64,000 nucleotides of DNA from Spirochaetia bacterium (GCA_965203055.1 OZ241863.1:4288001-4352000); one strand, 5' to 3'; shown: positions 1-64,000, numbered from the stretch's first letter. Notes: generated from the sequence alone by a model not told the origin. Translations and numbers: made by a program.

Positions 1-393
1 TTCGAGGCGCAGTCCGATGGCGTTCAAGGCGGCTTCCATCTGATCCAGCCGAGAATGGTGATTGACGTTCAACACTCGATCTACTTGCGGCAGATGCCAG
101 CCTAGACGGCGTGCCAACTCGGCCTTGCCGATATTTTGGTCCCGCATGCCTTGGTACAAGATAACCTTGATAGCGGTAAGTGTCGGAAGTTGGACACAAG
201 TCCCACTCGGAGTGGGCAGCGGAATATCCTTCCGATCGTGGATGCGTGCGGCGACTGCTTCTTCCAACGCATCGACCGCACGCATCAACGCTTCATCACG
301 ATCTTCTCCAAACGTCGTCAATTCGGGAAAATCAGGAGCCGTAACAAGCACAGATCCTTCATCGTCCTCAAGATTCACTGTATAACAAAGCAT
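1..393 (-). CDS. hicB: HicB family antitoxin (runs off window edge)
   Basis: Hand translation from ATG at 393 (not in ORF track): MLCYTVNLEDDEGSVLVTAPDFPELTTFGEDRDEALMRAVDALEEAVAARIHDRKDIPLP...KAELARRLGWHLPQVDRVLN. HicB N-domain plus C-terminal HTH, directly downstream of hicA. Confidence 0.9.
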   Translation of the reverse strand, partial: MLCYTVNLEDDEGSVLVTAPDFPELTTFGEDRDEALMRAVDALEEAVAARIHDRKDIPLPTPSGTCVQLPTLTAIKVILYQGMRDQNIGKAELARRLGWHLPQVDRVLNVNHHSRLDQMEAALNAIGLRLE

Positions 394-438
394 ATTACAA
401 AACACCCTTTTTCACACTTAGGTAATCGTGCTACAATC

Positions 439-627
439 CTAATCGAGCTCCAGGTCCTTCTTGATCTTAGCTGCAAGTCCCTTACCAAGATCTTTGTCTG
501 ATCCGTGCATAGGTAATTGAGTGACAAAATCATTGCGGCGAACAGTTATGTGTCCGCTTCCACCCTTGTGGGTCTCAAAAGTGCAACCTTGTTTCTTAAG
601 CCATCTCTTTAGTTCTGAGGCTTTCAT
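439..627 (-). CDS. hicA: HicA family toxin (mRNA interferase)
   Basis: 62 aa, MKASELKRWLKKQGCTF...GGSGHITV...LPMHGSDKDLGKGL; SD AAGGAGG upstream. Confidence 0.9.
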   Translation of the reverse strand: MKASELKRWLKKQGCTFETHKGGSGHITVRRNDFVTQLPMHGSDKDLGKGLAAKIKKDLELD

Positions 628-655
628 TGTCCTCCTTCTAAAGTAGTCTCTCTAT

Positions 656-694
656 ATTGTAGTAGCCGCCCAACGTGAGGTCAACAGAAATGTT
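656..694 (-). promoter_or_regulatory. sigma70-type promoter of hicAB with palindromic operator
   Basis: Minus strand TTGACC(684-679)-N17-TACAAT(661-656); palindrome AACA-GAAA-TGTT at 683-694 overlaps the -35. Confidence 0.65.
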
Positions 695-792
695 AGGTTT
701 CTTCTACTCGGGAGCAAATCAATACCGTAAATACCTTTACCGTCGGTTGGGCTGAGCAGACGGGCTGGAGCCGGCGACGTGCGTAGCTCCGG

Positions 793-1314
793 TCAGGCCG
801 GGGGCTGCACGATGGCCGGGGTGTCGGAGGGGGTGAACCGGACCTCTACCAGGTTGTTTCCGGGACCGCCCCGGTCTATCACCAGAAAGTCGCTCTCGCG
901 GTCGAGGGCGATTACCGGGTGGTGCCACACGCCGCGCGCGTAGTTGACGCCTTGGCGGCCGTCGGTCACGAAGGCGCGCAGTTGGCCGGCGTCGGGCAGG
1001 GGGCCGGGCGGCGCAGCCACGATCAGAAACGGGAAGGGGTCGAGCGGGATGAACGCCTGCGATCCCAGCGGGTGATGCTCCAGCACGCGCACCGGGAACG
1101 GCACCGGACTCGGCTGCGCGCGGAACACGTTGATCAGCGGCCGGCCGCCGCCCGCGGCCGCGTCCACCCGCGCCAGGTCGTGAAAGCGCACCGTGGTGCC
1201 GTCGTTGATCAGCCGCCGTTCGGCCCCGGCCGTCTCGATCACCTCCCCGAACGGGGCAAACTCCCGCCGCGTCAGGGGCACCGGCGTGAGGCGGCGCGCC
1301 GAACTCTGGCTCAA
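793..1314 (-). CDS. allA: Ureidoglycolate lyase
   Basis: [52 protein letters not shown]; probable TTG start just after the alc stop. Confidence 0.9.
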
Positions 1315-1315
1315 G

Positions 1316-2350
1316 TCAACTCTCCGCCGGGCGGCCAAACAGGCGCAGGCGGCTGACGCCGCCGTCGGGAATGATGTTCAGGTGCACGTGAGAGACCGGC
1401 TGCGCGCACGCGGCGGCGGGGACCTCGAAGGCGTGTTCGCAGTCGGCCTGCAGCGGCTGCTCCGGCAGCAGCACCGGCCAGAACATCGACTGCGCGATCA
1501 CCGATTCCTGCAGCTCGCCGAAGTGCGCCGGCAGCAGCGCCCCTTGCAGCGAGCAGCGGTCGGGGTAGTTGCCCTTGAAGTGACTGGTGTCCACCACCAC
1601 GCGTTGGATGCAGCCGGGCCGGGCCAGCTCGATGATGCACCAGTCGTGCCCCGGCTCGCGCCGCCGCCGGGTTTCCCATCCCTCACCCGCGTGACGCGCG
1701 CGGTCCGGGCGCAGCAGGTTGGAGGGATGGCCGTAGTGGGAGTTGTTCCAGGCCACCGCCACCGCTCCGTTGCGGGCGCAGCCCAGGTCCACGGGGCCGG
1801 CCGCGGCCAGCGCCTGCCAGTCGGGGCGCGGGCGGCCATACACCCGCAGGCGCGCCACGCCGCCGTCCGGCAGCAGATTGAGCCGCACGTGGGTAACCAC
1901 CGCGGTGCTCGCGACGTCGAGCAGATGATGGGAGTCGGGGCCGATCGGCGACGGCGGCACCAGCGGGACCCACTCGGTGGCCGCGTCCGGGTCGCCGCGG
2001 CAGTAGCAGCCGTCCATGGAGGCCGCGGGCGGGAAATTGCCGGTGAAGTGGGTGGTGTCGATGTCGACCGTGAAGATCTCGCCCGCGGTCGCCAGTCGTA
2101 CGATGCAGTGGTCGTGGCCCCCGCGGCGCCGGCGCCGTGACTCCCAGCCGTCCATCCACTTGCCGTGATCGTCATACTTGTCGGGGAAGAACACCGGGGC
2201 GCGCGGCTCCAGCATGCGGCTCATGGGGCCGAAGAATTCGTCGCTGCAGGAAACTGCCGCGGCGCCGATCCGGATATCCGCCAAGTTGGTGGTGCGGCGC
2301 GCGGCGGCGCCGCCGGCGGAGGGAGGGGACGCCCCTTGCTCAGCCGGCAT
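1316..2350 (-). CDS. alc: Allantoicase
   Basis: Two allantoicase repeats: [12 protein letters not shown] / [26 protein letters not shown] / [22 protein letters not shown] / [12 protein letters not shown]. Confidence 0.95.
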
Positions 2351-3263
2351 GGGGATGATGCTCCCGCCAATGGCGGGCGAGGTCGATGCGCCGGCAGCAC
2401 CACACCGCCTCGTGGGCCAGCACGTGGTCGAGGAACCGCGCCACGGCCGCGAAGCGGCCCGGCCGCCCGGCCAGCCGACAGTGCAGCCCTATCGACATCA
2501 TGCGCGGCGTGCGCGCGCCCTCGGCGTACAGCACGTCGAACGCGTCTCGCAGATAGTTGAAGAACTGCTCGCCGGAGTTGAAGCCCTGCGGGGTGGCGAA
2601 GCGCATGTCGTTGGCGTCGAGCGTGTAGGGCACCACCAGATGCGGCTGCCCGGCGACCTCGGTCCAGAACGGCAGGTCATCGCTGTAATCGTCGGCGTCG
2701 TACAGAAAGCCGCCCTCCTCCACCACCAGCCGGCGGGTATTGGGACTGGTGCGTCCCGTATACCAGCCCCGCGGCCGTTCCCCGGTGAGCTGCCGGATGA
2801 TTTCGACGGCGCGCTGCAGATGTTCCCGCTCTACCGGCTCCGGCACCTCCTGATAGTCGATCCAGCGATAGCCGTGGCTGCAGATCTCGAAGCCGTTGGC
2901 CAGGGCCGCGTCGGCCACCGCCGGGTTGCGCTGCAGGGCCATCGCCACCGCGAATACGGTTATCGGTACCTGCCGCGCGCGGAACAGATCGAACAGCCGC
3001 CACACCCCGACCCGGCTGCCATACTCGTAGATCGACTCCATGCTCAGGTGGCGGCCGGAAATCGGGCGCGCGCCGACGATCTCCGACAGGAACGCCTCCG
3101 AGGCCGCGTCGCCGTGCAGGATGCAGTTCTCGCCCCCCTCTTCGTAGTTGACGACGAACTGCACCGCCACGCGGGCGTTGCCGGGCCACCGCGCGGGCGG
3201 CGGCGTACTCCCGTAGCCAAGCAGGTCCCGGGGGTATGCGGCGTCCATCCGCGCAGGCCGCAC
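2340..3263 (-). CDS. puuE: Allantoinase PuuE (polysaccharide deacetylase fold)
   Basis: YPRDLLGYG, VAVQFVVNYEEGGENCILHGD, MESIYEYGSRVGVWR, MMSIGLHCRLAGRPGR; adjacent to alc and allA. Start may be ATG 3248. Confidence 0.93.
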   Translation of the reverse strand: MRPARMDAAYPRDLLGYGSTPPPARWPGNARVAVQFVVNYEEGGENCILHGDAASEAFLSEIVGARPISGRHLSMESIYEYGSRVGVWRLFDLFRARQVPITVFAVAMALQRNPAVADAALANGFEICSHGYRWIDYQEVPEPVEREHLQRAVEIIRQLTGERPRGWYTGRTSPNTRRLVVEEGGFLYDADDYSDDLPFWTEVAGQPHLVVPYTLDANDMRFATPQGFNSGEQFFNYLRDAFDVLYAEGARTPRMMSIGLHCRLAGRPGRFAAVARFLDHVLAHEAVWCCRRIDLARHWREHHPHAG

Positions 3264-3266
3264 CGA

Positions 3267-4184
3267 TTACCGGTCGCGGCCGAACAGCGCGAAGGCGAAG
3301 TTGGCGGCCGGCGGGGGCAGGTCGGTGCGGCCCTGCAGGTAGCGCCGCGCCTGCTCGTCGGGCGGGACGCTGTCCAGTTGCGAGAACCCGGCGCGCGCCA
3401 GTTCCGCGGTCAACTCCTCGGGAGCGAACGTCGAGCGCATCGGCTCGCCGCGCTTGGCGACGAACTGATCTATCTTGTCGGCGAACAGCAGGCTGTCCTC
3501 CGGGATCAGGCGGCGCGGATACTTGTAGTCGAGGACTATCCGGCTGCCGCCGGCGGCCACCGCGGCGAGGCGCTCGAGGGTGTCGCGGATCGCCTCCCTG
3601 GTCAGGTAATAGGTGGTCCCGAGCCACGAAAAGAACGCCGGCGCGTTGGCGTCGAAGCCGGCGCGCGTCAGCTCCTCGTCAAGGCGGTCGGTCTCGAAGT
3701 CGACCGCGACGAAGGTCAGGTTGGCGGGGACGCTGCCGTTGATGGCGACGACCCGCGCGCGCTTCATGGCCTGCGACGACGGGTGATCCACCTCGAAGAT
3801 GCGCAGCCGGTCGCCGAGCTCCGCGTGGCGCAGCGCAAAGGTGTCGAGCCCGGCGCCGAGGATCACGTACTGCCCGACCCCGGCGCCGACCGCTTCCTGC
3901 AGCCGCTCCTCGGCGTAGCGGATGCGCAGGATGTTCTCGGTATGGATGGGCCGGAACACGCCCAGCACGCGATGCACGATGAGCCGGTTCAGCAGCCGGT
4001 TGGTGGCGACCAGGCGCCAGAACGGCGTGGTCATCTGCAGCGCGTACTGATCCGAGAACACCGGCGGATGGTCCCAGCGCAGGTGACTCGCGCGAATCGC
4101 CGCCACCAGCACCGCCGTCTTGCTGGCCCGCCGCCCGTGCGGCTGGGCCTGCGGACCGGGCTGCTTTCGGTTATCGTCAGGCAC
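3267..4184 (-). CDS. SAM-dependent methyltransferase (leucine carboxyl methyltransferase-like family)
   Basis: QYVILGAGLDTFALR, IFEVDHP, FVAVDFE, FSWLGTTYYLT; start uncertain (GTG 4184 or 4220). Confidence 0.85.
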   Translation of the reverse strand: MPDDNRKQPGPQAQPHGRRASKTAVLVAAIRASHLRWDHPPVFSDQYALQMTTPFWRLVATNRLLNRLIVHRVLGVFRPIHTENILRIRYAEERLQEAVGAGVGQYVILGAGLDTFALRHAELGDRLRIFEVDHPSSQAMKRARVVAINGSVPANLTFVAVDFETDRLDEELTRAGFDANAPAFFSWLGTTYYLTREAIRDTLERLAAVAAGGSRIVLDYKYPRRLIPEDSLLFADKIDQFVAKRGEPMRSTFAPEELTAELARAGFSQLDSVPPDEQARRYLQGRTDLPPPAANFAFALFGRDR

Positions 4185-4259
4185 CTTGCGGGCCACAGTA
4201 GCCGGATCAGGAATCGACACGCAAGGGCGCGGCGCGGCTGCACGCGGCTGCCGGCGCCG

Positions 4260-5777
4260 TCAGCCCGCGGCGGCGGCCTCCGGCAGGCGGAAGCGGCGGC
4301 GCAGCTCGGGCGGCGCGCCGCAGCGGTCGAAGGCGGCGCCGAGCGCGGCCTGCATCTCGGCGACCCGTTGCGGGTGCGCGGCGGCGGCGTTGCGCCGTTC
4401 GCTGGGGTCCGCTTCCAGATCGCTGAGCCAGGTGCCCAGATAGTCCGCCGGCACCGGATCGCGCTCCACCAGGCGGCGGCCGTCGACGTACGGCCCGAGG
4501 ACTTGCTGGCCGTAGAAGCGCTGCTGATGGTAGCCGTGCCAGTACAGCGGTTGCTCCGGGTCGGGGCCCTGATGCAGCGTCCAGCGGCCATCGGTGATGG
4601 TGGCCGAGCGTGCGAACTGGCCGGCGATGGCGTAGTCGCGGGTCGGCGCCGCGGGGTCGGCCAGCGTCGGCAGCAGGTTCACCCCGTGGCAGCCCGGCGG
4701 CAGCTCGCGCCCGAAGGCGGCCAGCACGGTGGCGTAGAGATCGACGTTCTGCACCAGTTGGCGGCGCCGCTCGCCGTGCCCCAGCTCGGGGTGGTAGATC
4801 AGGAACGGGATCATGTTCTTGGCCGCGAACTCGTGGGTCTGCAGCTTGCCGATGCGCTCGTGGTCGCCATTGAAGGTGCCGTGGTCGGTGTGCAGGATCA
4901 CCATCGTGTTGCGCCACAGATCGAGCTCGTCCATGGCGTCGAGCACTTGGCCCAGCCAACGGTCGGCCAGCACCACCTTGCCGGCGTAGCGCGCCTGGAA
5001 GCTGCGCAGGGTGCCGGCATCCATCTGCTCGCGCCACCGGGAGTAGCCGGGGTGGCTCGCCCAATCGGCGGTGTAGTAGCCGCGCGGATCGAACTGGCGC
5101 AGGATCTCCTCCGGCGGGTCCCATGGCTCGTGGGGGTCGAATTCGTCGACGTGCAGGTAGAAGCTGCGGTGCCCGGCGTTGCGGCGCAGCCACTCCGCCG
5201 CGCTGCTGAAGGTGCGCGCCACCGGCAAGTCCTGTTCGCGACTGCCGAAGCGGTGCTTGTTGCGCCAGTAGCGCTCCAGCTTGGTGGGCAGGTCGGGCGG
5301 CGGGCAGTAGAACTCCTCGCTGGTGGTGGCCCACGGGTCCTCCTGCTGGCCGCGGATGAACTCGAAGCCGCTGAAGCCGAAGTGATAGTTGCCCGAGCCC
5401 GCGCACCACATGTTCTTGTGGTCGGAGATGAAGTAGCTCGCCACGTCGCCGGCGCCGTAGCCGCTGATCGGCTGGGTATGGTGCGGCGACAGCAGGTTCG
5501 GCAGCGCCAGGTCGCCTTCCTCCAGCGGCCCCCAACCGCGTTCCAGAAACTCGTAGCGGCCGGTGTAGATGTCGCGCCGCGCCGGCATGCAGGGGGTGCT
5601 GCCTGCGTAGGCGCGCTCGAATACCGTGCCGCGCGCCGCCAGCCGGTCGAGATTCGGCGTGGGCACCACCCAGTCGGGCTGCTCCGGTGAGTCTACCTGA
5701 TCGAGGGGCCGCCCCTGATGGTAGGGCCCGCAGTGATCGCGCCGCAGCGTGTCGCAGAGAATGTGGATGACGTTCAT
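4260..5777 (-). CDS. Sulfatase (formylglycine-dependent, Cys-type)
   Basis: Starts MNVIHILCDTLRRDH; CxPxR motif TPCMPARRDIYTG; FDPHEPWDPP; HTDHG. Confidence 0.9.
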   Translation of the reverse strand: MNVIHILCDTLRRDHCGPYHQGRPLDQVDSPEQPDWVVPTPNLDRLAARGTVFERAYAGSTPCMPARRDIYTGRYEFLERGWGPLEEGDLALPNLLSPHHTQPISGYGAGDVASYFISDHKNMWCAGSGNYHFGFSGFEFIRGQQEDPWATTSEEFYCPPPDLPTKLERYWRNKHRFGSREQDLPVARTFSSAAEWLRRNAGHRSFYLHVDEFDPHEPWDPPEEILRQFDPRGYYTADWASHPGYSRWREQMDAGTLRSFQARYAGKVVLADRWLGQVLDAMDELDLWRNTMVILHTDHGTFNGDHERIGKLQTHEFAAKNMIPFLIYHPELGHGERRRQLVQNVDLYATVLAAFGRELPPGCHGVNLLPTLADPAAPTRDYAIAGQFARSATITDGRWTLHQGPDPEQPLYWHGYHQQRFYGQQVLGPYVDGRRLVERDPVPADYLGTWLSDLEADPSERRNAAAAHPQRVAEMQAALGAAFDRCGAPPELRRRFRLPEAAAAG

Positions 5778-5879
5778 CGCCGGGCAAGTATAGTGCCGCG
5801 GCCCGCGGCGCGCAGTCCCGGGCGCAGGGCGCCGGGGCGCAGTTTGACCGCGCGCCGCGGGCACCGCTAAGCTCGGGCC

Positions 5880-6815
5880 ATGGAACACCCTGAGGCGGCG
5901 CCGGTAACGCTGGGCCGCGGCCTGCGGCTGCCGCGCATCGGCCTGGGCACCGGCCTGCACGGCGAGGTGTCGGAGCGCCAGTCGGTGAACACCATCGAGC
6001 ACGCCCTGCGCTGCGGGGTGCGCTTCTTCGATACCGCGCCGTTGTACGGCAACGGAGTGGCCGAGGAGCGGCTCGGCATCGCCCTGCGCGGCGTCCCGCG
6101 CGACAGCTACGTGCTGAACACCAAGGTCGGCATCCTGTCCGGCGGCGTCACCGGCGACTTCGTCTACGACTTCAGCGCCGGCGGCGTGGAGCGTTGCTTC
6201 GAGCGCAGTCTGGGCCGGCTGCAGGTGGAGCGCATCGACATCCTGCATCTGCACGAGCCGGAGGGGTTCGCCGATCAGGTGCTGGCCGAGACCCTGCCGG
6301 TGGTGACCCGCTGGCGCGAGCAGGGCTTGATCCGCGCCGTCAGCGCCGGGGTGAACCACTGGCGCTTCGCGGAACCATTCGTGGAACACCTGGACTGCGT
6401 GCTGCTGGCGGGGCGCTACACCCTGCTGGAGCAGGGCGCGCTGCCGTTTCTGGAGCGCCAGCGGCGGGCGCGGCGGCCGGTACTCGGCGCCGGCATCTTC
6501 AACAGCGGCATTCTGGCGACCGGCGCCGGCTCCGGCGCGCGCTACAACTATCTGCCGGCGCCGCCGCCGTTGCAGGAGCGGGCGCGGCGCCTGCAGCAGA
6601 TCTGCGAGCGCCACGGGGTGGAGTTGGCGCACGCCGCGGTGCAGTTCGTTGCCGCGCAGTCGGCCATCGCCGCGCTGATCTTCGGCGCCTGCAGCAGCGC
6701 CGAGCTGGACCAGGCGCTGCGCGGTGCGCGGGCCTCCACGCCGCCGGCCCTGTGGGCTGACCTGCGCGCCGCCGGGCTGCTCGACCCCGCCGCGCCCACA
6801 CCCGAACCCGCCTAG
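5880..6815 (+). CDS. Aldo/keto reductase (D-threo-aldose dehydrogenase-like)
   Basis: FFDTAPLYGNGVAEERLG, NTKVG, YDFSAGGVERCFERSLGRL, LLAGRYTLLEQ, IFNSGILA. Confidence 0.9.
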   Translation: MEHPEAAPVTLGRGLRLPRIGLGTGLHGEVSERQSVNTIEHALRCGVRFFDTAPLYGNGVAEERLGIALRGVPRDSYVLNTKVGILSGGVTGDFVYDFSAGGVERCFERSLGRLQVERIDILHLHEPEGFADQVLAETLPVVTRWREQGLIRAVSAGVNHWRFAEPFVEHLDCVLLAGRYTLLEQGALPFLERQRRARRPVLGAGIFNSGILATGAGSGARYNYLPAPPPLQERARRLQQICERHGVELAHAAVQFVAAQSAIAALIFGACSSAELDQALRGARASTPPALWADLRAAGLLDPAAPTPEPA

Positions 6816-6964
6816 CCGCCGGAGAAGCCGTGCGTGCATGGCATGCATGGGCATGCATGCAGTCAGTGTTGCCAAATCGCTGATCGGATCGTACGATGAG
6901 CGTTACGTTTGGTTGATCGCGGCGGTGGTGTGGTAACCGCCGCGGCAATCGGAGGAGGCGAGGT

Positions 6965-7960
6965 ATGACGAGACGGAAGGGGCTCCTGGTGTTGCTTGCG
7001 CTGCTGGTGCCGGTGGCGTCGATGTTCGGCGAAGGGGAGAGCGAGAGCGGTCAAGAACTCACTACGGTTACGTTTCGCATGAACTGGAAGTTTTCCGGGC
7101 CCCATGCGGTGTATCTCCTGGGGAAGGAGCTTGGCTTCTATGCCGAAGAAGGCCTCGATCTGCAAGTTCTGGAAGGGAATGGATCGGTTACGACCGGGCA
7201 GCTCGTGGGAAACAAATCAGAGGATTTCGGCTTGGCCGACGCGACCGCGTTGATTCCCATCATGGCGCAGGGGCTACCGATCGTATCCGTGGGCATGGTT
7301 ACGCCGACGTCGGCGCTGGCTGTAGTTGCCCGCAAGGATAGCGGCATCCGCACCATGAAGGATCTGGAGGGACGGAAACTGTCGGTGACCGCGGGCGACG
7401 CGCTGACGCAGATATTCCCGGCCGTCATCGCTGCCAACGGGCTCGATGAATCCAGGATCGACCTTATCTACGTCGATGCGGCCGCCAAGATTCCAACGGT
7501 GCTGGAGGGAAAGACCGACGCACTACTTGGCGCAGCCGGCGATCAGAGTGTAATCATGGAAGATCGTGGATTCGAGGTCGTGACCCTGAAGTTTGCCGAT
7601 TACGGAGTAAATATCCTCAATCTTGGAATCTTCGTTCATCGGGATACCGTAGAAGACAACCCGGATCTGATCCGGCGTTTCCTGCGCGCCACGAAGCGTA
7701 GTCATGAAGCTCTCGACGAGCACTACGACCAAGCCATGGAGCTTCTCGTGGATATCAAGAAGGAACTCAAGGTAGAGGTAGCAAAACAACAGGGATCCGC
7801 ATACTACTCGCGTATGGAGTCGACCAATTGTGACGATGCGGAGATACTCTACAACTGTCCGGGAGACTGGCAGATGACGGTTGATATCATGACTACCTAT
7901 CGCGATCTCGAGGGCGCCATCGACGCGGCAGAGTTCTATACCAACGAATTCCTTCCGTGA
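6965..7960 (+). CDS. ABC transporter substrate-binding protein, NMT1/THI5-like (NitT/TauT)
   Basis: Signal peptide; FRMNWKFSGPHA, GFYAEEGLDLQVLEGNGS, C-terminal FYTNEFLP. Confidence 0.88.
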   Translation: MTRRKGLLVLLALLVPVASMFGEGESESGQELTTVTFRMNWKFSGPHAVYLLGKELGFYAEEGLDLQVLEGNGSVTTGQLVGNKSEDFGLADATALIPIMAQGLPIVSVGMVTPTSALAVVARKDSGIRTMKDLEGRKLSVTAGDALTQIFPAVIAANGLDESRIDLIYVDAAAKIPTVLEGKTDALLGAAGDQSVIMEDRGFEVVTLKFADYGVNILNLGIFVHRDTVEDNPDLIRRFLRATKRSHEALDEHYDQAMELLVDIKKELKVEVAKQQGSAYYSRMESTNCDDAEILYNCPGDWQMTVDIMTTYRDLEGAIDAAEFYTNEFLP

Positions 7961-7961
7961 C

Positions 7962-8759
7962 TTGAGCTCCACCGATCCGGCAGGCTCCGGCCTGTTCCTT
8001 TCCGTGGAGTGCCTGAGCAAGACCTTCGAGTCGGACAAGGGTAACGTACGGGCACTCGACGACTTCACCCTCAAGGTGTCGGAGGGTGAGTTCGTCGCTG
8101 TCGTGGGACCAAGCGGATGCGGCAAGAGCACGTTGATGATGCTCGTGGCCGGTCTTCTCCAGGCCAGCGCCGGGCGCGTATCCTTCCGCGGCACCAAGGT
8201 CGATGGGCCGGTCACCGACGTTGGTATCGTGTTCCAGAATCACGTGCTGCTTGATTGGCTCACGACCATGGACAATGTCCTGTTTCAGATCGATATGCGG
8301 CGCTTGCCGCGCAGCCGCTACGAAACCCGAGCCCGAGAGCTGATCTCGATGGTCTCACTGAACGGATTCGAACACGCCTACCCCTATGAACTTTCCGGAG
8401 GCATGAAGCAGCGCTGCGCCATATGCCGTGCTCTGCTCCACGATCCTCCGTTGCTGCTGATGGACGAACCGTTCGGCGCACTCGACGCGCTTACCCGTGA
8501 CCAGCTCTGCATTGATCTCGAAAAGATCTGGCTTACCACCAGAAAGACAGTACTGTTCATCACTCACAGCGTGTCCGAGGCGGTGCAGCTCGCCGATCGA
8601 ATAATCGTGATGACTCCGCGACCCGGCAGGCTCTATCGCGAGGTTGCCGTGGAATTGCCTCGCCCGCGCTATGCGGACGGCGTGGATAACGAGCGGGCCG
8701 CACTCCTGGTACGACAAATCAAGCAATCGTTCCTGGATCAGGGAGTGCTGCGAAGATAG
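7962..8759 (+). CDS. ABC transporter ATP-binding protein (NitT/TauT)
   Basis: GPSGCGKST, LSGGMKQR, LLMDEPFGALDALTR, FITHS. Confidence 0.95.
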   Translation: MSSTDPAGSGLFLSVECLSKTFESDKGNVRALDDFTLKVSEGEFVAVVGPSGCGKSTLMMLVAGLLQASAGRVSFRGTKVDGPVTDVGIVFQNHVLLDWLTTMDNVLFQIDMRRLPRSRYETRARELISMVSLNGFEHAYPYELSGGMKQRCAICRALLHDPPLLLMDEPFGALDALTRDQLCIDLEKIWLTTRKTVLFITHSVSEAVQLADRIIVMTPRPGRLYREVAVELPRPRYADGVDNERAALLVRQIKQSFLDQGVLRR

Positions 8760-8762
8760 CCG

Positions 8763-9542
8763 GTGGAACGGATGTTACGGATCATCTGGAACCGACATAC
8801 TCAAACCGCAGCGTCGTTTCTGGTATTCTTTCTGCTGTGGGAACTGGCGGTGATCGGGTTCGAGATAAGATCCTACATCCTTCCTGCTCCGACCGAGATA
8901 TTTCAGGCTCTGTTGAAGTATCATTTGGAACTCCTGCACGCGCTGCTGTTCACCGTCCGCAGTCTTATGATTGGCTACTTCGTGGCGGTGCTGTCGGGAA
9001 TCCTCCTCGCTCTTCCCATTGCCTACTCCGTGTTCATGCAGCGGTCGGTCTATCCTCTCATTCTCTTCTTCCAAGTCATCCCGAAGGTGGCCTTGGCTCC
9101 GATCTTCGTGATTTGGTTTGGTTTCGGTCTGCCGCCGAAGATAATGATCGTCTTTCTGCTTTCGTTCTTCCCGGTCGTTATCAATGGTATCGTCGGGCTT
9201 CGTTCCATCGACCAGGACGTGATCAGCCTGACGCGATCGACCGGTGCCAAGCCTGTCGACGTATTCCTCAAGGTCCGTCTTCCGAGTGCGTTGCCCACTT
9301 TCTTTGCGGGATTCAAGTTAGCAGCGATATCGGCAACCATCGGGGCCGTGATCGGCGAATTCATCGGTTCCGACGCCGGCCTCGGGTATATCATCTTGAC
9401 TGCCAACGGCGACCTGCAGACCGACTACTCTTTCGCTGCCATCACCGTGCTGACGGTGTTGGGACTGGCCCTGTATTACACGGTCGAGGGTATGGAACGG
9501 GTCCTCATACCCTGGCACATTTCGCAGCGGGCGGGAAATTGA
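8763..9542 (+). CDS. ABC transporter permease (NitT/TauT)
   Basis: ILPAPTEI, QVIPKVALAPIFVIWFGFG, GAVIGEFIGSDAGLGY. Confidence 0.93.
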   Translation: MERMLRIIWNRHTQTAASFLVFFLLWELAVIGFEIRSYILPAPTEIFQALLKYHLELLHALLFTVRSLMIGYFVAVLSGILLALPIAYSVFMQRSVYPLILFFQVIPKVALAPIFVIWFGFGLPPKIMIVFLLSFFPVVINGIVGLRSIDQDVISLTRSTGAKPVDVFLKVRLPSALPTFFAGFKLAAISATIGAVIGEFIGSDAGLGYIILTANGDLQTDYSFAAITVLTVLGLALYYTVEGMERVLIPWHISQRAGN

Positions 9543-9669
9543 TGCCCGACTTCTCCACGCTCAATGAGCAGGACGCGGTGTTCATCGGCGCTGACCGGCG
9601 CGGTCGGCAAGGGTCGTACCGCAAGCGCTGGAGCGGCACCGTGTACCGGGGCCGGCAGGAGGCTTGCCG

Positions 9670-10542
9670 CTAGGCGGCCGGAAGGCCGTAGACCCGTACC
9701 GCGTTGTGGCGCAGCACGCGGGCGCGTTCGGCGGCGGTGAGGTCCGGCGCGGAACCGAGCATGGCGGCGTACGCTTCGCCGTAGCTGCCGCCCACCAGCT
9801 CCGGCGGCCAGTTGCTGCCCCACAGCAGCCGCTCGCTGCCGAACGCCTCGAACAGCACCGCGGCGGCGCGGCGCAGTTGCTCCCGGTCGCAGCGTGGATG
9901 GCAGTGCAGGAAGAAGGAGGAGTACTTCACCACCACGTTGGGAACCGCCGCCAAGTCGCGTACGTGCCGTTCCCACGGCGTCAGGTCGCCGCTGCGGAAC
10001 GGCGGCAGCCCGCAGTGGTTGAGCACGAAGGTCAGCCCCTCGTGGCGGCGCGCGAACCGGCCAACCGCCGGGATCAGCGAGTGCTCCACCAGGATGTCCA
10101 GCACCAGGCCGCGCCGCTGCAGCTCGCGCGCGCCGCGGTCGGCCGCGGCGTCTTCCTCCCACCGCTCGGGCGGGAGCTGCGGTTGACTGCGGATGCCAAC
10201 GAACCACGGCTTGCCGGCGTAGGCGTCCAGCCACTCCGCGAGGCGCGGCGAGGTAATGCCGTAGCTGCCCACCAGCCCCAGCACGTCGGCGTGCTGCTCG
10301 CACATCGCCCCCCACTCCAGGTTGTGGCGGTGCGAGTCGGGCGCCGCGCCCACGATCACCGCGCCCTCGGCGCCGATGGCGGCCAGTTCGGGCCGCAGGT
10401 GGTGCGGCAGGTAGTCGCGGCGCAGGTAATCGCGCCCGCGAAACCAGCCGTCGTAACCGCGATAGCCGGCCAGCTCCCAGAAGTGGACGTGGGTATCGAT
10501 CGGCCTCACCCCGCCGTTACCGGCCCCATCCGCACTGTTCAT
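9670..10542 (-). CDS. Amidohydrolase-2 family (L-fuconolactonase-like)
   Basis: IDTHVHFW, LRRDYLP, FVLNHCGLP, FGSERLLWGSNWP, NAVRVYGL. Confidence 0.88.
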   Translation of the reverse strand: MNSADGAGNGGVRPIDTHVHFWELAGYRGYDGWFRGRDYLRRDYLPHHLRPELAAIGAEGAVIVGAAPDSHRHNLEWGAMCEQHADVLGLVGSYGITSPRLAEWLDAYAGKPWFVGIRSQPQLPPERWEEDAAADRGARELQRRGLVLDILVEHSLIPAVGRFARRHEGLTFVLNHCGLPPFRSGDLTPWERHVRDLAAVPNVVVKYSSFFLHCHPRCDREQLRRAAAVLFEAFGSERLLWGSNWPPELVGGSYGEAYAAMLGSAPDLTAAERARVLRHNAVRVYGLPAA

Positions 10543-10568
10543 GCCCCGAGTCTGGCCGACGACGACCT

Positions 10569-10706
10569 CCAAAGTCACTAGCCGAACCGAAGGGGCAGGA
10601 CGGACTGGTACGGCTCCGAGTAGGCGGCTGGCGTGTCATAATGCGCGACGATACTGTCCTGCGGATTCTGAACGTATCCAGCAGAGGCAGCGCCTACCAG
10701 GAGTGA
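10569..10706 (+). pseudogene. 5'-truncated RelE/ParE family toxin remnant
   Basis: Hand translation: PKSLAEPKGQDGLVRLRVGGWRVIMRDDTVLRILNVSSRGSAYQE*, matching the RelE RLRVGxWRVI...RG.xY C-terminus; N-terminal half absent; directly upstream of an XRE antitoxin. Confidence 0.75.
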
Positions 10707-10724
10707 GTGCCTTGAAACGAGACG

Positions 10725-11075
10725 GTGACGATACCCAGGGCTGAGTATGAGCGGCTGCGTGCTCTGGAGGAGGATTTGGCTGACATCCAGGCTGCGCTGG
10801 CGGTGGAGGCCAGGCTCGCCTCGGGGAAAGAAGAGATGATACCGGCCTTCGTGGTCGACCGCCTCCTCGACGGCGAGCCCCCGTTGCGGGTGTGGCGCGA
10901 ATTTCGGAATCTTACTCAGTCCGATCTGGCCCGTATCAGCGGTGTCGACCGGACCCAGATCGTAGACATCGATGCGGGGCGCAAAGACGGTTCGGTATTC
11001 ACCCTGCGCAAACTCGCCGCCGCCCTTCGCGTTTCCGTGGACGACATCATACCAGCAGCAGATACCCCGACCTGA
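10725..11075 (+). CDS. XRE-family HTH antitoxin/regulator (HigA-like)
   Basis: TIPRAEYERL...EDLADI, RLLDGEPPLRVWREFRNLTQSDLARISGV, LRKLAAALRVSVDDI. Confidence 0.85.
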   Translation: MTIPRAEYERLRALEEDLADIQAALAVEARLASGKEEMIPAFVVDRLLDGEPPLRVWREFRNLTQSDLARISGVDRTQIVDIDAGRKDGSVFTLRKLAAALRVSVDDIIPAADTPT

Positions 11076-11173
11076 CAGCCGATTCACTCCCCGTCGCCAG
11101 CTCCGTACATACCGCTGACTTGTCGCTACGTGCGCCGCCCTGACCTGACCGTCGCTGACCGGCGGCGGCGCGG

Positions 11174-12028
11174 CTAGCGGGCGGCGCGGTCCCAGCCTTG
11201 GCGGATGGTGTCGTAGCCGACGCGGTAGACCTCTTCGTTGCTGGCCGAGAAGTCGCGCCACACGCAGGTGGTGGCGGCCAGCTCCGGCAGGGTGCGCCCG
11301 AACGCCTCGATGGTGAGCCAGCCGTCGTAGCCGCCGCCCCGCAGCGCGCGGAAGGTGGCGTCCCACGGCACGTGGCCGCGCCCCGGCGTGCCGCGGTCGT
11401 TCTCGGAGACGTGGACGTGCTCGATCAGCGGCAGGTGCGGCGCAATTACCCCAACCGGATCCTTCTCCTCCAGGTTGGCGTGGAAGGTGTCGTACATCAG
11501 GCGGAAGTTGGGATGATCGACCCGCCGCACGTGGGCCGCGGCGGCGGCCAGGGTATTGAGGAAGTAGCACTCGAACCGGTTCAGCGCCTCGACCGCCAGC
11601 GGAATCTGCGCCTGCGCGGCGTACTCCGCGGCCTGGCGGTGCGCGGTGGCGGCGCGCTGCTGCTCGTCGGCCGTGGGGCCGGTGCCGGTGAACTGGCCCA
11701 GCGGCTGATAGAACGGGCCGCACAGCAACTCCGCCCCCAGCGCCGCGGCGCAATCCACCGCCCACTTGAGATGATCCACGCCGGCCGCGCGGCGCGCGGG
11801 ATCGGCGCTGAGGATGTTCCGTTCCTGATCGGGAAGGATGGTGACCGCGGTGCGGCGCAGCTCGTGGCCGTCCAGTTCGCGCGCGACCCGGGCGTAGTGT
11901 TGCGGGGTGCCCTCGAAGATCTCCAGCTCGACGCCGTCGTAGCCGGTCTGCTTGAGGGGGGCGAACAGCGGGAAGTGCTCCTCGGTCACGAACGGGGTCC
12001 AGAGCAGCATGTTGAAGCCAATCTGCAT
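11174..12028 (-). CDS. Sugar phosphate isomerase/epimerase (D-psicose/D-tagatose 3-epimerase family)
   Basis: GYDGVEL, VEALNRFECYFLN, YDTFHANLEE, HVHVSENDRGTPGRGHVPW, GWLTIEAF. Confidence 0.9.
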   Translation of the reverse strand: MQIGFNMLLWTPFVTEEHFPLFAPLKQTGYDGVELEIFEGTPQHYARVARELDGHELRRTAVTILPDQERNILSADPARRAAGVDHLKWAVDCAAALGAELLCGPFYQPLGQFTGTGPTADEQQRAATAHRQAAEYAAQAQIPLAVEALNRFECYFLNTLAAAAAHVRRVDHPNFRLMYDTFHANLEEKDPVGVIAPHLPLIEHVHVSENDRGTPGRGHVPWDATFRALRGGGYDGWLTIEAFGRTLPELAATTCVWRDFSASNEEVYRVGYDTIRQGWDRAAR

Positions 12029-12092
12029 GGTCCTGCGACGTTACCCGGTTGCGCTATGAGTGGCAAAGGGCCGGGCGCTATGATGCGCCGCG

Positions 12093-13085
12093 ATGGCTCG
12101 CTGGGCGCGCGGCGGCGCATGGTTCGCCAAGAACTGGTTTCTCCTCGGGCTGCTGGCGGCGGTAGCGCTGGGCCTGGCGGCGCCGCGCGCCGGCACCGCG
12201 GCGAGCCTGAACGGCGCGACCGCGACCGCGCTGGTGATGGTGCTGTTCTTTCTGTCCGGCGCGAGCCTGCCCACCGAGGCGATCCGCGCCGGCCTGCGCG
12301 ACGTGCGCCTGCACCTGTTCCTGCAACTGTTCATCTTCGCCGCGGTGCCGCTCTACTTCGCCGCCGGCGCGGCGCTGCTGTGGCGCAACGCCGACCCGCG
12401 GCTGGTCGCCGGCATCTACGCGCTGGCGGTGCTGCCAACCACCGTGTCGAGCTGCATCGTGTTTACCCAGCTCGCCGGCGGCAACGTGGTCGCCACCATC
12501 TTCAACGCCTCGCTGGCCAACATGGCCGGGGTGTTCCTCTCGCCGCTGCTGTTGTCGCTGCTGCTGCAACAGAGCGGCCGCGCCCTGCCCGCCGACGAGT
12601 TGTTGCGCGTGCTCGTCGCGCTGTCGGTCAAGATGCTCCTGCCGGTGGCGCTCGGTCAGTTGGCGCGCGCGCGGCTGCGGGAAACCGTGCGCCGCTGCCG
12701 CCGGGGGATTTCGGTGTTCATGAACGCGGCCATCGTGGTGATCATCTGGTTCTCATTCTCACGCCCGGCGCTGGATCCCGCCTTCGCCGCGTCGCTGCTG
12801 CGGCTGTGGCCCCTGTTCGGCTACCTGGTGGTGTCCCACCTGCTGCTGCTCGGCGCAGTCTGGGGAATCAGCCGCGCGCTGCGGCTGGACCGGGCCAATA
12901 CCTGCACCGCCCTGTTCGTAGCGCCGCAGAAGACCCTGGCCATGGGCGCCCCGCTGCTCAGCACCTACTTCGCCGCCATGCCGGACCAGCTCGGCATGGC
13001 GCTGCTGCCCCTGATCGTCTATCACTTGTGGCAATTGACCGTCGCCGGCTTCCTGCCGCGCCTGCTCAGACCCGCCGACGATTGA
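12093..13085 (+). CDS. Bile acid:sodium symporter family (SBF-like) transporter
   Basis: KNWFLLGL, LPTTVSSCIVFTQLAGGN, NMAGVFLSPLL, QKTLAMGAPL, PLIVYHLWQL. Confidence 0.88.
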   Translation: MARWARGGAWFAKNWFLLGLLAAVALGLAAPRAGTAASLNGATATALVMVLFFLSGASLPTEAIRAGLRDVRLHLFLQLFIFAAVPLYFAAGAALLWRNADPRLVAGIYALAVLPTTVSSCIVFTQLAGGNVVATIFNASLANMAGVFLSPLLLSLLLQQSGRALPADELLRVLVALSVKMLLPVALGQLARARLRETVRRCRRGISVFMNAAIVVIIWFSFSRPALDPAFAASLLRLWPLFGYLVVSHLLLLGAVWGISRALRLDRANTCTALFVAPQKTLAMGAPLLSTYFAAMPDQLGMALLPLIVYHLWQLTVAGFLPRLLRPADD

Positions 13086-13149
13086 CCGGGCGCTCGCCCC
13101 GCGCCGGCCAACCGTGTACGGGACGACCCGCGGAGATGGTTCCTGGCGG

Positions 13150-13875
13150 CTAGAACATCTTGGCGTCGCTGCGGCGGAAGGAGGCGGCGCTCAGGCCCTG
13201 CTCGCGGGCGAGACGGCGGCCGGCGGCCGCCCAGCGGAAGCCGCGCCGCATCAGCTCGAGCGGCGCTTCCTGGGCCATGACGTCAGCCTTGTGGCCCAGC
13301 GAGTTGTAGAACACCCGCCCGGCGCCCCAGCGCTTGGTCCACACCACCGGCATGTCCACCGGCCCGTTGCTGCTGTGGTACCAGTCCACCATCGGGAAGC
13401 GAGTGGTGGCCAGCACCTCCACGGCCGGATCGACGTGCAGGTAGTACTGCTCCGAGCGGACCTTGAAGTCGTCCATGCCGGCGGTAATCTCGCTGGAACC
13501 GGGCCGCAGGTTCACGACGTACTCCACGCCGTCGCCGCCCGGGTGCGACACCCAGTTGCCGCCGGTCATGAACTGCCATTGCACCGAGTCGCGGAACGCA
13601 TCGCACATGCCGCCGTGGCAACCGGCCAGCCCGACGCCGTCGGCGACCGCCTCCACCACCGGCTCCACCTGCTCGCGGGTGATGCTCCCCATGGTCCACA
13701 GGGGGACGATCAGGTCCAGCTCGCCCAGGCCCTCATGGTCCCGGAAACGGTCCAGCGCGGCGGCCACTTCGACGGCGAACCCCTCCGCCTCCAGCACCCC
13801 GCGAAACAGCTCCGCGGTCTGCTCCGGCTCGTGGCCCAGCCAGCCGCCCCATACGATCAACGCTTGCTGCTGCAT
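13150..13875 (-). CDS. ThuA domain protein
   Basis: ALIVWGGWLGHEP, GCHGGMCDAFR, SEQYYLHVDP, GRVFYNSLGH; ATG at 13875. Confidence 0.9.
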   Translation of the reverse strand: MQQQALIVWGGWLGHEPEQTAELFRGVLEAEGFAVEVAAALDRFRDHEGLGELDLIVPLWTMGSITREQVEPVVEAVADGVGLAGCHGGMCDAFRDSVQWQFMTGGNWVSHPGGDGVEYVVNLRPGSSEITAGMDDFKVRSEQYYLHVDPAVEVLATTRFPMVDWYHSSNGPVDMPVVWTKRWGAGRVFYNSLGHKADVMAQEAPLELMRRGFRWAAAGRRLAREQGLSAASFRRSDAKMF

Positions 13876-13993
13876 TACGCGCCGATGGTACCCTGCCGCC
13901 GCCGCTCGCTCAAACCCCGCCCCGGCGGCGGCACGCGGCGCCGCATCGTCGCGCTTCTCGACCGGACCCGAATAGGGTACCGTGCCCCGAGCC

Positions 13994-16150
13994 ATGGGAG
14001 CAGACGAGTTGCCGGCGCCGGCGCTGCCGGCGGACTATGCCGAGCGGGTCTACGCCGGGGTGCTCGGCAAGATCATCGGCGTCTACCTCGGGCGCCCGAT
14101 CGAGGGTTGGCTGCACGAACGGATCGAGGCGGAGCTGGGGGAGATCACCGGTTACGTGCACGAGCGCCTCGGCCGGCCCCTGGTCGTGCCGGACGACGAC
14201 ATATCCGGCACCTTCATCTTCATCCGCGCCCTGGAAGACGAAGCGGGCGGCCGGGAGATTACCCCGGCGGCGATCGGCCGCGCCTGGTTGAACTATCTGA
14301 TCGAGGAACGCACGGTGCTGTGGTGGGGCGGCTTCGGCAACGCCACCGCCCACACCGCGTATCTGCGCCTCAAGCGGGGGCTGGAGCCACCGGCGAGCGG
14401 CGCCGCGGCGACCAACGGGCAGGTAGTCGCGGAGCAGATCGCGGCCCAGATCTTCGTCGATAGCTGGGCGCTGGCGGCGCCCGGCGACCCGGAGCTGGCG
14501 GCCGATCTGGCGCGCCGCGCGGCCTGCGTCTCCTCCGACGGCGCCGCGGTCCACGGCGCCCAGGTAGTGGCGGCAATGGAGGCGGCGGCGTTCACCGAGC
14601 CCGACGTCGAGCGCCTGCTGGACACGGCGCTGGCCCTCATTCCCGGCGACTCGATCATTGCCCGCCTGATCCACGACGTGCGCGAGTGGCACCAGGCCGA
14701 CGGCGGTGACCGCTGGCGGGACACCTTCCGCCGCATCCGCGAGCGCTACGGCTACGACCGCTACGGCGGCAACTGCCACGTGGTGCCCAACCACGCGCTG
14801 GTCATCCTGGCGCTCCTGGCCGGCGCCGGCGACTTCGACCGGTCGTTGCTGATCGCCAACACCGCCGGCTGGGACACCGACTGCAACTCCGGCACGGTGG
14901 GCTGCCTGCTGGGGGTGCGCGGCGGCCTGGCGGCGATCGGCGAACGCTGGCGCGCGCCGGTGGCGGACCGCCTCTACCTGCCGAGCGCCGACGCCGGCGG
15001 GGTGGTCACCGACGCCACCCGGGTGGCGGACCGCCTGGCGGCCCTCGGTCACCGCCTTGCCGGGACGGCGCCGCCGGACCGCGCCGCCCGCAAGGGAGGA
15101 GCGCGCTTCCACTTCGAGTACCCCGGTTCGCTGCAGGGGTTTCGAGTGACCTCGGGCGCCGGAGTGGTGGTGGAAAACGTGGCCGGCCACAGCGCCGGCG
15201 GAACCCGCTCGCTGGCGCTGCGCCTGCCCGCCCGCGGCGCCGGCGCGCAGGTGCGGGTGACGACGCCGACCTTCTTTCCGCTCACCGCGCAGCTCGGCGG
15301 CGGCTACGGCCTGCACGGCTCGCCGGCGCTGCACCCCGGCCAGCGGCTGCGGTACGCGGTCAGCGCCGACGCCGGCAACCGGGAAGCGCTGCGCCTTGCG
15401 CCGGTAACCGAGGCCGCTACCGAGCAGGGCGTCCGCCACCTGCCGGGACCGCCCCTCACGCTCGCTCCGGGCGCATCCGCCGACGCCGCCTGGGTGGTGC
15501 CGGAAACCGGCGGCGACCCGCTCGCGGAGGTGGGTCTGCAATTCACCGGTCCCGGCGCCGGCGGCACCGTGTACCTCGACTACCTGGGGTGGGACGGCGT
15601 GCCATGCGCCCGGCTCGGCCGACCCGGCGGCGCACCTGCGGCCGGCGGGCGCCCGCTCACGCGCGAGCAACCTTGGCGCCGCGCCTGGGCCGACGGCGTC
15701 GACCAGTTCGAGAATCGCGCGCGGGCGGAGGATTTTCGCCTGCTTCAGAACCGCGGCACGGGCCTGCTGATCCGCGGCGACCGCGAGTGGCGGGACTACG
15801 CGTTCGCCGCCACCGTGCGGATTCACATGGCCCGCGCCGGCGGCATCGGCGTCCGCGTCCAGGGGATGCGGCGCTACTACGCGCTGCTGGTCACCGGCAG
15901 CGGCCTGGTGCGGCTGGTACGCCGCCGGCACCAGGAAGCGGTACTGGCCGAGACCCGGTTGCGCGGCCGTCCCGACCAGCCGCACCGCCTGATCCTGGCG
16001 GTGCGCGGCACCACGCTCACCGGCTGCGTCGACGGCGAGACGGTGTGTTCGGCCTCCGACTCGATGCTCGACGGCGGTGCGGTAGCGCTGCTGTGCGAGG
16101 AGGGCCGCGTGGAGGTGAGTGACGTCAAGATCGGCCCCGAACCGCCCTAG
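13994..16150 (+). CDS. ADP-ribosylglycohydrolase family protein with C-terminal beta-sandwich domains
   Basis: DYAERVYAGVLGKIIGVYLGRPIEGW, PDDDISGT, GWDTDCNSGTVG. Confidence 0.85.
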   Translation: MGADELPAPALPADYAERVYAGVLGKIIGVYLGRPIEGWLHERIEAELGEITGYVHERLGRPLVVPDDDISGTFIFIRALEDEAGGREITPAAIGRAWLNYLIEERTVLWWGGFGNATAHTAYLRLKRGLEPPASGAAATNGQVVAEQIAAQIFVDSWALAAPGDPELAADLARRAACVSSDGAAVHGAQVVAAMEAAAFTEPDVERLLDTALALIPGDSIIARLIHDVREWHQADGGDRWRDTFRRIRERYGYDRYGGNCHVVPNHALVILALLAGAGDFDRSLLIANTAGWDTDCNSGTVGCLLGVRGGLAAIGERWRAPVADRLYLPSADAGGVVTDATRVADRLAALGHRLAGTAPPDRAARKGGARFHFEYPGSLQGFRVTSGAGVVVENVAGHSAGGTRSLALRLPARGAGAQVRVTTPTFFPLTAQLGGGYGLHGSPALHPGQRLRYAVSADAGNREALRLAPVTEAATEQGVRHLPGPPLTLAPGASADAAWVVPETGGDPLAEVGLQFTGPGAGGTVYLDYLGWDGVPCARLGRPGGAPAAGGRPLTREQPWRRAWADGVDQFENRARAEDFRLLQNRGTGLLIRGDREWRDYAFAATVRIHMARAGGIGVRVQGMRRYYALLVTGSGLVRLVRRRHQEAVLAETRLRGRPDQPHRLILAVRGTTLTGCVDGETVCSASDSMLDGGAVALLCEEGRVEVSDVKIGPEPP

Positions 16151-16194
16151 CGCGGCAGTTCGGGGCCGGGATCGTTAGCCGGGTTGCGGCGCCT

Positions 16195-17037
16195 CTACAT
16201 CGCCTGGTTGGATTCCGGCGCCTCGAAGTCCGGGGCCGGCTCCGCGCCGTGGCGGCGGTCGAAGCGCTTCTTCAGCCCGTCGAACATGCCGCGCAGCTTG
16301 TCCATGTCGTCGGCGTCGAACCACGGCACCGGCTGGTAGCGCACGCCGAGCATTGCGCCGCCGGTTTCCGGGTGCTCGCCCAGGTTCACGGTAGCGGTCA
16401 TCGGTTCGCCGTCGCGCTCATATTCCACGCTTATGTCGTCGCCCGGGTCGTAACTGCCAATGAGGTCCGCCAGCCCGGACTCGCCGATCTCTTCGCCGTC
16501 GACCGCGGTGATCCAGTCTCCCTTCTGCAGTCCGGCAGCCGCGGCGGGACCATCCTCGACCACCTCCATCACCTTCGCCCCGGACATGCCGGCCATCTTG
16601 TCGCCGAACCGGAACATCCACGCTCGGGGCATCCGGTCCATCCGTTCCATCCGGTCCATTCGACCCATCCGGCCCCGGCGGTCGAAGTCGTCATGCCGGG
16701 CGCCCGCGCCGAGCACCACCAGCCCCAGCCGGGGATGGCCCCAGACACGCGCGATCGATACGGAAAGGTCGCGTACCTCGTCGCCGTGCTTGACGGTGAG
16801 GCTGACCTGCGGCTGCTCGGTGTCCGCCAGGGCCTCCATCAGGTCGCGCCCGGCGGCCACCGGCTGCCCGTCGATGCTGAGAATCAGGTCGCCGCGCTCG
16901 ATACCGGCGGCAGCCGCCGGACCGTCAGGATCGACGGCCGTTACCAGAATGCCGTCCTGCTCGTGCTGATCGGCCGCCAGCGGCAACCCGACCGCCAGCA
17001 ACAAGACCGCAGCACCCGCTCGAATCATGGTCTTCAT
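16195..17037 (-). CDS. Exported tandem-PDZ domain protein
   Basis: Signal peptide; two PDZ repeats (VDPDGPAAAAGIERGDLILSIDG; VVEDGPAAAAGLQKGDWITAVDG); no protease domain. Confidence 0.85.
   Translation of the reverse strand: MKTMIRAGAAVLLLAVGLPLAADQHEQDGILVTAVDPDGPAAAAGIERGDLILSIDGQPVAAGRDLMEALADTEQPQVSLTVKHGDEVRDLSVSIARVWGHPRLGLVVLGAGARHDDFDRRGRMGRMDRMERMDRMPRAWMFRFGDKMAGMSGAKVMEVVEDGPAAAAGLQKGDWITAVDGEEIGESGLADLIGSYDPGDDISVEYERDGEPMTATVNLGEHPETGGAMLGVRYQPVPWFDADDMDKLRGMFDGLKKRFDRRHGAEPAPDFEAPESNQAM
16630..16674. repeat. 9-bp imperfect tandem repeat x5 encoding (G/D/E)RM
   Basis: catccggtc catccgttc catccggtc cattcgacc catccggcc. Confidence 0.85.
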
Positions 17038-17165
17038 TTGGAAACCTCCATGAAGCGTTGATGCAAAGGAAGCTACCGCACCGGTTTTGCAAGCCGGTTA
17101 GCGGGCCGTTAGGGTTTCTTTATAAACGGCGGCCGGACGCCGCCAGACCGGACGCCCGGGCGCGG

Positions 17166-18677
17166 TCAGAAGCTGCCGACGCCCAGGGCGGCGCCCAGGG
17201 TGAACGCGACGAACTCGCGGTACTCGGTGGCGCCGGTGCCGTAGCCAACTCTGGCACCGGCGGAAAGCCGGGCATATTCCAGCACCTGGTAGCTGAGCAG
17301 GGGCCGCACGATCCCGGAGCCGTCGCTCAGATTGGCCAGCCAGAACAGGGATGCGTCGAAGTCGCTGTCGGCGATGCCGTTCCAGGCGGCGCTGGCGCCG
17401 GCGTAGTGGTTGCCGAAGAACAGCAGGTCCACCGCTTCCGGCTTCGGCCCGGTGCGCGGCGGGCCGGCTCCGGCGGACGCGTTCAGCGCCTCGCGGGCGG
17501 GCCCGAGGGCAGCGCTGTCCGGGTAGCCAAGCGGATTGTAGTAGTACTGCGCGGCCAGCACGACGTTGGGATCGGAGGAGCGGTAGGAGGCGCCGGCGGT
17601 GGCCGCCGGAAACCATTCATCGGCGCGCGCGGCGCGGCCGGTCACCAGCAACCTGCCGGCGGCGTCCAGTTCGATCCGGTTGCGCTCGGTGCCGCGCTGA
17701 ATCACCAGTTCCCCGAACAGGTCGAACTCTCCGGCCGCGCCGGTGGCGGTCGCGAATGCCTTGGGCACCAGGTCGGCCTGGATCATCCCGCCGGCGCCCA
17801 ACTCCACCCCTTCGATCACCAGTTCCGCGCGCGCGCCGGCGGCCACGTCCAGCGGGTCGCGGTAGTCGCCGGTAATCAGGTAAAGGTAGGCGTTGTGCAC
17901 CGCGATGGGGGCGTGCACCTTCAGGGCCACCGGCCCCTCTCGTTCCGCCTCCGGGTCGAGCGGGTCGATCGTCACCAGACTCATCAGGTCGGCCGGGCTG
18001 AAGAACCGGCCCACGCCCCAGTCGGCGCGCTGCTTGCCGGCGCGGAAGAAGATCCGCTCCTCCCAGTGGAAGTCGGCGAACAGCTCGAACATGGTGAAGT
18101 TGAACCGGCCGGCGGCACTTGCGCCCGCGCCGGCCTGGCCCGCCGGGGCGGCCTCGCCGGCCGCAGCGCCCGCGGGAGCGCCGGGAACCGGCAGCGCGTA
18201 GTCGATCTTGGCCTTGCCGAACACCCGGAAGTCGCTGTTGGGACGGGCATCGAAGTACAACTGCGCGGCCAGGTCGTGGCGCAGCGCCCGCTCGGCGGCG
18301 CGCTCGCCGCGCAGCGCCGCGGACATCGCGTCGTAGCTGGGAAAGCTGAGCTCGACCTCCGGCGCGTAACGGAACGACCCGCCCCAGTCGACGCCGGCAG
18401 AGGTCAGCAGCGCCTGATCCGGCGCGGCCGCGGCTCCGGCGCCGCCGGCCGCGGCCTCGATCTCGAACAGCGCGTCCGGATCACCGGCCCCGGCACCGTC
18501 CGCGGCGGCGTCGCCGCCCTCCTCCCCCGGCTGCTCCTCGATCATCTCGGCGTCGAACAGGGCATCGAGGCTGTCGCCGCCGTTGCCGCCAGCGGCGTCG
18601 CTCTGGCCCCACGCGGCCGCCGCCAACAACGCCAGCGCCAGCGCGACCGCGGGCGCGCGGCGGCTTCGATTCATCAA
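17166..18677 (-). CDS. Putative outer-membrane beta-barrel protein
   Basis: Signal peptide, alternating beta-strand pattern, FRAGKQRADWGVGRFFSPADL, C-terminal Phe; last gene of the Lol-like operon. Confidence 0.65.
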   Translation of the reverse strand: MMNRSRRAPAVALALALLAAAAWGQSDAAGGNGGDSLDALFDAEMIEEQPGEEGGDAAADGAGAGDPDALFEIEAAAGGAGAAAAPDQALLTSAGVDWGGSFRYAPEVELSFPSYDAMSAALRGERAAERALRHDLAAQLYFDARPNSDFRVFGKAKIDYALPVPGAPAGAAAGEAAPAGQAGAGASAAGRFNFTMFELFADFHWEERIFFRAGKQRADWGVGRFFSPADLMSLVTIDPLDPEAEREGPVALKVHAPIAVHNAYLYLITGDYRDPLDVAAGARAELVIEGVELGAGGMIQADLVPKAFATATGAAGEFDLFGELVIQRGTERNRIELDAAGRLLVTGRAARADEWFPAATAGASYRSSDPNVVLAAQYYYNPLGYPDSAALGPAREALNASAGAGPPRTGPKPEAVDLLFFGNHYAGASAAWNGIADSDFDASLFWLANLSDGSGIVRPLLSYQVLEYARLSAGARVGYGTGATEYREFVAFTLGAALGVGSF

Positions 18678-19477
18678 CGGTTCACCCGCTCCAGGTAGCT
18701 CTTGCTGAACACCGAGTCGGGCAACTGCGCCAACGAAGTGTTGGCCATCGTCACCTGGGTGCGCTCGCCCTCCTTCAGCTCATCCACGAACAACATCTGC
18801 GAAGGCAGGAAGCGGTCCTCCACGCGCACGTACTTGGGGAAGTAGTCGCTGCGCATCAGCCTCCCCGACAGGCTGAAGTTCTGCGCCTTGAGCACCAGCT
18901 CGTTGTCGCGCCGCACCCACAGCTTCTGGCGCGGAAAGGCAACCTCGTTGTGGCGCGCGCTGAGTTCCAGGACGTATACGTCGTAGCGGCCGAGCCGCCC
19001 TTCGGCGGCCGACTCCACGACGTAGTCTTCCGCCAGCGAGGATTCGTTCAGGTCGCCGTTGCGCGCCTCGGAGTCCTGCAGGTTCTCGCGCATGGAAGAG
19101 TGAGAGAACTTGCGGCTGTCCGGGTCGTAGAACCACAGGTTGTCGTCCACCTGCAAGTAGCCCTGGCCGCGCTGCACGTCCGGCTCCAGGAATACGATCA
19201 CGAACTTGTCCTCGGCGTCGCGGCGGAACATCTGCGCCTTGAGCACGCTGTTCTCCTCGTCCGGCTTCTCGGACACCATCGTGAAGACCGCCGCGAAGTC
19301 GGTCGCGTCGAAGCTGCGCGAGCGATCGATGGCGCGCAGCAGGTCGGTGAAGTCGGTCTCATGCTCGTCTGCCCACCCCAATGCCGGAATCAGCAGCAAC
19401 GCCGCGGCCAGCATGAGCCGCGGCCAAGCCCGCCGGCGCAGGGCGCAGGGGCGCAGGGATCGTCTTGACTCGAACAT
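18674..19477 (-). CDS. Outer membrane lipoprotein-sorting protein (LolA-like)
   Basis: FLEPDVQRGQGYLQVDDNLWFYDP, SLSGRLMR, LPDSVFSKSYLERVNR. Confidence 0.85.
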   Translation of the reverse strand: MFESRRSLRPCALRRRAWPRLMLAAALLLIPALGWADEHETDFTDLLRAIDRSRSFDATDFAAVFTMVSEKPDEENSVLKAQMFRRDAEDKFVIVFLEPDVQRGQGYLQVDDNLWFYDPDSRKFSHSSMRENLQDSEARNGDLNESSLAEDYVVESAAEGRLGRYDVYVLELSARHNEVAFPRQKLWVRRDNELVLKAQNFSLSGRLMRSDYFPKYVRVEDRFLPSQMLFVDELKEGERTQVTMANTSLAQLPDSVFSKSYLERVNR

Positions 19478-19572
19478 GAGACCTCCTCAGGGGGCGCCGG
19501 ATTCACGCCGCCCGCGGTCAATGTATCCGCCCGCTCCTGCCGCCGGCAAGAAACATTGCCGCCGGCGCGCGC

Positions 19573-20877
19573 CTAGGCGGTAGTGCGCAACGCCGCGGCG
19601 GGGTCCTGACGGGCGGCGCGGTTTGCCGGGAACAGGGCGGCGATCAGGGTAACGGCGACCACCGAGGCCAAGTAGCCGGCCAGAAACCGCGGATCGACCG
19701 GGAACGACAGGCGGCCGTTGTCCAGGAAGAAGAAGAAGGGCGTGTCCGTGCCCCAGTCGATCGACTGCAGCACCAGGCGGCCGACGACGGCCAGCGCCAG
19801 GCCGGCCACGGTGGCGCCGGCCGCCAGCAGCACCGCCTCGGTCAGAAACAAGACCCGCGCCTGCCGGCGCTGCAGACCGAGGGCGCGCATGGTGCCGATC
19901 TCGCGGGTGCGTTCGTACACCACCATGCGGAAGGTGTTGGTGATGCCGATCGCAACGATGAGGAACAGAATGAACGCCACCACCACGCCGATTATCACCA
20001 AGGTGCGCGCCACGTTGTTGACGCCGGCGAGGAAGTCGTTGATGGTGGAGAGCTGGTAGCGGGTGCCCTCCCACTCGTTCTGCAGCAGCTCGCGGCGCAC
20101 CTCGCGGAACTCATCCTGGCCGGAGACGCGCCGCACCAGGTCCAGCTCCTCCGCCAGCGCCGCGTACAGGCGCCCCGCCTCGGCGTCGACCGCCTCCATG
20201 TCCTCCAGCATGATGGCCAGGGTGACGTAGGCGTCCGGCGCGACGTCGAGCAGCTCGTTGATGTAGGAGCGGTGGGCGTAGGCGTTGACGCCGCTGAACC
20301 CGCCGGCGTCGACCGTGGTCGCCGCCAGCAGGAACTCGCCGACGTTCTGCTGCCCGGTGGTGGTCCGCGCCTGCACCAGCATGGTATCTCCTACCGCCAC
20401 GTCCAGTTGCGCCGCCACGCTTTCGTTCAGCACCACCGCAGTGCGCTCCGCCAGCACCTGCTCGAACGAGCCGGCGCGCAGCACCAGCCGCTGGCGCAGG
20501 GCTTCGGCTGCCTCCCAGTCCACCCCGACGACCCGCTGAGTCACGCTCTTGCCGGCGAAGATCAGCGCTACCCCCAGCTCGGATTGGCGCGCTATCGAGA
20601 CGGCCGGCAACTCGGCCGCGGCGAGGATGCGCTGCAGCGCGGGGTCGTCGCGCACCAAACTCACCAGCCGGCCGCTGGCGCTCTTCTCGTAGCCCTGGAT
20701 GAACAGATGGCCGGCGAAGAAATGCGAGACGTTGGCGCGGATGTTGACCACGAAGCCGGTGGCGAACCCGTTCACCAGGGTGATCACCAGCACCCCGAAG
20801 GCAATCGCCCCGCCGAGCAGGAAGCTGCGCTTCTTCTGCCGGTTCAGGTTGCGGGCGGCTACGCGCAGGACCGTCAT
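19573..20877 (-). CDS. FtsX/LolE-like ABC permease
   Basis: MTVLRVAARNLNRQKKRS, MVVYERTREIGTMRALG, PANRAARQDPAAALR. Confidence 0.9.
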   Translation of the reverse strand: MTVLRVAARNLNRQKKRSFLLGGAIAFGVLVITLVNGFATGFVVNIRANVSHFFAGHLFIQGYEKSASGRLVSLVRDDPALQRILAAAELPAVSIARQSELGVALIFAGKSVTQRVVGVDWEAAEALRQRLVLRAGSFEQVLAERTAVVLNESVAAQLDVAVGDTMLVQARTTTGQQNVGEFLLAATTVDAGGFSGVNAYAHRSYINELLDVAPDAYVTLAIMLEDMEAVDAEAGRLYAALAEELDLVRRVSGQDEFREVRRELLQNEWEGTRYQLSTINDFLAGVNNVARTLVIIGVVVAFILFLIVAIGITNTFRMVVYERTREIGTMRALGLQRRQARVLFLTEAVLLAAGATVAGLALAVVGRLVLQSIDWGTDTPFFFFLDNGRLSFPVDPRFLAGYLASVVAVTLIAALFPANRAARQDPAAALRTTA

Positions 20878-20891
20878 GGCTGGCCTCCCTC

Positions 20892-22415
20892 CTACTCGGT
20901 CTGCACCGCGCGCACCGGCTGCACGCGCAGCGCCACCATCACCGGGTAGACGCTCGACAGCAGGCCGATCGCGGTCATGATTCCCAGCGAGATGGCGACC
21001 GAAAGCGCCGACAACGCCGGCTCCAGCAGCTCGCCGCCGAACAGAACGTTCAGGAAGTCGTTGCTGGCGCGGATGCCGGTCCATCCCAGTACGGCCACGA
21101 TCGCCGCCCCCAGCACGATGCCGACGATGCCGAACAGCCACGAGATGCACAGCGTCTCCACCAGGAACATACGCCGCACGAACGGCTTGCGGGCGCCGAG
21201 GGCGCGCATGGTGCCGATCTCGGAGGTGCGCTCGATTACCGAGATCACCAGCGTGTTCATGATGATGATCACCGAGACCACGGCGATCACCACCACGGTG
21301 ACGTTGAATATCGTCTGCATCAACGCCGCCAGGCGGCTGAAGCCGCCGGCCGCGGCGCGCCAGTCGGCCGCCGCGGCGGCGATGTCCTGCGCCGCGAAGT
21401 AGCCGTTCAGCTCGTCGATCAACCGCTGCGCCCGGGCCTGCTCCGAGCCCGCCCCCGGCGCCAGCTTGAGCAGCAGGAAGTGCCAGGCGCCGGCGTCCAC
21501 CACCGGCGGCGTGCGCCCGCGCTCGCCGAGGATCTCGAACACGCTCTCCTCGTCGAGCGCCGCGCCGGGCTCCGCCGCGGACGGCGCATTCTCCGCGCCG
21601 CCGCCGGCATCCGCCACCAGCTCATCCTCCTCCGCCCCGAACAGCGCGTCCAGATCGTCGGCGGCGAGGATCTCGGTCTCCTGCGCGGACAGCTCGATCG
21701 GACCGCTGCTGATCACCAGGCCGGCCAGCGCGCGCAACGTCTGGGCGTCCACGAACGCGACCTGATCGAGACCCTCGATCTCCTGCCGGAAGCGAAAGAT
21801 GCCGCTGATGGTCAACTCCCGGATGCGCAGCCCGCCGCCGCCGCCGCTGGCAGTGACCAGCAGCGGATCGCCGGGCTGCGGGCGGACTCCGAGCTGCTCG
21901 CCCATCTCCTTGGCCATCTCCTCCGGCAGCATCACTCCGGCCTCGTCGGCCGGCCCGAGCCGCTCGCCGGCCAGCAGCTCGATGCTGTCGGGAAACAGCG
22001 CGCCGTAGCTGGCCATGTCGACCCCGAACAACGTGAGGAAGAACTCCTCGTTCTGCTCCTCGTCGGCGTAGGCGATGACGAACCCGGCGGTGAGCTGCGG
22101 GGCGACGGCCGCCACCTCCGGCAGCGCCGTTACGTGGGCAAACACCTCCCGGTAGCTGCCGATGCGCGGGATCTCGGCATTGGACACCGTGGAGAAGCCG
22201 AACAGCGAGAGCGTCTGCTCGGTGCGCCCGTGGATCATCACGTGACCGGTGTAGTTGTCGACGAACGAGCGGCGCAGGCCGCGGGTAATGGTCTCGGCCA
22301 GCGAGTTGCCCACGACCACCAGCGCGATCCCGAACGCGATGATGACGCCGATGATCAGGGTCTTGGCGCGGTGCTCCCGCAGGTTGCGCAGCGCGATGCG
22401 CAGGATGACCGGCAC
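20892..22415 (-). CDS. FtsX/LolE-like ABC permease
   Basis: IALRNLREHRAKTLIIG, ISVIERTSEIGTMRALGA, YPVMVALRVQPVRAVQ. Confidence 0.9.
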   Translation of the reverse strand: MPVILRIALRNLREHRAKTLIIGVIIAFGIALVVVGNSLAETITRGLRRSFVDNYTGHVMIHGRTEQTLSLFGFSTVSNAEIPRIGSYREVFAHVTALPEVAAVAPQLTAGFVIAYADEEQNEEFFLTLFGVDMASYGALFPDSIELLAGERLGPADEAGVMLPEEMAKEMGEQLGVRPQPGDPLLVTASGGGGGLRIRELTISGIFRFRQEIEGLDQVAFVDAQTLRALAGLVISSGPIELSAQETEILAADDLDALFGAEEDELVADAGGGAENAPSAAEPGAALDEESVFEILGERGRTPPVVDAGAWHFLLLKLAPGAGSEQARAQRLIDELNGYFAAQDIAAAAADWRAAAGGFSRLAALMQTIFNVTVVVIAVVSVIIIMNTLVISVIERTSEIGTMRALGARKPFVRRMFLVETLCISWLFGIVGIVLGAAIVAVLGWTGIRASNDFLNVLFGGELLEPALSALSVAISLGIMTAIGLLSSVYPVMVALRVQPVRAVQTE

Positions 22416-22420
22416 GGGCG

Positions 22421-23161
22421 CTACCGCGGCGGCGCGCCGGGCGGCTGCGCGCGGGCCGCGGAGGCCTCCTCGGCGCGGCGCTCCTCGGACGCCACCAGGC
22501 CGTCCTGGAGGCGCACCACGTGGTCGGCGATGGAGACGATGTCGTGGTCATGGGTGGAGAAGATGAAGGTGGAGCCGCGCTCGGCATTGATCCGCTTCAT
22601 CAACTCGATGATCTGCTGGCTGGTCTTGGAGTCGAGGTTGGCGGTGGGCTCGTCCGCCAGCACGATGGAGGGATGGGTGACCAGCGCGCGGGCAATGGCC
22701 ACGCGCTGGCGCTGGCCGCCGGACAGCTCGTTGGGGCGGTGGCGGAGGTGGTCGGCGAGCCCTACCTGTTCGATCAGCTCCTCCACGCGGCGCCGCTTCT
22801 CGACCTTGTCCAGGCTGCTCTTGCCGAGCAGCAGCGGGAACTCGACGTTCTCGTACACGTTGAGCACCGGCACTAGGTTGAACGACTGGAAGATGAAGCC
22901 GATGTGGGCGTGGCGCAGGGTGGTCAGGTCGCGGTCCTTGAGGGTGCCGGTGGCTTGGCCGTCCACCGTCACGGTCCCGGCGGTGGGGGTATCGATGCAC
23001 CCGATCAGGTTGAGGATCGTGGTCTTGCCGGAGCCGGACGGCCCGGCGATGGAGATGAACTCGCCGCGCTCGATCGACAACGTGACGCCGCGCACCGCCG
23101 GCACCGTGACCTTGCCCAGGGCGTAGTCCTTGGTAACGTCTGCGAGCTGCACGATTGCCAT
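22421..23161 (-). CDS. ABC transporter ATP-binding protein (LolD/MacB-like)
   Basis: GPSGSGKTT, IGFIFQSFNL, LSGGQRQRVAIARAL, LADEPTANLD, STHD. Confidence 0.95.
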   Translation of the reverse strand: MAIVQLADVTKDYALGKVTVPAVRGVTLSIERGEFISIAGPSGSGKTTILNLIGCIDTPTAGTVTVDGQATGTLKDRDLTTLRHAHIGFIFQSFNLVPVLNVYENVEFPLLLGKSSLDKVEKRRRVEELIEQVGLADHLRHRPNELSGGQRQRVAIARALVTHPSIVLADEPTANLDSKTSQQIIELMKRINAERGSTFIFSTHDHDIVSIADHVVRLQDGLVASEERRAEEASAARAQPPGAPPR

Positions 23162-23230
23162 TCGGCTCCCAATATACCGCTTGCGCGGTATCGACGGCGA
23201 ATCCGCGTCAGCCGGCGCCGCGCGTCGCAG

Positions 23231-23635
23231 TTACTGCCGCACGTACTTGAGCCACTGCGCCTTGGCCGCTTCCAGTTGCTCCATCAACACCCGCCGCGAA
23301 TGATCGTCGGCAAACACCGGCGCCCGCGAGAAGTAGCGCAGCAGGTCGTCGATGCGCTTGATGGAGTTGCGTTTCGCGCGCCGCTCCAGGATCGAGATGC
23401 GGCGCCCGCGCTCGGTCTCGTCCACCTGCTCCAGCTTGCGCACCGCGTCGATCTTCTTGAAGTAGGGCTCGGTCCACTGGTCGGGCACCTGACCGGTGTT
23501 GATGATGTATTCGGCGTTGCGGTGGCGGTCGTACACCACCCGTCCCAGAACCTTGCCGATGATCACCACTCCCCAGCGCAGGCCCAGCACGAACAGGGCG
23601 ATGAACGCAATGAACGACACCAGAACCAGCAGCAT
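23231..23635 (-). CDS. Hypothetical protein with N-terminal transmembrane helix
   Basis: 134 aa, natural composition, hydrophobic N-terminus. Confidence 0.7.
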   Translation of the reverse strand: MLLVLVSFIAFIALFVLGLRWGVVIIGKVLGRVVYDRHRNAEYIINTGQVPDQWTEPYFKKIDAVRKLEQVDETERGRRISILERRAKRNSIKRIDDLLRYFSRAPVFADDHSRRVLMEQLEAAKAQWLKYVRQ

Positions 23636-23929
23636 CTATCCGCACATCATACTGCCCGCCGGCGCGCGCGGCTACATCGTCAGCCCGCCCGCGCCGTAGA
23701 ACTGCCCCTCGCGGCTCAGCCGCTCGCACGGACCTTCAGCGGTTCCGCGCCGGTGGCCGAGAGCGCCGCCGGGATCCGTTTGACACCCGATTCGCCCGCG
23801 GCCGACACTGTCCGCCAGTTGCGCCGCGTTGCGCTCGCCGCTTGGTCGGGCGACTGCTACGCCACCTCGCGGGCGTTGGCCGAGCCGCGGCGGCGTCCGT
23901 CTCAACTTGCGGAATGCGTCGAGTGACCT

Positions 23930-25906
23930 GTGACAAGCCCCCCCCCCCCCCGAAAACGGTTAGCCGTCCCGCCTGAGCGGACGCGCGCCGACCTCTGGCT
24001 GCTTCCGGGCGCGTTGGCCGCACTCGGCGCCGGCCTCGTCCTGGCGCTCGAAGTCACCTGGGGCGTGGCGTTGAACTGGGACTCCGGCGCCTACCTCGCC
24101 GCAGCCCGCAACCTGCAGGCTGGCAACGGCTTCCACATGTTCAATGGGACCCCGTACACCTCCTGGCCGCCGCTCTACCCGCTGCTGCTGGCCGTTGCCA
24201 GCCTGGACGTATTCGACCCGCTCGCCGTCGCCGGACCGGTCAACGCGGTCATCTTCGGCCTCACCATATTCGTCGTCGCCCAGTACCTGCGGCGGCGCCT
24301 CGAATCGCGCTTCCTGGTGGTATGGGCCGGTCTCTCCCTCGCCCTGGCCGCTCCGCTGACGCGGTCGGCGTCGTGGGCGTTGACCGAGCCGCTGTTCATC
24401 CTGCTGGCCACGCTCGCTCTGATCCGCACCGACGACTACCTGACCGGCAACAAGACTTCGTCGCTGGCGTGGGCGGCGGTGTGCGCGGCGCTGGCGTGGC
24501 AGACCCGCTACCTGGGCGCGGCGGTAGTCGCCGCGGTCGTACTGCTCCTGCTCTGCCAGCGCGGCGCGCGGCCGGCGCAACGCGCGCGGCGCGCCGCCGG
24601 TTTCGCGCTGGCCGCCGCGGCGCCGATGGCGTTGTGGCTGGCGCGCAACCTCCTGTACGCCGGGAGCGCCACCGGTCCCCGAAACGCCGCTCCCTATTCG
24701 TTGCCGGAGGTCCTGAGCGACCTCGGCCGCGGGTTTGCGGACTGGGTGTACTTCGACCTTCCGCTGGTCCCGTCCGTCGAGTGGCTTCGACTGGTACCGG
24801 CCGCCGGGCTGCTGGCGGTAGGCGGGGCGTTCATCGTCATCGGCGCAGCAACGCGCCGGAGCATGCCGCGGATGCCGTTCGATTGGCGCCCCTGCTACGT
24901 GTTCGGCGGCTTTGCGCTGATCTATCTCATGCTGACCTCGGCGGCGGTCATGCTGGGCGCTACCTTCCACGGGTTTCAGCCCCGATTCCTGACGCCGATG
25001 TACGTGCCGCTGCTGGTCACCGCCGCGTTCGCGCTGGATCGCCTGCTCAGCTCCGTGCGGCAGCATTCGCTTCCGCTTCTCGGACGAGTACCGCCGAGAG
25101 TGGCCGGCGCCGTCGTCATCGCGGCGCTGTGCGTCTGTATGGTCGGGGCAGTCGAGCCGGGGGCCCGCGAAATTGTGCGCGACAACTCCTGCGACTATTG
25201 CCGCGGCTACTTATCACACTGGGCCGATTCCGAGACGGTGAAATACGTGCGGCAGCACCCGATCGAGGGCGTAGTGCGCAGCAACATGCCCGTCGTCCTG
25301 TATCTCCATACTGACGACGCGACCGCCAGTTACGACTATCCGCCGGTCTGGGACGAGGAGTTGCAGCGCTGGCATCGCGTTCCTCAGGACTACGAGTACG
25401 TCGTGTGGTTCGACGACGACAGCCGGGACTCCGGCTATGACCTTGCCCGGCTGCGCGCATTGTTCGGCCTGGTGCCGGTCGCGGAGCTGGCCGACGGCAC
25501 GGTCTTCGTGGTGGTCAAGGACTCCGCCGAACGACGGCGGATCGCTGCTATCGTCGCCGGCGATTTCGAGGCGATCGTCGCCGGAGACTCGGTACGACTC
25601 GCCGCGCGCTCGGTCTTCGACCTCTACTTCGACGACGACGACGACACGTTGACGTACTTCAAGGAGCCGTGCGCAACGGACGACGTAACGGCGCGGTTCT
25701 TTCTGCACGTCGTGCCGTCGGATCCCGCCGACCTGCCGGACCGGCGGTACGCCTTCGCCAACCTCGACTTCGACTTCGGCGCGCACGGCACGCTCCTGAA
25801 CGGCCGGTGCGCCGCGGTCGTGGCCTTTGACTACGAGATCTCCCACATCAGGACGGGTCAGTACCTGGCCGGGAACCATCTCTGGGAGGTGACGTTCTCT
25901 CCGTGA
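23930..25906 (+). CDS. Polytopic membrane glycosyltransferase (GT-C, ArnT/PMT-like) with C-terminal soluble domain
   Basis: WDSGAYLAAARNL, WPPLYPLLLA, LTEPLFILL, QTRYLG, RFLTPMYVP; many TM segments. Confidence 0.75.
   Translation: MTSPPPPRKRLAVPPERTRADLWLLPGALAALGAGLVLALEVTWGVALNWDSGAYLAAARNLQAGNGFHMFNGTPYTSWPPLYPLLLAVASLDVFDPLAVAGPVNAVIFGLTIFVVAQYLRRRLESRFLVVWAGLSLALAAPLTRSASWALTEPLFILLATLALIRTDDYLTGNKTSSLAWAAVCAALAWQTRYLGAAVVAAVVLLLLCQRGARPAQRARRAAGFALAAAAPMALWLARNLLYAGSATGPRNAAPYSLPEVLSDLGRGFADWVYFDLPLVPSVEWLRLVPAAGLLAVGGAFIVIGAATRRSMPRMPFDWRPCYVFGGFALIYLMLTSAAVMLGATFHGFQPRFLTPMYVPLLVTAAFALDRLLSSVRQHSLPLLGRVPPRVAGAVVIAALCVCMVGAVEPGAREIVRDNSCDYCRGYLSHWADSETVKYVRQHPIEGVVRSNMPVVLYLHTDDATASYDYPPVWDEELQRWHRVPQDYEYVVWFDDDSRDSGYDLARLRALFGLVPVAELADGTVFVVVKDSAERRRIAAIVAGDFEAIVAGDSVRLAARSVFDLYFDDDDDTLTYFKEPCATDDVTARFFLHVVPSDPADLPDRRYAFANLDFDFGAHGTLLNGRCAAVVAFDYEISHIRTGQYLAGNHLWEVTFSP
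23938..23951 (+). repeat. C14 homopolymer in the 5' end of the glycosyltransferase
   Basis: GTG ACA AGC CCC CCC CCC CCC CGA: 14 consecutive C. Confidence 0.95.
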
Positions 25907-25939
25907 ACGGATGCGCCGCAATGGGGTAGGCTGAGAGGC

Positions 25940-27550
25940 GTGAGAGATTCCCGGCCCGACGTCATCGTCATCCTGGTGGATGACATGGGTTATTCCGATC
26001 TGGGCTGCTACGGCGGCGAGATCGATACCCCGCACCTCGACTCGCTCGCCGCCGCCGGCGTCCGCTACACCCAGTTCTACAACTGCGCCCGCTGCTGCCC
26101 AACCCGCGCCGCGCTGTTGACCGGGCTCTACCCCCACCGCGCCGGCATCGGCCACATGACCTCGCAGGGGGATGCCAACCTGGAACGGAACATGGCCATG
26201 GCGCGCGCCCCCTACCAGGGCTACCTGGGCAACCACACGGCGACCCTGGCCGAGGCGCTGAAGGGCAACGGCTATCAGACCTTCATGTCGGGCAAGTGGC
26301 ACGTCGGATCGTTCCGCCCCAACTGGCCCACCGACCGCGGCTTCGACCGCTACTACGGCATCCTCGGCGGGGCCTGCAACTACTGGGCGCCGAGCCCCTC
26401 CGCCGGGCTGCTCGACGGCGTTACCCCGGTAACCGAGCTGCCGGCGGACTACTACACCACCGACTACTTCTCCCGGCGCGCCGTCGAGTTCGTCGCCGAG
26501 GCCGATCCCGAGCGGCCCTACTTCCTGTACCTGGCCTACAACGCGCCGCATTGGCCGCTGCACGCCTGGCCGGAGGACATCGCCAAGTACCGCGGCCGCT
26601 ACCAGGTCGGCTGGGACGTGATCCGCGCGCGGCGACTGCGGCGCCAGCAGGAGCTGGGGCTGTTTCCGCCGCACCTCGAGTTGTCGCCGCGCGACCCCGA
26701 GTGCCCGCCCTGGGAGGAGATCGAACGCCGGCCTGACCGGCAGGGCAGGACCTTCACGGCCGAGGAGTGGGACCTGCGGATGGCGGTATACGCCGCCATG
26801 ATCGATCGCGTCGATCAGGGCATCGGCGCGCTGCTGGCCCAGATCCGCGCGACGCGGGAGCTCGACAACACCTTGATCATGTTCCTGTCCGACAACGGCG
26901 CCTGCGCGGAATCCCACGATCCGGTACCGGAGGTTCCGGCCGGGCCCAGGGAGTCGTACACCGCCTGCTTCCTGCCCTGGGCCAACGCCTCCAACACCCC
27001 GTTCCGCCTGTTCAAGCACTGGCTGCACGAAGGCGGCTCGGCCACGCCGTTCATCGCGCACTACCCGAAGCTGATTCGGGAGGGCCGTATCGAGTCCCGC
27101 TACTACGCCCACGTCAAGGACATCATGGCCACCGTGCTGGAGCTGAGCGGCACGCCGTACCCGGCGACCGCGCGCGGCTACCCGACCCTGTCCCCGGACA
27201 GCCGCTCCTTCGCGGCCAACCTCCAAGGCCGCGAACGGGACAACCCGGAGACCCTGTTCCTGGAGCACGAGGGCAACCGCGCGGTGCGCCGCGGCAAGTG
27301 GAAGCTGGTCTCCTACTACAACGAGGCGCGCGGCTTCATCAACACGCCGGTCGGAACCGGCCACCGGACCGGGCCGTGGGAGCTCTACGACATGGAGGCG
27401 GACCGCGTCGAGCTGCGCGACTTGGCCGCGGCGCACCCGCAACTCCGGGACAAGCTGATCGAGGAGTATGGCCGGTTCTCGGAACGGACCGGAGTCTCCG
27501 ACTGGGAAGATATCCAACGCGACCTGGAGCAGCTCTATCGGGAGGAGTAA
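25940..27550 (+). CDS. Arylsulfatase
   Basis: RPDVIVILVDDMGYSDLGCYGGEI, RCCPTRAALLTG (CxPxR), GKWHVG, YNAPHWPLHA, SDNG. Confidence 0.95.
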   Translation: MRDSRPDVIVILVDDMGYSDLGCYGGEIDTPHLDSLAAAGVRYTQFYNCARCCPTRAALLTGLYPHRAGIGHMTSQGDANLERNMAMARAPYQGYLGNHTATLAEALKGNGYQTFMSGKWHVGSFRPNWPTDRGFDRYYGILGGACNYWAPSPSAGLLDGVTPVTELPADYYTTDYFSRRAVEFVAEADPERPYFLYLAYNAPHWPLHAWPEDIAKYRGRYQVGWDVIRARRLRRQQELGLFPPHLELSPRDPECPPWEEIERRPDRQGRTFTAEEWDLRMAVYAAMIDRVDQGIGALLAQIRATRELDNTLIMFLSDNGACAESHDPVPEVPAGPRESYTACFLPWANASNTPFRLFKHWLHEGGSATPFIAHYPKLIREGRIESRYYAHVKDIMATVLELSGTPYPATARGYPTLSPDSRSFAANLQGRERDNPETLFLEHEGNRAVRRGKWKLVSYYNEARGFINTPVGTGHRTGPWELYDMEADRVELRDLAAAHPQLRDKLIEEYGRFSERTGVSDWEDIQRDLEQLYREE

Positions 27551-27636
27551 CCAACCAGCGCAGGTTGAGTCGAGTCAAGTCTGCTGAGTCTTGTCTTGGC
27601 AGGCGCCGCTATACGTGCTATCTTCTTTCATTATCG

Positions 27637-29100
27637 ATGGGACATACGTGGGACTTCATCCGTGATTACGAGACGGACCCGTCTCAGCTCGCCCAAGTGG
27701 AACTGAAATATCTGGCTGCGGTATGGCAGGACCATCGCCAGCGGCTGGAGAATCAGGATGCATTCATCCAGTTCAATCAGAGGCTGCTTCGCGAGTGGTC
27801 CATAGAAACCGGTCTGATCGAGCGGCTGTACGTACTCGACCGCGGCGTCACCCAACTGCTGATCGAGCGAGGAATAGATGCGGCTCTGATCCCGCACGGA
27901 AACGGCCAGCATCCGGCGTCGGTGGCAGCCATGATCCAGGATCACCAGGCGGCGGTGGAGAGCGTCTTCAGATTCGTCAAGAATGAGCGGCCGCTTTCCA
28001 CGAGCTACGTCAAGGAGATGCACGCCGTCATCACCCGCAACCAGCAGGGAACGGACGCGGCAGATGCCCGGGGCCGGATCTCACAAGTCCCATTAATTCA
28101 CGGTGACTACAAGAAATGGCCCAACAATCCCAGCCGCCCCGACGGCTCGGTTCATCAATACTGTCCACCCGAGCACGTTGCGGCCGAAATGGATCGACTC
28201 ATCGAATTACACCACAGCCACGTGAACACTGCGCCCGAGGTCGAAGCTGCGTGGCTGCATCATCGATTCGCACAGATCCACCCGTTTCAGGACGGCAACG
28301 GTCGTGTCGCCCGAGCTCTCGCCACCTTGGTCTTCGTAAAGTCAGGGTGGTTCCCTTTGGTGGTAAGGGACAAAGACCGTAAACGGTATCTGGATGCCCT
28401 GGAGTCTGCCGATAGCGGGGATCTTGGCGAACTGGTCACGTATTTTGCCAACCTGCAGAAGGACGAGTTCGTCAATGCTCTCACCATCGCTCGGGACGTT
28501 CTGCGATCCGCCCGTGCGGAGCAAGCGATAGCAGCCGTGCGCCGCCAGTTGCAACGCCGCCGCGACTCCATGGTGAAGGAGTGGGGGAAGGCCCGCAACG
28601 TTGCGGGAGCACTCCGCGAGACCGCCCAGAGCCGTTTGCAGCAGGTATGCGACCGACTGCAGCTTGACGTGCAGTCTCTTCTCGGGAAGGCTGCCTTCTT
28701 CGTGGACGGCGACACCGACCACGGAGGAAAGAGTCACTACTTCGCTCGACAGATCGTGGAGGCTGCGAAGCAGATTGGCTACTACGCCAACCGTGAGACC
28801 TATCGATCATGGACAAGATTGGTTATGGAAAACGGGGACGCCACCGACCGCACGGAACTCCTGGTCTCCTTTCACGGTCTTGGTTGGGAATTCCAGGGCG
28901 TCCTCGCCTGTTCGGCGGTCTGCTTTCAGCGCAGTGAAACCGATGGTGGAGAACGTCAACTCACCGCCGGCGAACCGGTGTCGGACGGGATGTTTCAGAT
29001 AAACTACAAGGAACCGATCGAAGAGGCCGGAAGGCGATTCCTCGTCTGGTTGGAACCTGGCATAGTGCGCGCAGTGGAGCTCTGGCAGGAGACGCTGTGA
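27637..29100 (+). CDS. Fic domain protein with C-terminal extension
   Basis: HPFQDGNGRVAR; ATG at 27637; lower GC than neighbours. Confidence 0.9.
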   Translation: MGHTWDFIRDYETDPSQLAQVELKYLAAVWQDHRQRLENQDAFIQFNQRLLREWSIETGLIERLYVLDRGVTQLLIERGIDAALIPHGNGQHPASVAAMIQDHQAAVESVFRFVKNERPLSTSYVKEMHAVITRNQQGTDAADARGRISQVPLIHGDYKKWPNNPSRPDGSVHQYCPPEHVAAEMDRLIELHHSHVNTAPEVEAAWLHHRFAQIHPFQDGNGRVARALATLVFVKSGWFPLVVRDKDRKRYLDALESADSGDLGELVTYFANLQKDEFVNALTIARDVLRSARAEQAIAAVRRQLQRRRDSMVKEWGKARNVAGALRETAQSRLQQVCDRLQLDVQSLLGKAAFFVDGDTDHGGKSHYFARQIVEAAKQIGYYANRETYRSWTRLVMENGDATDRTELLVSFHGLGWEFQGVLACSAVCFQRSETDGGERQLTAGEPVSDGMFQINYKEPIEEAGRRFLVWLEPGIVRAVELWQETL

Positions 29101-29326
29101 CCGACCGCTGACTCCGGCGCCCCCGCCGAGGCGTGAGCCGGGCCACATGACCTGTGCCCCGGCGGCGGGCGTGCAGATGGGACGCCCCATCCGGTGGGCT
29201 GGGGCGCGGCGGCGCGATGGGTCTGCTCGGACCCATCGCGCGCCTGGGGCTAATGGACATGGCCAGCCGCTTGGAAATGCGCCGCCGAATCACGCCGGCA
29301 GGTGGCATCTTACGGGCCGGAAGAAC

Positions 29327-29355
29327 TTGACTCAAGTAGTTTCCATGATTATACT
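29327..29355 (+). promoter_or_regulatory. sigma70-type promoter for the HNH gene (leaderless)
   Basis: TTGACT(29327-32)-N17-TATACT(29350-55); ATG 29362 six nt later; palindrome ACTTGA-C-TCAAGT at 29325-29337. Confidence 0.75.
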
Positions 29356-29361
29356 TATGTC

Positions 29362-30717
29362 ATGGACAAACATGCTTCCGACGGGGCCGTCACCACTACC
29401 GTTTCCGCCCTCTCAGACGACCTCCTGCTGGAGCGGACCAAGGAACTGTCCGGCATCGAACACCATCTCGAAGTGGTCGTGATCGACCACCTGCGCGAGA
29501 TTCAGAAGCGCCGCCTGTATCTGCGCCGCGGGTTCTCGAGCCTGTTCGATTACGCGGTGCGCGAACTGGGTTACAGCGACGCCGCAGCGTGGCGGCGCAT
29601 CAAGGCGATGCGGCTCTGCGCGGACGTCGACGGCGTCCGCGAGCGCCTGCAGAATGGCATGATGACGCTGAACGCGGCCGCGCAGTTGCAGCATGCCTTC
29701 GACCGGCAGGAGCGCAAGAAGGAACGCGCGGCGCGTAGCGCGCCGGGCGGGGCCGGGACCGGGGCAGCCGCTGAGTCGCAGGACGGCGCGGCGCCGGCGC
29801 GGCCGGCGGAGCGGAAGCCGGCGGCGGCGCCGGTGCTGGACCCGGAGGCGCGGTGGGAGCTGGTGGAGCAGGCGTCCGGCAAGAGCAGCCGGGAGGTGAT
29901 GCAGTTGCTGGCCGAGGTGGACCCGGAGCTGGCGGCGCCGGCGGATCGGGTGCGGCCCCTGGGCGGCGGGCGCTGGGAACTCAAGGCGGTGATCGACGAT
30001 GAGTGCCGGCGGGGCTTGGAGCGGCTCCAGGGCCTCCTGTCCCACGTCGATCCGCACATGACGATGGGGCAGCTCATGGGGCGGTTGGTACGGGAAGGGC
30101 TCGACCGCCACGACCCGGCCCGGCCGCCGCGCGGGCGGCGCGCCGCGCCGGCCAAAGGCGCCGAGCAAACTTCGGCGGCGAAGACGCAGGCGGCCTCGGC
30201 TCGCGGCGCTGCCTCGGCAGCGAAGCAGCAGGCGAGCTCGGACAGCGGCGCTCCTTCGGCGGCGAAGGTATCGACTCAGGCGCCGGCGCAGCCGGGAGAC
30301 GAAGCCGCTGACCGCCCGGACACTTCGGCAGCGAAGCCGGCGACCGACGCCACTTCGGCGCCGAAGACGCAGCGCCTCGGCCGGCCGGCTGCGGCGTGCG
30401 CGCAGCCGGCGGCGCCGCCGCGGACCCGGACTTCCGCAGCGAAGCCGGACGTGCCCGGCCGCGCCATCCCGGCGGCGGTCAAGCGCGAGGTGTGGCGGCG
30501 CGACCGGGGCCGCTGCCGCTACGTGGACCGCACCAGCGGGCGCCGTTGCCGCTCCCAACACCTGCTGCAGATCGATCACGTCGTGCCGTATGCCTGCGGC
30601 GGCACCGCCGAGCCGAACAATCTGCGCCTGCTGTGCGCCGCCCATCACCGCTACCGCCACGTCGGCGCCGGATTCGGGCGCCCCGGCGAGGATCGTCAGG
30701 CGCCGGTAGACCGGTGA
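29362..30717 (+). CDS. HNH endonuclease with DUF222-like helical N-terminus and low-complexity linker
   Basis: RRLYLRRGFSSLFDYAVRELGYS; C-terminal IPAAVKREVWRRDRGRCRY...C...LQIDHVVPYACGGTAEPNNLRLLCAAHH. Confidence 0.88.
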   Translation: MDKHASDGAVTTTVSALSDDLLLERTKELSGIEHHLEVVVIDHLREIQKRRLYLRRGFSSLFDYAVRELGYSDAAAWRRIKAMRLCADVDGVRERLQNGMMTLNAAAQLQHAFDRQERKKERAARSAPGGAGTGAAAESQDGAAPARPAERKPAAAPVLDPEARWELVEQASGKSSREVMQLLAEVDPELAAPADRVRPLGGGRWELKAVIDDECRRGLERLQGLLSHVDPHMTMGQLMGRLVREGLDRHDPARPPRGRRAAPAKGAEQTSAAKTQAASARGAASAAKQQASSDSGAPSAAKVSTQAPAQPGDEAADRPDTSAAKPATDATSAPKTQRLGRPAAACAQPAAPPRTRTSAAKPDVPGRAIPAAVKREVWRRDRGRCRYVDRTSGRRCRSQHLLQIDHVVPYACGGTAEPNNLRLLCAAHHRYRHVGAGFGRPGEDRQAPVDR

Positions 30718-30833
30718 TCAAGATTCGCCGAGAAACGTCACCTTGCACTGGGACTTGGGCTTGGCCGCCAAGCGGCCTGACGCTTACCTACATTTTGGAA
30801 ATGCGCCTGCGCCGGGGCCGCCCGGACGGCGGG

Positions 30834-30861
30834 TTGACTTCTCTCGGCGGTCGATTACAAT
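30834..30861 (+). promoter_or_regulatory. sigma70-type promoter of the oppD/oppF-like pair
   Basis: TTGACT(30834-39)-N16-TACAAT(30856-61). Confidence 0.55.
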
Positions 30862-30931
30862 TGGCCGGCTTGCCAGGCTGCTGCCGCCTCGGCGCGCGGC
30901 CCAAGAGCAATCTGCCTGAAAGGATACTGCT

Positions 30932-31978
30932 GTGGAGACCCCTGTTCTCGAGGTCAAGGACCTGCGCACCTACTTCAAGCTTGAAGAAGGCACCCTCAAG
31001 GCGGTGGATGGCGTCAGCTTCTCGGTAGCGCCGAAGAAGACGCTGGGCATCATCGGCGAGAGCGGCTGCGGCAAGAGCGTGACGGCGCAGTCGATCCTGC
31101 GCATCGTGCCGCCGCCCGGCGAGATCAAGTCGGGGGAGATCGTGCTCAACCGCGAGGGTCACGAGGCGCTCGATCTCACCCAGCTCGACCCGTTCGGCCA
31201 ATCGGTGCGCTCGATCCGCGGCAAGGAGATCTCGATGATCTTCCAGGAGCCGATGACCAGCCTGTCGCCGGTTCACACCATCGGCAACCAGGTCGAAGAG
31301 GCGATCCTGCTGCACAAGACCAGCGACAAGAACGAGGCCCACGAGCTGGCCATAGACATGCTCGACCGGGTCGGCATTCCCAACCCGCGGCAGCGCATCG
31401 AGGAGTATCCGCACCAACTCTCCGGCGGCCTGCGCCAGCGCGCCATGATCGCGATGGCGCTGTCGTGCAATCCCGCGCTGCTGATCGCCGATGAGCCGAC
31501 GACCGCGCTGGACGTCACGGTGCAGGCGCAGATCCTGGACCTGATGGAGCACCTCCAGGAGCAGTTCGGGATGGCCATCCTCTACATCACCCACGATCTG
31601 GGCGTGATCGCCGAGATTGCCGACGAGGTGGCGGTGATGTATCTGGGGCGCGTCGTCGAACACGCCGAAACCAAGGAAATCTTCCGCAATCCGGCGCATC
31701 CCTACACCCGCCTGCTGCTGAAGTCGATCCCGCGCATGGGCAAGGAGGCGAAGAAGCGGCTGGACGCCATTCAGGGCACGGTCCCGATCCCGCTGGATCC
31801 GCCGCGCGAATGCGGCTTCTTCAGCCGCTGTCCGGACGCCATGGACGGCAAGTGCAACAGCAACATCCCGGCGCTGGTGGAACTCACACCGGAACACCGG
31901 GTACGCTGCTACCTCCACAGCGAACGGCATGAGCCCGAAGATGCGGCTCTGGCACAACTGGCAGGAGCAAGAGCATGA
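30932..31978 (+). CDS. oppD: Oligopeptide/dipeptide ABC ATP-binding protein (OppD/DppD-like)
   Basis: [49 protein letters not shown], Cys-rich tail. Confidence 0.9.
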
Positions 31979-33003
31979 GCGACGCGAACAACGGCAGCCG
32001 CCGGCTGCTGGAGGTAGAGCAACTGCGCAAGTACTTTCCGATCGAGAAGGGCTTCTTGCGCCGGGTCACCGGCCACGTGAAGGCGGTGGATCGGATCAAT
32101 CTCTACATCAACGAAGGCGAGACCCTCGGCCTGGTGGGCGAGTCAGGCTGCGGCAAGACCACGCTCGGGCGCTGCATCCTGCGCGCCATCGAGCCTACTG
32201 ACGGCAGCGTCAACTTTCAGTTCAGCGCCTCCGACGAGCGGGTTGACATTACCCAACTGGACAAGAAGCGGCTGCGGGCGATCCGCCGCCACATGCAGAT
32301 GATCTTCCAGGATCCCTATTCCTCGCTGGATCCACGCATGACGGTACTGGACATCGTGGCCGAGCCGCTGGTATCCAATCAGATCGCCAAGGGGCAGGCG
32401 CTGGAAGATCGGGTCAAGGACCTGATGCGCGTCGTGGGCCTGGAGGTCAAGCACCTCAAGCGCTACCCGCACGCCTTCAGCGGCGGCCAGCGGCAGCGCA
32501 TCGGCATCGCGCGCGCGCTGGCGCCGCACCCGGAGTTCATCGTCTGCGACGAGGCGGTGTCGGCGCTGGACGTGTCGATTCAGGCGCAGATTCTGAATCT
32601 GCTCCAGGACCTGCAGGCGGAGTTCAACCTTACCTATCTGTTCATCGCGCACGACCTGAGCGTCATCGAGCACATCTCCGACCGGGTGGGGGTGATGTAC
32701 GTCGGCAAGATGGTGGAGCTGGCCTCCACCGAGCAGTTGTTCGGCAACCCCAAGCATCCCTACACCGAGGCGTTGCTGTCGGCAGTGCCGCAGCCCGATC
32801 CCGAAACCAAGATGGACCGCATCATCCTTCCCGGCGAGGTGGCCAACCCCGCCAACCCGCCGTCCGGCTGCTACTTCCATCCGCGGTGCGTGTACGCCAA
32901 GGACGAGTGCAAGGCCGTCGAGCCGACCTGGGAGGAGGTGGAACCGGGTCACTTCGCGGCGTGCCACTTCGCCAAGGAGCTCAACCTCAAGGCCGTGGAG
33001 TAG
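31975..33003 (+). CDS. oppF: Oligopeptide/dipeptide ABC ATP-binding protein (OppF/DppF-like)
   Basis: [47 protein letters not shown]. Confidence 0.9.
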
Positions 33004-33028
33004 GCGCGTCCGGCCGCGCGCGGGGCGC

Positions 33029-33919
33029 TTAGCCGAGCGCCAGTTCGCGCACCAGGATGCCGCCTGCGGCGGCCAGCACGAACCAGCCGAACGCGGGCCG
33101 CAGCTTGGCGCCCGGCACCAGCCGGCTCAGCCGGCTGCCGAGCAGGATTCCGGCCACCGCCAGGGCGGTGAACGCCAGCAGCAGGCCCCAGTCGAAGCGG
33201 CTCTCCCGGCTGAGGTCGCCCAGCACGCCGAACAGCGACTTGGCGGCGATGATGGTGAGCGAGGTGCCCACCGCCACGCGCATCGGCAGGCGGGCGAACA
33301 CGGCCAGGGCAGGCACGATGGCGAAGCCGCCCCCGGCGCCCACCAAGCCGGTGAGCACGCCGATGACCGCGCCTTCCAGCACTACCAGCGGGACGCTGAC
33401 CTCGAACGGCGGGACGCCGGCCTTGGCGGGAGCGGCGGCAGCCGCGCTCCGCGCGGGCGGCGGCAGCTCGACCGCCGCGGCCACTGCGGCCCCGGCGCCC
33501 CCGTTGCCCGCGGCCGGCGCCGCAAACCGGGGCCGCGCGATCATCGACAGCGCGCTGAGCCCCATGATCACCGCAAACAGCACCAGGATGAACAGCTCCT
33601 TGCTCACCTCGACCCCGGCCACGCTGCCGAGCTGCGCGGGGATGGCCGGCACCAGCCAGCGCCGGGTCAGGAACACCACCGGCAGTGATGGAATGGAGAA
33701 CGCGAGCGCGGCGCGGACGTGCACCAGCCCGCGGCGCCAGTAGCTGGCCGCGCCCACCACGCTGGTGACCCCGACCACGAACAGCGAGTACGCGGTAGCG
33801 GTGACCGCGTCGATGCCCACCACGTACACCAGGATCGGAACCGTGAGGATCGAGCCGCCGGCGCCGGTCAATCCCATGATCGCGCCCACGACCACCGCCA
33901 GGGCGACTCCCCACAGCAT
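33029..33919 (-). CDS. Sulfite exporter TauE/SafE family protein
   Basis: MGLTGAGGSILTVPILVY, ATAYSLFVVG, TGLVGAGGGFAIVPAL, AVGTSL. Confidence 0.9.
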   Translation of the reverse strand: MLWGVALAVVVGAIMGLTGAGGSILTVPILVYVVGIDAVTATAYSLFVVGVTSVVGAASYWRRGLVHVRAALAFSIPSLPVVFLTRRWLVPAIPAQLGSVAGVEVSKELFILVLFAVIMGLSALSMIARPRFAAPAAGNGGAGAAVAAAVELPPPARSAAAAAPAKAGVPPFEVSVPLVVLEGAVIGVLTGLVGAGGGFAIVPALAVFARLPMRVAVGTSLTIIAAKSLFGVLGDLSRESRFDWGLLLAFTALAVAGILLGSRLSRLVPGAKLRPAFGWFVLAAAGGILVRELALG

Positions 33920-34148
33920 GCCGCCGATCACGCGGCGCGGCGCCGCAGGCCGATCGGCGGCGGTCCCGGCGGCAGCGCAACCCGTCGTCCCGGCTCCATG
34001 GTGCGGCAACGTGGCAGGAGCGTTCCCGGCTGTCAACGCGCGCCGCCAACCCGCATCCAACCCGCAACCCGGCGGGCGGCTCGATTCGCCGCGCTGCACG
34101 CGGTGAGCGGCGTTGCCGAGCGGCGCCTTCCCGCGGCACAATCACGCC

Positions 34149-35069
34149 ATGCCACTCAAGACATCCCCCAAGATTTCGCTGGGAAGCTGGGCCTTCTCGT
34201 TCGGCCCGTTCGAAGCCGATCCCTGGTCCTGGGAGCGCTTCGTCGATTACACCGCCGAGCACGGCTACGACGGCGTGGAGATCAACGCCGTGCCGCCCCA
34301 TCCGAACCCGGCGCAGTACGACACCGCCGCCAAGTGCCGCGAGCTGATGGCCCGCCTGAGCGACCGGGGCCTGGGGGTGTCCGGCTATGCCGTGAATGGG
34401 CATCTGCCCGACCTGCAGGCGGCGCCGCCCGCGCTGGTGAGCCCGCAACAGTTCGTCTCCACCCTGCGCCCCTACCTCCGCTTCTGCAGCGACGCCGGCA
34501 TCGGCGCCCTGCGCATGGACACGGCAAGCCCGCCGGAACAGCTCGACGCGGTCACCTATGAGAAGCGTTTCGCCAACGCCGTGAGCTGCCTGCAGGCGCT
34601 GGCCGCGGCCGCGTCCGACCACGGCGTCACGCTGATGTGGGAATTCGAGCCCGGCTTCTGGCTCAACAAGCCGAGCGAGGTAGTGCGCCTGCACGACGCG
34701 GTGGGCCACGCCAACTTCAAGCTGCTGTTCGACACCAGCCACGCCTACATGGGAGCGGTGGTCGGCTCGCGGCATACCGGCGCCCCGGAGATCCTGCCCG
34801 GCGGCACCGCCGAATACGCCGCCCTGATCCGCGAGCGCATGGGCCATCTGCACCTGATCGACAGCGACGGCGAGCTGCACGACGACGACACCAGCACCCA
34901 CATCGAGTTCGGCAAGGGCCAGGTGGACTTTCCGGCCACCCTCAAGGCGCTGGGGCCGCAGCTCGAGGCGATGCGGTGGTGGTGCGTCGACTTCTGCTTC
35001 AATCCGGCCGGCCCGGCAGGCGCCAAGGTGGCGGTGCCGTTCCTGCGCGACCTCGCGCGCTCGCTGTAG
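34149..35069 (+). CDS. Sugar phosphate isomerase/epimerase (TIM barrel)
   Basis: GYDGVEI, WEFEPGFWLNKPSEV, LFDTSHA, HLHLIDSDG. Confidence 0.88.
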   Translation: MPLKTSPKISLGSWAFSFGPFEADPWSWERFVDYTAEHGYDGVEINAVPPHPNPAQYDTAAKCRELMARLSDRGLGVSGYAVNGHLPDLQAAPPALVSPQQFVSTLRPYLRFCSDAGIGALRMDTASPPEQLDAVTYEKRFANAVSCLQALAAAASDHGVTLMWEFEPGFWLNKPSEVVRLHDAVGHANFKLLFDTSHAYMGAVVGSRHTGAPEILPGGTAEYAALIRERMGHLHLIDSDGELHDDDTSTHIEFGKGQVDFPATLKALGPQLEAMRWWCVDFCFNPAGPAGAKVAVPFLRDLARSL

Positions 35070-35080
35070 GGAGGGAATCC

Positions 35081-36220
35081 ATGGCCAAGCAGAAACTGAA
35101 CGTCGCCATCATCGGCTACGGCTTCATGGGCCGCGCCCATTCCAACGCCTACCGCAAGGTGGGCAACTTCTTCGACCTGGAGTACGAGCCGGTGATGAAG
35201 GCGGCCAGCGCGCGCCAGCCGGACCAGCTCGAGGCGTTCGCCGCCAACTGGGGATGGCAGGAGACCGACACCGACTGGCGCCGCGTGGTGCAGCGGCCCG
35301 ACATCGACCTGGTCGACATCTGCGCCCCCAACAACGTGCATCTGGAGATCGCCCAGGCCGCGGCCGCGGCCGGCAAGATGATCGCCTGCGAAAAGCCGCT
35401 GGCGATGGATGCCGCGCAGGGCCGGCAACTGGTGGCGGCGGTGGCGGCCGCCGGCAAGCCGAACATGGTGTGGTTCAACTACCGGCGCGTGCCGGCCATC
35501 GCCCTGGCCAAGCAGATCGTCGACGAGGGCCGCATCGGGCGCGTGTTCCACTACCGGGCGCGCTACCTGCAGGACTGGACCATCAGCCCGGACGTGCCGC
35601 AGGGCGGCAACACCTTGTGGCGGCTGGACAAGAGCGTGTCCGGCAGCGGCGTGACCGGCGATCTGCTGGCGCACTCCATCGACACCGCGATGTGGCTGGC
35701 GGGACCGATCACCAGCGTCGCCGCCACCACCGAGACGTTCGTCAAGGAGCGCGAGCTGCAGGATGAACCCGGCACCCGCCGGGCGGTGGAAATCGACGAC
35801 GCCTGCGCCTTTCTGGCGCGCTTCGCCGGCGGCGCCATGGCCACCTTCGAGTCCACCCGCTACGCGCGCGGGCGCAAGAACGAGAACTACTTCGAGATCA
35901 ACGGCGAATTGGGGTCGCTGGCGTTCAACCTCGAGAACGCGCACGAACTGGGCTACTTCACCCACGCCGACGAGGGGCACCTGCGCGGCTGGCGCACGAT
36001 CCAGGTGTGGGACTCGGACCACCCCTACATGGAGCATTGGTGGGTGCCGGGGTGCGTGATCGGCTATGAGCACACCTTCATCAATACCCTGGCGGACTTT
36101 CTTGGCAGCCTCGCGACCGGCGAGAAGACCTGCCCCGACTTCGCCGACGCGCAGGCTACCCAGGTGGTGTGCGACGCGGTGCTGCAGGCCGCGGCCGAGC
36201 GGCGCTGGGTCGATCTGTGA
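35081..36220 (+). CDS. Gfo/Idh/MocA family oxidoreductase
   Basis: LNVAIIGYGFMGRAHSNAY, ACEKPLA, FNYRRVPA, GDLLAHSID. Confidence 0.93.
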   Translation: MAKQKLNVAIIGYGFMGRAHSNAYRKVGNFFDLEYEPVMKAASARQPDQLEAFAANWGWQETDTDWRRVVQRPDIDLVDICAPNNVHLEIAQAAAAAGKMIACEKPLAMDAAQGRQLVAAVAAAGKPNMVWFNYRRVPAIALAKQIVDEGRIGRVFHYRARYLQDWTISPDVPQGGNTLWRLDKSVSGSGVTGDLLAHSIDTAMWLAGPITSVAATTETFVKERELQDEPGTRRAVEIDDACAFLARFAGGAMATFESTRYARGRKNENYFEINGELGSLAFNLENAHELGYFTHADEGHLRGWRTIQVWDSDHPYMEHWWVPGCVIGYEHTFINTLADFLGSLATGEKTCPDFADAQATQVVCDAVLQAAAERRWVDL

Positions 36221-36281
36221 GCCGCTTCATCCTGTCCCGAACTAGTCAGCTTAGGAAAGCCGGCGGCGGCCCGCCAGATCA

Positions 36282-36338
36282 TCACTATCCTCAATTTTGA
36301 TATTATTTGATGTGATAGTGACACAATCTATCACTATC
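36282..36338. promoter_or_regulatory. Putative operator: three TCACTATC boxes upstream of the Fic gene
   Basis: TCACTATC 36282-89; inverted GATAGTGA 36314-21; TCACTATC 36331-38; AT-rich leader. Confidence 0.6.
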
Positions 36339-36354
36339 TGAAATACTGATAGAT

Positions 36355-37713
36355 GTGAAGTTGCCTCTTCGGCCGAGGCCGCTGCCCGAACTACTTGTCG
36401 AACATCGCGAGCGGCTGGAGGCATTGTATGGCCGCGGTTTCGGTCCCACGGCGAACGGCCGCTACCTGCACTGGGACGAGTTGCGCCATCGTGTTGTCCC
36501 CGCGGGGCTGCGGAGCCACGAGGAATGGTGGCTCCGGCTCAAGCTGTCCCGCGGCGGACTCCAGCGCGAGCTCCCGATGCGGGACGCCGGCGGGCGCCCG
36601 TTCGTCTACCTGCTGCCTGACCCGGCGCTGCAGGCGCTGCACCGCATCGACAGTCAGAGCCGCGGCTGGGTTGGCGCCGCCGCCGAAGGGATCGCCAATT
36701 CCGACACGCGCAATCAGTTCATCGTCAACTCACTGATCGAGGAAGCAATCACTTCCAGCCAGCTTGAAGGCGCGTCGACAACGCGCGCGGCAGCGGCGGA
36801 GATGATCCGCGCCGGGCGGCGGCCGCGGGACCAGAGCGAACAGATGATTCTCAACAACTATCGGGCGATGGAGGCGGTCCGCCGGCTCAAGGAGAAGCCG
36901 TTGACCGAGCGGACCGTACTGGATCTTCACGCGCTGGTAGCCGCCGACACGCTCGACGACCCCGCCGACGCCGGCCGCCTGCAGCGGCCCGCCGACCGGC
37001 GGGTAGAGGTATGGGACGACCGCGGCGAAACGCTGCTCCACACCCCGCCGCCGGCCGCTGAGCTGCCCAGCCGGCTGCGCGAGATGGTCCGGTTCGCCAA
37101 CCATGGCGCAGCCGATGGTTCGTTCCTGCATCCGGTGGCGCGCGCCATCATCCTCCACTTCTGGCTCGCCTACGACCATCCGTTCGCGGATGGCAACGGA
37201 CGCACCGCCCGGGCGCTGTTCTATTGGACGATGCTGCGCCACGACTACTGGCTGTTCGAGTTTGCCTCGATCAGCAGCGTGCTGGCCGCGGCGCCCGCTC
37301 AATATGCCCGTCCGTTCCTCTATGTCGAAACCGACGATAACGATCTCACCTACTTCATCGCGCACCAGCTCGAGGTGCTGCTGCGCGCAATAGCCAACGT
37401 AGAATCGTACATTGCCACCACGATCGAACGGGTGCGGCAGGTCGAGGAGACCTTGAAGCGCTCCACCGACCTCAATCATCGCCAGCTTGCGCTCCTTGCG
37501 CACGCGCTCCGCCATCCCGGCGCCGAGTACACGATACGGTCGCATCTGACCAGTCATGCGGTAGCCTACGCCACCTCCCGCGCCGACCTGTTCCGGCTGG
37601 CGGAGCTCGGCCTGCTCGAACGGCGGCGCGTCGGGCGCCGGAGCTATCTGTTCCGGGCGCCCGCCGACTTGGCTGCGCGCGTGGGTTCGGCGGCGTCCGC
37701 CGCGGACCGCTGA
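36355..37713 (+). CDS. Fic domain protein (class II, C-terminal wHTH)
   Basis: HPFADGNGRTAR; inhibitory motif SSQLEG; C-terminal YATSRADLFRLAELGLL. Confidence 0.92.
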   Translation: MKLPLRPRPLPELLVEHRERLEALYGRGFGPTANGRYLHWDELRHRVVPAGLRSHEEWWLRLKLSRGGLQRELPMRDAGGRPFVYLLPDPALQALHRIDSQSRGWVGAAAEGIANSDTRNQFIVNSLIEEAITSSQLEGASTTRAAAAEMIRAGRRPRDQSEQMILNNYRAMEAVRRLKEKPLTERTVLDLHALVAADTLDDPADAGRLQRPADRRVEVWDDRGETLLHTPPPAAELPSRLREMVRFANHGAADGSFLHPVARAIILHFWLAYDHPFADGNGRTARALFYWTMLRHDYWLFEFASISSVLAAAPAQYARPFLYVETDDNDLTYFIAHQLEVLLRAIANVESYIATTIERVRQVEETLKRSTDLNHRQLALLAHALRHPGAEYTIRSHLTSHAVAYATSRADLFRLAELGLLERRRVGRRSYLFRAPADLAARVGSAASAADR

Positions 37714-38897
37714 GCGGGAGGGCGGCCGGAGCCAGGAGGGCCGAAGCGCAGGAAGCTCTCCTGCCGCAGCAGCCGCGCGAACTCGGCGGCGGGAAGGATG
37801 TCGATGCCGTCGCCGGTGCGCCGAGCGCGCGGCTCCAGGCAGACGACGAAGCGCCGGACGCCGGGATGCTCCTGCGCCAGCGCGCGCAGCCCGCGCAGGT
37901 GGTCGCCGGTGATGCGCGCGCTGGCCTTCGCTTCCACCGCCGCCTGCAGGTCGCCGAGCACGAAATCGACCTCGATCCCGCTCGGCAGCCGCCAATGGGT
38001 CACCTCCAGGTCCAACTCGCGGTAGGCGGCGCAGGCGTACAGCTCGTGGAACACCCAGTTTTCGAACGCCTTGCCGTAGAGCTGCGCGCCCGGCGTCAGT
38101 TCGCCCCGCCGGGCCAGGCGATTCACGACGCCGACGTCGGCGAAGTAGAACTTCGGCGCGCCGATCAGGCGGCGTTTGCGGCGCCGCCGGCAGGCGGGCA
38201 CGAAGCGGCCGAGCAGGGTATCTTCCAGAATCTCGAAGTAGCCCTTGACGGTGGGGCTCGCCACCCCGCATTCGCGCGCAATGTTGGAGAAGTTGACGAT
38301 CTCGCCGTCGCTGAGAGCAGCGGCGTCCAGGAATGCGGAGAACGCCGGCAGATTGCGCACCAGACCTTCGGCCGCTACCTCCTGCCGCAGGTAGTCGGCG
38401 ACGTAGGCGTCGAGCAGGCGCCGCGGCCGGGATGCCTGGTACATGCGCGGCAGGTACCCGTGATTCAACATCCGGTTCAGATCGAAGGCGGCGCCGAGCT
38501 CGCCGGCGGTGAGCCCGCGCAGCTCGTAGCGCACGGCGCGCCCGCCGAGCAGGTTGGCGGCGCCGCGGCGCACCTTCCTGGCGCTCGAGCCGCAGAGGGC
38601 AACGTGCAAGCCGCGATTCTCGATCAGCCAGTGCACCTCGTCGAGCAGCGCCGGTACCTTCTGAATCTCGTCGATGACGAGCTGGCGGCCGGCCGCCGGC
38701 GGCGCCGTCTCCAGCTCCTGGCGCAGGTACTCCGGATGATCGAGATAGCGCCGGAACTCCTCTCCCTTCAGCAGGTCGACCCAGCGGGCCTCGGGGTAGC
38801 GGCGCCTGAGCAGGGTGCTCTTGCCGGCCTGGCGCGGCCCCCAGAGGAAGAACGTCTCCGTGCCGGGGGCGGGCAGAGGCAACGCTCGTTCAAACAT
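37644..38897 (-). CDS. AAA_14 ATPase-DUF4143 protein
   Basis: WGPRQAGKST, VIDEIQKVP, CGSSARK, PKFYFADVG, GKAFENW, EVDFV...VEAK. Confidence 0.88.
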   Translation of the reverse strand: MFERALPLPAPGTETFFLWGPRQAGKSTLLRRRYPEARWVDLLKGEEFRRYLDHPEYLRQELETAPPAAGRQLVIDEIQKVPALLDEVHWLIENRGLHVALCGSSARKVRRGAANLLGGRAVRYELRGLTAGELGAAFDLNRMLNHGYLPRMYQASRPRRLLDAYVADYLRQEVAAEGLVRNLPAFSAFLDAAALSDGEIVNFSNIARECGVASPTVKGYFEILEDTLLGRFVPACRRRRKRRLIGAPKFYFADVGVVNRLARRGELTPGAQLYGKAFENWVFHELYACAAYRELDLEVTHWRLPSGIEVDFVLGDLQAAVEAKASARITGDHLRGLRALAQEHPGVRRFVVCLEPRARRTGDGIDILPAAEFARLLRQESFLRFGPPGSGRPPAQRSAADAAEPTRAAKSAGARNR

Positions 38898-38899
38898 CT

Positions 38900-38927
38900 A
38901 CTTTAGATTAGCATGATAATCTAAAGT
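38900..38927. promoter_or_regulatory. Perfect 11-bp inverted repeat, putative operator
   Basis: ACTTTAGATTA-gcatga-TAATCTAAAGT, 2 nt upstream of the ATG at 38897. Confidence 0.7.
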
Positions 38928-39026
38928 CATCCATTGAAATAGTACGCCCAGTCCGTCGCGGCGCGTGCTGCCGGCGGGCACGCAGTGTTGGCCGCAACGA
39001 CCGGTGCCGGTATGGTGAGCGCGGCC

Positions 39027-40571
39027 ATGACGAGACGCAGATTGCCGATCGGCATCCAGACGTTCCGGGAGATCCGCCGGGAGGGCTGCTACTACGTCGA
39101 CAAGACGGCCTGGATCCGGCGGCTGGTCGACGGCGGCAAGCACTACTTTCTGTCACGGCCGCGGCGCTTCGGCAAGAGCCTGCTGCTGGACACGCTGAAG
39201 GAGCTGTTCGAGGGCAACGAGGCGCTGTTCCGGGGGCTGGCGATCCACGACCGGGACTGGTCGGTTCGCCATCCGGTGGTGCGGCTCGACTTCGGGAGCG
39301 GCAGCTACCTGGAGCCGGGCGGTCTCCACGAGGACGTGATGGCGCAACTGGAGGCGGTGGCCGAGGACGCCGGCATCGCGCCGCGCTACGCCACGGCGCC
39401 GGTCCGCTTCCGCCATCTGATCCGGGCGTTGCGCCGGCAGGCGGAGCAGCCGGTGGTGGTGCTGGTCGACGAGTACGACAAGCCGATCCTGGACGCGCTG
39501 GAGACCCCGGAAATGGCCCGCGCCAACCGCGACTACCTGCGCGGCCTGTACGCGACCATCAAGACCTGCGACGCGGACCTCCGGTTCGCCTTCCTCACCG
39601 GAGTCAGCAAGTTCTCCAAGGTGAGCCTGTTCTCCGGCCTGAACAACCTGACCGACATCACGCTCGACCCGCGCTACGCGGCCATCTGCGGCTACACCGA
39701 CGCCGACCTGGACACGGTGTTCGCGGCCGAGCTCGCCGGCCTGGACCGGCAGGCGATTCGCGCCTGGTACGACGGCTACAACTGGCGCGGCGAGCAACGG
39801 GTCTACAACCCGTTCGACATCCTGCTGCTGTTCCGCAACCGGGAGTTCAACGCCTGGTGGTTCGAGACGGCGACGCCCACCTTCCTGGTCGACACCCTGG
39901 TCGCGCGCAAGGTGAGCGCCCTGGCCCTGGACGACATGTTGGGCAGCGACGACCTGCTGTCGGCGTTCGACGTCGGCCACGTCGGCACCGAGGCGCTGCT
40001 GTTCCAGACCGGCTACCTGACGATCCGCCGCACCGAACGGCGCGGCAACCGCACCTGGTATCGGCTGGGCTACCCGAACCTGGAGGTGCGGCAGAGTCTG
40101 AACGAAAGCCTGCTGAACCGGCTGACCGGCGACCCGGCCCGGCGGGTGGAGCACAGCGCCCGGCTCTACGACCTGCTGCAGGCCAACGACTTCGCCGGGC
40201 TCAAGGAGCTGTTCCAGGCGTTCTTCGCCAGCATCCCGTACCAGTGGTACACGAACAACGACATCGCCTCGTACGAAGGCTTCTACGCGAGCGTGTTCTA
40301 CTCCTACTTCGCGGGCCTGGAGCTGGACCTCACGGTGGAGGACGCGAGCAGCCATGGGCGCGTCGACCTGACCGTGCGGTTCAACGGCGCGGTCTACCTG
40401 TTCGAGTTCAAGGTGGTGGAGCTGGAGCCGGAAGGAGCCGCGCTGGCGCAGTTGCGGGCGCGGCGCTACGCCGACAAGTACCGCGGCCGGGGGCAGCCGA
40501 TCTACCTGATCGGGGTGGAGTTCAGCAAGGAAACCCGCAACGTGGCCGCCTTCCAGGTGGAGCGCGCCTGA
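39027..40571 (+). CDS. AAA-ATPase-like / PD-(D/E)XK_9 nuclease fusion
   Basis: LPIGIQTF, YYVDKT, SRPRRFGKSL, VDEYDKP, FLTGVSKF, GRVDL...YLFEFK. Confidence 0.92.
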   Translation: MTRRRLPIGIQTFREIRREGCYYVDKTAWIRRLVDGGKHYFLSRPRRFGKSLLLDTLKELFEGNEALFRGLAIHDRDWSVRHPVVRLDFGSGSYLEPGGLHEDVMAQLEAVAEDAGIAPRYATAPVRFRHLIRALRRQAEQPVVVLVDEYDKPILDALETPEMARANRDYLRGLYATIKTCDADLRFAFLTGVSKFSKVSLFSGLNNLTDITLDPRYAAICGYTDADLDTVFAAELAGLDRQAIRAWYDGYNWRGEQRVYNPFDILLLFRNREFNAWWFETATPTFLVDTLVARKVSALALDDMLGSDDLLSAFDVGHVGTEALLFQTGYLTIRRTERRGNRTWYRLGYPNLEVRQSLNESLLNRLTGDPARRVEHSARLYDLLQANDFAGLKELFQAFFASIPYQWYTNNDIASYEGFYASVFYSYFAGLELDLTVEDASSHGRVDLTVRFNGAVYLFEFKVVELEPEGAALAQLRARRYADKYRGRGQPIYLIGVEFSKETRNVAAFQVERA

Positions 40572-40586
40572 CGTATGATCGGGCCC

Positions 40587-43157
40587 ATGGCCGCTCCCGC
40601 ATCCGACCGCTTCACTCCGCTCTCGCTGGCCGGCGCTTGCAACGCGGAGCGCGGCGCGCTGCCCGAAGCGCTGGCGCCGCCGCCGGACCTGGCCGGCCGG
40701 TACGGCCGGCAGGCGTTTCGCGGCGTGCCGTTCGACCTGGGCGCCGGCGGCGGCCCGGACGTCGTGCTGGTCGCCGCGGCTGCTGGCGCCGAGACGACGG
40801 TCACGGTGCCGGCCGGCGGGTTGCAGGCGACCTATCTGGTCTTCCTGCATCACGTCGAGGACCGCGCCTCCAACTATCTGACCGGTTTCGCGGATGACGG
40901 CGTGGACGGCAACGAGCTGGGCGATCACGCCGCCCACTACGTGCTGCGCTACGCCGGCGGGTCCGAGCACGTGCACCCGATCCGGCGGCGCTTCGCCATC
41001 CAGCAGGCGCGCATCGGCTGGGGGGCGAGCCCCTTCGCCGCGGTTCCGATGTACGCCGATCGGGTGTTCGCCTCGGCCGCCGAGGATCAGGCGGCCGGCC
41101 GGCTGGCGGCCCGGGGCTACGGCCGCGGCGAGACCCGGCACGACTCCGGCCGTGACGCCGGGCAGCGCCTGGCGTGGCTCTACGCGCTGCCCAACCCGCA
41201 CCCCGACCGCGCCATCGAAGCGGTCGAGCTCCGGCCCGGCAGCGAGCGCTGCGCGGTCTACGGCATCGCCGCCACCGCGCTGGCCGACCACCCGCTGCGG
41301 CCGGGCACGCGGCGCAAGCTCCTCCTCGACCTGCCGCCGGGCGCCGCGTTCGACGCCGCCGGCCACCTCCCCGGCCTGGAGCTCGACCTCGGCACGATCA
41401 TCTCCGCGCGGCCCGCGCTCGACTACGACCATGCCGCCTGGACCGGCGGCGCCGGCGCGCCCGCCCCGAATCTGCAGCCCGCGGTCTCCACCACGCGCGC
41501 GCTGGTCGAGTACGCCGCCCACCCGGACGCCCGCCTCTACGCCGGCGGCCGCGGGTACGACGTGCGCGCCCTGGAAGCGGGGCCGCAGGCGGTTGCCGCG
41601 GCCGCGCGGCCGGTGACGATCCGCGTCGTGGAGCGCGGCGGCTCGCAGCCGGTGGCGGTGCGGCTCCACCTGCACGGCGCGGCCGGCGAATACCTGCCTC
41701 CCAAGGGCAACCACCGCAGCGTCAACGGCAACTGGTTCGAAGACAACTACGGCGAGTTCGTCAATGGCGCCAACCAATACGCCTACGTGCCGGGCGAGTG
41801 CGTGGCGGACCTGCCGCTCGGCGACGTCTACGTGGAGATCACGCGCGGCTACGAGGTGCGGCCGCTGCGCACCCGCGTGACGGTCGCGGCGGACACCGAC
41901 GAGCTGGTGTTCGAGCTGGATCGGGTGCTGCGCTGGCGCGAACGCGGCTGGGTCACCGCCGACACCCACGTGCACTTCCTGAGCCCGCAGACCGCGCTCC
42001 TGGAGGGCGCCGCCGAGGGCGTCAACGTCGTCAACCTGCTGGCCAGCCAGTGGGGCGAGATGTTCAGCAACGTCGGCGACTTCGACGGCGCCACCACGCT
42101 CGGCGCGCGCGACTTCGGCGGTTCCGGCGAGTTCCTGGTGCGGGTCGGCACCGAGAACCGCATGCAGGTGCTGGGCCACATCTCGCTCCTGGGGTACTCC
42201 GGTTCGATGATCCATCCGTTGTGCTCCGGCGGGCCGGCGGAGTCGGCGATCGGCGACCCGCAGGAGGTGACCATGGCCCAGTGGGCCGCGCGCTGCATCG
42301 AGCAGGGCGGCGTGGTGGTAATGCCGCACGGCCCCAATCCGCAGTGCGAGCGCGCCGCCGACATCGTCCTGGGCGTGGTCCACGCGATGGAGATGATGAC
42401 CTTCAACCCGTGCGAGACGCAGCTCAATCCCTACGGCATCGCCGACTGGTACCGCTACCTCAATCTGGGCTACCGGCTGCCGGTGGTGGGCGGTTCCGAC
42501 AAGATGGCCGCCTCTTCGCAGCTCGGCGGGGTGCGCACCTACACGCAGCTCGGCGACCGCGAGTTCGCCTACGACGACTGGATGGCGGCCCTCAAGGCCG
42601 GCAACACCTTCGTGACCGTGGGACCGCTGGCGGAGCTCACGGTCGAGGGCGCCGCGCCCGGGGCGATCGTGGAGCTGCCGGCCGGCGGCGGCAGCGTGGC
42701 GGTCGAGTGGCGGGTAGAGTCGGTGGCGGTGCCGATCGCCGCGGTGGAGGTGATCTGCGGCGGGCTGGTAGCCGAGGAGGTCGACGCCGGCGGCCGGCTC
42801 GCCGCGTCAGGTCGCGCGGCGGTGCGGATTGCCGGCTCCACCTGGATCGCGCTGCGGGTGCGCGGCAGCTACCGCGGGCGCGCCGGCGACGTCGCCGCCC
42901 ATACCAGCGCGGTGCAGGTGCGGGTGGACGGCGCGCGGCCGTTCTCCGCCCACGACGCCGGGCTGATCCTGGAGCAGATCGAGGGCGCCCTGGCCTACGT
43001 GGACACCATCGCCCCGCGCCCGGACGCCGCCCGGTACCGGCAGCTCCGCGCCACCCTGGAAGGCGCCTGGAACCGCCTGCACCAGGCGATGCACCGCCGC
43101 GGCGTGTTCCACGGCCACACGCCCCTGCACGACCACGCCGAGCACCACGAGCACTGA
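40587..43157 (+). CDS. CehA/McbA-family PHP metallohydrolase
   Basis: GWVTADTHVHF, ENRMQVLGHISLLG, WYRYLNLGYRLPVVGGSDKM, GNTFVTVGP, AHTSAV; His-rich tail. Confidence 0.8.
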   Translation: MAAPASDRFTPLSLAGACNAERGALPEALAPPPDLAGRYGRQAFRGVPFDLGAGGGPDVVLVAAAAGAETTVTVPAGGLQATYLVFLHHVEDRASNYLTGFADDGVDGNELGDHAAHYVLRYAGGSEHVHPIRRRFAIQQARIGWGASPFAAVPMYADRVFASAAEDQAAGRLAARGYGRGETRHDSGRDAGQRLAWLYALPNPHPDRAIEAVELRPGSERCAVYGIAATALADHPLRPGTRRKLLLDLPPGAAFDAAGHLPGLELDLGTIISARPALDYDHAAWTGGAGAPAPNLQPAVSTTRALVEYAAHPDARLYAGGRGYDVRALEAGPQAVAAAARPVTIRVVERGGSQPVAVRLHLHGAAGEYLPPKGNHRSVNGNWFEDNYGEFVNGANQYAYVPGECVADLPLGDVYVEITRGYEVRPLRTRVTVAADTDELVFELDRVLRWRERGWVTADTHVHFLSPQTALLEGAAEGVNVVNLLASQWGEMFSNVGDFDGATTLGARDFGGSGEFLVRVGTENRMQVLGHISLLGYSGSMIHPLCSGGPAESAIGDPQEVTMAQWAARCIEQGGVVVMPHGPNPQCERAADIVLGVVHAMEMMTFNPCETQLNPYGIADWYRYLNLGYRLPVVGGSDKMAASSQLGGVRTYTQLGDREFAYDDWMAALKAGNTFVTVGPLAELTVEGAAPGAIVELPAGGGSVAVEWRVESVAVPIAAVEVICGGLVAEEVDAGGRLAASGRAAVRIAGSTWIALRVRGSYRGRAGDVAAHTSAVQVRVDGARPFSAHDAGLILEQIEGALAYVDTIAPRPDAARYRQLRATLEGAWNRLHQAMHRRGVFHGHTPLHDHAEHHEH

Positions 43158-43234
43158 ACGCCGCGAACCGCCGCGCGGCACCGTTGGCGCGTCCTCCCGC
43201 TTCGTCAGGGTATACTCTGGAAGAGGACGCAGCC

Positions 43235-43526
43235 GTGCAGGAGTGTGATGGTCCACGTCAGCAGCGCCGCTTGCGCCAGGGCCAGGCTTGGGAACTGGCC
43301 CGGAAGTACGTCTGGTGGCAGCCGCCGGACGAGACGCTGGGCCGACCGGCGGCTGTTGCTGGCGCAGATCATGACGTTGGGCACGTAGAGGACGTGCGCT
43401 GGCTGCTGTCGGTCGCTTCCGGCGACGACCTGCGCGCCGTGCTGTGCGATCCTCCGGTTGGCATTTTCAACGCTCGCTCCTGGTCGTTCTGGCATCTTCG
43501 GCTGGGCTTCGACGCCGTTCCTGGTC
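43235..43526 (+). pseudogene. Degenerate small protein of the type usually paired with an AbiEii-like nucleotidyltransferase; 3' end abuts the ISL3 end
   Basis: LARKYVWWQPPDE...EDVRWL...GDDLRAVL...GIFNARSWSFWHLRLG; the LLAQIMTLGT segment lies in the +1 frame. Confidence 0.55.
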
Positions 43527-44000
43527 GGGTCTTCAGGATTTCGTGTGGACGAGGTGGTCACGGACGACACCGGCGGGGTAGAGGTCAAGGCCGCCGAGGT
43601 GAAAGTAGATGGCGTTGCGGAACCTCTGCCGGTTGCGAAAGCCGTGCGCTGCGTACTTCAACCGCTGCACCCCCGCGTTGATCGACTCCGCCCGCGCGTT
43701 GCTCACCCTCTGCACCACCGCCGTCACGATCCCTTCCAGATGCCGCTTGACCATCCGCGCTACCCGCTTGACCGGCTCCAGCCGACACCGGATCGCCGAC
43801 TGGTACCACATCTGCCACGCCTTGCGCGCCCACCCGCGGGTGCGATAGCTCCACAGCGTCATCGCTTGTTCCTTGTAGCTCCAGGCGCGGGGTCTGCAGC
43901 GCGCTGTCGCGCAAGGCAGCGAACCGCTCCCAACGCTCGGCGTCCATGTGTTCGGGGTTGGTCAGCCACGCATAGCGGCTGCCCTTCAGCCGATCGTTAT
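43527..44000 (-). mobile_element. ISL3-family transposase C-terminal fragment (frameshifted) with terminal IR
   Basis: LKGSRYAWLTNPE, AWSYKE, RLEPVKRVARMVKRH, SNARAESINAGVQRLK..AHGFRNRQRFRNAIYFHLGGLDLYP; end sequence GGGTCTTC at 43527; frameshift near 43890. Confidence 0.88.
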
Positions 44001-44367
44001 GGCGGATAGTGGGCCGGCAGCGAGCAGGTGGCAGGGAGTAGTCTGTTCCGAGGGTGGGCCAGGAGGTCAAATCAAGGCGTTGCAACAGGAATTGGAGCTG
44101 CTGAGGCAGGATAGCGCGGCATGCGCACGGCAGTTCCTTGCCGATCGTCAGCGACCAGCCCGTTCATCATCCCAAGAGCTGCCGAAATTCCTTGAACTCC
44201 GTCATTTCTGTGGCCACTCCCTACCGAGTCGCTTATTCTGGGATAGATCATAGTGCGGGGATCACAATAATGTACGACGGCATGGGCGAAGAATCGTTTC
44301 CGGTGGTAACTGGTTCTCGCGGACTATATCGGATATTGGCTGATATTGCCTCTGGGAGTCGCGGATT

Positions 44368-45399
44368 ATGGGGGGCGTGACGGATCAGCGGGATGCGCGG
44401 CGCGGCGCCGGCCGCCCCATCCTTGGCGTCGAGCCGTTCGATGCCGGGTACGGCGGCGGCTTCCAGGCGCCGGTCGACTCTCCCGAAGCGATGGCCTGCG
44501 AGCTGGTGGAGGATGGCGGGGTGTTTCGGCGCCACGCGCCGCCGGCGGCGGCGCGGCCGCGGCGGCTGGCGTTCGTCGACGGCACGATGCGGGTCGAGGC
44601 GCGCTTGACCCGTACCGACCGGCACGGGACGGTGACCGGCCTGGCGGGAAGCTGGGGCGCGGGTGCGGTGCTGGCCGATGGCAGCCAACCGTTGCGCTTC
44701 GACCGGATCTTCATCGACCGGGCCGCGATCTTCACCGCCGGGGAGCGGGTGGAGCTGCCGCCGCAGCCGGGCGGCTGGGAATGGGAAGCGGATTCCATCA
44801 CCGGCACCGAGCTGGAGGCCGCCGGCGACCGCCTGCGGCGGCGCATGCGCGACATCGAGGCCGAAATCGCCGAGGGCCTCGCGGCCCAGGAGTGGCTGAC
44901 GGTTATCGACGGGCCGCTGCACAACATCCGGCGCACGCGGGCGCTGCCGGTGATCGGCTACGTCAAGACCCATCACCGTCCGATGCTGGCCGCGGCGGCG
45001 TGGCAGCAGGTGCCGGACCTGCAGCTTGGGGAGCGGTCGGGACTGTTCGCCATGCGCGACGACCTCTACGGCTGCTATCTGCGGGTTGGCCGGCCCGGTC
45101 CGTGGGCCGGTCCCTGGGCCGGCGTCGTTCGCCTCGAAGTGCCGGCCGGCGTCGGTTTGCAGATCGCGCAGCACAGCGCGGATGCGGCCGCGAGCTGGCT
45201 GCCGGCGTACGCTTCCGCCCACCACCGCGACCCGCGCGCCCCGGTCAACATGGCGCCGGTCGCCGGGCTGGAGCGTCACCTGCACCGCCTGCAGGGCGAT
45301 CGGCGGCTGGCGCTGCGCGCCGTACGGGCGGCGGTCCTGCAGCTCAACGAAGCGGACAGACTCTCGCCGGCGGGCGGCGCGGGCGGGAATACTCATTGA
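44368..45399 (+). CDS. nurA: NurA-family 5'-3' nuclease
   Basis: LAFVDGTMRVEAR, VIDGPL, IGYVKTH, DPRAPVNMAPVAGLERHL; directly upstream of HerA. Confidence 0.82.
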   Translation: MGGVTDQRDARRGAGRPILGVEPFDAGYGGGFQAPVDSPEAMACELVEDGGVFRRHAPPAAARPRRLAFVDGTMRVEARLTRTDRHGTVTGLAGSWGAGAVLADGSQPLRFDRIFIDRAAIFTAGERVELPPQPGGWEWEADSITGTELEAAGDRLRRRMRDIEAEIAEGLAAQEWLTVIDGPLHNIRRTRALPVIGYVKTHHRPMLAAAAWQQVPDLQLGERSGLFAMRDDLYGCYLRVGRPGPWAGPWAGVVRLEVPAGVGLQIAQHSADAAASWLPAYASAHHRDPRAPVNMAPVAGLERHLHRLQGDRRLALRAVRAAVLQLNEADRLSPAGGAGGNTH

Positions 45400-47219
45400 G
45401 TAGTGACCTGACGCCGACGCGCATCGGGCTGGTGGATGGGTCGGTGGACAGCAACTCGCGGACCTTTCACGTCGTGCTGGACCCAACGACGGTGATCCAG
45501 CTCGACGAGCTGGTTGCGGTCACCACCGACCTGCCCGACGGCAGCAGCGTCGTCCACTACGCGATCGTGACCGAGCTGCTGTCGCGCTTCGAAGGCGCCG
45601 AGCTGCCGTCCGACACCGGCCGCGTCATCGACCGGACCCTGCCGGCGGAGCTGGTGCGGCGCGCCGAGGTGCGCGTGCTGCGGGTGGTGCCGGAGCTGTT
45701 CCTGGCCCCGCACGCCGGAGCGGTGGTGACCCGCGCCGCCGGCAACCACCGCGCCATCGCCCTGTTCGAGGATGAAATGACGCGCGGGAGGCTGCCCCTC
45801 GGCCTGGACCTGGGGGGAGCGCCGGTGTACGCCGACATGCGCTTCGTGGATGGCCGCTCGGGCGGCCACGTCTCGATCTCAGGCATCTCCGGCGTCGCCA
45901 CCAAGACTTCCTACGCGCTGTTCCTGCTGTACCAACTGCTGGAAGCCGAAGGCGGCATGGAGTTGCTCGGCGGCCGCGCCAACCGCGAGCACGTGCGGGC
46001 GCTGGTGTTCAATACCAAAGGAGAGGACCTGCTGCACCTGGACCGCCCCAACCGCGAATTCAAGGAGGAGCAGCGCGCCCAGTGGCAGGCGCTGGGCGTG
46101 AGCGCGCCCGGCCCGTTTCGCTCGGTGCGGTTGTACGCGCCGCGCGCCGCGGCTGCGGCCGCCGAGCTGACGGCCGAAGTGCAATCGCGCCCCACCGGCG
46201 ACGTCACCCCCTACGGCTGGACCCCGGAGCAGTTCATCCGCGATCAGTTGCTGCAGTTCTGCTTCACTACCGACGATGAACGCACCACGCAGGTGGGCTT
46301 CGTGGAGCAGCAGGTGCGCATCCAGCTCCTGCGCCGCCTGCGGCGTCTGGCCGGAGATGACAGCGGCGCAGTGGTGATTGCCGAGCAGGTGCCGCCCAAC
46401 ACCGGCTACAACCCCGACCGCCTGGCGGAGCGGGAACCGGAGGCGGTGGCTGCGGGCGCCGGCCCCCTGATCCGCGAATTCGGCGATCTGATCGACCTGT
46501 TGGAGGCGATCGCGGCGGAGGACCTCGAACCGCGCCTGAACGAATGGTTCGGGCGCAGCCAGGCCGGCACCCGGCAGGCGTTCCTGCGCCGGCTGCTGCG
46601 CCTGCGCCGCCACCTCGGGCCGTTGATCGGGTGCGGCCTGGCGCCGCTGGCGCTGGAAAATGCGCGCCTGCACGTGGTGGACATCTCGCGTCTGCACGAC
46701 GATGCGCAGCGCTTCGTGGTGGGTGCGCTGCTGGACCGCATCTGGCGCGAGAAGCAGGGCACCGGGCGCCTGCCGTTGCGCTTCGTGGTGCTCGACGAGC
46801 TCAACAAGTACGCCCCGGCGCAGGGATTCTCGCCCCTGAAGGAACTCCTGATCGACATCGCCGAGCGCGGCCGTTCGCTCGGCGTGTTGCTGATCGGGGC
46901 GCAGCAGGCGGCGTCCGCGGTGGCGCAGCCGCTGCCGCGCAACGCGTCGCTGAAGGTGGCGGGGCGGCTGGACGCCAGCGAGTCGGAGGCGTACCGCTTC
47001 CTCTCCCCGGCGTTGCGCGAACGCGCCACCCGCTTCATGCCGGGCACCATGGTGGCGTCGCAGCCGATCGTGCCGGAGCCGATTCCGATTCGCTTCCCGT
47101 TTCCGCCGTTCGCGACCAACCCCGACGAGGCCGCGCCCGATCGTGCCGCCGATCAGCACCGGCTGCAGCAGCTCGAGCGCAACCTGACCGCCCTCGGGGG
47201 CCCGCGCGTCGCCTTGTGA
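45396..47219 (+). CDS. herA: HerA-family ATPase/helicase
   Basis: N-terminal HAS-barrel-like region; HVSISGISGVATKTSY (Walker A variant), FNTKGEDL, FVVLDELNKYAP, ERGRSLGVLLIGAQQ; TTG start overlaps the nurA stop. Confidence 0.88.
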   Translation: MSSDLTPTRIGLVDGSVDSNSRTFHVVLDPTTVIQLDELVAVTTDLPDGSSVVHYAIVTELLSRFEGAELPSDTGRVIDRTLPAELVRRAEVRVLRVVPELFLAPHAGAVVTRAAGNHRAIALFEDEMTRGRLPLGLDLGGAPVYADMRFVDGRSGGHVSISGISGVATKTSYALFLLYQLLEAEGGMELLGGRANREHVRALVFNTKGEDLLHLDRPNREFKEEQRAQWQALGVSAPGPFRSVRLYAPRAAAAAAELTAEVQSRPTGDVTPYGWTPEQFIRDQLLQFCFTTDDERTTQVGFVEQQVRIQLLRRLRRLAGDDSGAVVIAEQVPPNTGYNPDRLAEREPEAVAAGAGPLIREFGDLIDLLEAIAAEDLEPRLNEWFGRSQAGTRQAFLRRLLRLRRHLGPLIGCGLAPLALENARLHVVDISRLHDDAQRFVVGALLDRIWREKQGTGRLPLRFVVLDELNKYAPAQGFSPLKELLIDIAERGRSLGVLLIGAQQAASAVAQPLPRNASLKVAGRLDASESEAYRFLSPALRERATRFMPGTMVASQPIVPEPIPIRFPFPPFATNPDEAAPDRAADQHRLQQLERNLTALGGPRVAL

Positions 47220-48481
47220 AGCTGCTTCATACCGCCGACTGGCACCTCGGCGCGCGCCTGGGACGGCATGACCGGCTGCCCGATCAACAGGCCGCGGTGC
47301 GCGCCGTGCTGGCGGCGGCGCGCGCGCAGCAGCCCGACCTGATCCTGCACGCCGGCGATCTGTTCGATGCCGCCCGCCCGGTATACGAAGCGCTGGAGAC
47401 CGGGGTGCAGGCGCTGGGCCGCCTGGCCGAAATCGCGCCGACCGTCGTGCTGAGCGGCAATCACGATTCGCCCGCCCTGTTTCGGGTGATCGACCGGCTG
47501 GCGGAGGCCGCCCGCCCGCGCCGCCTGTGGATGGTGAGCGAACCGCGGGTGCTCACCTTCGAGGAATTGGCGCCCGAGCCGGTCGCGGTGGCGTGCGTTC
47601 CGTTCATTTCGGCCGGCGCGGGCGCAGCCATCTCCGCCGCAGAACCCGCCGCCGGAGACCCCGATCGTCCCGCCGGCACCTACGCCGATACCGTGCGCAC
47701 CTTGAACGACCGCCTCCTGGAGGAGGCGCAGCACATCGCCGGCGCGCGCGGGATCGTGCTCTACGCCGCCCACCTGCACCTTCACGGCGCCCGCCCCGGA
47801 CGCTCCGAGCGGCGCCTCACCGTGGGCGAGGATTACGCCGCCCACGCCGCCGGTCTGGAGCGGGCGCTGTACTGCGCGTTCGGGCATATCCACGATCCGC
47901 AGTTGCTGCCCGGCGGCGTGGCGCGGGGCCGATACGCGGGATCGCTGGTGCCGCTGGACTACGGCGAACAGGTGCAGCGCAAGCAGGTGGTGCTGGTCTC
48001 CATTGCCGGCGAGGTGCGCGCCGAGCCCTGCGAGATCGCCACCGGCCGGCCGCTGGTGGAGTTCGACGGAACGCTCGAGGAGTTGCAGCGGCGCGCCGCT
48101 GACGGCGGCCTCGATGACCACATCCTCAAGGCGCGGGTGCGCTCGGCGGACCCGATTCCCGACTTGGCCGACCGTCTATTCGAGCGCTCCCCGCGCTGCG
48201 TGGTGTTCGACCTGCACAACGCGCCGGCGAACCAGGCCGCGCAGGCGGTCTCCGCCGCCGCCGGCCCCGGTGAGGAACCCGCGCTGGTCGATCAGTTCCT
48301 GGAGTGGCGCGCAAGCGCGGCGCGCGGCGTCCGCGCGCCGCACGAGCAGGTGGCCGAACTGTTCAGCGCAGCCCTTGCCGGCGCCGGCGGGGAGACCGCC
48401 CCCGATCTGGGAGTCGCGGAGTTGGACGCCCGCGCCCGGCGGGTGTTGGCGGCGCTCGCCGCCGCGCTGGCGGGAGGCTGA
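47216..48481 (+). CDS. sbcD: SbcD/Mre11 metallophosphoesterase nuclease
   Basis: KLLHTADWHLG, AGDLFD, SGNHD, AFGHIHDPQ, YAGSLVPLDYGE; GTGA overlap with herA. Confidence 0.93.
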   Translation: MKLLHTADWHLGARLGRHDRLPDQQAAVRAVLAAARAQQPDLILHAGDLFDAARPVYEALETGVQALGRLAEIAPTVVLSGNHDSPALFRVIDRLAEAARPRRLWMVSEPRVLTFEELAPEPVAVACVPFISAGAGAAISAAEPAAGDPDRPAGTYADTVRTLNDRLLEEAQHIAGARGIVLYAAHLHLHGARPGRSERRLTVGEDYAAHAAGLERALYCAFGHIHDPQLLPGGVARGRYAGSLVPLDYGEQVQRKQVVLVSIAGEVRAEPCEIATGRPLVEFDGTLEELQRRAADGGLDDHILKARVRSADPIPDLADRLFERSPRCVVFDLHNAPANQAAQAVSAAAGPGEEPALVDQFLEWRASAARGVRAPHEQVAELFSAALAGAGGETAPDLGVAELDARARRVLAALAAALAGG

Positions 48482-48487
48482 CGAAAC

Positions 48488-51400
48488 GTGCGCCCGCTGG
48501 AGGTGACCATCGAAGGGCTGCGCTCGTTCCGCACCGCGGTGACCCTGGACCTGCGCGGCCGCGATCAGATCGCGATCGTGGGCGACACGGGCGCGGGGAA
48601 GTCTTCGATCATCGAGGCGATTACCTACGCGCTGTACGGGCAGGCGACGTTCACCGGGCAGAACCGGGAGCTGATGAACGACTCCGCGACTACCCTGCGC
48701 GTGGCGCTGCGGTTCCGGGCGGCGGACGCGGAGTGGGAAGTAGTGCGCACGTTGCGCCGCCGGAGCGGCGGGGCGGTCGGCGCCCAAAGCGCCCGGCTGG
48801 TGCGCTTCGACGCCGCCGGTGAAGCGCTGGAAATCGTGGAGCAGGCGCGGCCGGTCAAAGACCGGGTCGAGTCGCTGCTCGGCCTCAACCGCGATGCGTT
48901 CTTGCGCACCACGGTACTGCCGCAGGGCCGCTTCGCGCAGCTCCTGGTAGAGGATGATCCGCGGCTGCGCGCCGCCATTCTGCGGCAGGTGTGGCGCACC
49001 GACGAACTGGAAGCCGCCGGCAAGGCGGCGGTGGACGCGCACCGCGAGAGCGCCGAGGTGCGGGCGCGTCTGGACCAGGCGGCCAAGGGCTACCCGGACG
49101 ACCCGGCGGCGCATCTCGCGGAGCTTCAGGAGCAGGCGCAACGGGCCGACCGCGCCGCATCCGCCGCTGACGTCACCGAACGGCAAACCACCGCGGCCTA
49201 TGAGGCACTGCAGGCGGCCGCGGCCGAGCAGGTTCGGGTACGCGCCGCAGCCCGGCGGCTGGCCGCCTTCGACGCGGCCGCCATGACGGCGCAGTTGGCG
49301 CCGCTGGCGGCGGCAGGGCAGGAGCTCGACGCCCGGGAGGCGGCGCGGCGCCGGCGCCAGGACGAGGTCACGCAGCAGCTCGCGGAAGTTCCCGGCGACG
49401 ACGACGGCCCGGCGGTAGCGCAGGTAGTCGCGGCGCTGACCACCCTGGCGGACCTGCCGCGGCTTGCCGCCGAGGTCACCGCCGCAGCGGAGGAGCTGCG
49501 GGGGCGCAGTGTGGAAAGCGTTGAAAGCCGCGCTGCGGCGGCGCGGAGCACTGCCGCGGCGAAGGGCGCCCGCGCTGCGGCGCGCGCCCACGACGCCTTG
49601 CGGCCGCCCCTGGAGCAGGCGCGGCAGGCAGCCCAGCGCCGCCGCGCCCGGCTGGCCGAGCTGCATGCCGCCGCCGCGGAGACGGCGCAAGCGGCGGAAG
49701 CGGCCGCTGAAGAGCTGGCGCAGTGCGAACAGGCGCGGCAGGAGGTGACCGGCCAGTTGCAGGCAGCCGAGGCCGAGGCGGCGCAACGGTCGCAGGCCGC
49801 AAATCGCGCCCAGGAGCATCTTGCGGCAGCCCGGCGTTCGGACTCGGCCGCAGTGATTGCCGGCGCCCTTCATCCGGGAGACGAGTGCCCGATCTGCCGC
49901 ACTGCGCTGGCGCCGGATTGGCAGGCGCCGGCCGCCGGCGACCTGGAGGCCGCCGAACGAGCCGCCGAGGCCGCCGTCGCGGCCGTGGCTGGGGCGCGGG
50001 ACGCGGCAGTTGCGCTTGCCACCCGCCGCGATGTGGCGGGCGACGCGCTCGGCCAGGCGGAAGAGCGCGCCCACCGCGCCGGCGCCGATGCGGCCGCGGC
50101 CCGCGTCGAGCTGGCGCAGGCCGCCGCGGCCCTGGATGCGGATTCGGCGGCGCCGGTCGCTGCCGCCCCGGCCGCGCCCCTGCCCGCCGCCGAGGCGCTG
50201 CTGGCGCCGCTGGAAGCCGCGGTGGCGGCCGCGGATTGGGCGTTGGCGCAGCACGCGGAACGGCGCGACTCCCTGGCGCAGACCGCGGCAGCTGAGGAGC
50301 AGGCCGCGGCCGTCGCCGGCCAGACCGCGGCCAACGCCGAACAACTGCGCGGCATGGCCGAGCAGGCCGCGGCCGCGGCGCTGGCGCGGCTGCGGCGCGC
50401 CTTGGCAGCGATCCCGGAACCCTACCGCCCGCCGTTACGGCTCCCCGCCGCGGCGCTTGAGTTCCGCGCGCCGGCGGAGGGTCCAATCGAGGAGCGAGTC
50501 GCGGCCGCCCGGCAGCGTCAAGACGTGCTCGCCGAGCGCGGGCAGATCCGCGAACGGCTGGTCGCCACGAATCGCGAACTGGCGGCCGAGCAGAAGGCAT
50601 TGGCCAAGCGGCGCGCGGCGGAGGTCGAGGCGCCGCTCGCGGCCATGGTGCGTAGCCTCAGCGCGCACCGCGACCTGCTGGCGCGCGGCGCCGTCGAGCT
50701 GGACCAGGAGCAGGATTTGCCCGATCTGCATGCCGTTGCCGACCCGCAAGCGTTGGCGAGGTGGATCGACCAACTCGCCGCCGGCACTCGCCGTCTGGCG
50801 CGCCGCGCCGCCGCATCGGCCGAGCGCGCCGACGCGGAACAGGAGCGCGCCGCGGCAACCCTCGCGCAGCTATCCCGGCGTCTCGCCGCGGGCGGGGAAG
50901 ACCTCCCGGAAGAGTTCCCCGCCATCGTCCGGCGGGCGCAGGAAGCGGCCGAGAGCGCTCGGTTTGACGCGCGTTCGGCGCAGGAGCAGGCCGCGGCGTT
51001 TGCCGCCAAGGCGGACCACGTGGCGGCGCTGCGCAAGTTGCTCGGCGAGGTCGAGGAGCGGGAGCGGGCGCTCTCCGACCTCGCTTCCGCGCTCAAGGAA
51101 GGCGCGTTCCTGAAGTGGCTGACGTTGCGCCGTTCGCGCAGCCTGCTGGTGCACGCCTCGCGCACCCTGGAGCAGATCAGCAATGGGCGGTTCGCGTTCG
51201 TGGAGCCCGCCGGCGAGCTGGACCGCTGGCAGGTGCTCGACCGCGACTCGGGGCAACCGCGCTCGCCGGCCAGCCTGTCCGGCGGCGAGCAGTTCATTGC
51301 CTCGCTGGCGCTGGCCCTGGGCATGGTGGAGATGATGGCGCGCAGCGGCGGCCGGCTGGAGTCGTTGTTCCTCGACGAAGGCTTCGGCTCCCTCGACCGC

Positions 51401-51625
51401 AGCAACCTGGACGCCGCTATCGAGGCGCTGGGGATGGTGGCCGCCGGGGGGCGGATGGTGGTGCTGATCTCGCATGTGCAGGCGGTGGCCGAGCAGGTGC
51501 CCAACGTGGCGGCGGTCACCCGTACCGCGGCCGGCAGCCGCATCGAGTGGCTGTCCGCGGCCCAACGCGGCCGGCTGGGCGAAGCCGACGCCGGCGCCGC
51601 CGCGCTGAGCGGACTCCTGGAATGA
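48488..51625 (+). CDS. sbcC: SbcC/Rad50 SMC-like ATPase
   Basis: GDTGAGKSS, LPQGRFAQLL, coiled coil with CPIC zinc hook, SLSGGE, FLDEGFGSLD, ISHV. Confidence 0.93.
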   Translation: MRPLEVTIEGLRSFRTAVTLDLRGRDQIAIVGDTGAGKSSIIEAITYALYGQATFTGQNRELMNDSATTLRVALRFRAADAEWEVVRTLRRRSGGAVGAQSARLVRFDAAGEALEIVEQARPVKDRVESLLGLNRDAFLRTTVLPQGRFAQLLVEDDPRLRAAILRQVWRTDELEAAGKAAVDAHRESAEVRARLDQAAKGYPDDPAAHLAELQEQAQRADRAASAADVTERQTTAAYEALQAAAAEQVRVRAAARRLAAFDAAAMTAQLAPLAAAGQELDAREAARRRRQDEVTQQLAEVPGDDDGPAVAQVVAALTTLADLPRLAAEVTAAAEELRGRSVESVESRAAAARSTAAAKGARAAARAHDALRPPLEQARQAAQRRRARLAELHAAAAETAQAAEAAAEELAQCEQARQEVTGQLQAAEAEAAQRSQAANRAQEHLAAARRSDSAAVIAGALHPGDECPICRTALAPDWQAPAAGDLEAAERAAEAAVAAVAGARDAAVALATRRDVAGDALGQAEERAHRAGADAAAARVELAQAAAALDADSAAPVAAAPAAPLPAAEALLAPLEAAVAAADWALAQHAERRDSLAQTAAAEEQAAAVAGQTAANAEQLRGMAEQAAAAALARLRRALAAIPEPYRPPLRLPAAALEFRAPAEGPIEERVAAARQRQDVLAERGQIRERLVATNRELAAEQKALAKRRAAEVEAPLAAMVRSLSAHRDLLARGAVELDQEQDLPDLHAVADPQALARWIDQLAAGTRRLARRAAASAERADAEQERAAATLAQLSRRLAAGGEDLPEEFPAIVRRAQEAAESARFDARSAQEQAAAFAAKADHVAALRKLLGEVEERERALSDLASALKEGAFLKWLTLRRSRSLLVHASRTLEQISNGRFAFVEPAGELDRWQVLDRDSGQPRSPASLSGGEQFIASLALALGMVEMMARSGGRLESLFLDEGFGSLDRSNLDAAIEALGMVAAGGRMVVLISHVQAVAEQVPNVAAVTRTAAGSRIEWLSAAQRGRLGEADAGAAALSGLLE

Positions 51626-54600
51626 CGCCCCGCCGCACCCCGCGCCGCCGGCGCGCCGCGGCGGCACCCGATCCGGCGCTGCCGGGGCAGGCGCTGGCGA
51701 CGCTCCAGGAGCAACTCCTCGACATCAGCAACCGTAACCGCCTGATCAACACTCCGGTAGACAGCCAGCGCGCCAAGCAGATCAAGTTCGTCGACGAGGA
51801 TGCCGACGAGCTGTTTTCGGATCTCTATCGGAACCGCCGCAGGATGTCGTTCAAGCCGGCGGCCGAGGACGCTGACGGCGCTGCTCCAGGTCGCCGTGAT
51901 TTCAGGCTGCGGACCGCCCTTGGCCGGGAGCAGCTTGATAAACGCCTGCTGAGCCTGTACCGCGATGCCCGCTTGATGGAGGAGGAACAGGGCGTAAGCG
52001 TGTTGTTCCTGGGCCTCGGCTTTCTGCGTTGGGTCGAGGCCGCGGCCGAGCGGTACGCGCCGCTCATCCTGCTGCCGGTCGACCTCTCGCGTAGCAGTGC
52101 CGGTGTGCGCTTTACCCTGGAGTTGCGCGACCAGGACCTGGAGCCGAACTTGTCCCTGCGCGGGCGGCTCGAGAACGACTTTCAGATCACGCTCCCGGAC
52201 CTGCCGACGGACGATGATTGGCAGCCGTCCGATTACTTCGGTCGGGTGCAAAAAGCGGTGGCCGCGCAGCGCGAATGGAGAGTAAAGCCCGAAATCCTGA
52301 TCCTGGGCTTCTATTCGTTCGCGAAGTTCGTGATGTGGCGCGACGTGAACGCGATGAACGGCGGGTTGTTCGCCGCCAACCCCGGCCAGGAGCTGATCGG
52401 TAGATTGCTCGGCGACGGCTTCGATCCGGCCGCCGGCGATGAGCAGGTGGAAGAAAACCTCGACCGGCGCTTTCCCGACCCGCGCGAGCTCGGCCACGTA
52501 TTGGATGCGGACGCCAGCCAGACCGAGGTGATCGCCGCCGCCCGCGCCGGCCGCAACTTGGTGGTGCAGGGACCGCCCGGCACCGGCAAGTCGCAGACCA
52601 TCGCCAACATCATCGCGGTCGCCGCGCGCGACGAGAAGACGGTGCTGTTCGTGGCCGAAAAGCGGGCCGCGCTGGACGTGGTGCACGCCCGGCTGCTGGG
52701 GTGCGGACTCGGCTCGCTGTGCCTGGAGTTGCACTCCCGCAAGGCAAATCGCAAGGCGGTGCTGGCGGAGCTCAAACGAACGCTTGACGAAGGGCAGCCG
52801 CACCCGGTGAGCAGTAATGCGTACGACGAGGTTCGGCAGAACCGTGATGAGCTCAACGCGATTTCGGAGCGGCTGCATCGGGTCGATCCGACGACCGGCG
52901 ACACCCCCTTCGGCATCCTCGGAGAGATCGTCAAACTGCGCGGCGCGGGCTGCCCGCTGCCGGACGAGCACTTGCTGCCGGACGCCGACTCCTGGAGCCG
53001 CAAGCAATTTCTGGATCGCTGCGAACGGGTGCGCGGCTTGGCCGAGACCACCGCCAAATTCGGTCCCGAGCAGCAGCATCCGTGGCGCGGTGTCGGCCGG
53101 CGCCTCACGCCGATAGACCACGACCGACTCAGGTGTCGTCTGGAGCATGCTGCCGGCGCGCTGGAGAAGCTGTGCGCGGCCCTCGATGAGGCCGCGACGG
53201 CGACGGGTCAGCGAACCCGGCGCCGCGCCTGCGGCCGCCGCGGCGCGGACGAGGTGGAAAGGAGGCTTGCCGCCTTTGCGAAGATGCCGCCGGAAGTTCC
53301 CGATCTGTTGCAATCGGCTGCCTTCCGGGGGTGTTTCAGTCAGGCCGCCGAGCTCGCTGCGCAGGCCGCCAAGCTGAGCAGCGACTGCGACCAGTTGCTG
53401 AAACGCGTTTACCCCGAAGCGCTCGACCACGACTGGGCTGCGGCGCAAGCCGCCTTGGCCGACCACGGGAGATCCCTGTTGCGCTGGTTCAACCGCGCCT
53501 ACCGGAACGCCGTCGACGAGCTGCGGTCCGCCCACCGCCGCGACAAGCTGCCGCGCGCCCACCGCGATCGCTTGGCCCGGGTCGATGAGCTGCTGGGAGT
53601 TCAGCACCTGCGGCGTGAATTGCAGCAGCAGAACGGGTTCGGAAGCGACGCTTTCGGCCGCCACTGGGGCGGCGAGCACAGCGACGGCCGAACGCTGGCC
53701 GCCGCGACCGACTGGATAAAGGCGCATGCGGTCGCTTCGGGGCTGCGGCGCAGGCCGCCGACGCGTCGGGACATCGAAGCCTTGCAGCAGCGGGTCGAGC
53801 AGATCCCGACACTGCGCAGCCTGCGGTCGCGTCTGCAGTGGCGGGATGAGGAGTGGACGGATGCTTGGCACGAGGTGGCCCGGACCCTCGAGTTGTCAGT
53901 GAGCGACGCCTTTGGCCACCGGAAAATCGCAGCGGTGCGGCTGGCAACGGTGCGCGCGCGGCTGGCGAAGTGGCTCAATGGGCAGGAGACGCTGGCTGAC
54001 TGGAGCCTGCTGGCCGCGGCCGCGAAGGCGTGTTCCGAGCTCGGTCTCGACGGACTGCGCGCGCGGCTCGGTGACGGCCGCCTTGGGCCGGCGGATGCGG
54101 TGAGTGTGTTCCGGTACGCGCGCGCCGAGGCGGTATGGCGCCGGCTGGCCGCGGAAGCCCCGCTGCTGGCGGCGCTCGACGGCGCCAAGCGCACCGCCAA
54201 CGTCGAGGTGTTTCGCCGCGCAGAGGAGCAGATCCGCCACTTGGCCGCCCAAGAGGTGGCGCGGGTGCACCACAAAGCGCTGCCGAAAGGACCCGCAGGG
54301 CAAATCGGTATCGTCAGGGGCGAGATACGCAGACAACGCCGTCACTTGGCGCTGCGCAAGCTGCTCGACCTAGCCGGCGAGGCGGTCATCAGGATCAAGC
54401 CGATCTTCCTGATGAGTCCGCTCTCGGTGGCTCAGTTTCTCCGCCCAGGCGGCCTGACCTTCGACATCCTGGTGATCGATGAGGCCAGTCAGGTGCGCCC
54501 GGCCGATGCGCTGGGCGCCATTGCGCGCGCGCGGCAGATCATCGTGGTCGGCGACGACAAACAGCTTCCGCCTACCTCGTTTTTCGACCGTCAGTTGGAG

Positions 54601-56349
54601 GGATTCGACCGTCAGGAGGGAGTGGACGATGATGAGCAAGAGATCCAGGCGGCGCAGGTGAAGGACATGGAGAGCATTCTCACATTGTGCGAGGCCCGCT
54701 CGGTGCCGGCCGCCCCCCTGCGCTGGCACTACCGTTCGCACCATCCTTCGTTGATCAAGGTCTCCAATGACGCGTTCTACGGCAACCTGATCTACCCGCC
54801 GAGCCCCGACCCTGCGGGTGAAAGGGGTCTCACGTTCACCAAGGTGGAAGGCGGCGTGTACGACCGCGGACGCACGCGGAGCAATCCGCGCGAGGCGCAG
54901 AAGGTGGCGCGCGCCGTCCTATGTCATGCGCGGTCCCGGCCACGCGAGACGTTGGGAGTGGCAACCTTCTCGGTGCCGCAGCGCGATGCGATCCTCAACG
55001 AGCTGGAGCCGATGCGGGCGAAGTACCCGGAACTGGAGACGTTCTGTCGCGAGGAGGGCGCCGCCGATGGGCATGAGCCGTTCTTCGTCAAGAATCTGGA
55101 GAACGTCCAGGGCGACGAACGCGATGTGATCTTCATCTCGGTCGGCTACGGGCGCAATGCGCGGGGCAGTCTGGCGCAGGACTTCGGTCCGGTCTCGCAA
55201 GCCGGCGGCGAACGGCGGCTCAACGTCCTGTTTACGCGCGCGCGGCGGCACTGCCGGGTGTTTGCGTCGATCACATACCGCGACATCGGACGTTCCAAGA
55301 GAGGTTCCAGTAGGGGCCCGTGGGTGCTCAAGCGGTTCCTCAAGTTCGCCGAGACCGACGAAATGACGCTGCGGGAGACGGCCAGACTGGAGCCGGACAG
55401 CCCCTTCGAGGAGGCAGTGGCGGAAGCCCTGCGGCAGGCCGGTCACACGGTCGATCCGCAGGTTGGCACGGCCGACTTCCGCATCGACTTGGCGGTGCGC
55501 GATCCGGCGGCGCCGGGACGCTACCTGCTCGGCGTCGAGTGCGACGGCGCCCGCTACCACTCGTCACGCTGGGCGCGCGAGCGGGACCGGCTGCGACAGA
55601 GCGTGTTGGAGCAGAAGGGATGGACCATGCACCGCATCTGGAGCACCGACTGGTTCCAGCGCCCGGACGCGGAACTGCAGCGGCTGCTGCAGGCCGTGGC
55701 CGCGGCGCAGGAGAGGCGCGAGGTTAGACCGCGGCAGGAGCGCAGCGCGGCTGACCGACAGATCGTTATCGATCGCGACCCGCCGGTCACGAATAATGAA
55801 TCTCTGCCTCCGGCGGTCCCCTACCGGGAGGCCGATTTCGAAATCACCGAGCGTGAGGAGTATCACCTGCGTGATGCGCCGCTGGAGTTGGTCGCCGACT
55901 ACGTGGTGAAGGTGGTGCGCTGTGAAGCGCCGGTGCACGTCGACGAGGTGGCGCGCCGGCTCCGCCGGCTCTGGGGACACGCCAGCACCGGCCTGCGGAT
56001 CCAGGAGCGGGTGCGTGACGCCGTGGGTTATGCCGTGGAGCAAGGTTGGATCGCGTGCGACGGCAGCTTCCTGCGCGGCGCGCGCCGCGCTCGCCAGAAG
56101 CCGGTGGTTCGTGACCGCAGCGCGGTGCAGTCGCGGACCTTGCGCAAACCCGCGCTACTGCCGCCGGTGGAAGTGGAGTGGGCGATCCAGCAGGTGGTCG
56201 AGCAGAACGTGGCGCTGTCGGCCGAGGAATGCGCGGTGCAGGTGGCGCGACGGTTCGGCTTCCGGTCGACCAGCGCGGAACTGCGCCGCGTGGTGGACGC
56301 CGCCGTCGACCGCCTCGTGGCGCAGGGGAGTCTGAAGTTCACTGACTGA
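51622..56349 (+). CDS. DUF4011 - SF1 (UPF1/DNA2-like) helicase - Vsr/REase-like nuclease - DUF3320 fusion (Hhe-like)
   Basis: LLDISNRNRLIN, EEEQGVSVLFLGLGFLRW, QGPPGTGKSQTIAN, VIDEASQ, VGDDKQLPPTSFF, LENVQGDERD, RRLNVLFTRAR, FRIDLAV...GVECDGARYHSSRWARERDRLRQ...RIWSTDW; ATGA overlap with sbcC. Confidence 0.88.
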   Translation: MTPRRTPRRRRAAAAPDPALPGQALATLQEQLLDISNRNRLINTPVDSQRAKQIKFVDEDADELFSDLYRNRRRMSFKPAAEDADGAAPGRRDFRLRTALGREQLDKRLLSLYRDARLMEEEQGVSVLFLGLGFLRWVEAAAERYAPLILLPVDLSRSSAGVRFTLELRDQDLEPNLSLRGRLENDFQITLPDLPTDDDWQPSDYFGRVQKAVAAQREWRVKPEILILGFYSFAKFVMWRDVNAMNGGLFAANPGQELIGRLLGDGFDPAAGDEQVEENLDRRFPDPRELGHVLDADASQTEVIAAARAGRNLVVQGPPGTGKSQTIANIIAVAARDEKTVLFVAEKRAALDVVHARLLGCGLGSLCLELHSRKANRKAVLAELKRTLDEGQPHPVSSNAYDEVRQNRDELNAISERLHRVDPTTGDTPFGILGEIVKLRGAGCPLPDEHLLPDADSWSRKQFLDRCERVRGLAETTAKFGPEQQHPWRGVGRRLTPIDHDRLRCRLEHAAGALEKLCAALDEAATATGQRTRRRACGRRGADEVERRLAAFAKMPPEVPDLLQSAAFRGCFSQAAELAAQAAKLSSDCDQLLKRVYPEALDHDWAAAQAALADHGRSLLRWFNRAYRNAVDELRSAHRRDKLPRAHRDRLARVDELLGVQHLRRELQQQNGFGSDAFGRHWGGEHSDGRTLAAATDWIKAHAVASGLRRRPPTRRDIEALQQRVEQIPTLRSLRSRLQWRDEEWTDAWHEVARTLELSVSDAFGHRKIAAVRLATVRARLAKWLNGQETLADWSLLAAAAKACSELGLDGLRARLGDGRLGPADAVSVFRYARAEAVWRRLAAEAPLLAALDGAKRTANVEVFRRAEEQIRHLAAQEVARVHHKALPKGPAGQIGIVRGEIRRQRRHLALRKLLDLAGEAVIRIKPIFLMSPLSVAQFLRPGGLTFDILVIDEASQVRPADALGAIARARQIIVVGDDKQLPPTSFFDRQLEGFDRQEGVDDDEQEIQAAQVKDMESILTLCEARSVPAAPLRWHYRSHHPSLIKVSNDAFYGNLIYPPSPDPAGERGLTFTKVEGGVYDRGRTRSNPREAQKVARAVLCHARSRPRETLGVATFSVPQRDAILNELEPMRAKYPELETFCREEGAADGHEPFFVKNLENVQGDERDVIFISVGYGRNARGSLAQDFGPVSQAGGERRLNVLFTRARRHCRVFASITYRDIGRSKRGSSRGPWVLKRFLKFAETDEMTLRETARLEPDSPFEEAVAEALRQAGHTVDPQVGTADFRIDLAVRDPAAPGRYLLGVECDGARYHSSRWARERDRLRQSVLEQKGWTMHRIWSTDWFQRPDAELQRLLQAVAAAQERREVRPRQERSAADRQIVIDRDPPVTNNESLPPAVPYREADFEITEREEYHLRDAPLELVADYVVKVVRCEAPVHVDEVARRLRRLWGHASTGLRIQERVRDAVGYAVEQGWIACDGSFLRGARRARQKPVVRDRSAVQSRTLRKPALLPPVEVEWAIQQVVEQNVALSAEECAVQVARRFGFRSTSAELRRVVDAAVDRLVAQGSLKFTD

Positions 56350-56350
56350 G

Positions 56351-57220
56351 CTACCCCTTGACGGCGCCGGCGGTGAGGCCGCGGATGATGCGTTCGTGGA
56401 GCAGGACGTAGACCAGGATCGAGGGGATGATCGCCAGGGTGATGGCGGCGAACATCGAGGTGTAGTCGGTGAAGAACTGGCTCACGAAGAAGCGGATGCC
56501 GAGCTGCAGGGTGCGCGCCGCTACCGAGCTGGTGAGCAGCAGGGCGTAGATGAACTCGTTCCAGGAGAACAGAAACACGAAGGTGCCGGCGGTCACCAAG
56601 CCCACCTGGGACAGCGGCACCATGACGCGCGCGTAGCGCCCGCCGAAGCCGCAGCCGTCGATCACGGCCGCCTCCTCCAGCTCGCGCGGCACCCCGCGCA
56701 TGAAGCCGTGCAGCAGGAACACCGACACCGGCACGTTGATGGCGGCGTAGGTCAGCGCCAGGCCGAACAGCGAATCGTACAGGCCGGTGACCGTGATCAG
56801 GCGGAAATAGGGCACCATCAGGGCGATTACCGGCACCAGCACCCCGGCCACGATCAGGTTCAGCACCAGCTCGCGGCCGCGGAACCACTCCCGCGCCAGG
56901 ACGAACGCCGCCATCGAGCAGAACGCCAGGTTCAGCGCCATGGAGAGCGACGCCACGATCAGCGAGTTCACGAACAGGCGCGGCAGCCCCGCCACCCGGA
57001 CGGCGTTCACGTAGTTGCCGAATTGCCACGCCGCAGGCAGCGAGAAGGCGCTGGTGAGCAGCTCCAGGTTGGTCTTGAAGGAGGAGATCACCAGCCACAG
57101 CAACGGCAGGAAGGTGATTGCCAGAAACAGCGCCAGCACGCCCCACTTGGCGGCGCGCGCCAGCCACTGCCGCGGGGTGACCGGTCCGCCGCCGGCGACC
57201 GCGGACGCCGCGCCGCGCAC
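56351..57220 (-). CDS. Carbohydrate ABC transporter permease
   Basis: VPRELEEAAVIDG, FSWNEFIYALL, IIRGLTAGAVKG. Confidence 0.93.
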   Translation of the reverse strand: MRGAASAVAGGGPVTPRQWLARAAKWGVLALFLAITFLPLLWLVISSFKTNLELLTSAFSLPAAWQFGNYVNAVRVAGLPRLFVNSLIVASLSMALNLAFCSMAAFVLAREWFRGRELVLNLIVAGVLVPVIALMVPYFRLITVTGLYDSLFGLALTYAAINVPVSVFLLHGFMRGVPRELEEAAVIDGCGFGGRYARVMVPLSQVGLVTAGTFVFLFSWNEFIYALLLTSSVAARTLQLGIRFFVSQFFTDYTSMFAAITLAIIPSILVYVLLHERIIRGLTAGAVKG

Positions 57221-58104
57221 TACTGGCGTTCCTCCGCGGCGGCGTCGTCACGCGCCAGCCGCCGCACCGTCACGATCAGCAACGTGCCGATGACGATCAG
57301 GGTCACGGCGACGGCATTGGCGCGCCCGTAGTTGAGCGCGGACACGGTCTTGTACAGCATGATGCCCAGCACCGAGGTTGAGTTGGCCGGTCCGCCGTTG
57401 GTCATGAGGAAAGTGGCCTCGAAGTGGCGCAGGCCGAACGCCATCGCCAGGGTCACCGCGGTAATCATGATCGGGCGGATGATGGGCAGGGTGATGTGGC
57501 GTTCCTGCTGCCACACGTTGGCGCCGTCGATCTCGGCCGCCTCGTAGAACGTCTCCGAGATAGACAGCGTGGCGGCCAGGATGATGATCATGAAGTAGCC
57601 GATGTAGAGCAGTTGTTGCAGGATGATGGCCGGCAGCGCGGAGTCGATCTCGCCCAGCCAGTTGCGCGCGTACGCGCCCCACCCCACCAGCTCGAGCGCC
57701 GCGTTGAGGATGCCGTATTCGGCGTTGTAGATCGCCAGCCACATCATCGCCAACGCCACCTGCGAGATGACGTTGGGCAGGAAGTAGATGGTGCGCAGCA
57801 GCCGCCAGCCGGCCGGGCGGCGCGCCAGGATCAGCGCTACCAGGACCGCCAAACCGATCTGCCCCAGGCCCAGGGAGAGCGCCCAGATCAGGTTGTTGCG
57901 CACCGACAGCCGGAACACGGAGCGCTGCAGCAACTCCAGGTAGTTCTCCAGGCCGACGAACCGCATCGCCGTCACGCCGTTCCAGTCCACCAGGCTGACC
58001 GTGAACACGTAGCCCAGGGGGTAGAGGAAGAACAGCGCGTAGAGCACGGCCACCGGGGTCAGGAACAGGATGATCCCGCCCCAGTGGCTGCGATTGCCGC
58101 CCAT
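57220..58104 (-). CDS. Carbohydrate ABC transporter permease
   Basis: FVGLENY, FYEAAEIDGAN, MTNGGPANSTSVL. Confidence 0.93.
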   Translation of the reverse strand: MGGNRSHWGGIILFLTPVAVLYALFFLYPLGYVFTVSLVDWNGVTAMRFVGLENYLELLQRSVFRLSVRNNLIWALSLGLGQIGLAVLVALILARRPAGWRLLRTIYFLPNVISQVALAMMWLAIYNAEYGILNAALELVGWGAYARNWLGEIDSALPAIILQQLLYIGYFMIIILAATLSISETFYEAAEIDGANVWQQERHITLPIIRPIMITAVTLAMAFGLRHFEATFLMTNGGPANSTSVLGIMLYKTVSALNYGRANAVAVTLIVIGTLLIVTVRRLARDDAAAEERQ

Positions 58105-58138
58105 GGATCAGCGGCAGGTCAACTGCGCATTGGTTCGC

Positions 58139-59410
58139 TTACTCGCCGGCCTCGATCAACATCCGCACGAAGTCCGCCGGCGAGGCTCCGCCCACTACCA
58201 TGGCGCCGATCGCCTGGCCGATCTCCAGGATCACCTCGGAGGGGTAGTGCACGAAGATCGGCGTTCCGACGAAGGAAGCGTTGCCGACGATGCGCACGAA
58301 CTCCTGCAGCAACGGATCGAGATCGTCGCCCAACTCGTACTTGATGGCGAACATGGAACCCGCTTCCTCGGTGATCATCTGCACGTTGGCCGGCGCGGTG
58401 AGCCACTGCATGAACTTCACCACCGCGTCCCGCCGGTGCGGATCGTCGGTGTTGGCGGCGGCCAGGTTGGAGAGCGGGAAGCCAAGGGTAAAGCCGTGGT
58501 GGTCGCCCGCCTGGGGCGCGTAGGCGAGCCTGGTGGCGGCGTGGGTCTCCGGCGCGTCGCGGCGGATGCGGCCAATGTACCAGGGGCCGTTGATGAACAC
58601 CGCGGTGTCCTGCGCCATGTAATGGCCGCCCGAGACGCCGGCGTCGCCGCCAACCGCGTCGGCGGTGGTGTTGCCGTCCTGGTAGAGGCGCAGCAGGATC
58701 GCGGCAGCGTCGGTGAACAGCGGGTCCGACAGCGGGCGTTCCCACACCTCCGGCCCGCCCAGGCTGGTGGCGATGTGCGAATACCACAACATCGAGGTCC
58801 AGGCGTTGGTTCCCCCGGTCATCTGCGAGGTGGGGATGATGCCGGCGGCCTTGAGCTGCTCGGCGGCCGCCCAGAACTGCTCCATGGTCTGCGGGAACTC
58901 GGCGACGCCGGCGCGCTCGAACAGCGCCGTGTTGTACCAGATCGGCACCACCCCGATCTCGAACGGCACACTTTTGGCGCGGCCGTCGCGGGTCGCGCCC
59001 GCCACCGCTCCCGCCACGTAGGTATCGCCCCAGGGGCCGGCCAGATCGTCGGTGAAGTCCAGCAGCAGGTCGCTGGCGTAGTATTGGAACTGCGTCGGGC
59101 CGGGGGAGAACACGAAGACGTCGGGCACTTGCCCCACCGCCATGCCGGTCTGGATCTTGGTGCGGTAGCCGTCGGTGTCGGGGTTGGGTTCGAGGACGAC
59201 CTCGATGCTGCCTTCGTGGTCGGCGTTGAACTGATCGATCAACGCCGCGATCGGGGCGGCCTTGGAGTCCTGCCCCACCCAGAAGGTGGGGAACTGCAGC
59301 TCGGTCACGATAGCGGCGGCCTCGCCGTCGCCCCCGGCAACGGCCAAGGTGGCTGCCCACGGCAGCAGTGCCGCCGCCAGCAGCGATCGGAAACGGGTAG
59401 AACTGGTCAT
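58139..59410 (-). CDS. Carbohydrate ABC transporter substrate-binding protein
   Basis: Signal peptide; VPDVF, IWYNTALFERAGV, FINGPWY. Confidence 0.9.
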   Translation of the reverse strand: MTSSTRFRSLLAAALLPWAATLAVAGGDGEAAAIVTELQFPTFWVGQDSKAAPIAALIDQFNADHEGSIEVVLEPNPDTDGYRTKIQTGMAVGQVPDVFVFSPGPTQFQYYASDLLLDFTDDLAGPWGDTYVAGAVAGATRDGRAKSVPFEIGVVPIWYNTALFERAGVAEFPQTMEQFWAAAEQLKAAGIIPTSQMTGGTNAWTSMLWYSHIATSLGGPEVWERPLSDPLFTDAAAILLRLYQDGNTTADAVGGDAGVSGGHYMAQDTAVFINGPWYIGRIRRDAPETHAATRLAYAPQAGDHHGFTLGFPLSNLAAANTDDPHRRDAVVKFMQWLTAPANVQMITEEAGSMFAIKYELGDDLDPLLQEFVRIVGNASFVGTPIFVHYPSEVILEIGQAIGAMVVGGASPADFVRMLIEAGE

Positions 59411-59458
59411 GCCCAAACCATAACCACGCCGCCCTCCTCCGTCAATGCCCCGGTCGAG

Positions 59459-60315
59459 TCACGGCTCGTGAGTCTCTTTCAGTACTCGAAAACAGGGGTT
59501 TCGCTCTGCCCACTCCCGGAGATCCCGGCCAAGTTGCGAGTCGGTCAACTCTTGCCACTGGTACGCCAACCGCAAACATCGCCGAAGCTCGTCCGGCGAC
59601 ACGGCCCCGGCATTGTTGGTCCCCAACGCCCTGCGAAGTCCGATACTCAGTATTTCGACCATGTCGGTACCGCAACAGACCAACCACGGATCGTTCACCG
59701 TGCTCCTGATACTGAGAATCTCCTGAACGGTATCATCATACGCCAAGTCCGACCGCTGAGATCGATTCTTCACTTCCCGAACCAGTTCTCGCACATCGGT
59801 CTGTAGCGAATCGCGGTCAACGAATCTCGCGTACCTCATACCATCGAACTTCAGGGTCAATTCGGAACGTCTCGAATGGAGACGCAAACATCCGATGGGA
59901 AGAGCGGCGTCAATCAGTTCTTTCCGTGGGTTCTGGGCTCGGCAGGAAATCTTCTTCCTACTCCCGAACTCAATCAGCACGCTTTCAAGCGCAGTCGACT
60001 TGATAAGCAAGGCTTCCAAGTCATACGTCTCGATGAACATGAGGTTGCTGCTCTGCCACGAGTAGCCCGCTACGTGGTCCAAGTCCGCGTCGATCACTCC
60101 GACGAAGCCGGAGAAGTTGTCGTCTGCGTCGAGTATCTCGATAACGTCGATAACGTTGGTTTTCCGCCTGCCACTTGGACTGCGCAGTAGCTGCGATTGA
60201 CGAACCGTTCGAAGAACAGGCGGTCGTCGCGCCCCTCGACGATCAGAAAGCATCCTGCGTAGTGAGATCGCTTCATTCGTATCGAGTTAGCTATAGCGTC
60301 CGGGCCGCGTGTCAC
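59459..60315 (-). pseudogene. DUF4435 (TOPRIM-like) protein, PARIS AriB-like; frameshift at ~60160
   Basis: GTG 60315 overlaps the ATPase stop. FLIVEGRDDRLFF...VAGGK in one frame continues as TNVIDVIEIL...GVIDADLD...YDLEALL in another. Confidence 0.8.
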
Positions 60316-61630
60316 TCGACGTTCGGCCCGCTCAATTTGACAGTCAGGTCCCACTTGTCGGCGATGATTTCCGGCGAATGTGTAGCAAGAAGAGCTCTGA
60401 AATGGGATATTTTGGCCATTTTTTCTAAATCGCTTACGAACTGTTCCTGCCATGCGACATGCAGTGACAGCTCGGGTTCATCGATAAGGATGAGGGAGTT
60501 CTTCGACGTGCGAAAAAGCAGCTCATAGAGGATCACGAGCTCGTGCTGCTCGCCGGAAGATAGTAGATCCAGATCGAGGTCTGCGCCGGTCCATGAGACT
60601 ACCCTCAGGCCCGCTGCGCTCACGCTCACCCGCTTATATCGCAGGCGTGAATTCGCAATCGTCATGAACGCATCTATTTTCAGGTATGTGTCGTCGAATA
60701 CATGAAGTTTTGTTTCGTGTCTTGCGCATAGACTGAGAGCACGTCAAGCCGTGATGGGTCCACGTTATTCAGGTCAGGAATGTCGATACTATCGTGACCA
60801 GTCGACAGCAATCCTGCTTCCTCAAGCAGCGACTGACTGTTTTTGATTTCGTCCAGATCTTCGGCAAGTTTCTTCATCGATGTCTCCGACGTGCCATTGC
60901 CGGTTACCACACGGGCCGGAAACGTCCGATCCAGCGACTGAGACAGCGCTGCGTATTCAGCGATGGTCTTGCTTATACGACCGGCGAGCTCCTCGGAATA
61001 GACACGGACGGTGCGTTTCGGATCGCCGGTGCGAGTCAGGCGCTCGGTGTCGATGAACCGGATCGTGACGGCGCCTAGTACGTCTTGCAACCATGGCGGA
61101 AGACGCGGTGATCGCCCTAAATCCAATTCGTGTTGGTACAACGTGCGCACTTCGTCGAGATCTAGCAGCTCGCCTGTCTCTCTGTTACGCCAATGACTGA
61201 TGCCGACGCGATTCAGAATCGGTACGATATCCTCAATGCTGGCCAAGTTGGCCAGATCCATCCGTCGTCGGCGAGTGCGGGGATAAACCGTCCGTCGTCG
61301 GCGAACAGGAGGACGAAACGTCCAGGCTTGTCCGTTACCGTCCTGAAAGATCAACTTCGATTGTGGGCCATCATCGTCCTGTTTCGTATGGTCTTCCTTC
61401 TCAACGATCAGGCTCTTACCTTGATCGAATGAAACCTCCATGCTTCGGAACGATATTTCGGTAAGACGATGCAACGATTGGTTGAACAGCGTATCGATGA
61501 GCCTCAGCGTGGTCGTCTTTCCGAAACCGTTCGGGCCGATCACGATCATGACCCGCTCATCGGTGCGAAACTCCAAGTCGTGATCGAAGTGGTCGAATAG
61601 ACCTCGGACCCGTATGCGGTCGATATTCAT
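60312..61630 (-). pseudogene. AAA_15/AAA_21 ABC-type ATPase, PARIS AriA-like; frameshift at ~60710
   Basis: GPNGFGKTT in the 5' ORF; LSSGEQHE, LIDEPELSLHVAWQ, ATHSPE in the 3' ORF; restoring one A gives ...YAQDTKQKLHVFDDTYLKIDAFMTIAN. Confidence 0.85.
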
Positions 61631-61813
61631 CGCGGCGCTCCAGCTGGCGGTGACCTGAGCATACCCGATCCGCTCCTTTCCCGGAAGGGACGGGCTGTGG
61701 TACCGAAGGCCGTTGGAGACGATGCCGCGCCACGCGCCTGTGCCCGCCGCCTCGGTGGTTGACATGCAACCGGTCAATCTTGACCCTGCGGCGGGAGGCC
61801 GGCGCTAAGCCAC

Positions 61814-63052
61814 GTGAACGTTACGTTTCTGGAGTGCTCGCAGTGCGGCCAGCGCCATGATCGCGGCGTGCTGCACAACCTCTGCCGCGCCTGCGGCAAG
61901 CCGCTGCTGGTGCGCTACGATCTGGCCCGCGCCGCGCGCACCCTGGAGCGCAGCGCGCTGGCGGGCCGGGCGGCCAACTTGTGGCGCTACCGCGAGCTGC
62001 TGCCGGTGGTCCACGCCGCCAACGTGACCACCCTGGGTGAAGGCTGGACACCGTTGCTGCCGGCGGCCAACTTGGGCGCCCGGATGGGAGTGGAGCAGCT
62101 CTATCTCAAGGACGAGTCGGCCAATCCCACCGGCTCGTTCAAGGCGCGCGGCATGGCGGTGGCCGTGGCCATGGCGCGGGAGCTGGGGGCGCGGCGGCTG
62201 GCGGTGCCCTCCGCCGGAAACGCGGCCGGAGCGCTGGCCGCCTACGCCGCCCGCGCCGGCCTGCCGGCCACCATCTTCCTGCCGCGCGACGCCCCCGAGG
62301 CGAACCGCGTCGAGTGCCGGCTGAGCGGCGCCGAGGTGGTACTGGTGGACGGCTTGGTCGACGACTGCGCCCGCCTGCTGGCCGCCGGCGCCGAACGGAA
62401 CGGTTGGTTCGACGTGTCCACGCTTAAGGAGCCGTACCGCATCGAAGGCAAGAAGACGATGGGTTACGAGCTGGCCGAGCAGTTGGACTGGGAGCTGCCC
62501 GAGGTAATCGTCTACCCCACCGGCGGCGGCACCGGACTGATCGGCATGTGGAAGGCGTTCGACGAGCTGCAGCAGCTTGGATGGATCGATTCCCGGCGCC
62601 CGCGGATGATCGTCGTGCAGCCGAGCGGCTGCGCCCCGATCGTCGCCGCGTTCGAGGCCGGCGCCAACGCTGCCGCCGCCGTGCCGCAGCCGCGCACCGC
62701 AGCGGCCGGGCTGCGCATTCCGAAGCCGCTCGGCGACTTCCTGATCCTCGACATCGTGCGCCGCAGCGGGGGCCGGGCGCTGGCCGTGGAGGACGCGGAG
62801 ATCCTCGCCGCAGTGCAGGAGCTCGCCTCCGCGGAAGGGGTCTTCGCAGCCCCGGAGGGGGCCGCCTGCGTGCCCGCGCTGCGCCGCCTGCGCGAGCTCG
62901 GCGAGGTGCAGCCCGGAGACCGCGTGGTGCTGTTCAATACCGGGTCCGGCGTCAAGTATCTCGACCTGTGGCGGGACCGCGACGCGGAGCCATACAATGG
63001 AGACTTCGATGACTCGGTGGAATCTCGTCGTCACGGACGACACGGATCGTAG
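61814..63052 (+). CDS. thrC: Threonine synthase family PLP enzyme
   Basis: N-terminal CxxC...Cxx[57 protein letters not shown]. Confidence 0.88.
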
Positions 63053-63245
63053 CGTGCGCAGCTACTTGGCGCGGACGGGCGGAACGAAGGGCGACCTGTC
63101 GAAGTTCGTGGAGCGTGCGGTTCGCCAAGCGATCTTCTGGGACACGGTCGAGGCAGTCTGGGAACGCAACAAGCACCTGCCGGCCGCAGAAGTGCAGCGC
63201 GCCGCCGATGAAGCGGTCGCCGACGCCCGTTCGGATCGTTTCTAA
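63009..63245 (+). CDS. Ribbon-helix-helix protein (XACb0070-like, probable antitoxin)
   Basis: [21 protein letters not shown]...[12 protein letters not shown]...[12 protein letters not shown] upstream. Confidence 0.75.
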
Positions 63246-63247
63246 GT

Positions 63248-64000
63248 CTAAGGAATTCTGAATCGGCGATGCAGATGGTGGCGGCCGCTGGCAGGGTCGA
63301 ACTCCCGCTGCACGTCGTCGCGCTCGCGCGGTCCTATCCGCGTCCACGTCGTAAGGTCCTTGCCGCACGACGTATCAAAACCATTTGGCAGTAAGATCCC
63401 TATCAGGTTGCTGATCAGGTAGCGGTCATGAAAATCGTCCCAGACGAATACCTTTGCCTGTAGACCGGTCGCCTGTAACCTCTCGCCGAGCGTCTGTCGA
63501 AAGTCATCCTCGAGTTGGTCGAAGTCAAGAACCCTGCGCTGCTGCCCCGATCCTTCGTAGCACACCCGGTGGATTTCGACGTGTGGCGCCGGTGTGCGGC
63601 TGCCTGCACCAGACAGAAGGTCGGAAAAGTCTTGGTACCGTTCTTTCGCCGGGTGCAGGTAAGGGTCAATGAACTGAATGGAGTTGGCGCAACGGAGGAC
63701 CAGATCGAGTTGCCGTCGGTACTCCGCTAACTTCCTTTGAAGTCGAATCGCCGGACTGCGGCTATTCCACCAAGCCGCACCATCGAGTCGATCGACTGGT
63801 GCTACCAGCGCCTCGGCTTGATACTTATCCTTGATCGGCCCGGTCACGATGATTCCGCCGGTCAACGTCAGCCGCGCGTGAGACGCCAGAGCCTCCTCAC
63901 ACCATGCAATATCATCAATGGGAACGGCGGGCGACTCTGACCGGGAACTGATCAGTCTACCCTGCGTCTCCAGTTTCTTCACCAGTTCCTTGCCTAGGCG
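63248..64000 (-). CDS. Hypothetical protein with PLD/MIT-C-like HDR motif (5' end outside window)
   Basis: Frame open to 64000; IQFIDPYL and FHDRYLISN...NGFD. Confidence 0.6.
   Translation of the reverse strand, partial: RLGKELVKKLETQGRLISSRSESPAVPIDDIAWCEEALASHARLTLTGGIIVTGPIKDKYQAEALVAPVDRLDGAAWWNSRSPAIRLQRKLAEYRRQLDLVLRCANSIQFIDPYLHPAKERYQDFSDLLSGAGSRTPAPHVEIHRVCYEGSGQQRRVLDFDQLEDDFRQTLGERLQATGLQAKVFVWDDFHDRYLISNLIGILLPNGFDTSCGKDLTTWTRIGPRERDDVQREFDPASGRHHLHRRFRIP

Follow-up and report, generated by a model that had tools for sequence, protein, structure and literature searches.

The closest solved relative of the NurA-HerA pair considered here is the end-resection complex of Deinococcus radiodurans (PDB 7F6D, 7WRW, 7WRX). 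The accessible part of the account of that complex places the identity between archaeal and bacterial NurA-HerA proteins below 20% (PMC9960219). In archaea, herA, mre11, rad50 and nurA form a cluster, as far as the available text of two reports goes (PMC3326311, PMC2288612).

A second group of proteins comprises Hhe, ProA and the PADLOC candidate family PDC-S37. By their domains, these are predicted to be large single proteins in which an SF1 helicase is joined to a Vsr/PD-(D/E)xK-like nuclease, and they are listed as stand-alone anti-phage proteins or candidates for that role. The original description of Hhe is reportedly that of Vassallo et al. 2022. Hhe is presented in the accessible sections of a later study as a single anti-phage gene with helicase and nuclease domains (PMC11482910). 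The function of the PDC-S37/ProA family comes from database labels alone, and a literature search yielded no published study of PDC-S37 or of ProA. This branch of the DUF4011 helicase-nucleases is common in metagenomes.

Both groups meet in a Spirochaetia bacterium. The window, the whole stretch of 64,000 nucleotides that was analysed (GCA_965203055.1 OZ241863.1:4288001-4352000), carries five plus-strand ORFs at 44368-56349, and their translations are free of internal stops:

44368-45399, plus strand: nurA, NurA-type 5'-3' nuclease, 343 aa
45396-47219, plus strand: herA, HerA hexameric translocase ATPase, 607 aa, TTG start
47216-48481, plus strand: sbcD, Mre11-type phosphoesterase, 421 aa, GTG start
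48488-51625, plus strand: sbcC, Rad50-type ABC ATPase with a CPIC zinc hook, 1045 aa
51622-56349, plus strand: gene 5, PDC-S37/Hhe-like/ProA-like helicase-nuclease, 1575 aa, ATG start

The nurA/herA junction is a TTGA overlap (45396-45399), followed by a GTGA overlap between herA and sbcD (47216-47219) and a 6-nt gap between sbcD and sbcC, which reads TGA-CGAAAC-GTG. The sbcC/gene 5 junction is an ATGA overlap (51622-51625). An earlier note on this DNA had described five coupled genes with these three overlaps and one gap, and every junction reads as it said. A single contig, from a different study (run X7, about 97% identity), reads across the sbcC/gene 5 junction; because it spans the two genes, the junction is real and stable within the species.

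The product of nurA is very divergent. It scores 19.4 bits with the Pfam NurA model, just below the 21-bit cut-off, while its alignment to the solved Deinococcus NurA (7f6d_H) has E 6.3e-13 and includes the VDG and DGP motifs. The herA product has no Pfam match at E up to 0.01; it matches Deinococcus HerA (PDB 7F6D, chain 7f6d_B) at E 9e-108 over residues 9-579. Its P-loop (GISGVATKT) and Walker B (FVVLDE) were found by pattern, and the sequences around them, SGISGVATKTSYALFLL for the P-loop and FVVLDELNKYAP for Walker B, are identical in the Deinococcus protein. SbcD reaches 108.7 bits with TIGR00619 (sbcd, cut-off 77.65) and 49.4 bits with Metallophos, and carries DWHLG, GDLFD, GNHD and GHIH. 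SbcC matches SMC_N and exceeds the cut-offs of AAA_23 and SbcC_Walker_B; with TIGR00618 it scores 171 bits, below the cut-off of 478.5. Walker A (GDTGAGKS), the CPIC hook (residue 467), LSGGE and Walker B (LFLDEG) are present. By homology, genes 1-4 are a bacterial NurA-HerA-SbcD-SbcC block, that is, a predicted operon for processing double-strand-break ends. SbcCD would open or clean blocked and hairpin ends. A HerA hexamer would then move along the duplex and drive the digestion of the 5' strand by NurA, which would leave a 3' tail for RecA.

As in D. radiodurans, nurA and herA are adjacent; the pair here shares one operon with sbcD and sbcC. The archaeal cluster encodes the same four functions together. 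The spirochaetal proteins differ from it in being of bacterial type, with their best matches among SbcD/SbcC models and Deinococcus HerA, and their gene order is nurA-herA-sbcD-sbcC.

Gene 5 has the Pfam domains DUF4011, SF1 helicase (AAA_11/AAA_12), MTES_1575 nuclease and DUF3320, and the motifs GPPGTGKS, IDEA(SQ), QGDE and a nuclease core ECDGARYH. PADLOC PDC-S37 gives 1622.8 bits, with residues 23-1572 on profile positions 8-1539 of 1550. NCBIfam ProA (NF058533) gives 1328.8 bits over profile positions 352-1902; this is below its cut-off of 1500 and leaves the N-terminal positions 1-351 unmatched. The architecture of DUF4011, SF1 helicase and Vsr/MTES_1575-type nuclease is that of Hhe of E. 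coli. PADLOC Hhe scores 636.8 bits and NCBIfam Hhe (NF042953) 908.1 bits, below the equivalog cut-off of 2000. The Hhe models match the C-terminal half; since only part of the protein is covered, gene 5 belongs to a related but distinct branch. Its profile matches make it a full-length member of the PDC-S37 candidate family, related to Hhe and ProA. No in-frame start other than the ATG at 51622 lies between those inside sbcC and the DUF4011 domain, whose first residue is 31. The orthologue in the congener G010 likewise starts with MT-, about 14 codons ahead of the conserved part. The gene identities given in the earlier note were thus confirmed by profile and structure-database matches, as was the integrity of the catalytic motifs, for those checked by pattern.

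Gene 3 is the sole SbcD match in the whole genome. Other resection genes comprise RecJ and two pairs of large ORFs with PDDEXK_1 domains, which look AddAB/AdnAB-like from their positions; RecC was not found in the genome. Two lexA genes occur, one with a CAGAC-N4-GTCTG palindrome in its promoter. This palindrome is missing from the 250 nt before nurA, and none precedes recA in the palindrome listing, so the comparison speaks neither for nor against damage induction of the operon. A consensus scan of 43900-56600 returned no sigma-70-like promoter site and no plus-strand terminator-like site, a result that is uninformative alone. With its ATG overlapping the sbcC stop and neither kind of site found in between, gene 5 is probably transcribed as the tail of the repair operon, and it is perhaps translated by re-initiation.

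The surroundings of the operon are rich in defence-type genes. Upstream lie SoFic, PDC-S01 and an AAA-ATPase with a PDDEXK_9 gene, and the following features flank or neighbour the five genes:

43533-43961, minus strand: truncated ISL3-family transposase gene (DDE_Tnp_ISL3 profile positions 147-240 of 240 only)
56351-59416, minus strand: convergent sugar-type ABC transporter with two permeases and a binding protein (BPD_transp_1 twice, SBP_bac_1)
59459-60253, minus strand: AriB-like gene of a PARIS-like pair, outside the operon (DUF4435; PADLOC AriB 47.6 bits)
60680-61777 and 60312-60665, minus strand: AriA-like gene, two ORFs, both matched by PADLOC AriA models

An adjacent IS fragment and a nearby PARIS-like pair had been reported in the earlier note, and both are there, the AriA-like sequence (60312-61777) being split into two ORFs in different frames. 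The transposase gene marks the upstream synteny break with G010, in which the region upstream of nurA (locus L027) has no gene matching those of the window. The stop codon of the ABC transporter lies 1 nt past that of gene 5. In G010 the transporter holds the same position and is 92-95% identical, while gene 5 is 74% identical between the two genomes. An empty site was sought through the transporter flank in G001, G008 and G005; the matches are only proteins of about 57-63% identity in other contexts, which defined no such site.

Of 60 relatives searched, seven have a HerA orthologue (83-88% identity), and tblastn places the four-gene block in the same order in these seven genomes, which belong to two genera. 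One copy is decayed, with NurA and SbcD as fragments only (G014). The nurA orthologues are 69-91% identical; G001, whose nurA is truncated by the end of the fetched locus, has no score. Pairwise identities follow relatedness, the present genome and G010 being closest for NurA, SbcD and SbcC, and on these sequence grounds the block is inherited along with the relatives. Within the genus, 3 of 10 congeners gave a HerA match; G003, G005, G006 and G007 (90-98% complete) gave none. There are two paralogous block types in the family. The nurA-herA-sbcD-sbcC operon is conserved, in two versions, within a family of uncultured high-GC spirochaetes. In the other intact blocks (G001, G008, G011, G017, G018), the genes after sbcC that Pfam names serve metabolism or repair (cobalamin genes, an aldolase, an ABM monooxygenase, a PhyH dioxygenase and UvrB); G008 has a transposase fragment there.

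A PDC-S37 gene lies near the orthologous block in two of the eight carriers, the present genome and G010, and in the latter the linkage is interrupted. In that genome, three genes come after sbcC, for a sulfatase, a Type II methyltransferase (450 bits) and a restriction enzyme (188 bits) in this order, and PDC-S37 follows behind a non-coding stretch of its own. The three may have been gained in G010 or lost in the present genome, as no outgroup has PDC-S37 at the site to polarise the change. The ATG of the G010 sulfatase gene overlaps the sbcC stop (TGATG). Compact high-GC genomes give start/stop overlaps between unrelated neighbours; since the same sbcC overlaps a sulfatase gene in the sister genome, the overlap alone should not be read as functional coupling. 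A 13-nt word occurs both in the region of the nurA start and ahead of PDC-S37 in G010, and it is unique in the genome; with E 0.049 in the comparison and another equally long match it is at chance level, and it was dropped.

Six further PDC-S37-like loci in the family (G001, G008, G013, two in G020, G021) are unlinked, none of the four block proteins being encoded in the 19-20 kb fetched; the G008 copy is broken into pieces. Linked and unlinked proteins can be aligned over their whole length and differ little in size (1574-1669 aa), so linkage added no adaptor domain. The surveys of linkage were samples. In the phylum sample, DUF4011 was detected in 11 and HerA in 10 of 401 genomes, and the two co-occur in the present genome only (0 of the 400 others). 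A narrow scan of genome contigs with the gene 5 protein matched the G010 locus only. Profile searches of 73 metagenomic loci of PDC-S37 relatives, 27 of them with at least 4.5 kb and 54 with at least 1 kb upstream (many contigs being too short for 4.5 kb), gave no NurA, no HerA, one SbcD-like and one SbcC-like ORF, the last scoring as Lamassu LmuB. The 97 nearest neighbours from 64 of these loci are heterogeneous (HsdM, OLD, GmrSD, DUF4143, Schlafen helicase, Mfd, DprA, transporters), and no recurring partner was found among them. In these samples, the linkage of DUF4011 to nurA-herA-sbcDC, which the earlier note had suggested surveying across distant taxa, was seen only in this species and in G010.

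The position of gene 5 beside the block is best explained as a lineage-specific juxtaposition of two known parts beside defence genes, and not as a conserved five-gene machine (probability about three in four). Gene 5 would occupy a variable, defence-rich slot between sbcC and the convergent ABC transporter, and this slot would date back to the common ancestor of the present genome and G010. In this species the slot would hold only gene 5, so its ATG overlaps the sbcC stop.

Some observations weigh against juxtaposition. The 4-bp overlap leaves no intergenic DNA, so that the expression of gene 5 depends on the operon or on an sbcC-internal promoter, and selection could exploit this dependence. 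The junction is kept in the second strain (run X7), the block sits among defence-type genes, and in one metagenomic locus (L042) a PDC-S37 gene independently follows SbcD-like and SMC-like genes. The last three, together with the shared strand and the ATGA overlap, also favour the composite system proposed in the earlier note, in which the processing of free DNA ends by SbcCD, HerA and NurA feeds the helicase-nuclease or switches it on against invading DNA. Such proteins could conceivably be linked to DNA processing, as the available text on Hhe locates candidate triggers in the DNA-metabolism gene cluster of phage T7 and suggests a response to the activity of those genes (PMC11482910). A single five-gene system, if it existed, would directly join a core machine for repairing DNA breaks to anti-phage immunity. 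The evidence points the other way and makes this composite improbable: the linkage is found in two of eight block carriers and is broken in G010 by the sulfatase gene and the Type II restriction-modification pair, the six family paralogues are unlinked, co-occurrence is nil in the 400 other genomes of the phylum, as are NurA and HerA at the 73 metagenomic loci, the protein architecture is unchanged by linkage, and the overlap is unspecific. Against the test that the earlier note had set, the proposal fell on the local linkage and on a block that holds the only SbcD and is inherited with the relatives. Hardly likely, too, is the extension of defence to the whole region, nurA-herA-sbcDC included, as an accessory island whose block mainly degrades foreign linear DNA. 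The metabolic or repair genes (in G008 the transposase fragment) after sbcC in five other intact-block carriers, the sole SbcD and the kinship with the Deinococcus end-resection complex outweigh the patchiness of the block in the genus, its two paralogous types and the defence-type genes that flank it here; of the readings weighed, this one has the lowest probability.

The opposite assignment, which makes gene 5 a housekeeping or repair enzyme that joined the break-repair operon for extra resection or fork processing, is unlikely. Its best matches are the defence models PDC-S37, ProA and Hhe, it is patchy in the family, at differing sites and with the G008 copy in pieces, it evolves fast (74% identity with G010, where the flanking transporter genes reach 92-95%), and many neighbours at other loci are defence genes. 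For a housekeeping role speak the orthologue at the same place in G010, the repair genes adjoining some relatives (Mfd, DprA, SRAP) and the precedent that not every DUF4011 protein is mobile: a large DUF4011 gene is, in the accessible part of one report, a conserved core gene of every Pseudomonas aeruginosa isolate examined (PMC10250203). Of similarly low probability is an adaptive capture that made PDC-S37 the final gene of the only SbcCD/HerA-NurA operon, so that its product would be made together with the end-processing machine and cooperate with it. SbcCD and HerA-NurA might, for example, degrade linear DNA cut by the nuclease, or the ends that they make might load the helicase. Locus L042, the one independent locus with a Mre11/Rad50-like pair beside a PDC-S37 gene, has an SMC-like ATPase (weak SbcC_Walker_B match), an SF1 helicase-nuclease and an SbcD-like phosphoesterase immediately ahead of that gene; if the capture was adaptive, L042 would be a second independent case of a recurring Mre11/Rad50-like and DUF4011 pairing.

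The four-gene operon nurA-herA-sbcD-sbcC and the helicase-nuclease gene behind it are of known kinds, and their juxtaposition is lineage-specific. The genome holding the window is a single contig of 4.56 Mb, in which the window occupies positions 4,288,001-4,352,000, and the GC content varies from about 57 to 75% across the window (2-kb windows). Five ORFs translate cleanly:

44368-45399, + strand, gene 1, nurA
45396-47219, + strand, gene 2, herA
47216-48481, + strand, gene 3, sbcD
48488-51625, + strand, gene 4, sbcC
51622-56349, + strand, gene 5, PDC-S37/Hhe-like helicase-nuclease (1575 aa)

Re-reading bore out the junctions claimed in the earlier note, namely TTGA, GTGA, a 6-nt gap and ATGA. 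A convergent gene, for the permease of an ABC transporter, has its stop 1 nt beyond the end of gene 5. At the nurA start (window 44364-44379), a conserved in-frame GTG at 44377 is an alternative to the ATG at 44368. A TAnnnT-type hexamer (GATTAT, GAGTAT or CATAAT) is located 7 nt 5' of that GTG in the window and at the nurA starts of four relatives' loci (L001, L004, L006, L007). In three relatives, a TTGAAG-like box precedes the hexamer by about 18 nt. Judged from these motifs, the nurA mRNA may be leaderless and begin at GTG 44377, which would then take the place of ATG 44368 as start codon.

HerA yielded no Pfam match at E up to 0.01. Gene 2 matches the solved HerA of Deinococcus radiodurans (7F6D) with an E value of 9e-108 over residues 9-579; both proteins share an unusual P-loop region, SGISGVATKTSYALFLL, and the Walker B sequence FVVLDELNKYAP. 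Gene 1 aligns with the NurA chain of 7F6D (E 6e-13) and scores 19.4 bits against Pfam NurA, slightly under the 21-bit cut-off. Gene 3 exceeds the cut-off of the SbcD subfamily (TIGR00619, 108.7 versus 77.65 bits). Gene 4 contains AAA_23 and SbcC_Walker_B domains, a CPIC zinc hook, LSGGE and Walker B motifs, and scores under the cut-off of TIGR00618.

Gene 5 comprises the Pfam domains DUF4011, AAA_11/AAA_12, MTES_1575 and DUF3320. Its match to the PADLOC candidate PDC-S37 is full-length (1622.8 bits). NCBIfam ProA scores 1328.8 bits (cut-off 1500; profile positions 352-1902) and NCBIfam Hhe 908 bits (cut-off 2000), both under the cut-off. Of the label 'Hhe-like' the architecture therefore stands, while the scores place gene 5 in the PDC-S37/ProA branch and not in Hhe proper. 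Hhe is described as one gene that encodes both a helicase and a nuclease domain, and candidate triggers have been reported among T7 DNA-metabolism genes (PMC11482910). In P. aeruginosa, a DUF4011 gene has been reported to be part of the core gene set (PMC10250203). The DUF4011 literature is thin, and a literature search found no paper on PDC-S37 or on ProA.

Of 60 relatives, seven have HerA orthologues with 83-88% identity: G001, G008 and G010 belong to the genus of the window's genome, and G011, G014, G017 and G018 to a sister genus. The order nurA-herA-sbcD-sbcC is the same in all of them (tblastn, 20-kb loci). By pairwise identity, the genome of the window and G010 form the closest pair for NurA (88%), SbcD (85%) and SbcC (76%), and HerA is uniformly conserved across the carriers. 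Identities track relatedness and thus point to vertical inheritance of the block in this family, despite a patchy distribution. No HerA was detected in the congeners G003, G005, G006 and G007 (90-98% complete). The sister genus has a second, paralogous block of unchanged gene order at 30-46% identity. In G014 (L007), the window-type copy has decayed, with NurA and SbcD detected by tblastn as fragments only, and adjoins a copy of the other type that is intact and convergent; paralogous blocks also occur in L013-L015.

Separate resection genes, a point raised in the earlier note, were found in part. Gene 3 is the sole SbcD match of the genome and RecC has no match. Two pairs of large ORFs with PDDEXK_1 domains look AddAB/AdnAB-like, judged solely by where they lie. 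RecJ, RecA and two LexA genes are present. Another Mre11/Rad50-like pair, which may be a defence or repair module of its own, lies directly 3' of a DrmD-like SNF2 helicase gene in G001 (L101, 2818-10353) and likewise in G003, G005, G006 and G007; tblastn did not find it in the genome of the window.

Relatives of gene 5 occur in 11 of the 60 genomes, close to the block only in G010 (L008). This locus is collinear with the window from nurA to past a PARIS-like pair, with 2.9 kb (7037-9938) separating sbcC from PDC-S37. Three genes fill this interval:

sulfatase gene (229 bits), its ATG overlapping the sbcC stop as TGATG
Type II methyltransferase (450 bits)
Type II restriction enzyme (188 bits)

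The slot 3' of sbcC therefore collects unrelated genes. PDC-S37 of G010 is preceded by its own non-coding stretch. In the five other carriers of an intact block, the Pfam-named genes 3' of sbcC encode cobalamin functions, an ABM monooxygenase and an aldolase, a PhyH dioxygenase and UvrB, or a transposase fragment. The six other PDC-S37-like loci of the family (G001, G008, G013, two in G020, G021) contain no NurA, HerA, SbcD or SbcC within 19-20 kb each (tblastn and profiles); the G008 copy is broken in pieces. PDC-S37 proteins, whether linked to the block or not, can be aligned over their whole length (1574-1669 aa). Among 400 other genomes sampled in the phylum, DUF4011 was present in 10, HerA in 9 and both in none. 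In metagenome contigs, a scan guided by a profile yielded 73 loci with PDC-S37 relatives, with at least 1 kb of upstream sequence in 54 and at least 4.5 kb in 27, and profiles built from the family's proteins detected neither NurA nor HerA in them. As a conserved unit, the five-gene arrangement is not upheld. One SbcD-like ORF (L042) and one SbcC-like ORF (L089) were detected; PADLOC scores the latter as Lamassu LmuB. The 97 nearest neighbours at 64 of these loci are heterogeneous, and no partner recurs. They include restriction and defence genes (HsdM twice, OLD, GmrSD, DUF4143, Schlafen-type helicase, LlaJI, HEPN), transporters, regulators, Mfd and DprA. The closest metagenomic relative (L028) also adjoins a sulfatase gene.

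The earlier note had proposed one composite anti-phage system of all five genes. For such coupling speaks the ATGA overlap, which leaves gene 5 without intergenic DNA, and a scan of the five-gene region detected neither a terminator-like nor a promoter-like site on the + strand. A contig of run X7, from a different study and about 97% identical, bridges the sbcC/gene 5 junction by 38 nt, and the next contig picks up 48 nt later; the arrangement is therefore stable in the species. Because gene 5 follows sbcC without a break, its transcription probably starts at the operon promoter, a consequence of gene order and not evidence of a shared mechanism. The surroundings are also defence-rich, with AriB/AriA-like genes (a PARIS-like pair) downstream and what looks like a defence islet upstream (36355-43157):

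36355-37713, SoFic-like Fic gene (SoFic, 133 bits)
37644-38897, - strand, PDC-S01/DUF4143 ATPase (PDC-S01, 181 bits)
38985-40571, AAA-ATPase_like and PDDEXK_9 gene
40575-43157, 860-aa ORF immediately following, no family match

The metagenome contig L042 (1-15181) offers a parallel, a tight same-strand array ending in PDC-S37:

SMC-like ATPase, at least 1566 aa, weak SbcC_Walker_B match
PDDEXK_1 and SF1 helicase, 1316 aa, MkoA/DpdJ-like
SbcD-like phosphoesterase, 391 aa
PDC-S37 gene, 1747 aa

Further 3' lie VWA, PP2C and Ser/Thr kinase genes. Such an array was seen once among the 73 loci. A functional use of the co-expression of gene 5 and the end-processing machine is very unlikely.

SbcCD opens DNA ends that are blocked or form hairpins, and genes 3 and 4 would act likewise. 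By analogy with homologues, the HerA hexamer would translocate on duplex DNA and cause NurA to digest the 5' strand, leaving a 3' tail, as described for the Deinococcus complex; what bacterial NurA-HerA does in vivo is a matter of dispute (PMC9960219). Gene 5 most likely encodes an autonomous helicase-nuclease of the Hhe type.

The AriA-like ATPase (60312-61777, - strand) is divided into two ORFs in different frames, N-terminal 60680-61777 and C-terminal 60312-60665. The corresponding pieces share one frame in G010, and the split in the window is therefore probably due either to a frameshift that made the gene a pseudogene or to an error of assembly. At 43501-44001, over the ISL3 transposase fragment, the summed contig depth is several times that of neighbouring bins in four of four runs, which fits a multi-copy insertion sequence.
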